Below are positions 1 through 35,938 of a DNA stretch of 35,938 nt, piece by piece; the first letter of the stretch is position 1, and every line of letters begins with the position of its first letter. The DNA comes from Fusobacteriaceae bacterium (GTDB lineage: Bacteria; Fusobacteriota; Fusobacteriia; Fusobacteriales; Fusobacteriaceae): positions 1 through 35,938 of the forward strand of contig JBOFDW010000011.1 of assembly GCA_051647385.1 (NCBI GenBank), given 5' to 3'. The position numbers and the translations under genes are program-made. The notes under the pieces are model-generated. The model had not been told where the DNA came from. It searched no databases and worked only from the letters and a program-made list of their open reading frames with translations.

Positions 1-39
1 TTAAGATAAAAAATAAAATAATTTAAGGAAAATAAAAAC

Positions 40-519
40 GTGAATATAAATATTATCTGTGTTGGAAAAATTAAAGAGAAATATTTAAACGAAGGCATAG
101 AAGAATTTTTGAAGAGGCTTACAACAACTGCAAAAATAAATATCCGAGAGATAAAAGATTTTGGCGACGATGATGAAAAAAATAAATCCATCGAAAAAGA
201 ATCTCAAGAAATTTTGAAGATTATAGGAAAAAAGCTTGAAAAAAATCGAGGATATAGTATACTCTTAGATATAGGCGGAAAAAATTTTAGCTCAGAAGAG
301 ATGGCAGAGCAGATAGAAAAAATTTGTGTAAGCGGTGAGAGTACCATAAATTTCATAATTGGTGGCTCGTATGGAGTTAGTGATGAAGTTAAAGATAGAG
401 TTGATTTGAGATTAAGTTTTTCGAAAATGACTTTTCCACATCAGTTGATGAGGCTTATACTTCTGGAACAAATTTATAGATGGACAGGAATTTTAAACAA
501 TACAAAATATCACAAATAA
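40..519 (+). CDS. rlmH: 23S rRNA (pseudouridine1915-N3)-methyltransferase RlmH
   Basis: 159-aa ORF with a GTG start. Size and motifs fit SPOUT-family RlmH: N-terminal MNINIICVGKIKEKY, C-terminal IIGGSYGVSDEV...LSFSKMTFPHQLMRLILLEQIYR. Confidence 0.85.
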   Translation: MNINIICVGKIKEKYLNEGIEEFLKRLTTTAKINIREIKDFGDDDEKNKSIEKESQEILKIIGKKLEKNRGYSILLDIGGKNFSSEEMAEQIEKICVSGESTINFIIGGSYGVSDEVKDRVDLRLSFSKMTFPHQLMRLILLEQIYRWTGILNNTKYHK

Positions 520-550
520 AATTTATACAAAAAGGAGAGGGAGGTATAGG

Positions 551-901
551 ATGTATTCACAAGGAGAGACTTTTGGCTACGAAATTGGTGGCAATGAGTT
601 TGAATTACATGTTATCGAAAATGTTTCTTACGGCGGTGAGGAATATATTTTGGCAGAAGATTTTGATGGAAAAATTCACGTGTTTTTATTTGACGAAGAT
701 AGCGAAGATGTGGAAAGAGTAAACGACAGAGCTGACGCACAAGAAATTATTAAGTATTGGAAGGATGAATATTTAGTCCCAGTCGATATGAAATATGATG
801 ATGATGGATATTATGATTTGGATGATGATGACATAAAATATTCAGAGTCTGATTCTTATTTTGACGACGACGATTATATAGAAGAAGATGAAGAATATTA
901 A
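551..901 (+). CDS. small acidic protein, DUF1292-like (UPF0473-like)
   Basis: 116-aa ORF preceded by the SD GGAGAGGGAGG. The pattern FELHVIENVSYGGEEYILAE...IHVFLFDEDSEDVERV plus a very acidic tail resembles DUF1292 proteins. The family assignment is from memory, not a search. Confidence 0.5.
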   Translation: MYSQGETFGYEIGGNEFELHVIENVSYGGEEYILAEDFDGKIHVFLFDEDSEDVERVNDRADAQEIIKYWKDEYLVPVDMKYDDDGYYDLDDDDIKYSESDSYFDDDDYIEEDEEY

Positions 902-1289
902 TATTGTTATAGAAGACCACGCTCAAAATTCTGAGCCAACTATTTATAATTATTTGGCAGAAAAAATTGAAGATGATTTTGTTGTTGAATATAAATACGA
1001 ATATAAAAATCTAGAAGAAGGAAATTCTTCTGGCGAAATATATTTTGAAAAATCTGGTGAGATTTTACGTGTGAAAAAAACTAGCAGAGAATTTTCTTAC
1101 TTGTTAAATATAGAGAAAGATATTTCACAGGTAATTTTGAAATTACTCGACAATGAGATTATTTTCAATTTAAAAAATATTACTAAAAATTTTGATGATG
1201 GGATTTTTTTGCTAAAATATGATATGCATGATGATGAAGGCGAGTTTGTATCAAGTGCTTCGTTAAAAATTTACGAAAAGGAAATGTGA
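888..1289 (+). CDS. hypothetical protein
   Basis: 133-aa ORF that overlaps the upstream gene by 14 nt and abuts the next gene, which suggests operon packing. No recognisable motif. Confidence 0.45.
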   Translation: MKNINIVIEDHAQNSEPTIYNYLAEKIEDDFVVEYKYEYKNLEEGNSSGEIYFEKSGEILRVKKTSREFSYLLNIEKDISQVILKLLDNEIIFNLKNITKNFDDGIFLLKYDMHDDEGEFVSSASLKIYEKEM

Positions 1290-2497
1290 AATTAGTTATG
1301 AAAAAATTTAGGAATATTTTAATTTTAATTTTATTATTAGTAATTATAAGTTGTTCGAGTCAAGAGGTGCGAAAGCCTTTGCCTTCACTTGCACCACCAA
1401 AAGCAACTGAAAAAACAACTTCACAAATACCAATAAAACTTTCTGATGGTGGAGCTGCAACAGTTCAAAATGAGATAAAAAATAATTGGAAAAATAATAT
1501 TAGTCGAGAAATTTTAGTTGGACCAGGTGTTGATATGTATGAAGTTTTGGTTGGTGAATATATGAGAATACCAAAAAGATTTATATCTGATATGCAAATG
1601 GACGAGAGCACTGAACTTAAATTTGTTTTCAACGAAGAGAAAGATTTTTATACTTTTAGATCTTTGTATCAAGGAATATATCCAGCCAATGTAACTTTTG
1701 ATGATGGGACAACAAAAGAAATAAAAATATATAATAAGATGAAATATAAGTTTACTAAGCAAGATTGTTATGAAGCTGCAAAAAATTTTTACGAGAAAGG
1801 TCTCTATCAAGAAGCACTTCAAATAATTGATTTGTATTCTATTGCGTTTCCAACGGACACTTATGAAAAATATTTTGGTTTGTTAAGACTAAAAGTTTAT
1901 TTAGCAACAAATAATTATCTTGATGCAAAAGTGGAAATTATGGAGCTAAAAAAAATGAAGTTTAGCCCAGAAGAGCAAAAATATTTGCAGGAATATGAGG
2001 AGAAAATTCTAGCTCAAAAACAAATCACTGCTGAACTTGAAAAAGTTGCGTTGCCCCCTGCTTTAATTCCGTATGCTGATGAAGTTATTTCTGCTGATAT
2101 AACTCCAGAAGAGAGAGCAAAATTAGAAGCTGCGAGCAATAAGTTTGAGCAAGCGAAAGATTTTTATTCACGAAGAAGATACAGTCAAGCCACAGTACTT
2201 TTGGAAAGCATGAATTCACAAGATAAAAATTATGACATGTCGAGATTTCATTTGGGGCAAGCTTATTTCCAGATGAAACTTTATGATAGAGCTTCTTTTG
2301 CTTATGAAACTTATTTGAGCAAACGTACAACTGACATAACCCAAGCTGAGGCAAGATTTAATTTGGCAATCTCATATATAAACTTGGGAAAAGAAAGCGA
2401 TGCAATGACTTTATTCCAATTGAATATGCAACTTTTTCCTGGAACTGCTTGGGAAAGAAAAAGTAATGTCGAAATAGTAAAATTAAAAAACAAATAA
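1286..2497 (+). CDS. TPR-repeat lipoprotein
   Basis: Signal peptide with a lipobox (LLLVIISC-SSQ). The real start is probably the ATG at 1298 (MKKFRNIL). The C-terminal half has TPR-like repeats (YYEAAKNFYEKGLYQEAL; FHLGQAYFQMKLYDRA; RFNLAISYINLGKESDA). Confidence 0.65.
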   Translation: MKLVMKKFRNILILILLLVIISCSSQEVRKPLPSLAPPKATEKTTSQIPIKLSDGGAATVQNEIKNNWKNNISREILVGPGVDMYEVLVGEYMRIPKRFISDMQMDESTELKFVFNEEKDFYTFRSLYQGIYPANVTFDDGTTKEIKIYNKMKYKFTKQDCYEAAKNFYEKGLYQEALQIIDLYSIAFPTDTYEKYFGLLRLKVYLATNNYLDAKVEIMELKKMKFSPEEQKYLQEYEEKILAQKQITAELEKVALPPALIPYADEVISADITPEERAKLEAASNKFEQAKDFYSRRRYSQATVLLESMNSQDKNYDMSRFHLGQAYFQMKLYDRASFAYETYLSKRTTDITQAEARFNLAISYINLGKESDAMTLFQLNMQLFPGTAWERKSNVEIVKLKNK

Positions 2498-2562
2498 AAA
2501 TAAAAATAAAAATATAAAAAGAAAAAAAATTAAACATAAAGAAAGAGGAGAGAAAAAAATAA

Positions 2563-4053
<1,491 letters not shown>

Positions 4054-4119
4054 AAAATAAATATAAAAATATTCAAAAAATAAAAATTATGAAGATTAGA
4101 ATAAAACGGAAGGAAATTT

Positions 4120-4482
4120 ATGTTATTACAACTTGCAATAATATTTGCTATAAATTATACAGGATTTATCTTGGAGAAACTTTTAAAGATACCACTGCCA
4201 GGCGTTATGATTGGCATGGTTCTTTTTTATATTTTGCTGGAAACAAAAATTATCAAGCTTTCAAAAATAGAAAAAACTGCTGATATTTTAATTTTTCATA
4301 TGATGCTATTTTTAATTCCTGGTATGGTTGGCATAATTGAATATACGAAAGATATTTTGCCACAATTTTTAAAAATAATTTTTCTTTTGATAATTACCAC
4401 AGGAATTACAATGGCAGTCACAGCTAAGACAGTTCATTTTATGATTTTATTTTTGGCAAAATTTGAGAAGGAGAAAAAATAA
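4120..4482 (+). CDS. lrgA: CidA/LrgA family holin-like membrane protein
   Basis: 120-aa protein with four TM segments, SD GGAAGGA upstream. Its stop overlaps the start of the LrgB-like gene (TAATG). Confidence 0.75.
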   Translation: MLLQLAIIFAINYTGFILEKLLKIPLPGVMIGMVLFYILLETKIIKLSKIEKTADILIFHMMLFLIPGMVGIIEYTKDILPQFLKIIFLLIITTGITMAVTAKTVHFMILFLAKFEKEKK

Positions 4483-5186
4483 TGTCAGAAGTTTTGAAAG
4501 AAATAATTTTTAATAATAGATTTTTTTGGCTTATATTTTCTATCGGAATCTATGAAGGCATCGCTGTACTTTTCAAAAAATATAAAAATCCATTTTTAAA
4601 TCCACTTTTAATAACAGGACTTTTCATAATTGGAGTTTTATATTTTTTTGATTTACCTTTGGAATATTTTAAAAAAGGTGGAGATGTATTAGATTTGTTT
4701 TTAGGTCCAGCGACAATTGCACTTTTAGTTCCACTTTATAGGCAGTTCCATTTATTAAAAAAACATTACATTCCTATTTTAACTGGAGCAATAGTTGGTG
4801 CAATTACCGCAATAATTTCTGTTTATTTTATCGGGAAATTATTAGGAATAGATTCTAAAATAATTTTATCGGTTATTCCAAAATCAATCACTAGCCCATT
4901 TGGAACTGAGGCAAGCAAAATACTTGGAGGGCTTCCACCAATAACAATTTTTTCTATTGTTGTAACAGGAATTTCTGGAAATGTTATGGCGACTTCCATT
5001 TTTAAATTAATTGGAAATGTCCATCCCGTTGCAAAAGGAGTTGGGATAGGTTGCTCAAGTCATCTGAGTGGAACTGCAAAAGCAATTGAACTTGGAGAAG
5101 TTGAAGGAGCAATGAGCGCAACGTCAATTGTTGTAGCTGGAATAATAACTATAATTATAGTTCAAGTTATGCCAAAACTTTTTTAG
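4482..5186 (+). CDS. lrgB: LrgB family membrane protein
   Basis: 234-aa polytopic membrane protein, coupled to lrgA. Typical LrgB stretches are present (LGPATIALLVPLY, KSITSPFGTEAS, GIGCSSHLSGTAKA). Confidence 0.85.
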   Translation: MSEVLKEIIFNNRFFWLIFSIGIYEGIAVLFKKYKNPFLNPLLITGLFIIGVLYFFDLPLEYFKKGGDVLDLFLGPATIALLVPLYRQFHLLKKHYIPILTGAIVGAITAIISVYFIGKLLGIDSKIILSVIPKSITSPFGTEASKILGGLPPITIFSIVVTGISGNVMATSIFKLIGNVHPVAKGVGIGCSSHLSGTAKAIELGEVEGAMSATSIVVAGIITIIIVQVMPKLF

Positions 5187-5246
5187 AGATTTAAAAAAAT
5201 TAAAAATAAAAAAATTTATATATAAAATTTGCCACGAGGTGATAAA

Positions 5247-5954
5247 ATGAAAGTTCTTATAGTTGAAGATGACATAGAAATTCAAAATCTTGTGGCTTTT
5301 TATTTTCAAAAAGAAGGATATGAAGTTGAAGTTGCAAGTGATGGAATAGAAGGAATGAAAATTCTGAAAAAAAATCATCATGATTTAATAATTTTGGATT
5401 TGATGTTACCAAATCTTGACGGGAAAAATTTTGTGAAAATTATTAGAAGTCTTTCTGAAGAGTATGGAAATCCCAAAATTATAATTTTGTCGGCTAAGGG
5501 AGAAATTGAAGATGTGCTTGAAGGTCTAACTTTTGGAGCAGATGATTATATGAAAAAACCTTTTGACCCCAGGGAATTAATTTTGAGAGCACAAAAACTT
5601 TTAGCGAATAATTCTTCTAATTCATCATTGGATACAAAAAATAAAAATTCTAAAAATTTAAAATATAATTTTGAGAAAATTTTTGTTGATGAAGAAAAAC
5701 GACTTGTAAAATTTGAAGAGAAAGAAATTGACCTCTCGAAAAAAGAATATGATTTGCTTTTGTTGTTGCTAAATAATATTGGAATAGTTTTGACACGTGA
5801 AAAAATTTTGGATATGGTTTGGGGGACGGATTATTTTTCTGGAGATAGAAGTGTCGATGTTTATATTTCAAAGTTGCGGGAGAAGTTGCCGACGCTTACT
5901 AAAAGTTTAAAAACTCTCAAGGGGGTGGGTTATAAATTAGAAGAAAAGAAATAA
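5247..5954 (+). CDS. OmpR-family response regulator
   Basis: MKVLIVEDD start at the ATG at 5247; the ORF-track TTG at 5229 is probably too early. Receiver domain (DLIILDLMLP, DDYMKKPF) plus a winged-helix output domain (LSKKEYDLLLLL...VDVYISKLREKL...GVGYKL). An Asn/Ser/Lys-rich linker is inserted. Confidence 0.9.
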   Translation: MKVLIVEDDIEIQNLVAFYFQKEGYEVEVASDGIEGMKILKKNHHDLIILDLMLPNLDGKNFVKIIRSLSEEYGNPKIIILSAKGEIEDVLEGLTFGADDYMKKPFDPRELILRAQKLLANNSSNSSLDTKNKNSKNLKYNFEKIFVDEEKRLVKFEEKEIDLSKKEYDLLLLLLNNIGIVLTREKILDMVWGTDYFSGDRSVDVYISKLREKLPTLTKSLKTLKGVGYKLEEKK

Positions 5955-6052
5955 TAGAAATAGCTCTAATTTTATTTTTAGAAATTTTTTTTGTTTGGTC
6001 GAACAATGATAGCAAACCCAAATTAATTTTTAGTATTTTATTTTTTATAATT

Positions 6053-7222
6053 TTGGATTTAGCTTTTTTCAAACTTTTTTTCTCAACTTTGAAAACTGGT
6101 TTTTTTGAAAAAGCAGAAAAAGAAAGAAGAGATTTTTTATTTCATCGTTCAGTGGAAGAACTTGAAAAAATAGAATTAGAAAAGAAAAAATTAGTTGGAA
6201 TAATAAATTCTGTGGATATGGCAATAGTTTTAACAAATAAAAATTTTGGAATAATTTCTAAAAATAAAACTTTGGATTATCTTTTTCAACCTGCAACCAC
6301 AAATAATTGTCTTGCAAGTATAAAACACATTGAAATTATAAATATTATAAAAAATTTTCTAAAAAATAATAGAATTAAAGAAAAAAATAAAAATCAAAAT
6401 ATAGAAAAAGAAATTAGTGAAGAAGTTTATTTGATAAGTTTAAAAAAACATTTTTTGGTCACGATAAAATATTTTGAAGAATCTGAAAATTATTTGATAA
6501 TGATAAAAGATATTACTTTTATAAAAGAAATTTCAGAAATACAAAAAAAATTTATTAGTAATGTTAGCCACGAATTGAAAACTCCTCTTACAAATATAAA
6601 AGGATATCTTATTGCTCTTGAAGATTCACCACAAGATAAAAAAGCAGAATTTTTAAATATTATTTATAAAAATATTAATAAACTTGAAAATTTAATTTCA
6701 GATTTTTTAAATCTTGTAAAAATAGAAAATAATTCTTTCTTAAATATTCAAGATATAAAAATTTCTAAAATTAAAAATTCTTTAACAGAAAATTTGAACG
6801 GACTTATAAAAAATAAAAATGCTAAAATAAATTTTCATGGCAAATTTTCAAAAGAATATTCAGAAGAAATAATAAAAATAGATTTTGATAAAATTATTTT
6901 AATTTTAAAAAATCTTGTTGAGAATGGAATAATTTATAATATTAATCAAAGTCCAGAAATAAATATAACTTTTTTGGAAGAGGAAGGCAAATATAAATTT
7001 ATAGTTTCTGATAATGGAATTGGAATTTCTAGAGAAAATTACAAAAAAATTTACGAAAGATTTTATAGAGTTGATGAAGCGAGAACGACAAATCTTTCTG
7101 GTTCAGGACTTGGACTTGCCATTGTAAAAGAAATTATTCAAAATTTTAAAGGCACAATAATTTTAGAATCTGAGCTTGGAAGCGGTACAACTTTTGTTGT
7201 TGAATTTTTTCTACAACAATAA
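6053..7222 (+). CDS. sensor histidine kinase (HisKA + HATPase_c)
   Basis: H-box SHELKTPLTNIKGY, N-box NLVENGIIYN, G1 DNGIGI, G2 GSGLGLAIVKEI. The frame stays open upstream to 5936 and encodes TM-like segments, so the true start is probably upstream (see findings). Confidence 0.88.
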   Translation: MDLAFFKLFFSTLKTGFFEKAEKERRDFLFHRSVEELEKIELEKKKLVGIINSVDMAIVLTNKNFGIISKNKTLDYLFQPATTNNCLASIKHIEIINIIKNFLKNNRIKEKNKNQNIEKEISEEVYLISLKKHFLVTIKYFEESENYLIMIKDITFIKEISEIQKKFISNVSHELKTPLTNIKGYLIALEDSPQDKKAEFLNIIYKNINKLENLISDFLNLVKIENNSFLNIQDIKISKIKNSLTENLNGLIKNKNAKINFHGKFSKEYSEEIIKIDFDKIILILKNLVENGIIYNINQSPEINITFLEEEGKYKFIVSDNGIGISRENYKKIYERFYRVDEARTTNLSGSGLGLAIVKEIIQNFKGTIILESELGSGTTFVVEFFLQQ

Positions 7223-7257
7223 AACTGTAAACTAAAAATTATATTATAAAAAATATA

Positions 7258-7292
7258 AAAAAAGCACAAAATTTTCTATTTTGTGCTTTTAA
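7258..7292 (+). terminator. rho-independent terminator after the two-component operon
   Basis: AGCACAAAAT-tttct-ATTTTGTGCT stem followed by T residues, 40 bp after the kinase stop. Confidence 0.7.
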
Positions 7293-7381
7293 AATTTAGT
7301 ATTATAAGTTCAAAATTATTTATAATGTAATTTTATATTATAATTTTAAATTTTACCACAGTTTTATGACATGTTTTTTTT

Positions 7382-7410
7382 TTGACAAATAGAAAATATA
7401 AGTGTATAAT
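7382..7410 (+). promoter_or_regulatory. sigma70-like promoter of the XRE-TPR regulator
   Basis: TTGACA (7382-7387), exact 17-nt spacer, then TATAAT (7405-7410) with a TG extension. A T-run lies upstream. Confidence 0.6.
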
Positions 7411-7457
7411 TTCTCATACTCAATATATTTTTTGTTGGTAAATTAGGTAGAGGAGGA

Positions 7458-8741
7458 ATGAAAATGAAAAAGTATTTGTCACCACATGAGAAGATAGCAA
7501 TTCTTAGAAGAAAATACGATATTACTCAAGAAGAACTTGCTGCAAATCAGAAATTTTCAAAAATATCATTAGCACTTATAGAAACAAAAAGAAGAGGTGC
7601 TACTCCAAATATTGTAAAACTTATTTGTGAAAATTTCAACGAAGTTTTTAAGAAAAAAAATATTAAAGATCATGCTGATTTTGACGAAATAATAAAATCA
7701 AAGGCTGAACAGGCAAAAGAATTTTTGGATGATTTGCTTGCAAAAAATATGATTATAAAAACAGGTGTAACAGATATAGATGAGGCTATATTTGAACTTG
7801 AATCAGTTGACAATTCAAAATATTGTTTCACAATTGGAAAACTTTTTTTTGAAAATGGTAATATGAAATATGCGAAATATTATATTGGAAAAGGAATGCT
7901 TGGTCATTTCGGTAAAAAAGAACTTCACAATTTAAAAGATTTAATTTTGATGAGCGTTCAAATAAATAATAATTCAGGAAACTTTGAAGAGACGATTTCC
8001 ATGGTAGAGAGATACAAAACTGAAATTCAGACTGTTACAGAAATTGTTTGCCATACAATTATGTATTATTATGCTGTTGCACTTTTTGAAACAGGAAAAG
8101 TAAAAGAGGCTGTGACTATTTTGACTCCTCTTTCTAAAGGGAAAAGAGTTCAAGATAAAATTTTGAAACTTAAAATCAAAATTACACTTGCTGAAATAGG
8201 TTATAAAAATTTTAGTAGAAGAAAGAAATCTGTAAAAACATTTTTTTCTCTATTAGCCGAGGCACCAGACAATGCAAAAAGAGAAATTTATTTTAATATG
8301 TTAGAAATAGGTCTAATAGATAAAAAAATAATTAATATCGAAGAAATTATAAAAACATTAGAGGTGTCTTTAAAATCTTCAAAACCAAATCAGTGTGAAC
8401 TTTTCAAAATTTATTTGAAAATAGCTAAAGCTTATGAGCTAATAAAAAATCCTGATTTAGCAAAAGAATATTTTGCAAAAGCTTTGAGTTTAAGCGATGA
8501 GTCAATTACAAATAAAATGAAATTTGATGCAATATCTAGTGCTATAAAATTTGTGTTTGACTTAGGGCTTACGAAATTTAAAAAAGAAAAAAATTATATA
8601 GAAAGTTTAGAAAAAATTTACAAAGAATTATTTGCTAAAGAGAAAAATTTTGAACCACTAACTTATTTCATAGAATTTTATTCTGAATGGAAAAAGTTTT
8701 CAGTTAAAGAATATTTATCTTATTACAGAAATATAAGATAA
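7458..8741 (+). CDS. XRE-family HTH regulator with C-terminal TPR-like domain (RNPP-like architecture)
   Basis: N-terminal HTH (ITQEELAANQKFSKISLALIETKRRGATPNIV) followed by about 350 aa of helical-repeat sequence. SD spacing favours the second ATG at 7464. Confidence 0.75.
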   Translation: MKMKKYLSPHEKIAILRRKYDITQEELAANQKFSKISLALIETKRRGATPNIVKLICENFNEVFKKKNIKDHADFDEIIKSKAEQAKEFLDDLLAKNMIIKTGVTDIDEAIFELESVDNSKYCFTIGKLFFENGNMKYAKYYIGKGMLGHFGKKELHNLKDLILMSVQINNNSGNFEETISMVERYKTEIQTVTEIVCHTIMYYYAVALFETGKVKEAVTILTPLSKGKRVQDKILKLKIKITLAEIGYKNFSRRKKSVKTFFSLLAEAPDNAKREIYFNMLEIGLIDKKIINIEEIIKTLEVSLKSSKPNQCELFKIYLKIAKAYELIKNPDLAKEYFAKALSLSDESITNKMKFDAISSAIKFVFDLGLTKFKKEKNYIESLEKIYKELFAKEKNFEPLTYFIEFYSEWKKFSVKEYLSYYRNIR

Positions 8742-8781
8742 GATTTAATAAAGAAAAATAAAATAAAAAATTAAGAAAAAC

Positions 8782-8816
8782 AAAAAACAGAGCTGAATTT
8801 CTCAGCTCTGTTTTTT
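8782..8816. terminator. bidirectional rho-independent terminator between convergent genes
   Basis: AAAAAA-CAGAGCTGA-atttc-TCAGCTCTG-TTTTTT: a perfect 9-bp stem flanked by an A-run and a T-run. Confidence 0.8.
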
Positions 8817-8865
8817 ATTAGAAAAAAATTATAAGTTATTTTTGGATAAATAATTTTTTAATAGA

Positions 8866-9714
8866 TTAGTTATCTCTGTAAATATTAAATTTTTTCGTTA
8901 CAACTTCTAATCTGTCAAGCCTAGTAAAAGTTTCTTCTTTATTTTCTACACCAAGTTTTAATAATAGAGCATTTAAAACAGCAAAAGAAGGAATATAAGT
9001 GTGTGCCTTGCCGCTATTTTTTGAAGTAATTACCAAGTCAGACAAATTTGCAAGGACAGAATTATCTTTATCGGTCAAAGTAATAATTTTGTTTTTATTT
9101 TCTTTGAAAAATTCTGTGACTTGGCAGGTGAAATTTGTATATGGATGAAAAGAAATCGCAAAAAGTAAATCATCTTTCTCAGAGAAAACTAATTTATCAG
9201 TGAAATCAGAAGCACCAGAAATTAAAAGTTCAACACCATCGCGAAATTCTTTTAAAATATAATAAAGATGGTACGCCAAAGAATATGAACCTCTTGCCCC
9301 CAAAATATAAATTTTTCTAGATTTTTTTATCCATTCAATAGCGGTATCTATTTTTTTTTCTAACTCGGCACAATTCATAGACTTCAGCAATTCAATATTT
9401 GTTTCCACTACATCTTGCAAAACATTTTCTCGCAAAGAATCTTCTATGCTTGTTTTTAATTTTTTCATTGGAGCATCTTTTGCTTCGACTTCCTTTTGAA
9501 AAACTTTTTGAAAATCAGAATATTTTGTATATCCAAGTTTATGAACAAATCTAGTAATTGTTGCTGGACTAGTTTTAACTTCGCTGGCAATTTCAGTTAT
9601 GTTTATAAAAGCTAATCTGTTCTCGTGAAATTTTATAAAATCAACAATTTTTTTATCACTTTTACTAAAACTATTGTAATTAGTTTTTAGATATTCCAAG
9701 AATTTTTTTTTCAA
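8866..9714 (-). CDS. MurR/RpiR family transcriptional regulator
   Basis: N-terminal HTH_6-type region (NITEIASEVKTSPATITRFVHKLGY) and a C-terminal SIS domain (IYILGARGSYSLAYHLYY). Confidence 0.85.
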   Translation of the reverse strand: MKKKFLEYLKTNYNSFSKSDKKIVDFIKFHENRLAFINITEIASEVKTSPATITRFVHKLGYTKYSDFQKVFQKEVEAKDAPMKKLKTSIEDSLRENVLQDVVETNIELLKSMNCAELEKKIDTAIEWIKKSRKIYILGARGSYSLAYHLYYILKEFRDGVELLISGASDFTDKLVFSEKDDLLFAISFHPYTNFTCQVTEFFKENKNKIITLTDKDNSVLANLSDLVITSKNSGKAHTYIPSFAVLNALLLKLGVENKEETFTRLDRLEVVTKKFNIYRDN

Positions 9715-9865
9715 AATTTTCCTCCTATGTTTTCTCAGATTTTATTAAATATTATATGTTACATATCATCAAAAAGCAAGTCGAAAAAGTATGTGATTTT
9801 TTACTTGGCAAGTTTGAAAAATAATAGTAAAATTTCTCTGATAACTAAACAAAAGGAAAATTTTA

Positions 9866-10190
9866 TGAAAATAATTTTAATGATAGATTCTTTTAAAGGT
9901 AGTTTAAGTTATTTAGAAGTTACTGGTTTTTTTAAAAAATAAATAAAAAAAGTTTCACCTAAAAGCAAAGTTATAAAAATTTCTATGTCTGATGGCGGAG
10001 AAGGAACTAGAGAACTTAGAAGAAACACAACAAGAAAAGGAGGCAGACTTGTTATTACTGGAGAAGGTTGCATTGATTTACAATCTAATCTGTCATGAAA
10101 AAAGAACATATTGGTGTTTCTAAAATTTAAAAACTGAATTAACACAATGTTTTCAATTATCAAATAAATTTGTAGGAAAAAGTTCTCAAC
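9866..10190 (+). pseudogene. glycerate kinase remnant (internally deleted, frameshifted)
   Basis: Three fragments match glycerate kinase signatures: MKIILMIDSFKGSLS (stop at 9941); ISMSDGGEGT...RLVITGEGCIDLQS in another frame (9952-10098); then KKEHIGVSKI in a third. The total is about 0.3 kb against roughly 1.1 kb for an intact gene. Confidence 0.6.
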
Positions 10191-10230
10191 CAAAAACCTT
10201 TTTTTATTTGTGCAACTTTTTCAGCAAAGA

Positions 10231-10257
10231 AAAAAAGAGTATCAATTGACACCCTTA
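10231..10257 (-). terminator. putative rpsT terminator
   Basis: The minus-strand RNA GGGUGUC-AAUU-GAUACUC pairs fully when G-U wobbles are allowed, and is followed by U7. Confidence 0.4.
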
Positions 10258-10281
10258 GAATTTTTAGCTTTTATAAAATTA

Positions 10282-10542
10282 TTAAAGTGCGTTAACTTTT
10301 AAAGCGAGACGCGCTTTTTTTCTTGCAGCAGTATTTGCTTTCAAAATTCCTTTTGAAACTGCTTTGTCTAATTCTTTATAAGCAACAGATAAAGAAGTTG
10401 TAGCAAGTTCTTTTGATTTATCTTCAATTGCAGACAAAACTTTTTTAGCCATAGTTTTCACTCTTGACTTAACCGCTTGATTTCTCTTTCTATTTCTTTC
10501 AGCTATTTCGATTCTCTTCTTTGCTGATGTAGAATGTGCCAT
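10282..10542 (-). CDS. rpsT: 30S ribosomal protein S20
   Basis: 86-aa basic protein starting MAHSTSAKKRIEIAERNRKRNQAVKSRVKT. SD GGAGG upstream. Confidence 0.95.
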   Translation of the reverse strand: MAHSTSAKKRIEIAERNRKRNQAVKSRVKTMAKKVLSAIEDKSKELATTSLSVAYKELDKAVSKGILKANTAARKKARLALKVNAL

Positions 10543-10601
10543 TAAAAACCTCCATACTTAAAAATCTTAATAAATTATTTCGTTTATCAATCACGTTAGG
10601 T

Positions 10602-10629
10602 ATTGTATCATAAAATTTAAAAAAGTCAA
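10602..10629 (-). promoter_or_regulatory. putative rpsT promoter
   Basis: On the minus strand: TTGACT, 16-nt spacer, TACAAT with a TG extension, about 55 nt upstream of the start. Confidence 0.5.
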
Positions 10630-10668
10630 AGTAAAATATTTAATATATAAATAATTTTTTCTCGAAAT

Positions 10669-10708
10669 AAAAAACGAGAGCTTATAAAAAATACAACCCT
10701 CGTTTTTA
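10669..10708 (-). terminator. putative hpf terminator
   Basis: Minus-strand stem ACGAGGG/CUCUCGU (one G-U pair) followed by a U-run. The loop is long (16 nt), so confidence is moderate. Confidence 0.45.
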
Positions 10709-10776
10709 TTTAAAGTTTTAGAAAACTTTTTACTTATAAATTTTCAAATAAATATAAACTTAATTTTTTCTCTCAC

Positions 10777-11322
10777 TTAAAATTTTGGTGGTTCAATGTG
10801 ACCGTAGTCACCACTTGGTAGACGGTAAATAACATTTAGTTCGTTGGTCTCAGAGTTAACGAATGGATAAAAAAATCTTCCTAAACATTCAAGTTGTAAA
10901 ATAGCCTCATCAAGAGCCATTGGTCGAATATCTATGGAAGTCGAGACAACATTTCTTGAGCTTTCTTTCTCAACAACTTTTGTTTCAGAATTATATTTTA
11001 AACCACGAATATGTCCAAGATGATGATCATCTCGTCTTTTCTCTTTGATTTTTTTAATCTGGATATCAAGAGCCTCACTCACATCATTGATTGCATTGTA
11101 CAAATCATCTTGAGTTGCAGTAGCTTTCACTGTTGCACCGTTAATATAAACTAGAGCCTCAACTGTGTGATGATGCCCAGACTTCGATTTCATAGCAGAA
11201 AGCGTTACGTCAATTTCCAATATGTTATCAAAATGTTTGGTCGCCTTTCCAATTTTTTCTTCAGCGTATAATCTCATCGCTGCTGTAACTGCCAAATGTT
11301 TGCCGTGAATTATCATCTTCAT
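10777..11322 (-). CDS. hpf: ribosome hibernation promoting factor, long form
   Basis: 181 aa. N-terminal sigma-54-modulation/RaiA fold (MIIHGKHLAVTAAMRLYAEEKI) plus the C-terminal dimerisation extension (KPMALDEAILQLECLGRFFYPFVN...NVIYRLPSGDYGHIEP). Confidence 0.9.
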   Translation of the reverse strand: MKMIIHGKHLAVTAAMRLYAEEKIGKATKHFDNILEIDVTLSAMKSKSGHHHTVEALVYINGATVKATATQDDLYNAINDVSEALDIQIKKIKEKRRDDHHLGHIRGLKYNSETKVVEKESSRNVVSTSIDIRPMALDEAILQLECLGRFFYPFVNSETNELNVIYRLPSGDYGHIEPPKF

Positions 11323-11369
11323 AATTTACCACTCCCTAAAATTTGATTTGTGAAAATTTGGTTACCCTA

Positions 11370-12065
11370 TTATAACTCATTCTCTGAAAAATGTACATTA
11401 CCCTTTTTCAGGAACAAACTTTTATCAGTGATTTTAGCAAGTTCTTTTGAGTGCGTAACAACAATAATTGTCTGACCAAAATTTTTATTTATCTTTTTAA
11501 AAATCTCATGGATAGTTTCGCTGGTTTCTTCGTCCAAATTTCCTGTTGGTTCATCTGCCAAAACTATTTTCGGAGAATTTATAAGAGCACGAGCAATTGC
11601 AACACGCTGCTTTTCTCCGCCAGAAAGTTCAGTTGGTTTGTGATGAACTCTATCTTCAAGCCCAACTTCTTTCAATAATAATAGTGCTCGCTTTTCTACT
11701 TCAGATTTTTTGTCATAATTTTCTAGCAAAGCAGGGAGCATAACATTTTCAAGTGCAGTGAATTCTTTCAGCAAATAATGGAACTGAAAAATAAATCCGA
11801 GCTTTTTATTTTTCACTTTATCTTTTTGCGAGTCAGTCATGAGCTCAGTATCTTGCCCGTCAATGAAAATTTTTCCACTTGTGGGTTTATCCAGAAGCCC
11901 AATCAAATTCAAGAGTGTAGATTTCCCGCTTCCTGATTTTCCAATTATGGAAACAAATTCACCTTCATTAATTTCTACATTAAGTTTCCGAATAATGTGG
12001 AGCTCTTCTGTTTTGCCAACATAATTTTTTATAATATCTTGGAGCTTTAAAACATTTTTACTCAT
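11370..12065 (-). CDS. lolD: ABC transporter ATP-binding protein, LolD-like
   Basis: Walker [10 protein letters not shown], signature [15 protein letters not shown], Walker [13 protein letters not shown]. Overlaps the upstream FtsX-type permease gene by 8 nt. Confidence 0.8.
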
Positions 12066-13227
12066 ATTTTAACGCCTCCTGTGTCTCAAGTTTTGACGCA
12101 CGATATGCAGGAGAAAAGCTCGACAATAAAATTATCAGAAAGTTTGCCCCAACAATTATTCCAATTTCCTTCACACTAATTTCGATGGGAATTTTTTGGA
12201 TATAATAAATGCTAGTAATTCCAGGGAGCGAATAATTTTTGATGTACCACAAAAGTATGAGAGAAATTATCACGCCAAAAACAATTCCAATTGTACCCAA
12301 AGTTAAACCTTGTATCAAAAAAATTCTTGAGATATTTTTTCTAGAAAATCCCATAGCCCTAAGAATTCCTATGTCTTTAATTTTTTCACGAACCAGCATA
12401 TTTAAAATTACCCACACGACAAATCCAGCGATGATAACTATGAGAGAAAAAACTATAATCATGACAGTTTTTTCCAGTGTGAGAGCCGACAAAAGATTTC
12501 TGTTGAGCTCGCCCCAAGTCCTGCCGATAATTCTATGCTCTTGAAAAAGTTTCGTTGCAACTTCAGGAGCTTTATACGGGTTATTCAAAATAACTCCGAT
12601 ATCTTTTGCCTTGTCACCCAAGTAAGAAATATATTGTGCGGTCTTAAAATTTATCATGACAACATTTGAATCATAATCAAAATATCCCGTCATAAATATT
12701 CCCATAACTTCCATCTCAATAGGTTTTCCATCAGGAGTGATGAGGGTAATCTTGTCACCAACTGTGGCAGAAGAGACCGCCGCAAGTTCTGATCCAATAA
12801 GTATACCATCATTTTTGTTCTCAAGAATTTTTCCGCTCTTAAGTTTGCTTTCCAAGTTCATATATTTTTTTGCTGCTGCCAAATCGAAACCTTCAATTTT
12901 TATCCCAGAAACATATTCGGAATATTTATTTTTAATTTTTATGATACCTTGAAGTGGGACGCTGGGAACTGCTCCCTTCACTTCTGGATATTGCTCGATT
13001 TTTTTTATTTTCTCTTTATAATCTTCGATAGGTTTTCCGTTGCCATTTTTTATAAGAATATGGCTGGAGATGGAAAGCACGCTCTGAATCATATTTTTGT
13101 CGAGACCATTTGAAATTCCGATTGAAACTGTGAGAACGAGAATTCCTATTGTGATACCAATAATAGAAACTAGGCTCTGCCTCTTTCTGTCCAGCATATA
13201 TTTTTTTGCTATAAAAAATTCTATCAT
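12058..13227 (-). CDS. lipoprotein-releasing system permease, LolC/E (FtsX/MacB-type)
   Basis: 389 aa: N-terminal TM segment, large extracytoplasmic domain, then a C-terminal three-TM FtsX domain (DIGILRAMGFS). Confidence 0.8.
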   Translation of the reverse strand: MIEFFIAKKYMLDRKRQSLVSIIGITIGILVLTVSIGISNGLDKNMIQSVLSISSHILIKNGNGKPIEDYKEKIKKIEQYPEVKGAVPSVPLQGIIKIKNKYSEYVSGIKIEGFDLAAAKKYMNLESKLKSGKILENKNDGILIGSELAAVSSATVGDKITLITPDGKPIEMEVMGIFMTGYFDYDSNVVMINFKTAQYISYLGDKAKDIGVILNNPYKAPEVATKLFQEHRIIGRTWGELNRNLLSALTLEKTVMIIVFSLIVIIAGFVVWVILNMLVREKIKDIGILRAMGFSRKNISRIFLIQGLTLGTIGIVFGVIISLILLWYIKNYSLPGITSIYYIQKIPIEISVKEIGIIVGANFLIILLSSFSPAYRASKLETQEALKYE

Positions 13228-13267
13228 TATTTTTTCTCCCGTATGTTTTTTTGGAAAATTTTTATTG

Positions 13268-13945
13268 TTATATATTGTTTGTAGATGAATTGTTTTTTTT
13301 TAGATAGGAATTTTTTGTATAATAATTTTCCATACCATCAATAATTTTTTCAATAAATTGGAAGACCTCATTTTGAATTTTATCTAAATCATTTAATGTA
13401 AGATTGCTAGAGCATTCAGAAAAAGAAACCAAACCATGTGCTAAATTATTTCTAGCATTTTTAACTATTTCAAGCTTTTCAGCTTGTGGGACTTTATACC
13501 TAATCTTATGGCGATCACAAATTTTTTTTATTACATTATCGTCTAAATTTCCATTTATTCCAATCATTTTTCTATTAAAAATCATAGAATGATTTAATAT
13601 GATTTCATCAACAACATTTTTAAAACCTTTGCTGTGTCCATTTTTATCTAAAGAATTATTAAAGAGATTTGTAGAATTATGATCTAACCAAATCTTTTGT
13701 AGTTCTACTATAAGACTATTGTATGAATGGCTACCATCTTTAATCTTCTCATAAATTTCCTCAATACCTTTCATAATAGTTGCTTCTACTAAATTGTATA
13801 GCATCAAAAGAAAATTTGATTTTAAAATTCGGAATAAAGATTTTGGATTTATTTCGACAAAATTATTTAAAAAATTGTAAAACTCTGTCACTTCATTTTT
13901 TCTAGTTGCAAAAATTTCTTTTGTGGAAACCATGATTACAATCAC
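13268..13945 (-). CDS. HEPN-domain protein (predicted RNase)
   Basis: All-helical-looking 221-225 aa protein with a single canonical Rx4H motif, ARNNLAHG (nt 13436-13453). The GTG at 13945 overlaps the upstream stop (GTGA); an alternative ATG at 13933 has the SD GGGTGA. Confidence 0.7.
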   Translation of the reverse strand: MIVIMVSTKEIFATRKNEVTEFYNFLNNFVEINPKSLFRILKSNFLLMLYNLVEATIMKGIEEIYEKIKDGSHSYNSLIVELQKIWLDHNSTNLFNNSLDKNGHSKGFKNVVDEIILNHSMIFNRKMIGINGNLDDNVIKKICDRHKIRYKVPQAEKLEIVKNARNNLAHGLVSFSECSSNLTLNDLDKIQNEVFQFIEKIIDGMENYYTKNSYLKKNNSSTNNI

Positions 13946-14982
13946 CCTTTTAATAGTTGATTTTTTACATATACTACCCTTTCCTCCAATTTTCCTTTAT
14001 TATTACTAGCATCGGAAGTAGTTAATTCTTTGAATTTATGAGAATCCAACCAATCTATATTTGTTGGATATAAGTTAATTTTTTCTCTTAGAGCCAAAGC
14101 AACACCAACTGAAATAGCTTCAAATCTAACCCTAGGAGTTGTACTTGAGTCTTTTGATTTAGCAAAGCCAAATGGGAAATGTTTCTCAACAAATTTCAAC
14201 ATTGATTCAAATTCTTTTTTAAATTTTTCTTCGTCAAAACTATTAAGATTATTCTTAAGATATTCATCTAAAAAATTTTTGACTTCATTTCCAACATTTT
14301 CATAATTATTTAAATATGCAAAAAATCTCAAGACAAATTCAAATCGATCTTTTTGATTTACTTTTTTTGCTGATAGAGGAGCCAATTTTATGAAATCTTT
14401 ATTGTCTGAACATAATTCAATAAAAGAAGTTAATTTCCCGCGATATGCACCACGTCTAACTTCAGATGGGACGGCATTTTTACCAGCTGTATTTATTCTA
14501 TGAAAAAGATCTATTCTAACGTCTTCTGTTGTATTTTCATCTAATATTATAATCCTTAAAGAAATATTTAAAAATTTATCTTTTCGGGCATTTAGTAAAT
14601 CTTCATAATAGAAACCGTTAAGCTCTGTCAATTTTTTAAGTCCTTCTATTTTGAATTTATTCCCAATAAAATCGCTAATTGTTCTAGTCCTTTGAGCTCC
14701 GTCAATAATTTCAAATGTACCATTTGAACAAGTTGCGAAAAACATAAAAGGAATTGGCAAACCTAGAAAAAGAGACTCTATAAAAAAGTTTTTATTCTCA
14801 GAAGTCCATACATCAGCTCTTTGATATTCAGGGATAAAAAATGATTTTTTTGTAAATTTTTCAACAAGTAATTCAACTGTATAATCTTTTGTATCATACT
14901 TTACATTTTTATTGAGTGTTGCTATCTGTAAATCAGCTTTAAGTTTATTTTCATGAGAAATATTTTTGTTTTCTACTGTCAT
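13942..14982 (-). CDS. DUF262 (ParB/DndB-like) domain protein without DUF1524 nuclease module
   Basis: Signature motifs IPEYQRADVW, FEIIDGAQRTRTI and DLFHRINTAGKNAVPSEV. The start overlaps the methyltransferase stop (ATGA). Confidence 0.8.
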   Translation of the reverse strand: MTVENKNISHENKLKADLQIATLNKNVKYDTKDYTVELLVEKFTKKSFFIPEYQRADVWTSENKNFFIESLFLGLPIPFMFFATCSNGTFEIIDGAQRTRTISDFIGNKFKIEGLKKLTELNGFYYEDLLNARKDKFLNISLRIIILDENTTEDVRIDLFHRINTAGKNAVPSEVRRGAYRGKLTSFIELCSDNKDFIKLAPLSAKKVNQKDRFEFVLRFFAYLNNYENVGNEVKNFLDEYLKNNLNSFDEEKFKKEFESMLKFVEKHFPFGFAKSKDSSTTPRVRFEAISVGVALALREKINLYPTNIDWLDSHKFKELTTSDASNNKGKLEERVVYVKNQLLKG

Positions 14983-16055
14983 AGTTTACCTTCTCTTTTT
15001 AAATGATTTAAAATACTTAATCCAACTGCATGACCTAATTCAACTGGAACCGCATTGCCGATGTGCATTCCAATATTTCTAGTATTAAGATTTTTTTCTT
15101 GATCTAAAAACAAATAATTCTCTGGGAAAGATTGAAGTATTGCACCCTCTCTTAATGAAAGTGCTCTTTCCTGATCTGGATGACCAAATCGACCGTTTCC
15201 ATATCCAAAAAATTGAGTGGTTATAGTTGGTGCAGGAGCATCCCAACACATCCGACCATATACGGAAGAATAAGATTTGCCACTAGATTTTTTATGACAC
15301 TTAAGCCTTAATTTTTCGTCCCAGTCTCTCCATGTTCCACCTGGCTTTGATTGCCTTATTCTAGCAATATTCATCTTAGAAAGCTTTGCACACCTATGTA
15401 ATAAATCTTTTGCAGAAAAATCCCCATGTTTTAAAGGAGGGAGATGACCTATTGCTTGACGAACAGTTGGATATTTATTTGGAGATGTAAATGGAGGAAC
15501 TAAAATTATTTTACCAAATCGCGACGCTAAAAGCACTAATCTTTTTCTATTTTGAGGAACACCATATGAAGCAGAATTTACAATATCAAAACTTACATAA
15601 TAACCTAGTTCTTCCAACTTTTTTATGAAATCATTAAACACATCAGTTTTAGGAAGAGCAGCAACATTCTCCATAGAAATTATATCTGGCAAAATTCCTT
15701 CAACTAAGTTTGAAAAAGAATATAATAATTTCCACTTTTCATCTTGATGACCGTTTTTTCTATATCTATCTGTATATTTGGAGAAAGGTTGGCATGGAGC
15801 ACAACCCATTAAAATTTTTATGGAGTTTTTAGGATATAATAAATTGAGTTCTGAAGATGAAATAGAAGTTATGTCTTTATTTATAAAAATAGAACCATTA
15901 TTTTTTTCATAAGCAAACCTACATGACTCATCAATGTCAATTCCAGCTATAACTTCTATTCCAGATTTTTGAACACCATAAGTAAGCCCACCAACACCAC
16001 AAAACAAATCAACAGCAACACACTTCAAAATTTTCATCCTCCTTGCAACCAACAT
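14979..16055 (-). CDS. dcm: DNA (cytosine-5)-methyltransferase
   Basis: Motif I DLFCGVGG, motif IV GCAPCQPFS, motif VI ENV, motif VIII QNRKR, motif X GNAVPVEL. The start may instead be the ATG at 16037. Confidence 0.9.
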   Translation of the reverse strand: MLVARRMKILKCVAVDLFCGVGGLTYGVQKSGIEVIAGIDIDESCRFAYEKNNGSIFINKDITSISSSELNLLYPKNSIKILMGCAPCQPFSKYTDRYRKNGHQDEKWKLLYSFSNLVEGILPDIISMENVAALPKTDVFNDFIKKLEELGYYVSFDIVNSASYGVPQNRKRLVLLASRFGKIILVPPFTSPNKYPTVRQAIGHLPPLKHGDFSAKDLLHRCAKLSKMNIARIRQSKPGGTWRDWDEKLRLKCHKKSSGKSYSSVYGRMCWDAPAPTITTQFFGYGNGRFGHPDQERALSLREGAILQSFPENYLFLDQEKNLNTRNIGMHIGNAVPVELGHAVGLSILNHLKREGKL

Positions 16056-16229
16056 ATAATAAATTTAGCTAAATATATTTTAACATATTTTTTCTCATAT
16101 ATCTATATTTTTATAAATGAAATATTTATATATAAATAACAAAAATAAGAGCCAGCAATAAAATACTGACCCTCAAACAATATATTACATTTATTTTTTC
16201 TATGCTATCAAAAAAAATTGCAAAACTTT

Positions 16230-18503
16230 TTACTCACACTTAGAATATCCACAGCTTCTGCAAGAATAACATCCACCAGAAATATCCATCTCTTGACCAC
16301 ACTCTGGACAATGAGCTACAAAAAGTGGGTTCTCTTTTTTCTTCTCTTCGACAACTTTCTCTTTTATTTCTTTCGCTTTCAAAAGTATAGCAGCTTTTTC
16401 CTCATCGTTGAGACCCATTTCATGTTCAAATTTTTTCAAAACATTCATGATAGCTGATGGACAAGTTCCTCCAAGTGCAACATCTTCTTTTTTTGCTCGA
16501 GCAGTTGCGAAAGAGGTACATCCGCTCACTCCTTCAATGGCTCGCTCAAGCATAAATAAATTTCCGCCCAGTCTTAAAACTCCAGACATCAAAATTGCAA
16601 CCGCCTGAATATTTTTTTCACATCCACCGACACCGCTTCGCACCACATAAATATCTTGGATACATCTTTGTGATGGAGAATATCCTATCATCACATTAAT
16701 TTTTCCGCAACCAATTCTTATTGGGTTCGGATAATAAATTGTATCTTCAGCAATAGGTTTTTGCTCACCACGTAAGAAACCTTTTTCGCTTGGTGGAAGA
16801 ATCAACTCTTCTTTTTTCTCAGCATCAACTACAAGAATTCCTTCTCGTCTGCAACCACTTCTATATATTGTAACACCTTTTAGACCAGAACTCCATGCCT
16901 CAATATAAATTTTCTCGACTTCTTCCACAGTAGTTTTGTTTATGAGATTGACAGTGGAAGAAATACTTGCATCAATCCTGTTCTGCCAAATTGACTGCAT
17001 TTTTATTCTTGACACTGGATCAAGATTTTGTGCTGTAACAAAATAGTCTGGCAATTCTGCTGTTGCATCCAAATTATTTTCCAAGAGGAATTTTTCTGCA
17101 ATGGGAATATAAACCTGATAAATTTTGTCCTCGCCGTGAAGACTCTCAGTTTTTCTCGTATAAGAAAATGCAAAGTTTGGTTCGATACCAGTACTCATTT
17201 GCAACATTGTTCCGATAGAACCAGTTGGAGCAATAGTTAATAGTTGAGAATTTCTTAGTCCATGATTTTTAACAAGCTCAACAGTTTCAGGCGAAGCATT
17301 TTCTTTGAAGAAAGGGGACGCCAAAATTTTATCAACTTTGAATTTTGGATAAGGACCAAAATCTTTTGCCAAAATTGCACTGGCTCTAATAGCTGAGTCA
17401 ATCATAGTTTTTGCAATCTTGTCGCAAAACACTAGAGATTCTTCCGTTCCATATTTAAGTTTCATCTCAATTAAAAGATCCCCAACACCCAAAATACCAA
17501 GCCCTATTTGTCTCCAGTCTCCAACAGACTGCTTTTGTTCATCGAGGGGATGAAGAGGTAAACCTTCTTCCAAGACTTCGTTTAATGCTCGCACACTTTT
17601 TTCTACTGCAACTTTGAATCTCTCAAAATTAAATTCTCCGTTATCAATAAATGACGGCAGAATTATTGAACCAAGAAGACAACTTCCTCCAGCTGGTAAT
17701 GGTTCTTCAGCACAAGGATTTGTTCCAGCAAATTCAAACTCGTCATCTTCTGAAAGCAAATTCCACTCTTTGATTTTATCCCAGAACAAAACTCCTGGCT
17801 CAGCAAAATCCCAGTTTTGTCTTGCAAATTCTCTGAACAATTTTCTTGCGTCAGCTGTTCGTCTTATAACTTCCCCAGTGTCTATTACGGTAAATTCCAT
17901 AACGTGTTCTTTTCCATCACGGACTGCACGCATAAATTTTTCGTCGATTCTTACAGAAATATTTGCCTTCTTAATTTTATGTAAGTCAGATTTTATTTTT
18001 ATAAAGTCTTCGATGTCTGGATGATTCACGTCAATGGAAATCATGAGAGCACCTCGACGCCCTTTTTGCCCAATGACATCTGTTGTGTGATTATAAAGTT
18101 CCATGAAAGAAACTGCACCAGTTGTACTTTTTGCTGCGTTGTTGACTCCGCTTCCGTGTGGTCGGAGCTTGGAAATATCTACGCCACATCCACCACCGTA
18201 AGAATAAGTTCGAGCAAGTTTTTTTGCTGTCTCAAAAATTGACTCGATAGTATCTTCAGGGGGAGTTATCACGTAGCAGTTGGAATAAGTTATTTTTTTA
18301 CCAAGATGATGAAGTCCTCTATTAGAAAGAATTCTACCAGCAAATATAAACTCTTTGTTAATGAGCATTTCCTTTATATAATCCTGTCCACCAGAAACAC
18401 GCTCCAGCCATTCAGTAAAGTTTTCATCTCCGTACTTGTACTTTTTCTCCCAGATGTCCTGACCCAATTTGTTCTCAGAACCTAGCCATTTTTCTACATT
18501 CAT
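16230..18503 (-). CDS. nrdJ: adenosylcobalamin-dependent (class II) ribonucleotide reductase
   Basis: Catalytic barrel motifs (TNPCAEEPLPAGGSCLLGSI), a C-terminal TSCPD-type domain (GGTCPSAIMNVL) and a terminal Cys4 zinc ribbon (CPECG...CYSCRSCG). The ATG at 18503 has the SD AAGGAGAGG; the ORF-track TTG at 18536 is unlikely. Confidence 0.88.
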   Translation of the reverse strand: MNVEKWLGSENKLGQDIWEKKYKYGDENFTEWLERVSGGQDYIKEMLINKEFIFAGRILSNRGLHHLGKKITYSNCYVITPPEDTIESIFETAKKLARTYSYGGGCGVDISKLRPHGSGVNNAAKSTTGAVSFMELYNHTTDVIGQKGRRGALMISIDVNHPDIEDFIKIKSDLHKIKKANISVRIDEKFMRAVRDGKEHVMEFTVIDTGEVIRRTADARKLFREFARQNWDFAEPGVLFWDKIKEWNLLSEDDEFEFAGTNPCAEEPLPAGGSCLLGSIILPSFIDNGEFNFERFKVAVEKSVRALNEVLEEGLPLHPLDEQKQSVGDWRQIGLGILGVGDLLIEMKLKYGTEESLVFCDKIAKTMIDSAIRASAILAKDFGPYPKFKVDKILASPFFKENASPETVELVKNHGLRNSQLLTIAPTGSIGTMLQMSTGIEPNFAFSYTRKTESLHGEDKIYQVYIPIAEKFLLENNLDATAELPDYFVTAQNLDPVSRIKMQSIWQNRIDASISSTVNLINKTTVEEVEKIYIEAWSSGLKGVTIYRSGCRREGILVVDAEKKEELILPPSEKGFLRGEQKPIAEDTIYYPNPIRIGCGKINVMIGYSPSQRCIQDIYVVRSGVGGCEKNIQAVAILMSGVLRLGGNLFMLERAIEGVSGCTSFATARAKKEDVALGGTCPSAIMNVLKKFEHEMGLNDEEKAAILLKAKEIKEKVVEEKKKENPLFVAHCPECGQEMDISGGCYSCRSCGYSKCE

Positions 18504-18540
18504 GTGTACCCTCTCCTTAATTATTAATTTGACCAAAAAA

Positions 18541-18604
18541 ATTATAGCATACTTTCATCACAAAATATAGTAAAATTTTTTCATGACCGAGACTATATGT
18601 TGTT
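18541..18604 (-). promoter_or_regulatory. nrdJ promoter with two NrdR-box-like operators
   Basis: Minus-strand TATAAT at 18541-18546. There are two imperfect 16-bp palindromes: TTACTATATTTTGTGA (18558-18573) and ACAACATATAGTCT (about 18589-18604). Their centres are about 31 bp apart, and the proximal one overlaps the -35 region. Confidence 0.55.
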
Positions 18605-18728
18605 TGTCTAGAATTTTCAAAGGAAAATTTTTTGTTGAGAGGTAAAAGAAAAAAAGATTTTTTCATATGGAGATTTTTTTGCAAATATTTTTTCCTGAAA
18701 TATTTTGCGAGACTTAAAAGTTTTGAGC

Positions 18729-18770
18729 AAAAAAAATCCCCGTGCAAAATTTTACACAGGGAAAAGTTTT
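18729..18770 (-). terminator. rho-independent terminator (copy 1 of a repeated hairpin)
   Basis: Minus-strand CCCUGUG...CACGGGG stem followed by AUUUUUUUU, 18 nt after the stop of the 440-aa gene. Confidence 0.75.
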
Positions 18771-18787
18771 ATAAATTTATTTTTTAC

Positions 18788-20110
18788 TTAAAACTTTGTT
18801 ACTATCCCAGCTCTAAAAAATCCAGACGGTTTCATGTCAATGACACCTGGAACCCAACCTCTAGATTTATATCCTCCACCAATAGTTACATCAAAATTTT
18901 CTTTTATATTTATATTATAATCAAGAGCAACCATTCCACCAAAATCCATTTCACTTGCATAAAATTTCAAATCTTTTGGTTGTTGCCATCCGTGGATTTC
19001 ATAAGTAATATCTCCATACGGAACTTTGAGAGCAGTTTGTTTAAACATTAGTCCATAACCTGCTTCTCTATAATTTGTATTTCTTGTGAAAGTTAATTGA
19101 TATCTGTTATAATTATTTTTTGGTATAAAATATGTATCCAACATAAATTGTTGACCGAAAGGCGTTAGCCAAAATCTTGTGGCAAAGTTAAAATATAAAC
19201 TGTCACCAGCCGAAATTCTTTTTACTCCAAATATTTGAGGGTCAAGAAAATTGAAAAAACTTCTTTCTGAAGCTACATCTTGATATTTTATTTCTTCTTC
19301 AGTTGGAATCCATTCATCAATTCCGTAAACAGCTTCATTTTTTTCATTGAATCTTAAATATGAATCGTTTGGATTAAATAAATCATAAACCCACATCATA
19401 GTATCTCCATACAAAACATCTTTTCTGTTTTGTGTTGGATTTTTTTTAAGATCAGCAAGTGTGTTAGAATCTGACGCTAAGTATGCTACGCTTCCTAAGG
19501 CTGTTAGAACCATCATAAAACTATCCATAGATTTTGTATAGTAATTAAAAGAACGCGAACTCATTGTTCTTAGCCATTGGGTTTCCATTTCAATGCCCGA
19601 TATATCAACCCTTACGAGTTCTGAAATATTATTTTTTTTCAACTCATTTAGTTGTAACTCACCTGCTTCACTTGGAGTAGTTGAACCTCCGATACCTGAT
19701 GCCCCACCAATTTTTATTTGAGAATCAATTCCGTTATACTGCAAAATTGTATAATGCCCTTGTTCATGTGCCCATACATTCCCAGTCAAATAGAATCCAA
19801 GATCTGCAGTTATAATTGCGAGTTGTGTAAATCTCAAATCAATGTCAAAATGCCCAATCCAATAGTGGATACCTTGAGTAGATCCATCAACATAACCTAA
19901 TGTTGAAGCCATTGAAGGTCTTGTTATAGGATTACCACTACTGTTGTAAGGAAATTCTAAAATAGGAAACTGTGCATAAAAATCATAATCACTTTCAAGT
20001 CTTTTCTTTAATCTGTTTTTCTCATAAATTTCTTTTATACTTATTTCTTCCTCAGCAAAAATGACAGAGCCAATTATTAAAATAAAAAATAACACCAAAA
20101 ATTTCCTCAT
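18788..20110 (-). CDS. secreted/outer-membrane protein with HExxH motif
   Basis: The real start is the ATG at 20110 (SD GGAGG; MRKFLVLFFILIIGSVIFA signal peptide). The C-terminus ...GFFRAGIVTKF ends in Phe, as in a beta-barrel signature. An internal AHEQGH motif is present. The ORF-track N-terminal extension reads through the promoter module. Confidence 0.6.
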   Translation of the reverse strand: MRKFLVLFFILIIGSVIFAEEEISIKEIYEKNRLKKRLESDYDFYAQFPILEFPYNSSGNPITRPSMASTLGYVDGSTQGIHYWIGHFDIDLRFTQLAIITADLGFYLTGNVWAHEQGHYTILQYNGIDSQIKIGGASGIGGSTTPSEAGELQLNELKKNNISELVRVDISGIEMETQWLRTMSSRSFNYYTKSMDSFMMVLTALGSVAYLASDSNTLADLKKNPTQNRKDVLYGDTMMWVYDLFNPNDSYLRFNEKNEAVYGIDEWIPTEEEIKYQDVASERSFFNFLDPQIFGVKRISAGDSLYFNFATRFWLTPFGQQFMLDTYFIPKNNYNRYQLTFTRNTNYREAGYGLMFKQTALKVPYGDITYEIHGWQQPKDLKFYASEMDFGGMVALDYNINIKENFDVTIGGGYKSRGWVPGVIDMKPSGFFRAGIVTKF

Positions 20111-20291
20111 AAACTTTTTTCCTCCGTTTAGTTTTTTGTTTTGTACAAAAATATAGGCACTGAATTTATTGTATATTGCCCCGTAAGTTTTGTCAATGTA
20201 TTTGTATATAAATCTTCGCGAAATTTCTGTGTGAAATATTTTTGAGGGCAAAAAAAATCCCCGTGCAAAATTTCACACAGGGAAAAGTTTT
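20107..20291 (-). repeat. 185-bp terminator-promoter-leader module, copy A
   Basis: Near-identical to 20972-21157. It contains the terminator hairpin, TTGACA/TACAAT promoter, leader, SD and start codon. Confidence 0.85.
20168..20196 (-). promoter_or_regulatory. promoter of the 440-aa OMP gene
   Basis: Minus-strand TTGACA, 17-nt spacer, TACAAT, inside the repeated module. Confidence 0.6.
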
Positions 20292-20330
20292 AAAATATTA
20301 TGTTTCATAAAATTTTATAATTTATCTTTA

Positions 20331-20975
20331 TTAATAACTAACTAAATTAAATTTATAGCCTAGAGCCACAACTCCACTTGTATAGTTTACCTTAGAACCA
20401 ATATTTTCTCCTTTTTGTTTCAAGAAGTTTTCAGTATAAGCATATGACATATCCAAAGAAAAATTTTTGTATTCAATTCCAAATCCCACAGATAAATACG
20501 CTCCTCCATCGTAAGCATAATTTTCTGTTGCTGGATTTGTATTTCCTTCATTATTATTTTGATATGAGTAATAATAACCTAAATCAAATTCTAAAAAAGG
20601 TTTGATTTCACCATTAGGATTAAAATAACTTTTTACTATAAAATACGCAGGAGCAGAAGTATATGTTCCAACTCTTTTTCCATTTATCTCTTCCTGATTT
20701 GGTAGTTGATGAACAGAAAAACCAAATCCCCATTCACTTTTAATTATTCCATTACGCTCTGCATAAGAAAAATCATTCGTGTCATAAAGAACATTTAAAG
20801 CAACGTGATAACCATTACCAGAAGTTTTTCCATTGTTTAATCCATTTGGCAATTTAGTAAAATTTCCTAAAAAATCACCTCCAGCTTTCACTTGCATTTT
20901 TAGAGTATTTTGTTTTTCTCCTTCAGCCATTGCGACTGCTGATAATAAAACTAGACACGCCAAAACTTTTTTCAT
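20331..20975 (-). CDS. small outer-membrane beta-barrel (porin-family/OmpW-opacity-like) protein
   Basis: The real start is the ATG at 20975 (MKKVLACLVLLSAVAMA signal peptide). The sequence shows alternating amphipathic strands and Gly/Tyr-rich stretches, and ends ...ALGYKFNLVSY. Confidence 0.7.
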   Translation of the reverse strand: MKKVLACLVLLSAVAMAEGEKQNTLKMQVKAGGDFLGNFTKLPNGLNNGKTSGNGYHVALNVLYDTNDFSYAERNGIIKSEWGFGFSVHQLPNQEEINGKRVGTYTSAPAYFIVKSYFNPNGEIKPFLEFDLGYYYSYQNNNEGNTNPATENYAYDGGAYLSVGFGIEYKNFSLDMSYAYTENFLKQKGENIGSKVNYTSGVVALGYKFNLVSY

Positions 20976-21157
20976 AAACTTTTTTCCTCCGTTTAGTTTT
21001 TTTGTTTTGTACAAAAATATAGACACTGAATTTATTGTATCTTGACCAGTAAATTTTGTCAATATATTTGTATATAAATCTTCGTGAAATTTTTCGTATG
21101 AAATATTTTCTGAGAGAAAAAAATCCCCGTGCAAAATTTCACACAGGGAAAAGTTTT
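20972..21157 (-). repeat. 185-bp terminator-promoter-leader module, copy B
   Basis: Near-identical to 20107-20291. Terminator hairpin at 21117-21157; promoter TTGACA/TACAAT at 21034-21062. Confidence 0.85.
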
Positions 21158-21196
21158 CAAATATTTTTCAAGATAAAAAATTATAAAAATATTAGC

Positions 21197-22984
21197 CTAG
21201 AATTTTTTTGGGATGTCCATAAAAAATCCATACTCTCTAAACAAGTCAGCAACTATTTGCAAAGAATCTTTCTTCACAAGAATATGAAAATCCTCGCCTT
21301 TCAAAATATGCGACTTAAATCTTTTATCCTTGGAGATACTTTCTATCAAAGTTTTCTCGTTCTCTAATTTTAAAACAATATATTCTGGAATATATTTTAT
21401 TGCAGTGGTTTTTTTCATCATGTCCTCCAAAAAAGTTCCCCAGCATTCTGGCAACTCATGTGATAACTTGCTCTTAAAAGTTTCTATACGCTCACGCACA
21501 TCTGTTGCAGTCATCAAGTCTTTCAAAAAACTTTCCTCTGTCAACTTGAATTTGTTTGGAGCAATCTTTGTAGAAATTTTACCAAAAAACATTGACTTAG
21601 AAGGTGCTTCACCAATAATAGTTGCGATGAGTCTGTCCTCGTCAAGCTGAACTTCCCCTTCTTCTTTAAGCTCGTTGAACTCAAAATTATTTGGGAAACC
21701 AAACACATACTTACCAAACTCTGTGAGTCGAACGGCTTTCAGTCCTTCATACTTGCTCAGATATCCGCTCTTCAAATATAAACTGATTTTTTGTGATGGA
21801 GCTTCATAGAAAACTTCCACGACTCCCAAAACTGCCAGTACAAAAAATGAAGATTTTATAAATGGAACTACGACATAGTTCAAATAATTTTCGTAGGTCT
21901 CAATTTTTGTCCGCTTATAATTTGCCTCGTTCAAATAAATATACCCGAAAGCATCTTCAACACTTACTATCTCAATAGGTTCATCTTGATATAAGATTCT
22001 CTTAACTATATTGTCAATACTTATGAGAGGGTTTGAAGTTTTGGTCACTGGAAATTCTCGGACAACTTTTTCGATAGTCCCGAGACAATCCTCAACAATT
22101 TCTTTTCCCTTGGGAGAATTTTTCAGCCCCTTTAAATAATTCATGTACAAAAAGCTGTAATGAAATTTTTCCTTACGAACAATTTTCCCAGAGAGAAAAT
22201 CCAGCACAAGTTTTTTCATACTATCAGCAGAAAAATTATCAGCTTTAATATGCCCGTCATCTATCAAGTGGAAAAATAAAGCGATAGTCTCCGTTTTTAA
22301 ATATAGCATTTCTTTTTCTTCGGTGAAATATTCGCTTATCTTACAATATTTTGCCATATTTTCTTTGGACTCTTTCAAAATTTTTCCAGAGGAAGAAATG
22401 GCGATACCACCTTGATCATAGAAATCACAGTACATCTTAATATTTTGCATGAAAGTTTTTTCATCATTGGCAGTGTAGCACTCATATTTTTTATTAGTTT
22501 TTCTAATTTCATAGTCAGGAGATTTTTCTGGAAGCACGTTCCAAAGTTCTCGCATCATGTCAAAGGGTAAAGTTAGGTACTCATTTTTTTTCATGTCTCT
22601 TTTTGCTTGGAAAAATAAATACTCATCTTTTAAATTTTTCTCGAGATTAAAAGTTGTGTGACCAGAAAAATAAAGTTGCCTATCTTTTTTGATAGTAAAT
22701 TTTCCTTCCCATGCAATCGTCTCAAAAATAGTTTTCATATTATCGTCGAGAGACTCAAAAATTTTATGAAAATTTTCTGGCTCAAACATTCTCACTACTA
22801 AATCTATCAGGACATCTCTGTCGCTGTCGGCTGTAATCATACAGCTAACTTTTGGGTTAGCCAAATCTTCCCCGAGATATCCGTCAACCATCCAATCCAA
22901 AAAATACGTATCGAATAATTTGCCGAGAATTTCTCGAGTATAAAGTTCTTTAACATCTCCAACGAATCTATCTTTTTTTCTCAT
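21197..22984 (-). CDS. hypothetical 595-aa protein, SNF2-helicase partner
   Basis: Long uninterrupted ORF 25 nt downstream of the SNF2 gene, followed by the repeated terminator. No catalytic or metal-binding motif recognised. Confidence 0.7.
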   Translation of the reverse strand: MRKKDRFVGDVKELYTREILGKLFDTYFLDWMVDGYLGEDLANPKVSCMITADSDRDVLIDLVVRMFEPENFHKIFESLDDNMKTIFETIAWEGKFTIKKDRQLYFSGHTTFNLEKNLKDEYLFFQAKRDMKKNEYLTLPFDMMRELWNVLPEKSPDYEIRKTNKKYECYTANDEKTFMQNIKMYCDFYDQGGIAISSSGKILKESKENMAKYCKISEYFTEEKEMLYLKTETIALFFHLIDDGHIKADNFSADSMKKLVLDFLSGKIVRKEKFHYSFLYMNYLKGLKNSPKGKEIVEDCLGTIEKVVREFPVTKTSNPLISIDNIVKRILYQDEPIEIVSVEDAFGYIYLNEANYKRTKIETYENYLNYVVVPFIKSSFFVLAVLGVVEVFYEAPSQKISLYLKSGYLSKYEGLKAVRLTEFGKYVFGFPNNFEFNELKEEGEVQLDEDRLIATIIGEAPSKSMFFGKISTKIAPNKFKLTEESFLKDLMTATDVRERIETFKSKLSHELPECWGTFLEDMMKKTTAIKYIPEYIVLKLENEKTLIESISKDKRFKSHILKGEDFHILVKKDSLQIVADLFREYGFFMDIPKKF

Positions 22985-23009
22985 AATTTACAAACCTCAA
23001 TTCCTTTTT

Positions 23010-25817
23010 TTATTCTGCACCAAAAATAAACTGTATATCATCCTCAGTCAAAAATTTTACCGAAGCGTTGTCCTCAGATATCAGGTTTTCTAGTAACTCG
23101 GTCTTTAAGCCTTGAAGCTTTAAAATTTTCTCTTCTATACTATCCTTCAAAATTAATTTGTAAGAAAATACTGTTCGGTCTTGCCCAATTCTGTAAGCTC
23201 TGTCCACAGCTTGGTTTTCCACAGTCTTATTCCACCACGGGTCATATATAAAAATAGTATCGGCGGAAGTTAAGTTGAGACCAACTCCACCAGTTTTTAA
23301 CGTCATTACGAAAACTTTATAGCTGCTATCTTTTTGAAACCTGTCAACTAAATTTTGCCTGTCGGTTGTAGCACCTGTCATGGTCAAATATTTTATTTTG
23401 AAAACATCCAGCTCCCTGCAAATTCCTTCGATGGAAGCAATATAATTTGTGAAGACCAAAACTTTATGCCCGTTGGCAACTGCGTCAGCAACACTATTTA
23501 TAAGATGCTTTCTTTTGCTGGATAATATTTTCGGGTTCTTACTTTCTGGGCAACTTGTAATTTGCCTCAGCTCGTTAATCGCCTGCAAAAGATAAAATTG
23601 CGACTTACCAAGTCCCTGCTCTTTAATCTGAGCTTTGACGGCGTCATAATAATAAATCCGCCTCTCTTCATAAAACTTTTTCTGGTCGTGGTTCATTTCT
23701 ATAACAACAGTTTGCTCGATTTTATCTGGCAAATCTTTTAGAACTTCTTTTTTTATCCTACGCAAAATAAATGGGTAGATTTTTTTTCTAAGCTCTTGAA
23801 TAACTTCTTTGTCATTGTCACGTTGAATAGGATTTGCATAAACAGCATTAAAAGTATCCAGCGACCCAAACATGTTTGGATTCAAAAATCTGAACAGTGA
23901 ATAAAGTTCTGTCAAATTATTTTCGATTGGAGTTCCGCTCAGTGCCAATCTATTATTAGAAGTTAATAGCATGATAGCTTTTGTAGTTTGAGCGTTTACG
24001 TTTTTTATATTCTGAGACTCGTCCAAAATTACCAGCTCAAAAGGAATCTTAGAAATTTTTTCGATGTCGTTCCTCACCGTACCATAAGTTGTCAAGATAA
24101 CTTCGTGCTCATCAAAAGTTTTCATGTCTCGAAAGTTTCCGTAATAAATTCCACTGTCAATTTGAGGTGCGAATTTTTTTATCTCACTTTCCCAGTTGAA
24201 TACCAAACTTTTTGGCATTACGACCAAACTTTTTCCAGATTTATTATCACAAATTTTTGATAGGAGGGCAATTGCCTGCAAAGTTTTTCCAAGCCCCATA
24301 TCGTCAGCCAGACATCCGCCCAAATTATTGTCCACCAAATAACACAGCCACTTGTAACCGTACTCTTGATATGTTCTCATCTCGGCTCGAACATTTGGCG
24401 GAGTAGTTTCATAATTTTCTATCTGATTTATCCCGTTAAAAAAGTTTGCACTCTTAATAAATTCTTGCCCGAAAATTTTTTCCTCAATCATTTCTTCCAC
24501 GATGGGCAAATCAAAGAAAGAAATTTTTACCGAATCACCAGAACTTCCAACATTAAATATTCGTTCAAGTTTTTCAATATATTTATGATTTATCAGTGCG
24601 TTTGTCCCGTCGCTCAAAACTATATAAGAATCAGTTTTGTATGTCGCAAGAATATCCGCAATGGAAAATTTTTCGCCCTCGATATCCAGCTTAACATTTC
24701 CTTCCAAAAAGTTTATAGAATGTTTGAAGCTACCAACTATTTTTGGCTTAACAGTTTTGATATTATATTTTTTTAATTTCTCAGCACCAACAACACGATA
24801 TTTTGTTGCGAACTTCAAAAGTTCTTTCCCGATAAATTCTTTCGCCAAAGCTTCTTGGAGTATGAGCATGTTGTCGTCGTCCAAATAAAATCCAGACCTG
24901 ACTTTTATTAGTCGCTGATGTTTCACGAGAGCCTTTGTAATTTCTTCAATGGCAACGCTCAGACCGCTCATATCTATTTCTGAAATCTGAATTTTTTTCT
25001 CCATATTATTTACGATGGCAATTTTCTCAATGCCGTTTTCTTTCAAGAAATCGTAACTCATTGTGGAAGCGCCAAGAGTAATTTTCATGTACAAACTATT
25101 ATCTTGGGAAATTTTTTCGATAATCATTTCAGGAACTAAAATTCTTTTCTCGCCACTGTCGATGGAATAATCCAAACAATTTATTTTGATATCGTGAAAA
25201 TACGTAGAAAAAATACTCAAAAAACTTTCCAGCTCCCACGATGAAAGTGATGATTGAAAATTTTTGAGCTCGTATATTGAGTCGTTTACTAAATCTAGCT
25301 TGAAAAATTTATCTTCGCAAAAAATATAATCGTCGTCAATAATTGTAATATCAGAATATTGTTCGTTTAAAAGAAAAAGACTTTTGAGTTTTATCCCTTC
25401 GTCTTGGTCTTCAACCTCGATAATATTTAGAGCAACAGAATTATTTTCAGGAAAATATTCTATCTGCTTGAAATTTTCATCAACAAAAATATTTGAATGC
25501 ACCAAAAGTTTCACAAGCTCTGGGTCATTGGAAATATATAACAGCTCAGAAAGTTTTGCAGCCTGAGCTTCGTCCATCTCTTCGTCTGTTGACCATGCGT
25601 CAAAATTCCATTGGCTCAAGTCCTCAGATTTTTTGCTTGCGGTTATGTAATCCAAAATTTCCAAATTTTGTTGAGACAAGTTAAATTTTTCAAAATTTAT
25701 TTTCAGCTCAGAAAATTCTTCCGTCTTTTCTCCGTCAAATATAATCGTTTCAACATAAGGACCTATTTCATTATTTTTAAGCATAAAATAAATTCCACGT
25801 TCAATAGGTATCATCAA
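23010..25817 (-). CDS. SNF2-family helicase with about 480-aa uncharacterised N-terminal region
   Basis: Motif I DDMGLGKT, motif II VILDESQNIKN, helicase-C motifs (LKTGGVGLNLTSADTIFIYDPWWN, QAVDRAYRIGQ). SD AGGAGAA upstream. Confidence 0.9.
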   Translation of the reverse strand: MMIPIERGIYFMLKNNEIGPYVETIIFDGEKTEEFSELKINFEKFNLSQQNLEILDYITASKKSEDLSQWNFDAWSTDEEMDEAQAAKLSELLYISNDPELVKLLVHSNIFVDENFKQIEYFPENNSVALNIIEVEDQDEGIKLKSLFLLNEQYSDITIIDDDYIFCEDKFFKLDLVNDSIYELKNFQSSLSSWELESFLSIFSTYFHDIKINCLDYSIDSGEKRILVPEMIIEKISQDNSLYMKITLGASTMSYDFLKENGIEKIAIVNNMEKKIQISEIDMSGLSVAIEEITKALVKHQRLIKVRSGFYLDDDNMLILQEALAKEFIGKELLKFATKYRVVGAEKLKKYNIKTVKPKIVGSFKHSINFLEGNVKLDIEGEKFSIADILATYKTDSYIVLSDGTNALINHKYIEKLERIFNVGSSGDSVKISFFDLPIVEEMIEEKIFGQEFIKSANFFNGINQIENYETTPPNVRAEMRTYQEYGYKWLCYLVDNNLGGCLADDMGLGKTLQAIALLSKICDNKSGKSLVVMPKSLVFNWESEIKKFAPQIDSGIYYGNFRDMKTFDEHEVILTTYGTVRNDIEKISKIPFELVILDESQNIKNVNAQTTKAIMLLTSNNRLALSGTPIENNLTELYSLFRFLNPNMFGSLDTFNAVYANPIQRDNDKEVIQELRKKIYPFILRRIKKEVLKDLPDKIEQTVVIEMNHDQKKFYEERRIYYYDAVKAQIKEQGLGKSQFYLLQAINELRQITSCPESKNPKILSSKRKHLINSVADAVANGHKVLVFTNYIASIEGICRELDVFKIKYLTMTGATTDRQNLVDRFQKDSSYKVFVMTLKTGGVGLNLTSADTIFIYDPWWNKTVENQAVDRAYRIGQDRTVFSYKLILKDSIEEKILKLQGLKTELLENLISEDNASVKFLTEDDIQFIFGAE

Positions 25818-25883
25818 AAATTTCTCCTAAAAAATTTTCTTGTAAAAATCTTGCAAAAATAAGGTTAAACATACTCACTCGAC

Positions 25884-25912
25884 ATTATACCATATTGGCT
25901 AAATTGTCGCAA
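25884..25912 (-). promoter_or_regulatory. putative promoter of the SNF2 operon
   Basis: Minus-strand TTGCGA, 17-nt spacer, TATAAT with a TG extension, about 65 nt upstream of the start. Confidence 0.5.
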
Positions 25913-25919
25913 CTGAAAA

Positions 25920-25964
25920 AATTTTTAGAGAAGAAGTTTGAAGGCGAGCGATAAGCCTTCATAA
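25920..25964 (+). repeat. REP-like hairpin repeat, copy A
   Basis: AATTTTTAGAGAAGAAGTTTGAAGGC-gagcgataa-GCCTTCATAA. It matches copy D (inverted) at about 41 of 45 positions. Confidence 0.8.
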
Positions 25965-26020
25965 TTTTTTTATATTTATCCAAGTTTTTTGTCATGAAAA
26001 TTATTTTTAAGCTATTGAAA

Positions 26021-26080
26021 TTTTTTAGAGAAGGGGGGCGACCGCTAAGCCACCCATAAAAAACTTGCTAAGAATATTTA
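26021..26080 (+). repeat. REP-like hairpin repeat, copy B
   Basis: TTTTTTAGAGAAGGGGGGC-gaccgctaa-GCCACCCATAAAAAACTTGCTAAGAATATTT. It shares the 3' flank with copy C. Confidence 0.8.
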
Positions 26081-26086
26081 TTTTGA

Positions 26087-27523
26087 CTACCCTTTGTCAT
26101 TAAGTTTTCTGAAGGCTTGATTTATTCTAAAAATGCCAAGCACTAAAAATATTTTTTCCAGTAGCAGGAAAAATTTCACGCCTAAATGTAATTCTTTATT
26201 TAGAATTTCAAAATTAATTAATGAGTTAATATATTCCACTAAAAAATTTCCCCATATTTTTAGAGTGAACCCGTCCATTCCGATGAAAATAAATTTTGAC
26301 GTAAAAAATTGTGATATAAAATACAGTAACAAAGTTAAGGACACCGTTGTCCAAATTCCTCTCCACCAACTTAGACCATAATTATTTGACCACTTGTTAA
26401 AAAATAAAATTATTCTGTCCTCGTAATTTCTTTCCACAATAAATTTTTGTGCCTTTATAAAAAAATTTTCAATGCGAGTTTTTTTGAGTAAAAAATTTGA
26501 AAATTTTCTAAATATTATTCCAAATTTTGTTGGCTTAATTTTTTCTTTTAGTTCTTCATGATAAGCTGTCATCTCTTTTCGCAACAATTTATTTGCAAGA
26601 ATTTTATTATGATTTTCGATGGCTATATGTTTCAAGAGTCGCCATGTATTTCTACTACATTTTTTGATTTTGTCATAACTCTCATCTTTCATAACTAAAA
26701 ATTCTGTCCCTAATAAATTATGTATATCATCGAACGCTAAGTAATCTATCTCACTAATGTCAAAGTAAAGATATTTTTCAAAAGTTGCTTTGGAAAAATC
26801 TGGATTTCTATTAAAAGTTACACAAAAAAAATCAGTCCTGTCACAAAAAATCGCATTAGGAAAATAAGCATATTCTTTGAAATTTACAAGAGAAAAATCT
26901 ACCTGACCTCTCAAATGTGCCTCATTAAAATAAGCTGACTTTCCAATGTTGGTAGAATAAAAATTAGTTTTTCCATTAATTATTGCTCCAGAAAACCTAG
27001 CGTTTTGACCAATCAAAGCATTAGAAAAATCAATTTCTCCACTAATTGTTGAACCAAAATCAGCATCACCTTTAATTACTGAACAAGAAAAAATAGCATT
27101 GCCTTCAATTTTTGACAAATAAAAGTCAACTTTCCCGCTAATTATTGCCCAAGAAAAATTAATATCTCCACAAATTTTTACTTCTCTAAAATTTGCATCT
27201 CCGTTAATTGTTGCCATACGGAAATTTGTATGCCCTTTAAAAATTGCATTAAAAAAATTGGCATTTCCTTTGAAAATTACCAAAGAAAAATCATTTATAC
27301 CTTTTTGCACAAGTTTAGTTGCTTCTTCACAAACTTCTTTTGGCAAAATCATTCGATAGAATCTATCAAGCATCCCATTTGCTCCAATTTCCATCTCATA
27401 TGTGAAGTTATAATTTTCATCAACAAGTCCAAGTTCCCTACAAACTTTTTCTATTTTTTTATGATTTTCTTCTTTATCTTTTTCCTCTGGTTTATATCTC
27501 TCCATAACTTTTACCTCTTCCAT
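26087..27523 (-). CDS. pentapeptide-repeat protein with C-terminal transmembrane segments
   Basis: About 200 aa of A(N/D)Fxx-type pentapeptide repeats (GNANFFNAIFKGHTNFRMATINGDANFREVKICGDINF...). Two hydrophobic helices lie near the C-terminus (GIWTTVSLTLLLYFISQFF; FFLLLEKIFLVLGIF). SD GGAGGG and a TATAAT at 27558-27563. Confidence 0.85.
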   Translation of the reverse strand: MEEVKVMERYKPEEKDKEENHKKIEKVCRELGLVDENYNFTYEMEIGANGMLDRFYRMILPKEVCEEATKLVQKGINDFSLVIFKGNANFFNAIFKGHTNFRMATINGDANFREVKICGDINFSWAIISGKVDFYLSKIEGNAIFSCSVIKGDADFGSTISGEIDFSNALIGQNARFSGAIINGKTNFYSTNIGKSAYFNEAHLRGQVDFSLVNFKEYAYFPNAIFCDRTDFFCVTFNRNPDFSKATFEKYLYFDISEIDYLAFDDIHNLLGTEFLVMKDESYDKIKKCSRNTWRLLKHIAIENHNKILANKLLRKEMTAYHEELKEKIKPTKFGIIFRKFSNFLLKKTRIENFFIKAQKFIVERNYEDRIILFFNKWSNNYGLSWWRGIWTTVSLTLLLYFISQFFTSKFIFIGMDGFTLKIWGNFLVEYINSLINFEILNKELHLGVKFFLLLEKIFLVLGIFRINQAFRKLNDKG

Positions 27524-28060
27524 TCTTTCCCTCCAAAAATATTTTTATCTACATTAATTATATCACACCTAAAAAAAATTCCCTCGCAAAATATTTGTCC
27601 TCCCCAAAACCTATCCTTCCAACCAAAATCCCCTCCCATTTTTCTCTAAAAAAAGTCCAAACGAAAAATACCGCGTCATACGAGGTCATACAGGCATTTT
27701 CACTTTTTACATGAACGTAAGTTCACAAAAACCGTTTAACACCCCTTAATCGCGACTCGATTTTTTCCTAATATAGTTGACTTTGCGAGTTTTGTCCTTA
27801 AAGCGTCCTTCGAAACACACAAACTTCATCAAACAAACCCTCATAAAACCAGCCCTGAAAAATTCCAAGCTTTTTGAGAGGCAGTTTTTCGTGATATATC
27901 ATTTTCATACGAAAGACAAAAGACGATTGTTTTTAAAATTTCACATAAATATTTTTACAAAAAATATTAAAACTAAAAAGTAAACTAATATTTTGAGTTA
28001 GGAGTTTCATAGTTTTCATGCTATACTTTAGATATAAAACTTTGAGGAGGCGGAAAAATT

Positions 28061-28576
28061 TTGGAGAACTTAACATTGCAAGAGAGAAAAATAATTGTCA
28101 CTGATATGATAGTCAGGTTCACGAAAAAAATCGGGCGAGAAAAAAAGACTCGTCAGACTTTGTTTAAGCGAATGACTCTCAGAAAACTTATCGAAAAAAA
28201 GATGATTGAAAATATTCCGCTACCTGAAGACTCAGCCTACGAAAGTTATGACGAGTGGCTTAAAAGTTGCGTGCGACGAGAAAAATATAATATGACAGTC
28301 CTGAAAAATATCCAAAAAGCTAAGAGTAATGTTTGGGTTTTGGAGTGGGGGCTTAGAAAACTCGAAGAAGAAATAAGACAAGAGAAAGAAAAGCAAGTGA
28401 ATTTTTTTGAGAGGCTTCAGGCAGTTGGACAAACTTTTAGTTTTGAAAAAGATGAGAATAATTACCAAGAAAATTTTAATAAAGAAAATAATTATATAAG
28501 CAGAAAAAGTTTCGGGCGAAATTCGAGCTATGAATTTTCTCGAGGGCAAGTTTTGTTTCTCAGAAGGAAGCGATAG
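28061..28576 (+). CDS. hypothetical basic coiled-coil protein
   Basis: 171-aa ORF with a TTG start 10 nt after the SD GAGGAGG. No recognisable domain. Confidence 0.5.
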   Translation: MENLTLQERKIIVTDMIVRFTKKIGREKKTRQTLFKRMTLRKLIEKKMIENIPLPEDSAYESYDEWLKSCVRREKYNMTVLKNIQKAKSNVWVLEWGLRKLEEEIRQEKEKQVNFFERLQAVGQTFSFEKDENNYQENFNKENNYISRKSFGRNSSYEFSRGQVLFLRRKR

Positions 28577-28593
28577 TTTTTTTGTTGTGCGGA

Positions 28594-28680
28594 TTTTTTT
28601 AGAGAAGAAAGTTTTAGAGAAGGGGGAGCAGGGGGGCGAGCGATAAGCCACCCATAAAAAAACTTGATAAGAATATTTTT
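28594..28680 (+). repeat. REP-like hairpin repeat, copy C
   Basis: TTTTTTTAGAGAAG...TTTTAGAGAAGGGGGAGCAGGGGGGC-gagcgataa-GCCACCCATAAAAAAACTTGATAAGAATATTT. The TTAGAGAAG head is duplicated. Confidence 0.8.
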
Positions 28681-28782
28681 TTTTATTTTGAGCTGACTAA
28701 TAAAATTTGGTAGGCTTTTTTATTTTTAAAGTAAAAAAACTTTTCAAGGATTTATTTCTTTTGTATTTTTATGTAGTTTATA

Positions 28783-28791
28783 TGCTACAAT
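28783..28791 (+). promoter_or_regulatory. extended -10 (TGcTACAAT) for the small-peptide transcript
   Basis: TGCTACAAT lies about 50 nt upstream of the SD of the 21-codon ORF. It resembles the -10 regions of the two downstream sRNA units. Confidence 0.45.
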
Positions 28792-28840
28792 GCTTTGGGC
28801 TTAAAACTGCCGACCCTTCAAAAAAAGGGAGGTGAATTTT

Positions 28841-28906
28841 TTGGTTATAATACGATTATTTTTGCTCATAGTTTTATTCTTCTTGATTTTTAAGAAAATT
28901 CTATGA
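28841..28906 (+). CDS. 21-aa hydrophobic peptide, candidate type I toxin
   Basis: Not in the ORF track because it is too short. SD GGGAGGTG (28827-28834), 8-nt spacing from GGAGG, then a TTG start. The peptide is MVIIRLFLLIVLFFLIFKKIL with a TGA stop, and a 9-bp perfect hairpin follows. Confidence 0.45.
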   Translation: MVIIRLFLLIVLFFLIFKKIL

Positions 28907-28921
28907 GTGGCAGTTGAGCCA

Positions 28922-28948
28922 AGAGCATGGATTCGCACCCCATGCTCT
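28922..28948 (+). terminator. hairpin after the small ORF
   Basis: AGAGCATGG-attcgcacc-CCATGCTCT perfect 9-bp stem followed by TTTAATTTG. Confidence 0.5.
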
Positions 28949-29021
28949 TTAATTTGTATGATATTTTTAATGGTCAATAAAAACATTTTACAATTTTCTA
29001 AAAGTATGGTACAATATTTTT

Positions 29022-29080
29022 GTTAATCGTATAACCAAAATTTCACCAAACTAAAGAGAGGGTGCGACCTCTCTTTTTTA
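29022..29080 (+). ncRNA. candidate antitoxin sRNA 1 (about 58 nt)
   Basis: Extended -10 TGgTACAAT at 29008-29015. Terminator AGAGAGG-gtgcga-CCTCTCT plus T6 at 29053-29080. The 5' part TTAATCGTATAACCAAAATTTCACC is complementary to 28831-28858 (SD end, start codon and first codons of the peptide ORF). Confidence 0.45.
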
Positions 29081-29117
29081 TTTTGTAATTTTCTAAAAGC
29101 TATGCTATAATAATTTA

Positions 29118-29177
29118 TAAGTTTGAAAAGCAAGTATCACCAAACTAAAAGAGAGGGTGCGACCTCTCTTTTTTATT
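29118..29177 (+). ncRNA. candidate sRNA 2 (paralogue with a different 5' region)
   Basis: Same promoter block (AATTTTCTAAAAG...TGcTATAAT, -10 at 29106-29111) and the identical 3' module CACCAAACTAAAAGAGAGGGTGCGACCTCTCTTTTTT. The hairpin could also terminate the convergent ankyrin gene. Confidence 0.4.
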
Positions 29178-29195
29178 TCGCAAATATTTTTGTTG

Positions 29196-30026
29196 TTATT
29201 TTGCTCCGTATTGCATTAATAATTTTTCAATAGAATTGTACTCTAGTTTTCTAGCAAGTTCAAGTGAAGTGTCTCCGTCAGAATTTTTTACATTTGGATT
29301 AGCTCCATACTCCAATAAAGTTTTAACACATGAATAATGCCCGTTCAGTGACGCTACTATTAGAGGTGTTGCTTGAGCATTATTTCTTGCATCAATATTT
29401 GCTTTATTGTTAATCAAATATCTAACTATAGTTTCATCACCTTTTACTGCTGCAACATGCAAAGGAGTCCACCCATCGTTGTCGGAAATATTCGGATTAG
29501 AATTATTCTCTAACAAAATATTTACGATTTCTTTATTCCCTGCCTCAACTGCATACCTTAGAGCTGTCCAACCATCTTTATCTTTTGCATTCACATTTGC
29601 TTTATTGTTAATCAAATATCTAACTATAGGTTCATTCCCTTTTGCTGCAACATGCAAAGGAGTCAATCCATCGTTGTCGGAAATATTCGGATTGGAATTA
29701 TTCTCTAACAAAATATTTACGATTTCTTTATTACCTACCTCAACTGCATACCTTAGAGCTGTCAAACCATCTTTATCTTTTGCATTCACATTTGCTTTTG
29801 CATTGATTAAAATTTTTACAGCCTCTTGATTTTCAAGTGGAACAGCGTACATTAAGGCTGTTATAGTATTTTTCAACTCATTTACATTATCACCTTTTTT
29901 CAAGGTATTTTTTAATGCGTCCATATCATTATTGTCGACTGCGTCAATTACTGGTCCAGCAAAAACTAAAGTTGAAACCAAGCTCATTAAAAATATTACT
30001 GATAAAAACTTTTTTAAACCTCTCAT
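29196..30026 (-). CDS. secreted ankyrin-repeat protein
   Basis: The ATG at 30026 follows the SD GGAGGG. Signal peptide MRGLKKFLSVIFLMSLVSTLVFA. At least seven ANK repeats are present (DGxTxLxYAV..GN.EIV..LL..NAN.N). Confidence 0.85.
   Translation of the reverse strand: MRGLKKFLSVIFLMSLVSTLVFAGPVIDAVDNNDMDALKNTLKKGDNVNELKNTITALMYAVPLENQEAVKILINAKANVNAKDKDGLTALRYAVEVGNKEIVNILLENNSNPNISDNDGLTPLHVAAKGNEPIVRYLINNKANVNAKDKDGWTALRYAVEAGNKEIVNILLENNSNPNISDNDGWTPLHVAAVKGDETIVRYLINNKANIDARNNAQATPLIVASLNGHYSCVKTLLEYGANPNVKNSDGDTSLELARKLEYNSIEKLLMQYGAK
29398..29795. repeat. tandem duplication (2 x about 197 bp) inside the ankyrin gene
   Basis: 29401-29598 and 29599-29793 are near-identical apart from a 3-nt indel and a few substitutions. 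Each unit encodes two ANK repeats. Confidence 0.85.
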
Positions 30027-30221
30027 TTTTATTCCCTCCAACTTTATTTGTATCTAAAAAAATACAGACTTAAAATATTATAGTTTACAGTTATAATATT
30101 TGTCAATTCATTCAACAGAAAATTTTTCACACAAAAATATAACTTACCAGTAACTTTATGCGAAAATATATGATATAATGTTTAGAGTAATTGAGTAAAA
30201 CTTTTTGGAGGAGATTTTAAT

Positions 30222-30965
30222 TTGGTAGAGAAATTAAATAATAAAAAAAGTGATTTAGATTTACTCAGAAAAAGAGGCTACATTGAAAATTATGATTTAA
30301 TAAAATTTAGTGAATTAGATAAAACTGAACTGATAAAAATGTTGCACGATGAAATGCCAGTACATCGTTCCATAGCTTCAAAAGTTTTGGGCTTGAAATA
30401 TGGCTTAGAAGATGAGCAGATAGTCGACGCACTTCTTGAACAACTCTCCAAAGAAAAAAAGTTATATACAAGATTAGAAATTTGCTCAACGCTTGAAAAT
30501 GGTAGCAGTTTAGTGGCAAAAAAAATGATTTCATATTTGGGGAAAATTGGAAGTAACCAGCATAAATTTATTCTTAGTAAACCATCATTAAAAAGTAGTT
30601 ATCCATTGCCAAGAGATTTAATATCAAGAAGTTTGGCTAGGATGAAGCGAGAAATAATGCCAGTATTATTAGAGGTGCTGGATAGCGATGATCTAGATAA
30701 AATTTCCGAGATATTAGATGCAATTGGATTTTTAGCATTTTACGATAAAGATGCCACAACTATGCAAGATATGAATAAAGTGATAGAGACGATTGAAAAA
30801 TATTCTAACAACAAAATTATTTTTTGGAAAGGAATTATTTGCTTGTCGGCTTTTCCTTTTGTAGAAACAAAGAAGTTTCTTCAAAATATAATTGAAAATA
30901 ATACAAATAATTTATATGTAGAAGAAGCAAAAAGATCGCTCAAAAATTTAAAGTATGATAAGTAA
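30222..30965 (+). CDS. HEAT-repeat-like helical protein
   Basis: 247 aa with a TTG start after the SD GGAGGAG. Helical repeats resemble PBS-lyase/HEAT-like units (VHRSIASKVLGLKYG...DALLEQL; SRSLARM...VLLEVLDSDD). No catalytic motif. Confidence 0.55.
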   Translation: MVEKLNNKKSDLDLLRKRGYIENYDLIKFSELDKTELIKMLHDEMPVHRSIASKVLGLKYGLEDEQIVDALLEQLSKEKKLYTRLEICSTLENGSSLVAKKMISYLGKIGSNQHKFILSKPSLKSSYPLPRDLISRSLARMKREIMPVLLEVLDSDDLDKISEILDAIGFLAFYDKDATTMQDMNKVIETIEKYSNNKIIFWKGIICLSAFPFVETKKFLQNIIENNTNNLYVEEAKRSLKNLKYDK

Positions 30966-30991
30966 AAAAATCTTCAGGAGGTAACTTTTTT

Positions 30992-32044
30992 ATGGAAAAG
31001 GGAATGTTCACAGAATTTTATATAGAGGAAAATATTTGGGAGGAGCTGGAAAAGCACGTCAAAAGTTTCCAGCAAATTTTTGTTGTGCACGGCGAAAAAT
31101 CTTTAATCGCCATAGAAAAAAAATTACTCAAAGTTTTTGGAGACAAAAAATATACGCTAGTAAATTACGGCGGAGAATGTTCATATAACAATGCCGAAAA
31201 AATCTTAGCAAAATTTAATAGCCTAAAAAATAAACCAGAAATAATTTTGGCAGTGGGCGGAGGAAAATGTATTGACGTGGCAAAAATTGTAGCAGAAAAA
31301 TCTTGCACCGACATTTTTGTTGTCCCAACCATTGCCTCAACTTGTGCTGACACATCAGGACTTTCTGTTGTGTATGAGGACTCGCATAAATTTTATGAAC
31401 TTTATTTCTTGAAAAATCCGCCGAAAAAAGTTTTCATAGATTTATACACAATTTATAAAGCACCGAGAAAATATTTGTGGGCTGGGATGGGAGACACTCT
31501 GGCAAAATATTATGAGTTCAATTTGAAGGCGGAAAATCAATATTTGAATTATCAAACGAAACTCGGCAAATCTATTTGCAGTATGTGCAAAGATTCTGTC
31601 TTGAAAAATGGTAAGACCGCTTACGATAACGACGAATTTATCAGCGACGAGTTTAGAGAAGTTGTGGCGACGATTTTGATTTCCACTGGCTACGTCTCGA
31701 ATCTCATAGACTTTTTTTATAATTGTGCCTTGGCTCACATAATTTTTAATTCTTTCACGGTGATTCACGAGGTGGAGAAAAATCATTTGCATGGGGAAGT
31801 TGTTGCATACGGAATTTTGGTTCAACTTTCAATAGAAAATAAGCACGAAGAATTGGACGAGCTATTAAAGTTTTATAAGTCTATAGGATTGCCCACAAAA
31901 CTTTCTGATGTTGTGAGTGCGAAAAATTTTGCTGAGCATAAAGAAAATATCTACAAAGATATAATTTGGAATGCCATGAACGAAAAAATTCCGCTGGAGT
32001 TATCACCTGAAATACTTGATAAAGTTTTTGAAATAAAAAACTAG
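30992..32044 (+). CDS. iron-containing alcohol dehydrogenase family protein (glycerol dehydrogenase-like)
   Basis: Nucleotide-binding loop AVGGGKCIDVAKIVA and metal-site motifs (GMGDTLAKYYE; HLHGEVVAYG). Confidence 0.85.
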   Translation: MEKGMFTEFYIEENIWEELEKHVKSFQQIFVVHGEKSLIAIEKKLLKVFGDKKYTLVNYGGECSYNNAEKILAKFNSLKNKPEIILAVGGGKCIDVAKIVAEKSCTDIFVVPTIASTCADTSGLSVVYEDSHKFYELYFLKNPPKKVFIDLYTIYKAPRKYLWAGMGDTLAKYYEFNLKAENQYLNYQTKLGKSICSMCKDSVLKNGKTAYDNDEFISDEFREVVATILISTGYVSNLIDFFYNCALAHIIFNSFTVIHEVEKNHLHGEVVAYGILVQLSIENKHEELDELLKFYKSIGLPTKLSDVVSAKNFAEHKENIYKDIIWNAMNEKIPLELSPEILDKVFEIKN

Positions 32045-32084
32045 TAAAAAATTAAGAGAAATAAATTTTTAGAAAGCAAAAAAT

Positions 32085-32129
32085 TTATGAGGGCTTATCG
32101 CTCGCCCTCAAACTCCTTCTCTAAAAATT
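32085..32129 (-). repeat. REP-like hairpin repeat, copy D (inverted)
   Basis: The reverse complement reads AATTTTTAGAGAAGGAGTTTGAGGGC-gagcgataa-GCCCTCATAA. Both stem differences from copy A are compensatory. Confidence 0.8.
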
Positions 32130-32147
32130 CGCAAGAGTCTAAAAAAT

Positions 32148-35105
32148 TTGCAAGAGAAAGAAAAAAAGAAAGTGAGAGACCCAATGGATTTTTCAAATTT
32201 GAATAAAAATCAGCTTGAAGCAGTGAACCACACAGAAGGTCCAGTTTTAATTTTGGCAGGACCGGGAACGGGGAAAACTTTTACCATTGTGAAGCGTGTG
32301 GCGAACCTCATCATAAATAAATCCGTCGACCCTGAGTCAATTCTCGTCACGACTTTTACCAAGAAAGCCGCCAACGAATTAAAATTTAGGATTTCGCTGG
32401 AGCTGAAAGAAAGCGGAATTCCAATTGACATTGATAGAATGCGTATCGGAACTTTACACTCAATTTTTCAAGAAATTATCGAAGCTGAAAATTATATTTT
32501 GCTTGACGATTTCGAGCAAAGATATTTGCTTTACAAAAATTCTAACTTTTTTGAATCGGTGACTGGCTTCAAAGAATTTATCGAAAACTTGCGGTCAAAT
32601 TCTAGCCTACCAATTTCAAGTATGATTGCATATTTTTCAAAACTTGCTGAGCACAAAATTTCCAACGCCGAACTCACGCTATCCAATAATCGTGAGATAC
32701 AGTTGCTCGGAATTTTTTATGCTGCCTACCAAACTTTGCTGGACAAAAATTCTGCAATAGATTTTGCCAAGATTCAAACTCTTTGCTTGGAAAAACTGGA
32801 GCACGACAAAGAATTCTTGAAAAAAATCACAGACGAAATAAATTATATAATTATCGACGAGTATCAGGACACGAACAAAATTCAGAACGATATAATTTTC
32901 AAGCTGGCGGAAATTAAGAAAAATATTTGCGTGGTTGGAGACGATGACCAATCCATTTACAGATTTCGTGGAGCGACAGTTGAGAACATTTTAAATTTCC
33001 CGAAAAGTTTTGTGGAGAATGAATGCAAAATTATTACGCTCAACCAAAATTATCGCTCACATCCAGATATCATAAATTTTTACTCGGAATTTATCAGACA
33101 AAAAAATTGGCAAAAGAAAGATGAGCAAGAAAAAAATAGCGAGCAAAAAAATCATGAAGAAAATCTTGAAAATTTTGGAGCAGAAAAAAATAAGAATAAT
33201 TTTGGGCGTATGGAAAAGTTTTTGTTTTCGGATATAGGAGAAGACAAAGAAGATGAAAAAAATCACGTGCCACGTGTGATGAAAATTTCTGGCAAAAATA
33301 ATTCCGAGTACACAAAAAATATCGCTGAGTTCTTAAAATATTTGAAAGAAAAAAATATCGTTGATGATTATAGTCAAATAGTTTTCCTCTCATCCAGCGC
33401 AAGATTTTCTGACTTTGGAATCATTATCAACCAATTAAATCAAGCTGGGATAAAAACTTATTCGCCACGTACAGGAGAATTTTTTCAGCGAGACGAAATA
33501 AAAATGTTCATAGGACTGGCGATAATTTTCTACAAGGAATATTTTGCTAAATTAAAAAATGAGCAAGATTTTTCTTACGAGCCTCATCACGTTTATTATA
33601 ATCACTGTCGAGAATTTTTGAAAAATTATACGCTGAATTATGAGCGGGAAATTTCACGGTGGTTAAAAATTAGACTCGAGCAAGAAGAAGAGCAAGAAAA
33701 AGAAAATCGAGAAAAAAATTCAGACCAAGAAAAAAATATGGGCAAAAAATTTCTGCCAATATTTTACGAATTTTTCAAGTTCGAATATTTCAAAGATTTA
33801 TTCAAAGAGAAAAATATTAACGCAAAGGAATGTGAGCTCCGAGAAAAAAATATTTCTATATTGGCGCAAAAAATTTTTGATTATGAAGAAAAATATGGTA
33901 GCATTTTTTCTGAAGATTTTTTTGAAACTTATCTTCCATTTCTGATTGAGTTTGGCATTAACGAGTTTGAGGACGACGAAGAAAAAGTTTTGGAGGAGCA
34001 CGTTTCATTTTTGACTTTGCACCAGTCAAAAGGGTTGGAGTTTCCAATAGTTTTCATAACGGACTTAATAAAAGAGCCAATAAAAAATGAGTACAATAAA
34101 TTCAAGCAACTTGTCAACGAAGAAGTCTATAAAATTTCTCAGCAAAAATTTGAGGAAGAATCTTTGGAGGATTTTTACAGACTTTATTATACGGGATTTT
34201 CCAGAGCCAAGAATTTTTTATTTTTGGCGTCCATTGATAATCGTGACAAAAAAATGAAGAAGCAAGCACCGTCAGTTTTTTTCGAGAAAACTTTTGACGC
34301 ATTGCCTGATTATAAAATTTATGAAGAAAAATTATCAAGCCAAATGATAGACAGAAGCAAGTCGCACTTGAGCCGAAAAAGATTTTCGTTCACGGCTGAC
34401 GTTGCACTTTATCTTCAGTGCCCAATCAAATATAGATTTTTGCGTTACACAAAATTTCCTATCATAGATACGGAGAAGGAATTACTTGGAACTTTTATTC
34501 ATAAAACTATTGACTCTATACATCGGGACATCTTGAAAAAAATTCCTGTGACAGAAACTCGGGTGAAATATCATCTGAAAAAAAATCAGGAATTAATCTC
34601 CATGAAAAATCATAAAATATTTAGCGAGGAAGAAATTCAAAAAGCTTTCAAGGATATTTTTGCGTACATCTCACATGAGAGCGAGGCTTTAATTTATATA
34701 AAAGAGAGCGAGCTGTCTCTTAGTGTCATCAGAGAGAAATATATTTTGCACGGAACACTTGACCTTGTGAATGAAAAAAAAGGCGAGCATGAGATAGTTG
34801 ACTTCAAAACTTCCGCTATCAAGCCAGAAAAAATTTCTGAAAATTATGAGCGGCAACTTTATATCTATGATTATCTTTGCAACTCGAATAATTATAACGT
34901 GAAAAATTTAAAGCTCTATTATACTTCTGACCACGAGAATCCCATTTTTGAAATGCAAAAAATTCCACAGAAGCAAAAGGAAGTGTTGCAGGAATTTGAT
35001 TTAACAGTTGAGAATATTTTGGAGAAGAAATTTTTTGATAAAACTTTGCAAAAACAAAACTGTAAAAATTGTCAGTTCAGATTTTATTGTGGCGAAGAAA
35101 ATTAA
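32148..35105 (+). CDS. UvrD/PcrA-type SF1 helicase fused to a Cas4/AddB-like PD-(D/E)XK nuclease with 4-Cys cluster
   Basis: The likely start is the ATG at 32184 (MDFSNLNKNQLEAV). Helicase motifs: AGPGTGKT, IIIDEYQDTN, VVGDDDQSIYRFRGA, NYRS, LTLHQSKGLEFPIVF, YTGFSRAK. C-terminal nuclease (about 34380-35105): YLQCPIKYRF, GTFIHK, LHGTLDLV, EIVDFKTS, QLYIYDY, CKNCQFRFYC. Confidence 0.9.
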   Translation: MQEKEKKKVRDPMDFSNLNKNQLEAVNHTEGPVLILAGPGTGKTFTIVKRVANLIINKSVDPESILVTTFTKKAANELKFRISLELKESGIPIDIDRMRIGTLHSIFQEIIEAENYILLDDFEQRYLLYKNSNFFESVTGFKEFIENLRSNSSLPISSMIAYFSKLAEHKISNAELTLSNNREIQLLGIFYAAYQTLLDKNSAIDFAKIQTLCLEKLEHDKEFLKKITDEINYIIIDEYQDTNKIQNDIIFKLAEIKKNICVVGDDDQSIYRFRGATVENILNFPKSFVENECKIITLNQNYRSHPDIINFYSEFIRQKNWQKKDEQEKNSEQKNHEENLENFGAEKNKNNFGRMEKFLFSDIGEDKEDEKNHVPRVMKISGKNNSEYTKNIAEFLKYLKEKNIVDDYSQIVFLSSSARFSDFGIIINQLNQAGIKTYSPRTGEFFQRDEIKMFIGLAIIFYKEYFAKLKNEQDFSYEPHHVYYNHCREFLKNYTLNYEREISRWLKIRLEQEEEQEKENREKNSDQEKNMGKKFLPIFYEFFKFEYFKDLFKEKNINAKECELREKNISILAQKIFDYEEKYGSIFSEDFFETYLPFLIEFGINEFEDDEEKVLEEHVSFLTLHQSKGLEFPIVFITDLIKEPIKNEYNKFKQLVNEEVYKISQQKFEEESLEDFYRLYYTGFSRAKNFLFLASIDNRDKKMKKQAPSVFFEKTFDALPDYKIYEEKLSSQMIDRSKSHLSRKRFSFTADVALYLQCPIKYRFLRYTKFPIIDTEKELLGTFIHKTIDSIHRDILKKIPVTETRVKYHLKKNQELISMKNHKIFSEEEIQKAFKDIFAYISHESEALIYIKESELSLSVIREKYILHGTLDLVNEKKGEHEIVDFKTSAIKPEKISENYERQLYIYDYLCNSNNYNVKNLKLYYTSDHENPIFEMQKIPQKQKEVLQEFDLTVENILEKKFFDKTLQKQNCKNCQFRFYCGEEN

Positions 35106-35331
35106 ATTTAAATTTTAAGTATTAAATATTAATAAAAAAATAAAGAAAAATTAAGAGCGAAAAAATTTAAGATAAGATTAAGAAAAATAAAGCGAGCGAA
35201 AATAAAAAATAAAATCACGAAAAAAATTCAGGAAAGAAATTAAGAGTGAAAAACTCTTGATACCTTCCTTTTTTTTTGATACAATGTTATAATATCTTTA
35301 AAAATTTTGAGGAATTTGGATGTGATTAAAA

Positions 35332-35938
35332 ATGCGAGTTGTAAAAAAATATGGTGGAAGTTCTGTTGCAACGACAGAAAAGATAAAAAATATTGCAAAA
35401 CATTTGGTGGAGACAAAAAATAAAGGCGATGAAATTGTTGTCGTTGTTTCTGCCATGGGTAAAACCACCAACGCTCTTTTAAAAATGGCGAAAGAAGTCG
35501 CCGACATTCCAGACATAAGAGAAGTTGACACGCTGATTTCAACAGGGGAGCAACAATCTATTTCACTTCTTAGCATGGCGATAAAAAGTCTTGGAGCAAA
35601 AGCAATTTCTCTCACAGGGGCTCAAGCAGGAATAAAAACAACTGGTGTTCATACAAAAAGTAGGATAGACAGTATTGATACAAAAAATTTGGAAAAAGTT
35701 TTGGCTGAAGATAATATTGTTATCGTAGCTGGCTTCCAAGGTGTAAATGAAAATGGAGACGTAACAACTTTGGGTCGAGGAGGTTCTGACACAAGTGCAG
35801 TTGCTCTTGCGGCTGCTTTAAAATGTGACTGCGAAATTTATACAGATGTTGACGGAATTTATGGAATTGATCCGCGAGTTTATAAGAAGGCAAAAAAATT
35901 ATCAAGAATATCTTATGAGGAGATGATGGAAATGGCAA
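35332..35938 (+). CDS. lysC: aspartate kinase (5' partial, continues past the window end)
   Basis: Absent from the ORF track because it has no stop in the window. MRVVKKYGGSSVATTEKIKNIA...VVVVSAMGKTTNALL...VVAGFQGVNENGDVTTLGRGGSDTSAVALAAAL...EIYTDVDGIY. Confidence 0.9.
   Translation, partial: MRVVKKYGGSSVATTEKIKNIAKHLVETKNKGDEIVVVVSAMGKTTNALLKMAKEVADIPDIREVDTLISTGEQQSISLLSMAIKSLGAKAISLTGAQAGIKTTGVHTKSRIDSIDTKNLEKVLAEDNIVIVAGFQGVNENGDVTTLGRGGSDTSAVALAAALKCDCEIYTDVDGIYGIDPRVYKKAKKLSRISYEEMMEMA

Follow-up and report, generated by a model that had tools for sequence, protein, structure and literature searches.

Operons that join a HEPN gene to genes for a ParB-fold DUF262 protein and a DNA methylase were predicted in 2013, when a MAE_28990 HEPN-ParB(DUF262)-DNA methylase operon was entered as one line of a table, without mechanism or experiment (Anantharaman et al., 2013, Biol Direct 8:15, Table 1; PMC3710099). 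The same three components, with no substantive difference, make up a minus-strand cassette in the DNA analysed here, a stretch of 35,938 nucleotides from a Fusobacteriaceae bacterium (the window). Computationally, the cassette has been known since 2013, and the present locus is a new Fusobacteriaceae instance of it. An earlier, sequence-only reading of this DNA had described the survey correctly and had regarded the trio as experimentally uncharacterised, in agreement with our literature search, which found no experimental study. Added here to the 2013 entry are counts of gene architectures, the swapping of methylases, a methylase-less clade, HTH regulators and structure models.

The closest experimentally tested system is PD-T4-2, a validated two-gene anti-T4 system of E. 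coli ECOR65 (Vassallo et al., 2022; PMC9519451, PMC10952713). It was overlooked in the sequence-only reading, and it lowers the novelty of the trio. As in the window, a DUF262 protein without DUF1524 lies beside a small HEPN protein, and PF18735, reported for PD-T4-2 (PMC10952713), is also matched by many HEPNs of the present family. In contrast, PD-T4-2 is described as two genes without a methylase component, its PD-T4-2_B profile fails to match the window HEPN, and the window DUF262 protein has a far better score with NsnA than with PD-T4-2_A.

NsnA belongs to Menshen (NsnABC; Millman et al., 2022; Li et al., 2025, NAR 53:gkaf357). The window DUF262 protein matches it over nearly its full length and shares the architecture of the proposed Menshen sensor, a ParB-DUF262 domain followed by a helical, DNA-binding 'ParBDB' region. 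However, the NsnB ATPase and the NsnC inPIN-nuclease effector are lacking here, the partner being a HEPN protein: no NsnB or NsnC profile matched it in PADLOC, and the next gene downstream of the HEPN gene is lolC. Furthermore, about 28% of Menshen operons merely neighbour restriction-modification (R-M), BREX or methylase genes, whereas the window methylase lies inside the operon. In GmrSD, BrxU and SspE, DUF262-DUF1524 enzymes of the type IV or PT-sensing kind, DUF262 is an NTP-dependent sensor of DNA modification (PMC12065111, PMC10952713). The window protein has the same N-terminal NTPase-type fold with QRxxxW, DGxQR and FxxxN motifs, and BrxU is its best structural match, but it differs from these enzymes in lacking the DUF1524 His-Me domain, in having a separate HEPN effector and in belonging to a methylase-coupled pair rather than one targeting modified DNA.

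Type II R-M systems with a C-protein or an SsoII-type HTH-methylase resemble the cassette in that a C5 methylase with all its motifs comes first in the operon, and in homologues of the cassette an XRE HTH stands either ahead of the methylase or in fusion with it; unlike them, the cassette has no recognisable restriction endonuclease fold, and the window copy has no HTH. A precedent for an RNA-targeting arm of R-M is provided by the HEPN anticodon nucleases of PrrC-EcoprrI and RloC, which are linked to R-M systems and are also discussed in PMC3710099. Both PrrC and RloC have an ABC-type ATPase domain of their own and stand guard over complete, DNase-bearing type I or III R-M systems. The likeness lies in the genetic tie between a HEPN RNase, predicted in our case, and a DNA-methylation system separating self from non-self; the window differs in having no evident DNase and a ParB-fold protein as HEPN partner.

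As a tentative best explanation, to which we give somewhat less than an even chance, the cassette could be a horizontally acquired, R-M-like defence or addiction module consisting of a DUF262-HEPN core and a coupled C5 methylase, with a mechanism that we infer below.

Layout of the cassette

According to the list of open reading frames, the three genes lie on the minus strand in the order methylase, DUF262, HEPN, with nrdJ and lolC as neighbours.

14979-16055, minus strand: C5 cytosine DNA methyltransferase gene (gene 1), 358 aa if counted from the first ATG, although an ATG or TTG a few codons downstream may be the true start
13942-14982, minus strand: DUF262 gene (gene 2), ParB-fold, without nuclease domain, 346 aa; predicted DNA sensor
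13268-13933, minus strand: MAE_28990-family HEPN gene (gene 3), 221 aa from the ATG at 13933; predicted RNase effector
13268-13945, minus strand: HEPN gene from the alternative GTG start at 13945, 225 aa
16146-16175, minus strand: terminator-like hairpin downstream of nrdJ, a 12-pair stem then a T-run in a consensus scan; a pattern match only
16056-16105, minus strand: promoter-like hexamers (16105-16077) directly upstream of the methylase, two sites, each matching 9/12 positions
13228-13267, minus strand: 40-bp spacer between cassette and lolC, containing a GGGAG ribosome-binding site but no terminator

The promoter-like sites, found by the same kind of scan, are TAGATA-17-TAAAAT with an upstream TG and TTAAAA-16-TATTAT, and the hairpin would insulate the cassette from nrdJ transcription.

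Overlaps of 4 nt had been claimed for both gene junctions. That between methylase and DUF262 genes is present in the sequence as ATGA at 14979-14982. At the second junction the GTGA at 13942-13945 is present too, but the GTG at 13945 is likely not a start codon. Forty HEPN homologues begin with 'MxNT...', aligning with the ATG at 13933 (MVST...), which is preceded at a distance of 9 nt by a Shine-Dalgarno-like GGGTG and agrees with the database gene call of 221 aa. This ATG is thus the most likely start, so that an 8-nt gap is more probable than a 4-nt overlap; the junction is still tight, those of homologues varying between an 8-nt overlap and a 4-nt gap.

The three proteins

All three Pfam matches of the cassette proteins exceed their gathering scores, and their homologues reach E-values of 1e-49 to 1e-134. 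Gene 1 had been read as a C5 methylase with its hallmark motifs, and both profiles and scripted motif location agree. The protein matches PF00145 (Pfam; 8.8e-59, 200 bits against a cut-off of 22), TIGR00675 (NCBIfam; 7e-43, 147.5 against 100.65) and, in PADLOC, DrmMII PDLC02651 (1.9e-97) and MTase_II PDLC03378 (1.7e-92). Catalytic motifs I, IV, VI, VIII and X are all intact:

15987-16010, minus strand: DLFCGVGG (motif I)
15780-15806, minus strand: GCAPCQPFS (motif IV)
15663-15671, minus strand: ENV (motif VI)
15540-15554, minus strand: QNRKR (motif VIII)
15045-15059, minus strand: GNAVP (motif X)

A tblastn search with a Dehalobacter HTH protein as query revealed no XRE/C-protein regulator in the window, and the absence of this regulator from the window copy counts against our best explanation.

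Gene 2 had been recognised as carrying the DUF262 signature without DUF1524, as Pfam, PADLOC and NCBIfam profiles now confirm. Residues 42-178 match GmrSD_N (PF03235; 1.8e-24, 87.4 bits against a cut-off of 33.2), and no Pfam match to the DUF1524 His-Me nuclease occurs at E <= 1; with 346 aa, the protein compares with roughly 580-820 aa for solved DUF262 proteins. Its best PADLOC match is the Menshen sensor NsnA (PDLC03877; 6.6e-57, residues 19-335 against profile positions 34-371 of 385), the match to PD-T4-2_A being far weaker (3.6e-31). Three motifs stand in columns that are invariant among 40 DUF262 homologues:

14806-14826, minus strand: YQRADVW (QRxxxW)
14689-14706, minus strand: IDGAQR (DGxQR, nucleotide-binding; role taken from PMC12065111 and PMC10952713)
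14491-14505, minus strand: FHRIN (FxxxN)

In a search with the AF2 model (pLDDT 88), the best fold match was BrxU 7p9k (8.7e-4), followed by ParB/Noc CTPase domains; the low TM-scores of these matches are due to the several domains of the model. The C-terminal half (residues 180-346) is modelled as all-helical and 'ParBDB'-like. The proposal that gene 2 is DndB-like was not upheld at the level of protein families. At E <= 1, Pfam returned only GmrSD_N and a weak PspAA match, NCBIfam returned none, and the neighbours are lolC and nrdJ rather than dnd genes.

No recognisable type II endonuclease had been seen in the cassette, and none emerged here: Pfam, NCBIfam, PADLOC and fold search detected no restriction endonuclease fold (PD-(D/E)xK, HNH, GIY-YIG, PLD, half-pipe) in gene 2 or gene 3, save for the PADLOC profile REase_II PDLC03418, which matches the DUF262 domain at 2.6e-14 and so must itself include a DUF262-like domain. 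A DNase domain was likewise found neither in the cassette by Pfam, NCBIfam and PADLOC nor by the fold search with the DUF262 model. These results bear on the proposal of 2013, in which the DUF262 protein would itself nick or cleave unmethylated DNA, with the HEPN RNase as a suicide back-up when restriction fails. The survey called the partner a 'ParB nuclease' and placed HEPN genes in R-M operons as back-up effectors (PMC3710099), and the PDLC03418 match, the methylase-first operon and the XRE regulators of homologues all suit a classical R-M system. Yet every characterised DUF262 enzyme cuts through a separate DUF1524 His-Me domain (PMC10952713), absent here; the helical C-terminal half is described as DNA-binding in NsnA and SspE (PMC12065111); and catalytic DNase residues were not found in the DUF262 protein. 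We regard this two-tier scheme as unlikely.

Gene 3 had been taken for a HEPN gene with one Rx4H motif, a reading that now has the support of a match to PF18737, the Pfam model that bears the name of the MAE_28990 family (1.5e-19; 71.5 bits, cut-off 26.8; positions 9-211 of the 211 in the profile), and of a motif, RNNLAHG, in which R, L, A, H and G do not vary among 40 family members:

13436-13453, minus strand: RNNLAH (R-x4-H catalytic motif)

Homologues number 165 at E <= 1e-3, the best 120 of these 165 at 1e-42 or better, and are labelled 'MAE_28990/MAE_18760 family HEPN-like nuclease' by NCBI; the family comprises about 1,000-1,500 clusters at 50% identity. The PD-T4-2_B profile gave no match to the window HEPN at E <= 1, a best E of 0.0078 among 10 diverse relatives, and no match in four phage or plasmid pairs examined. 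The AF2 model is all-helical (pLDDT 73) and retrieves solved HEPNs (2hsb, 8xdj) only at E ~3; gene 3 is assigned to HEPN by its sequence profile and motif, and the want of a significant match to a solved HEPN counts against our best explanation.

Distribution and co-inheritance

Gene architectures were counted in 80 loci from species-representative genomes. In essentially all of them, the gene directly upstream of the HEPN gene is a DUF262 relative, and a C5 methylase adjoins the pair in 54/80, as methylase-DUF262-HEPN (48 loci) or DUF262-HEPN-methylase (six); four further loci have an MmeI-type methylase. The trio therefore does co-occur in other genomes, the contrary of which had been named as grounds for abandoning the sequence-only reading. 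The cassette recurs across many bacterial phyla, with the methylase-first order kept in 48 species and stop and start codons overlapping in homologous operons, and the window methylase is 50-66% identical to the pair-linked methylases of more than 40 other species. In at least 13 of the 48 loci, the methylase is directly adjoined by an XRE HTH gene; in Paenibacillus the two are fused. Pairwise distances are correlated between DUF262 and HEPN proteins (Spearman 0.90), methylase and DUF262 (0.71), and methylase and HEPN (0.70), each with a Mantel p of 0.001 over 36 loci plus the window; these correlations could partly reflect shared descent. The gene order, tight junctions and correlated evolution seen in dozens of genomes support the earlier claim of one expression unit. 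Chance juxtaposition of an orphan methylase and two unrelated genes has a negligible probability and is refuted by these comparative data, since order and tight junctions recur in 48 species of several phyla and the proteins co-evolve.

In the DUF262 tree, separate clades go with the methylase lineage of the window, with an unrelated C5 methylase (~30% identity) or with an MmeI/Eco57I-type methylase. The pair has been coupled to different methylases repeatedly and independently, the pattern expected if it needs a protective mark. In a further clade, found in Flavobacteriia, cyanobacteria and E. coli IncF plasmids, the pair is surrounded by housekeeping genes and a C5 methylase is lacking within 6 kb, which means that the pair is not universally methylase-dependent and that sensing of unmethylated DNA cannot be universal for it. 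This clade counts against our best explanation, as does a P2-like phage copy in which an intact pair lies beside a frameshifted methylase, a frameshift that may be a sequencing error.

The methylase-less pairs also speak for a type IV-like arrangement, in which the pair would sense foreign modified DNA in the manner of GmrSD, BrxU, Dazbog and probably PD-T4-2, and the methylase would travel along in a separate role, for instance shielding a mobile element from the restriction systems of other hosts. Known DUF262 sensors recognise modified DNA, and T4, the target of PD-T4-2, is hypermodified (PMC9519451, PMC10952713, PMC12065111). We consider this arrangement improbable in view of the methylase/DUF262 stop-start overlap, the order kept in 48 species, the methylase-DUF262 distance correlation, the independent recruitment of different methylase types and the occurrence of R-M-type HTH regulators; moreover, a 5mC-sensing partner next to a C5 methylase would risk self-attack.

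Copies of the cassette are found on ICE-like elements, plasmids and prophages. Plasmid and prophage copies have the methylase lineage of the window in convergent orientation, at 52-54% identity, and the methylase of a Moraxella prophage aligns over nearly the whole protein, variable region included. Such mobility, together with the very tight DUF262-HEPN coupling, would suit a toxin-antitoxin-like addiction module with a HEPN toxin, a DUF262 antitoxin or DndB-like repressor and the methylase as cargo, whose main role would be stabilisation of the element rather than phage defence. The sister HEPN family MAE_18760 is predicted to form toxin-antitoxin pairs with ParA-like ATPases (PMC3710099), and DndB is an NTP-dependent repressor (PMC12704722). 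Nevertheless, the Pfam and NCBIfam matches of gene 2 include no DndB family, the relative PD-T4-2 is a validated phage-defence system, and the repeated acquisition of methylases would be left unexplained, so that addiction as the main role has a low probability.

Origin and possible insertion at lolC

The closest homologues of all three proteins come from Bacillota (about 43-66% identity), and the GC content is 24-33% in the cassette against 34-38% in the flanking genes. In Fusobacteriaceae relatives the cassette is absent at lolC. As part of our best explanation, sequence comparison suggests that it was horizontally acquired and is foreign to Fusobacteriaceae. The short distance to lolC that had been pointed out is correct, the spacer being exactly 40 bp, with no terminator-like site in a consensus scan and no recognisable conservation with relatives outside the ribosome-binding site and start region. 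From this spacing, an insertion reading through into lolC had been proposed. Insertion is plausible, but no empty site was found among the Fusobacteriaceae compared, and read-through into lolC is nothing out of the ordinary at this locus: in relatives, the place of nrdJ upstream of lolC is taken by recQ or a PBP gene, with equally short spacers.

Possible mechanism

If the cassette is an R-M-like module, the methylase would be made first and would place 5-methylcytosine on target sites of the host DNA. The DUF262 protein, with its NTP-binding DGxQR pocket and helical DNA-binding domain, would engage incoming DNA that lacks the mark and thereby activate its HEPN partner, most likely as a complex. 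The HEPN protein would then cut RNA, halting phage or plasmid gene expression and perhaps, by abortive infection, the growth of the host too. We infer three points of this scheme: what the sensor reads (the unmethylated state), what it activates (the HEPN protein) and what is cut (RNA). PD-T4-2, likewise composed of DUF262 and HEPN, protects E. coli from T4 (PMC9519451). A more specific form of this scheme, possible but rather doubtful, is R-M without a DNase, in which a ParB-fold NTP switch would load on DNA without the cognate 5-methylcytosine and license the HEPN RNase, giving methylation-gated abortive infection or translation arrest; an epigenetic distinction of self from non-self, made on DNA, would thus have RNA cleavage as its output. 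By analogy with ParB clamps, the DUF262 protein would be a loader or spreader whose loading site is blocked by methylation. Characterised DUF262 sensors (GmrSD, BrxU, SspE and probably Dazbog) answer modified and not unmodified DNA, an observation that counts against our best explanation.

Significance

As one more instance of an operon listed in 2013, the cassette is a useful lead rather than a surprise. DUF262-HEPN pairs are a widespread immune module, and their methylase-coupled form offers a handle that PD-T4-2 lacks, namely a defined and genetically separable self-mark. Should the methylase prove to protect against the pair, it would follow that DUF262 sensors are able to detect a missing modification as well as one that is present, an RNA-targeting effector arm would be added to the logic of R-M, and the cassette would explain transformation barriers in gut Bacillota, Bacteroidota, the Streptococcus mitis group and Fusobacteriaceae.

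Gene organisation

Three minus-strand genes lie between nrdJ, upstream of the methylase gene, and lolC, downstream of the HEPN gene. A sequence-only reading had described them as a restriction or abortive-infection cassette, and its three ORFs are all present where it had placed them:

14979-16055, minus strand: gene 1, C5 methylase, ORF of 358 aa
13942-14982, minus strand: gene 2, DUF262 protein, ORF of 346 aa
13268-13945, minus strand: gene 3, HEPN protein, ORF of 225 aa when read from GTG
13933, minus strand: alternative in-frame ATG of gene 3 (MVST...), start of a 221-aa gene call in the database
16175-16146, minus strand: terminator-like hairpin between nrdJ and the methylase gene
16105-16056, minus strand: promoter-like hexamers between nrdJ and the methylase gene

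Every motif that had been quoted was found intact in the window: DLFCGVGG, GCAPCQPFS, ENV, QNRKR and GNAVP in the methylase, YQRADVW, IDGAQR and FHRIN in the DUF262 protein, and RNNLAH, encoded at 13436-13453, in the HEPN protein. By direct reading, genes 1 and 2 overlap in an ATGA stop/start at 14979-14982. A second 4-nt overlap had been proposed between genes 2 and 3; its GTGA is in the sequence (13942-13945), but the overlap itself is probably wrong. The true start of gene 3 is probably the ATG at 13933, leaving an 8-nt gap, since 40 homologues start with 'MxNT...' in register with this codon, GGGTG stands 9 nt upstream of it and the 221-aa gene call begins there. Homologues have anything between an 8-nt overlap and a 4-nt gap here, and tight coupling of the two genes is thus conserved with either start. 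The spacer between the cassette and lolC measures 40 bp and holds no terminator-like site, as had been stated.

Domain content and structure models

Gene 1 matches Pfam DNA_methylase (8.8e-59) and TIGR00675 (7e-43), and shares the catalytic core alone with its PDB relatives DNMT1, M.HaeIII and M.HhaI. Gene 2 matches Pfam GmrSD_N (1.8e-24, residues 42-178), and profile searches gave neither a DUF1524 nor a DndB match. The description of a DUF262 protein lacking DUF1524 was thus borne out, whereas at the family level its likeness to DndB was not: the best PADLOC match is NsnA of the Menshen system (6.6e-57, nearly full length), followed by PD-T4-2_A (3.6e-31). In the AlphaFold2 model of gene 2 (pLDDT 88), an alpha/beta domain at the N terminus is followed by a C-terminal half made up of helices only; BrxU (7p9k) is the top PDB match, and ParB/Noc CTPase domains come next. 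This agrees with the 'ParB-DUF262 + ParBDB DNA-binding domain' architecture reported for NsnA, SspE and GmrSD (PMC12065111).

Gene 3 matches Pfam HEPN_MAE_28990 over its full length (1.5e-19), and PADLOC gives no match better than 1e-3. Its model is all-helical (pLDDT 73); Foldseek against the PDB returned no significant match, and a profile search of the PDB sequences brought up no relevant entry. The HEPN call, which stands, is therefore based on the Pfam profile match and on an R-x4-H motif that is invariant in 40 family members.

The PADLOC REase_II profile also matches gene 2 (2.6e-14), in the DUF262 region only. Pfam, PADLOC and fold search gave no nuclease in the C-terminal half of gene 2. 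Neither gene 2 nor gene 3 yielded a DNase fold, in line with the reported lack of a type II endonuclease, and a reading of the DUF262 protein as a DNase, with the HEPN protein as back-up effector, appears unlikely.

Relation to known systems

The operon was already listed in Table 1 of Anantharaman et al. (2013), who catalogued the MAE_28990 HEPN, ParB-like and methylase architecture (PMC3710099), as the sequence-only reading had stated. DUF262 was tied to modification systems, sometimes fused to HEPN, by Makarova et al. (2013). Literature searches for the methylase-coupled trio yielded the 2013 prediction alone and no experimental study, as had been supposed. The nearest validated analogue is PD-T4-2, a DUF262 + HEPN (PF18735) system acting against T4 (PMC9519451, PMC10952713). 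The analogy in composition holds, but membership was rejected on the HEPN component: the PD-T4-2_B profile matches neither the window's HEPN protein, nor 10 distant relatives, nor four phage or plasmid pairs. NsnA of Menshen is a proposed DNA sensor (PMC12065111).

Recurrence in other genomes

Homologues of genes 2 and 3 are many, and their match lists share contigs. Among 1.84 billion 50%-identity clusters, the HEPN family counts 1,559 representatives at E <= 1e-3 and 1,062 at E <= 1e-10; nearly all of the best 150 matches listed are stand-alone proteins of ~220-240 aa. The methylase-DUF262-HEPN order, with genes overlapping or abutting, recurs in Dehalobacter, Paenibacillus, Sporomusa and a gut ICE-like element present on hundreds of contigs. 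Regulators of restriction-modification (R-M) style accompany it: in Dehalobacter and Sporomusa the methylase gene is immediately preceded by an XRE HTH gene, and in Paenibacillus the two are fused. The window itself contains no XRE/C-protein gene.

When one genome per GTDB species was scanned, 115 relatives were confirmed, and 80 of their loci were retained. In essentially every one, the gene immediately upstream of the HEPN match encodes a DUF262 relative.

Architectures of the 80 loci
Methylase-DUF262-HEPN: 48
DUF262-HEPN-methylase, with a different C5 methylase (~30% identity): 6
DUF262-HEPN pair with no C5 methylase within ~6 kb: 18
Locus at a contig edge: 7
Truncated locus: 1

The 18 loci without a C5 methylase are of several kinds. 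In four, the pair is flanked by genes for an MmeI/Eco57I-type methylase on one side and a large helicase-like protein on the other:

L067:685-10731, Pseudoxanthomonas
L069:14-10754, Brachymonas
L072:155-10071, Hydrogenophaga
L084:588-10724, Alcanivorax

The upstream ORFs are 1025-1391 aa long; Pfam identifies that of L067 as an MmeI/Eco57I-type methylase, and the other three are like it in size and in having an xPPx motif. The large downstream ORF (up to ~1330 aa) matches Helicase_C in L067 and L069. These loci look like a different, larger system embedding the same pair. Several others are in decay: L059 (4586-5659) has an ISL3 transposase inserted between its DUF262 and HEPN genes, and the DUF262 genes of L041, L045, L082, L085 and L088 are truncated. 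The remainder have housekeeping neighbours such as ApbE, NuoB, LepA, a tRNA synthetase and Asd. Also recorded was a gammaproteobacterial MAG (L044:2268-5511) in which three DGxQR-containing ORFs (175, 173 and 397 aa) surround one HEPN gene, which may reflect sensor duplication or fragmentation.

Evolutionary coupling

Pairwise distances were compared by Mantel test across 36 complete loci and the window. They are correlated most closely between DUF262 and HEPN proteins (Spearman 0.90), then between methylase and DUF262 (0.71) and methylase and HEPN (0.70), each at p = 0.001. Together with the gene order and tight junctions conserved in dozens of genomes, this upholds the view of the cassette as a single unit. 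Placed on the DUF262 tree, methylases of the window's lineage are found with the pair on deeply separated branches and in two orientations; elsewhere the pair is joined by an unrelated C5 methylase or, in other clades, by an MmeI-type enzyme, and one clade has no methylase. The DUF262-HEPN pair is therefore the invariant core, which has repeatedly recruited DNA methylation and also exists without it.

Copies on mobile elements

On a Klebsiella plasmid and in the Moraxella Mcat prophages, the methylase gene beside the pair is convergent with it and belongs to the window's lineage (52-54% identity). E. coli IncF plasmids have the two-gene pair by itself, and in a P2-like phage the accompanying methylase gene is frameshifted. 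HEPN relatives are present on only six IMG/VR contigs, of which three have the full trio. The P2-like copy is in Peduovirus P2_4B2:

L092:2021-3029 (NC_049387.1): split methylase, convergent to an intact DUF262-HEPN pair

This C5 methylase, of the window's lineage, is read in two frames (query residues 14-240 versus 239-353). If the frameshift is real, P2_4B2 is a natural case of the pair beside an inactivated methylase.

Host and acquisition

The closest LolC relatives belong to uncultured Fusobacteriaceae (68% identity), those of Fusobacterium and Cetobacterium reaching ~60-62%. Since the nearest LolC is this distant, and a 15-billion-protein collection has the window's HEPN, DUF262 and LolC proteins on this contig alone, the host lineage is poorly sampled. 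Relatives keep lolC-lolD-hpf, with recQ or PBP1C upstream across spacers of ~1-78 bp, and every relative examined lacks the cassette at this locus. The nearest homologues of all three cassette proteins are from Bacillota (~43-66% identity), and the GC content of the cassette is 24-33%, against 34-38% in its neighbours.

The cassette had been seen as an insertion reading through into an essential operon. Horizontal acquisition is indeed likely, but no trace of an insertion was found: no empty lolC-nrdJ site (the best LolC relatives have recQ or PBP1C instead), no direct or inverted repeats of note at either end of the cassette, no tRNA gene in the window, which is the whole contig, and no spacer conservation with relatives at lolC. 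An Rfam scan of the window gave no family at gathering score. Read-through into lolC is plausible and, short spacers being found in relatives too, not unusual for this locus.

Three other regions of the window were recorded:

18788-25817, minus strand: gene for a 935-aa SNF2 helicase (PADLOC DpdE and ZorD helicase profiles, 1.7e-123), then three ORFs (595, 267 and 487 aa) that neither Pfam nor PADLOC matches, just upstream of nrdJ
29196-30041, minus strand: 281-aa protein matching PADLOC candidate PDC-M72A (1.4e-45) and an ankyrin profile
6001-7500: histidine-kinase gene and flank, GC 19-21% against 31% for the window

The SNF2 helicase locus may have a housekeeping role (RapA-like) or be a further locus of defence type.

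Proposed mechanism and significance

The best-supported reading, tentative and at somewhat less than even chances, is that the cassette is an R-M-like module. The genetic side of this reading is observed, from domains, intact motifs and gene order to coupling, co-evolution, methylase recruitment and R-M-style HTH regulators, and the biochemical side is inferred. The methylase would mark self DNA, and the DUF262/ParBDB protein would be an NTP-dependent DNA sensor that may recognise unmethylated DNA and activate the HEPN protein, with RNA as putative target. The methylase-less clade and the phage copy with a broken methylase count against it, as does the response of characterised DUF262 sensors to modified, not unmodified, DNA (PMC10952713, PMC12065111). 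A modification-dependent pair, with a methylase independent of it, is improbable; the methylase distances follow those of the DUF262 protein. A toxin-antitoxin-like addiction module is equally improbable; it would leave the repeated recruitment of methylases unexplained, and the relative PD-T4-2 is validated in phage defence.

The original finding is accurate and its interpretation reasonable. The architecture was catalogued in 2013, and its two-gene core has a validated relative; the copy described here adds an instance from a new host family to a widespread system. That its restriction arm is a methylation-gated RNase is possible though doubtful and, if true, would be of high interest.

Follow-up and report, generated by a model that had tools for sequence, protein, structure and literature searches.

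A candidate chromosomal type I toxin–antitoxin module with a duplicated, same-strand sRNA gene in an uncultured member of the Fusobacteriaceae

Introduction

The par locus of plasmid pAD1 from Enterococcus faecalis specifies the Fst toxin mRNA (RNA I) and its antitoxin (RNA II) from convergent genes that share a bidirectional terminator. Par-like loci are defined by a list of features that includes the following (PMC7472228). The toxin ORF is small, encodes a hydrophobic peptide and is preceded by a strong SD, and the 5' part of the sRNA, which is ~60 nt long, covers both this SD and the start codon. The two RNAs have complementary loops of the terminator type, at which they first kiss, and the loop of the toxin RNA carries a UUCG of the YUNR type. 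Within the mRNA, the SD is masked by an intramolecular stem (5'-SL) and the extreme 5' end is sequestered by a helix (5'-UH).

Other type I systems are built differently. The antitoxin genes of tisB/istR-1, zorO/orzO, shoB/ohsC and dinQ/agrAB of E. coli are adjacent to the toxin gene without overlapping it, divergent and on the opposite strand, with ~20 nt of complementarity. The trans-encoded antitoxins of E. coli mostly bind the 5' UTR or standby site instead of spanning SD and start codon, and dinQ is accompanied by two tandem sRNA paralogues of which agrB alone represses. In hok/sok of plasmid R1, long-range pairing between the 5' and 3' ends keeps the full-length toxin mRNA inert and activation of the hok mRNA requires 3' processing; Sok, a true antisense RNA, overlaps the mok leader. 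Trans-encoded type I antitoxins are generally found on the strand opposite to the toxin (PMC12390103).

Here we describe an unannotated gap in the chromosome of an uncultured member of the Fusobacteriaceae that most likely contains a gene for a small membrane toxin along with two sRNA genes, one of which appears able to block translation of the toxin. [quoted passage not shown]

Results

Organization of the locus

The window analysed is a stretch of 35,938 nucleotides from a metagenome-assembled genome (MAG) with 31% G+C, and the locus lies within it inside a variable island that the nearest relatives do not have. The promoters, SD, ORF, hairpins and terminator of the initial annotation were all located where it had placed them by sequence reading and scans; it had missed a second sRNA gene, a 5'–3' clamp in the toxin mRNA, a match between hairpin loops and a plasmid relative of the sRNA genes. 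The features are as follows.

28783–28791, + strand: promoter of the toxin mRNA, extended -10 TGCTACAAT (sequence reading)
28798–28955, + strand: predicted toxin mRNA, RNA I-like, ~155 nt (fold prediction)
28798–28811, + strand: 5' clamp arm GGCUUA..ACUGCC at the extreme 5' end of the mRNA (predicted fold)
28814–28829, + strand: short SD-masking stem, CCCUU (28814–28818) with AAGGG (28825–28829) (MFE and centroid folds)
28827–28834, + strand: SD GGGAGGTG (sequence reading)
28841–28906, + strand: candidate membrane toxin ORF of 21 codons, TTG to TGA, encoding MVIIRLFLLIVLFFLIFKKIL
28909–28920, + strand: 3' clamp arm GGCAGUUGAGCC, beginning 3 nt past the stop codon (predicted fold)
28922–28948, + strand: 3' hairpin of the toxin mRNA, perfect 9-bp stem (sequence and fold)
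28987–29015, + strand: sRNA1 promoter, TTTACA, 17-nt spacer, TACAAT, with TG extension (TGGTACAAT; 10/12 consensus plus TG)
29022–29082, + strand: sRNA1, candidate antitoxin, ~60 nt (promoter and terminator scan, pairing)
29083–29111, + strand: sRNA2 promoter, TTGTAA, 17-nt spacer, TATAAT, with TG extension (10/12 consensus plus TG)
29118–29178, + strand: sRNA2, paralogue of sRNA1, coordinates approximate (repeats, terminator scan)

The + strand carries all three promoters, with the genes in the order toxin, sRNA1 and sRNA2; a consensus scan of the - strand gave no promoter-like site facing the toxin gene. The toxin hairpin (28922–28948) is separate from the sRNA terminators (29055–29074 and 29150–29169) and differs from them in its stem, and there is no shared bidirectional terminator. 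No Rfam family was found at gathering thresholds in the whole window. Two further candidates were considered and rejected: a 171-aa upstream ORF as the remnant of a mobile element (no match in Pfam, PADLOC or plasmids, and a weak PHROG match), and a decayed second toxin copy at 28560–28790, for which the alignment was no better than those of shuffles.

The candidate toxin ORF and its mRNA

Transcription of the candidate toxin gene is predicted to start at G28797–28799. The TTG codon (28841–28843) lies 6 nt past the SD octamer and 8 nt past its GGAGG core, and the ORF ends with TGA at 28904–28906; an in-frame version of 24 amino acids with a GTG start is present in the ORF list. The peptide of 21 amino acids has a mean hydropathy of 2.6 and is predicted to be a hydrophobic single helix. 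Within the 36-kb window this was the only intergenic ORF of 15–55 codons with an SD, a start codon and a mean hydropathy > 1.5. F, I, L and K are abundant in random ORFs at 31% G+C, an observation that counts against the toxin reading.

Neither the 21-aa nor the 24-aa peptide had a match in Pfam or NCBIfam, even at E <= 10, and tblastn of both against plasmids returned nothing. Against an HMM of the plasmid toxin family described below, the peptide scored 0.2 bits, which was equalled by 599/2000 shuffles and is nothing beyond composition; it also has no PXXXG motif, no conserved Trp and no charged C-terminal tail. That toxin homology was not found favours a reading in which the ORF encodes an ordinary, non-toxic small membrane protein under sRNA control, with sRNA1 and sRNA2 as sibling sRNAs of wider regulons. 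We consider this distinctly unlikely, and against it stands the mRNA itself, which has the full par-type set of clamp, SD mask and kissing loop that is typical of toxin mRNAs.

The minimum free energy (MFE) of the predicted mRNA was -51.2 kcal/mol compared with -31.3 +/- 3.5 for shuffles (z = -5.7), with 0/200 shuffles folding equally well. In the predicted fold, the arms at 28798–28811 and 28909–28920 form a clamp of 12 bp with a 2-nt bulge; the best 5'/3' duplex of the mRNA had an energy of -19.9 kcal/mol (z = -3.6) and was matched by 1/500 shuffles. The pairing of CCCTT with AAGGG in the leader, proposed in the initial annotation, is present in both the MFE and the centroid folds and covers the 5' part of the SD, with the support for this stem being weak at 5 bp only. 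Downstream of the clamp, the 3' hairpin consists of AGAGCATGG (28922–28930), the loop ATTCGCACC (28931–28939) and CCATGCTCT (28940–28948), and its loop AUUCGCACC includes UUCG, fitting YUNR. The U-tract that follows (UUUAAUUU) is weak and the hairpin makes a poor intrinsic terminator; it was not called in the consensus terminator scan.

sRNA1 is complementary to the translation start

The near-consensus promoter of sRNA1 ends exactly 7 nt before a segment complementary to the translation initiation region (TIR) of the toxin mRNA, and the gene closes with the terminator AGAGAGG-GTGCGA-CCTCTCT-T6 at 29055–29079 (stem 29055–29061 with 29068–29074; loop 29062–29067). The complementarity between the sRNA and the translation start was upheld when its duplex energy was calculated: the single-stranded 5' part of sRNA1 (29023–29048) forms 23 bp with the mRNA at 28830–28859, at -25.5 kcal/mol (z = -5.4), and 0/1000 dinucleotide shuffles were as strong. 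No non-self site in the 36-kb window, on either strand, was a better target. On the mRNA, the footprint spans positions -11 to +18, counted from the TTG. Because both genes lie on one strand, this complementarity takes the form of an inverted, not a direct, repeat.

A second complementarity lies in the hairpin loops. UCGCAC in the mRNA loop (28933–28938) is complementary to the GUGCGA of both sRNA loops at 6/6 bases (-11.9 kcal/mol), and this is so although the stems have diverged (AGAGCAUGG in the mRNA and AGAGAGG in the sRNAs).

An inverted repeat in a genome of 31% G+C could also be a chance product or a mobile element (MITE) whose termini are the two arms and whose ORF is an AT-rich by-product, and the arms are indeed imperfect. 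This is very improbable. Chance is opposed by the significance of the pairing (z = -5.4), and the three promoters, three hairpins and clamp stand at the positions expected for a par-like module. The initial annotation had itself raised the prospect that the arms are termini of a multicopy MITE; both arms are single-copy in the window, and exact scans with the terminator 20-mer, the sRNA 3' module and a TIR 24-mer gave no further unit in viral, genome and metagenome collections, the arms themselves being scanned exactly in the viral collection only.

The same-strand arrangement of both elements also fits a locus that works mainly as a fold-back switch in cis. As the mRNA hairpin terminates poorly, with its weak U-tract and no terminator called, transcription would read through into the sRNA1 segment, and the read-through RNA would fold onto its own translation start, as fbi does in hok, with processing controlling translation. 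The predicted read-through RNA (28798–29082) does fold with the sRNA1 segment on the TIR (-91.5 kcal/mol, z = -7.6). As the main mode of action this is nonetheless improbable, given that sRNA1 has a near-consensus promoter of its own and that the unit has been duplicated with its promoter included; fold-back in cis is, in any case, compatible with action in trans and not exclusive of it.

A second sRNA gene with a different 5' tail

The initial annotation had proposed one antitoxin sRNA gene. sRNA1 answers to that description; there are, however, two such genes, the second of which has no complementarity close to the ORF. A 95-bp tandem duplication (repeat families D2, D7 and D8) includes the sRNA2 promoter, and sRNA2 shares with sRNA1 the segment UCACCAAACUAAA, the terminator and the loop (GUGCGA, 29157–29162 in sRNA2). 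The 5' 20 nt of the two sRNAs are unrelated, the reverse complement of the sRNA2 5' tail being UACUUGCUUUUCAAACUU. The 5' part of sRNA2 paired with the toxin mRNA at -10.9 kcal/mol (z = +0.6) and had no significant target elsewhere in the window. The promoter, the anti-SD block CACC and the loop for kissing are all retained in sRNA2, which differs in its targeting tail. Probably it either acts on a different toxin mRNA, from another part of the genome, or is a spare copy in the process of diverging.

An identical single-stranded UCACCAAACUAAA combined with different 5' tails is the pattern of multi-target sibling sRNAs, which bears on the reading of the ORF as an ordinary membrane protein given above. 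The shared segment, on the other hand, is unpaired with the toxin mRNA beyond CACC, the window holds no other strong target, and the sRNA gene has its closest relative in a plasmid antitoxin.

A plasmid relative of the sRNA genes

The 20-nt core of the sRNA terminator was used as a search key and had one match in 596 Gb of genomes; about one match is expected by chance in a database of that size. The match (L001) lies on a 2.8-kb Rep_3 plasmid, where it is the antitoxin RNA of a module in which the toxin and sRNA genes converge. In addition to the key itself, the L001 sRNA gene has in common with the window sRNAs the motif TTTCTAAAA in the same position, in the promoter spacer of sRNA1, sRNA2 and the L001 RNA II. 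Terminators resembling GAGAGG/CCTCTC are also present on unrelated genes. The 20-mer gave one hairpin in a different context (L002) in metagenomes and no match in the viral collection, where the sRNA and TIR patterns were likewise not found. The blastn search of the locus against plasmids returned the terminator of an Acinetobacter pilin gene only, which was rejected as a generic look-alike.

The toxin of L001 belongs to a family (..YYICKWLD..) that is unannotated and occurs on 401 PLSDB plasmids of Firmicutes; this large par-like module family is a by-product of the present analysis. Its carriers include pRGI00686, pRGF00038 and plasmids of Ligilactobacillus, Streptococcus, Enterococcus and Clostridia. 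In 14/14 plasmid loci inspected the RNAs are convergent with a single bidirectional terminator, and a TGnTAnAAT box is found 6–8 nt upstream of the 5' clamp arm of the toxin gene. RNA II footprints in these 14 loci start at AGGTG and extend to +16 or beyond, and the loops are often UCGCA/UGCGA. L001, L008 and L009 have a 5' clamp at the place where the window mRNA has it (z = -2.5 to -4.2), and the 3' arm likewise falls at the stop codon.

The window locus resembles these modules in the extended -10 box of the toxin gene, the position of the 5' clamp, the stem that masks the SD, the complementarity of the loops and the footprint of RNA II; the toxin-strand loop of L009 (UUCGCAC, a 7-mer) is identical to the loop of the window hairpin; and L016 has the same AGGTG, 6 nt and start codon (AGGTGAATCTGATG in L016, AGGTGAATTTTTTG in the window). 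It differs from them in gene order and terminator, and in its peptide, which is 5–17 residues shorter than the family toxins (26–38 aa, with a conserved C-terminal motif). No sequence profile or covariance model connected the two. With an nhmmer profile built from 12 toxin RNAs of the family nothing was found at the locus, and a covariance model of 13 RNA II sequences gave E = 0.18 for sRNA2 and E = 9 for sRNA1, neither of them significant. The three closest plasmid toxin RNAs are 74% identical, and the covarying clamp arms of the family were not alignable by MAFFT. The L001 sRNA gene is the sole specific similarity to the family at the RNA level.

Exact-match scans and synteny searches found no orthologous or paralogous locus. 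Four proteins encoded in the window had no exact counterpart on record. Homologues of the HEAT-repeat protein used as a synteny anchor are at most 65% identical and lie in unrelated PKS clusters; the UvrD/PD-(D/E)XK helicase has different upstream genes in the nearest Fusobacteriaceae contigs, and therefore no orthologous locus is available from them.

These comparisons bear on whether the locus is a decaying relic, that is, a par-like module, probably plasmid-derived, that was captured, rearranged and is now eroding, in which the RNAs may be made, the 21-aa ORF would be inactive, and the complementarity would be left by a recent inverted duplication without selective maintenance. The short peptide without the conserved C-terminal motif, the broken canonical gene order, the lost targeting tail of sRNA2 and the position in a variable island absent in the nearest relatives are all in keeping with this. 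We nevertheless think it unlikely: nothing has been lost from the SD, the start spacing, the clamp, the SD-masking stem, the three promoters or the two terminators; the six loop bases have stayed perfectly complementary although the stems of the hairpins diverged; and very short peptides can be toxic, as are the Ibs toxins at 18–19 aa.

Discussion

The proposal that a toxin ORF is paired with a start-masking sRNA gains from the pairing, the clamp, the mRNA fold, the loops, the footprint and the L001 sRNA; no homology of the peptide to a toxin was found. We consider it probable, reading from the sequence, that the locus is a chromosomal type I TA module following the RNA logic of the par family, with its antitoxin gene downstream on the same strand and duplicated. 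The further claim that this is a functional par-type system in the Fusobacteriota, where none has been reported, with the antitoxin inverted onto the toxin strand and duplicated, is put forward tentatively, at a little under an even chance.

The locus has a counterpart of each of the par features listed in the Introduction, including the 5'-UH helix and a short 5'-SL. Unlike par, its genes are in tandem on one strand rather than convergent; two separate hairpins that keep loop complementarity only stand in place of a common bidirectional terminator; there are two copies of the antitoxin gene; the peptide of 21 aa is without the PXXXG(C) motif, conserved Trp and charged tail of the Fst/Ldr superfamily; and the host chromosome is that of a diderm, a member of the Fusobacteriaceae. 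The initial annotation had likened the architecture to tisB/istR, zor/orz and shoB/ohsC, a comparison that does not hold beyond the adjacent, non-overlapping antitoxin gene and the length of the complementarity: in those systems, as in dinQ/agrAB, the antitoxin is divergent and on the opposite strand, whereas here it is downstream on the toxin strand, and the RNA anatomy matches par. No kissing loops have been described for those four systems, and TisB, ZorO, ShoB and DinQ are unrelated to the window peptide, which had no Pfam or NCBIfam match at E <= 10. The agrAB pair does parallel sRNA1 and sRNA2. With hok/sok the locus shares long-range 5'–3' pairing in the toxin mRNA, and a read-through RNA that could fold back onto its own translation start; unlike Sok, sRNA1 is not a true antisense RNA, and there is no sequence relation.

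The following pathway is inferred throughout from the sequence and the par paradigm. The weak extended -10 promoter would give a ~155-nt mRNA whose 5' end is clamped just past the stop codon and whose SD is partly masked, and which should therefore be stable and poorly translated. The stronger promoter downstream would supply the ~60-nt sRNA1. The two RNAs would first meet in a kiss of GUGCGA, in the terminator loop of the sRNA, with UCGCAC, in the 3' hairpin loop of the mRNA, from which pairing may spread to the 26-nt 5' tail of sRNA1 over the SD end, the TTG and the first six codons, so that ribosome binding is blocked. If the supply of sRNA dropped, the longer-lived mRNA would be translated into the 21-aa single-helix membrane peptide, which would arrest or kill the cell.

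In a same-strand layout the complementarities are not automatic by-products of antisense transcription, so that, if this reading is true, their retention would show each to be independently selected. The loop kiss and the pairing at the translation start are encoded by separate DNA on the same strand, each thus being independently mutable, and the locus would amount to a natural dissection of par. The layout would also let sRNA1 repress in trans and a read-through RNA, by folding back, repress in cis. Searches for type I systems usually use toxin homology or antisense overlap, and the locus would escape both; if the reading is true, an antitoxin of type I can lie on the same strand as its toxin, and antisense-limited searches miss a class. 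To our knowledge, Fusobacterium is without Hfq and ProQ, and a pairing pathway nucleated by loop–loop contact would suit such a host. A working system in the Fusobacteriaceae would broaden the known range.

The candidate toxin gene and its mRNA

The initial annotation had proposed a type I toxin–antitoxin-like locus consisting of a 21-aa hydrophobic peptide and an adjacent sRNA, and its promoter box, Shine–Dalgarno sequence (SD), TTG-initiated ORF, hairpin and downstream sRNA unit were each recovered where it had placed them. A second sRNA gene (sRNA2, ~29118-29178), absent from that annotation, is the product of a 95-bp tandem duplication.

Features of the candidate locus
28783-91, + strand: extended -10 TGCTACAAT of the toxin gene
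28827-34, + strand: SD GGGAGGTG
TTG 28841 to stop 28904-06, + strand: 21-codon ORF, product MVIIRLFLLIVLFFLIFKKIL
28922-48, + strand: perfect 9-bp hairpin, loop AUUCGCACC
28987-29015, + strand: near-consensus sRNA1 promoter, TTTACA-17-TACAAT plus TG
Downstream of the toxin hairpin, + strand: sRNA1 transcript of ~60 nt with canonical terminator AGAGAGG-GUGCGA-CCUCUCU-U6
Within 29083-29178, + strand: sRNA2 promoter, TTGTAA-17-TATAAT plus TG

Of the intergenic ORFs in the window, the 21-codon ORF alone has both an SD and a start codon together with a length of 15–55 codons and a mean hydropathy >1.5. The peptide has no Pfam or NCBIfam match. That it is an ordinary small membrane protein regulated by an sRNA is, in our judgement, distinctly unlikely. 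The whole toxin mRNA folds at -51.2 kcal/mol compared with -31.3 for shuffles (z = -5.7). In the predicted fold a 12-bp helix clamps what is predicted to be the very 5' terminus of this RNA (GGCUUA..ACUGCC, 28798-811) to GGCAGUUGAGCC (28909-20), which begins 3 nt past the stop codon; the best 5'/3' duplex has an energy of -19.9 kcal/mol (z = -3.6).

Predicted pairing of sRNA1 with the toxin mRNA

The 5' tail of sRNA1 (29023-48) forms 23 bp with toxin mRNA positions 28830-59 at -25.5 kcal/mol, an energy matched by 0/1000 dinucleotide shuffles (z = -5.4), which bears out the earlier proposal that this sRNA is complementary to the translation start of the ORF. The footprint runs from -11 to +18 relative to TTG 28841, and the translation initiation region (TIR) of the toxin mRNA was the best non-self target of the tail on both strands of the 36-kb window. 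Each complementary arm is single-copy within the window, arguing against the arms being termini of a multicopy MITE; chance or a MITE is an exceedingly improbable origin for the arrangement.

The RNAs are also complementary at their loops. Both sRNA terminators have the six-base loop GUGCGA, every base of which can pair with UCGCAC, a part of the nine-base loop in the mRNA hairpin (loop–loop duplex, -11.9 kcal/mol); by a hand estimate rather than a simulation, the chance of such a match is ~1e-3 to 1e-4 for a GC-rich hexamer in 31% G+C DNA. The mRNA hairpin approximates the reverse complement of the sRNA terminator (AGAG(CAU)GG..CC(AUG)CUCU versus AGAGAGG..CCUCUCU), and because the arms match apart from a matched insertion in each, the two were probably once one bidirectional terminator.

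A duplicated sRNA with a different tail

Over the promoter and the 3' 40 nt, sRNA2 shares 90-100% identity with sRNA1, including an identical 3' module, UCACCAAACUAAA(A)GAGAGG-GUGCGA-CCUCUCU-U6, whereas the 5' 20 nt, the targeting tail, is unrelated. Neither the toxin mRNA (z = +0.6) nor the rest of the window contained a significant target for this tail. Its replacement resembles recombination with another allele more than point-mutation drift and points to a further cognate toxin elsewhere in the genome; sRNA2 may be the partner of a toxin mRNA on another contig, or a diverging duplicate. The pair can be likened to agrA/agrB at dinQ. We consider it unlikely that the locus is a decaying relic.

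Relationship to plasmid par-like modules

Across one genome per species (185,579 species, 596 Gb), the 20-nt sRNA terminator core had one exact match, in L001 (CALELF010000156.1; module at 548-800), a 2838-bp circular Rep_3 plasmid binned with a Synergistaceae MAG. The contig ends overlap and three iterons (GATGTGGAAGATTTACCT) are present, as in a small circular Rep_3 plasmid. The shared hairpin terminates a ~60-nt sRNA whose promoter-spacer motif, TTTCTAAAA, is common to both window sRNAs and whose tail is complementary to the translation start of a 32-codon hydrophobic ORF (MFTTHNLNKLIVSISASIIAYYVCKWLDRYFL), which converges on the hairpin from the opposite strand. A 9-bp helix links the 5' end of the L001 toxin RNA to its stop-codon region, and the module has the par (Fst RNA I/RNA II) architecture (PMC7472228). 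About one 20-mer match is expected by chance in 596 Gb, and look-alike terminators occur on unrelated genes, e.g. an Acinetobacter pilin gene; the link to L001 is nevertheless credible because the match is the terminator of a same-size type I antitoxin sRNA with the same promoter-spacer motif. The same 20-nt core, in an extended stem (AUAUAGAGAGAGG-GUGCGA-CCUCUCUCUAUAU), occurs in metagenome contig L002 (OGPZ01002437.1, 3874-3960, minus strand), where it closes a promoter-preceded ~60-nt unit. A small non-hydrophobic ORF follows this unit in the same orientation, and no toxin gene converging on the hairpin was evident.

A tblastn search with a peptide related to the L001 toxin matched 401 PLSDB plasmids (Enterococcus 333, Streptococcus 38; also Ligilactobacillus and Clostridia), with no annotated feature under the match in the 40 PLSDB records listed. 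The Synergistaceae bin is doubtful, as relatives of the L001 toxin are all on Firmicutes plasmids. Members of this large family of par-like type I toxin/RNA II modules include L001, L008 (HG796356.1), L009 (HG796794.1) and L010-L020. The plasmid toxins end ..YYICKWLD.., and two gave weak, sub-threshold matches to the NCBIfam Clostridioides type I toxin model. In 14/14 plasmid loci inspected both RNAs converge on a single terminator; stems covary, and half of the loops are UCGCA or UGCGA, that of L009 (UUCGCAC) being identical to the window mRNA loop. RNA II tail pairing begins at the AGGUG of the SD or <=5 nt either side (at the start codon in L010) and reaches +16 or beyond. The sRNA1 footprint is the same as theirs, and L016 shares the window's spacing of AGGUG, 6 nt and start codon (AGGTGAATCTGATG and AGGTGAATTTTTTG, respectively); these likenesses support TTG 28841 as the start codon over the in-frame GTG within the SD.

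Profile searches made no connection between the window locus and this family. Searching with an nhmmer profile built from 12 of the family's toxin RNAs found nothing at the locus, the 21-aa peptide did not outscore shuffles of itself when run against the plasmid toxin HMM, and a covariance model of 13 RNA II sequences (L001 left out) gave E = 0.18 for sRNA2 and E = 9 for sRNA1. The top window matches of that model, at 8759-8816 and 9815-9864 (+ strand), each consist of an A-rich leader with a terminator hairpin after it, lie within ORF-poor 8742-10776, and are probably ordinary terminators.

All par homologues retain convergent promoters and a bidirectional terminator (PMC7472228). Judged from sequence, it is well supported that the window locus works like par; its membership of the Fst/par family is not established. 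Two defining features, convergent promoters and one bidirectional terminator serving both genes, were sought in the window and not found, and a search for homology of the toxin was likewise negative.

Genomic context

The window spans the whole of a contig from an uncultured member of the Fusobacteriaceae; the LysS encoded there has 80% identity to 'MAG: Fusobacteriaceae bacterium' proteins and 73% to Cetobacterium, and look-ups of four window proteins gave no other record of any of them. Downstream of the locus lies a UvrD/PD-(D/E)XK helicase gene whose upstream neighbours differ in the nearest relatives available: EamA-transporter and PRD-regulator genes in L021 and L022, and SNF2, pentapeptide, TA, ankyrin, HEAT and Fe-ADH genes in the window (compared over 22000-32100). 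Given these differences, the HEAT-repeat gene, for which no syntenic homologues were found, and the surrounding defence-type genes, gene content places the locus in a variable island of the chromosome, where toxin–antitoxin modules are often found. These synteny comparisons yielded no orthologue of the locus.

The - strand of 21197-27523 encodes the 935-aa SNF2 helicase, which matches PADLOC models DpdE and ZorD, flanked by a 595-aa protein without a family match and a 478-aa pentapeptide-repeat membrane protein; the three may form an uncharacterised defence cluster beside the toxin–antitoxin candidate. Further upstream is a type II restriction-modification pair (13942-16055, - strand), a Dcm-type cytosine methyltransferase and an adjoining 346-aa protein (PADLOC NsnA, REase_II). 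Long stretches without convincing ORFs (27524-28060 and 28577-28780) lie either side of a 171-aa lysine-rich ORF (28061-28576) that had no Pfam, PADLOC or plasmid match, and a G-rich patch, GAGAAGGGGGAGCAGGGGGGCGAGCG (~28618-28643), is conspicuous against 31% G+C.

Proposed mechanism and implications

As the most likely mechanism we propose that the toxin mRNA would be made at a low level as a structured, 5'-protected molecule with its SD partly masked. Expressed from a stronger promoter, sRNA1 would first dock by a loop–loop kiss, and its 26-nt tail would then zip up with the mRNA from the end of the SD through the start codon and across the first six codons, shutting out ribosomes; on decay of sRNA1 the mRNA would be translated into the 21-aa membrane peptide. 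The duplicate sRNA2 retains the loop proposed for docking, as well as the CACC anti-SD block, but has a different tail. With all genes in the same orientation and only weak termination at the mRNA hairpin, a read-through transcript could additionally be self-repressing in cis; that the locus is mainly a cis fold-back switch is very unlikely.

Type I antitoxins are generally encoded on the opposite strand (PMC12390103). We found no type I system reported from Fusobacteriota in the literature. To our knowledge, no same-strand, duplicated arrangement that keeps both loop and TIR complementarity has been described. Resting on the sequence of one locus, this candidate type I system would be new in its same-strand, duplicated layout.
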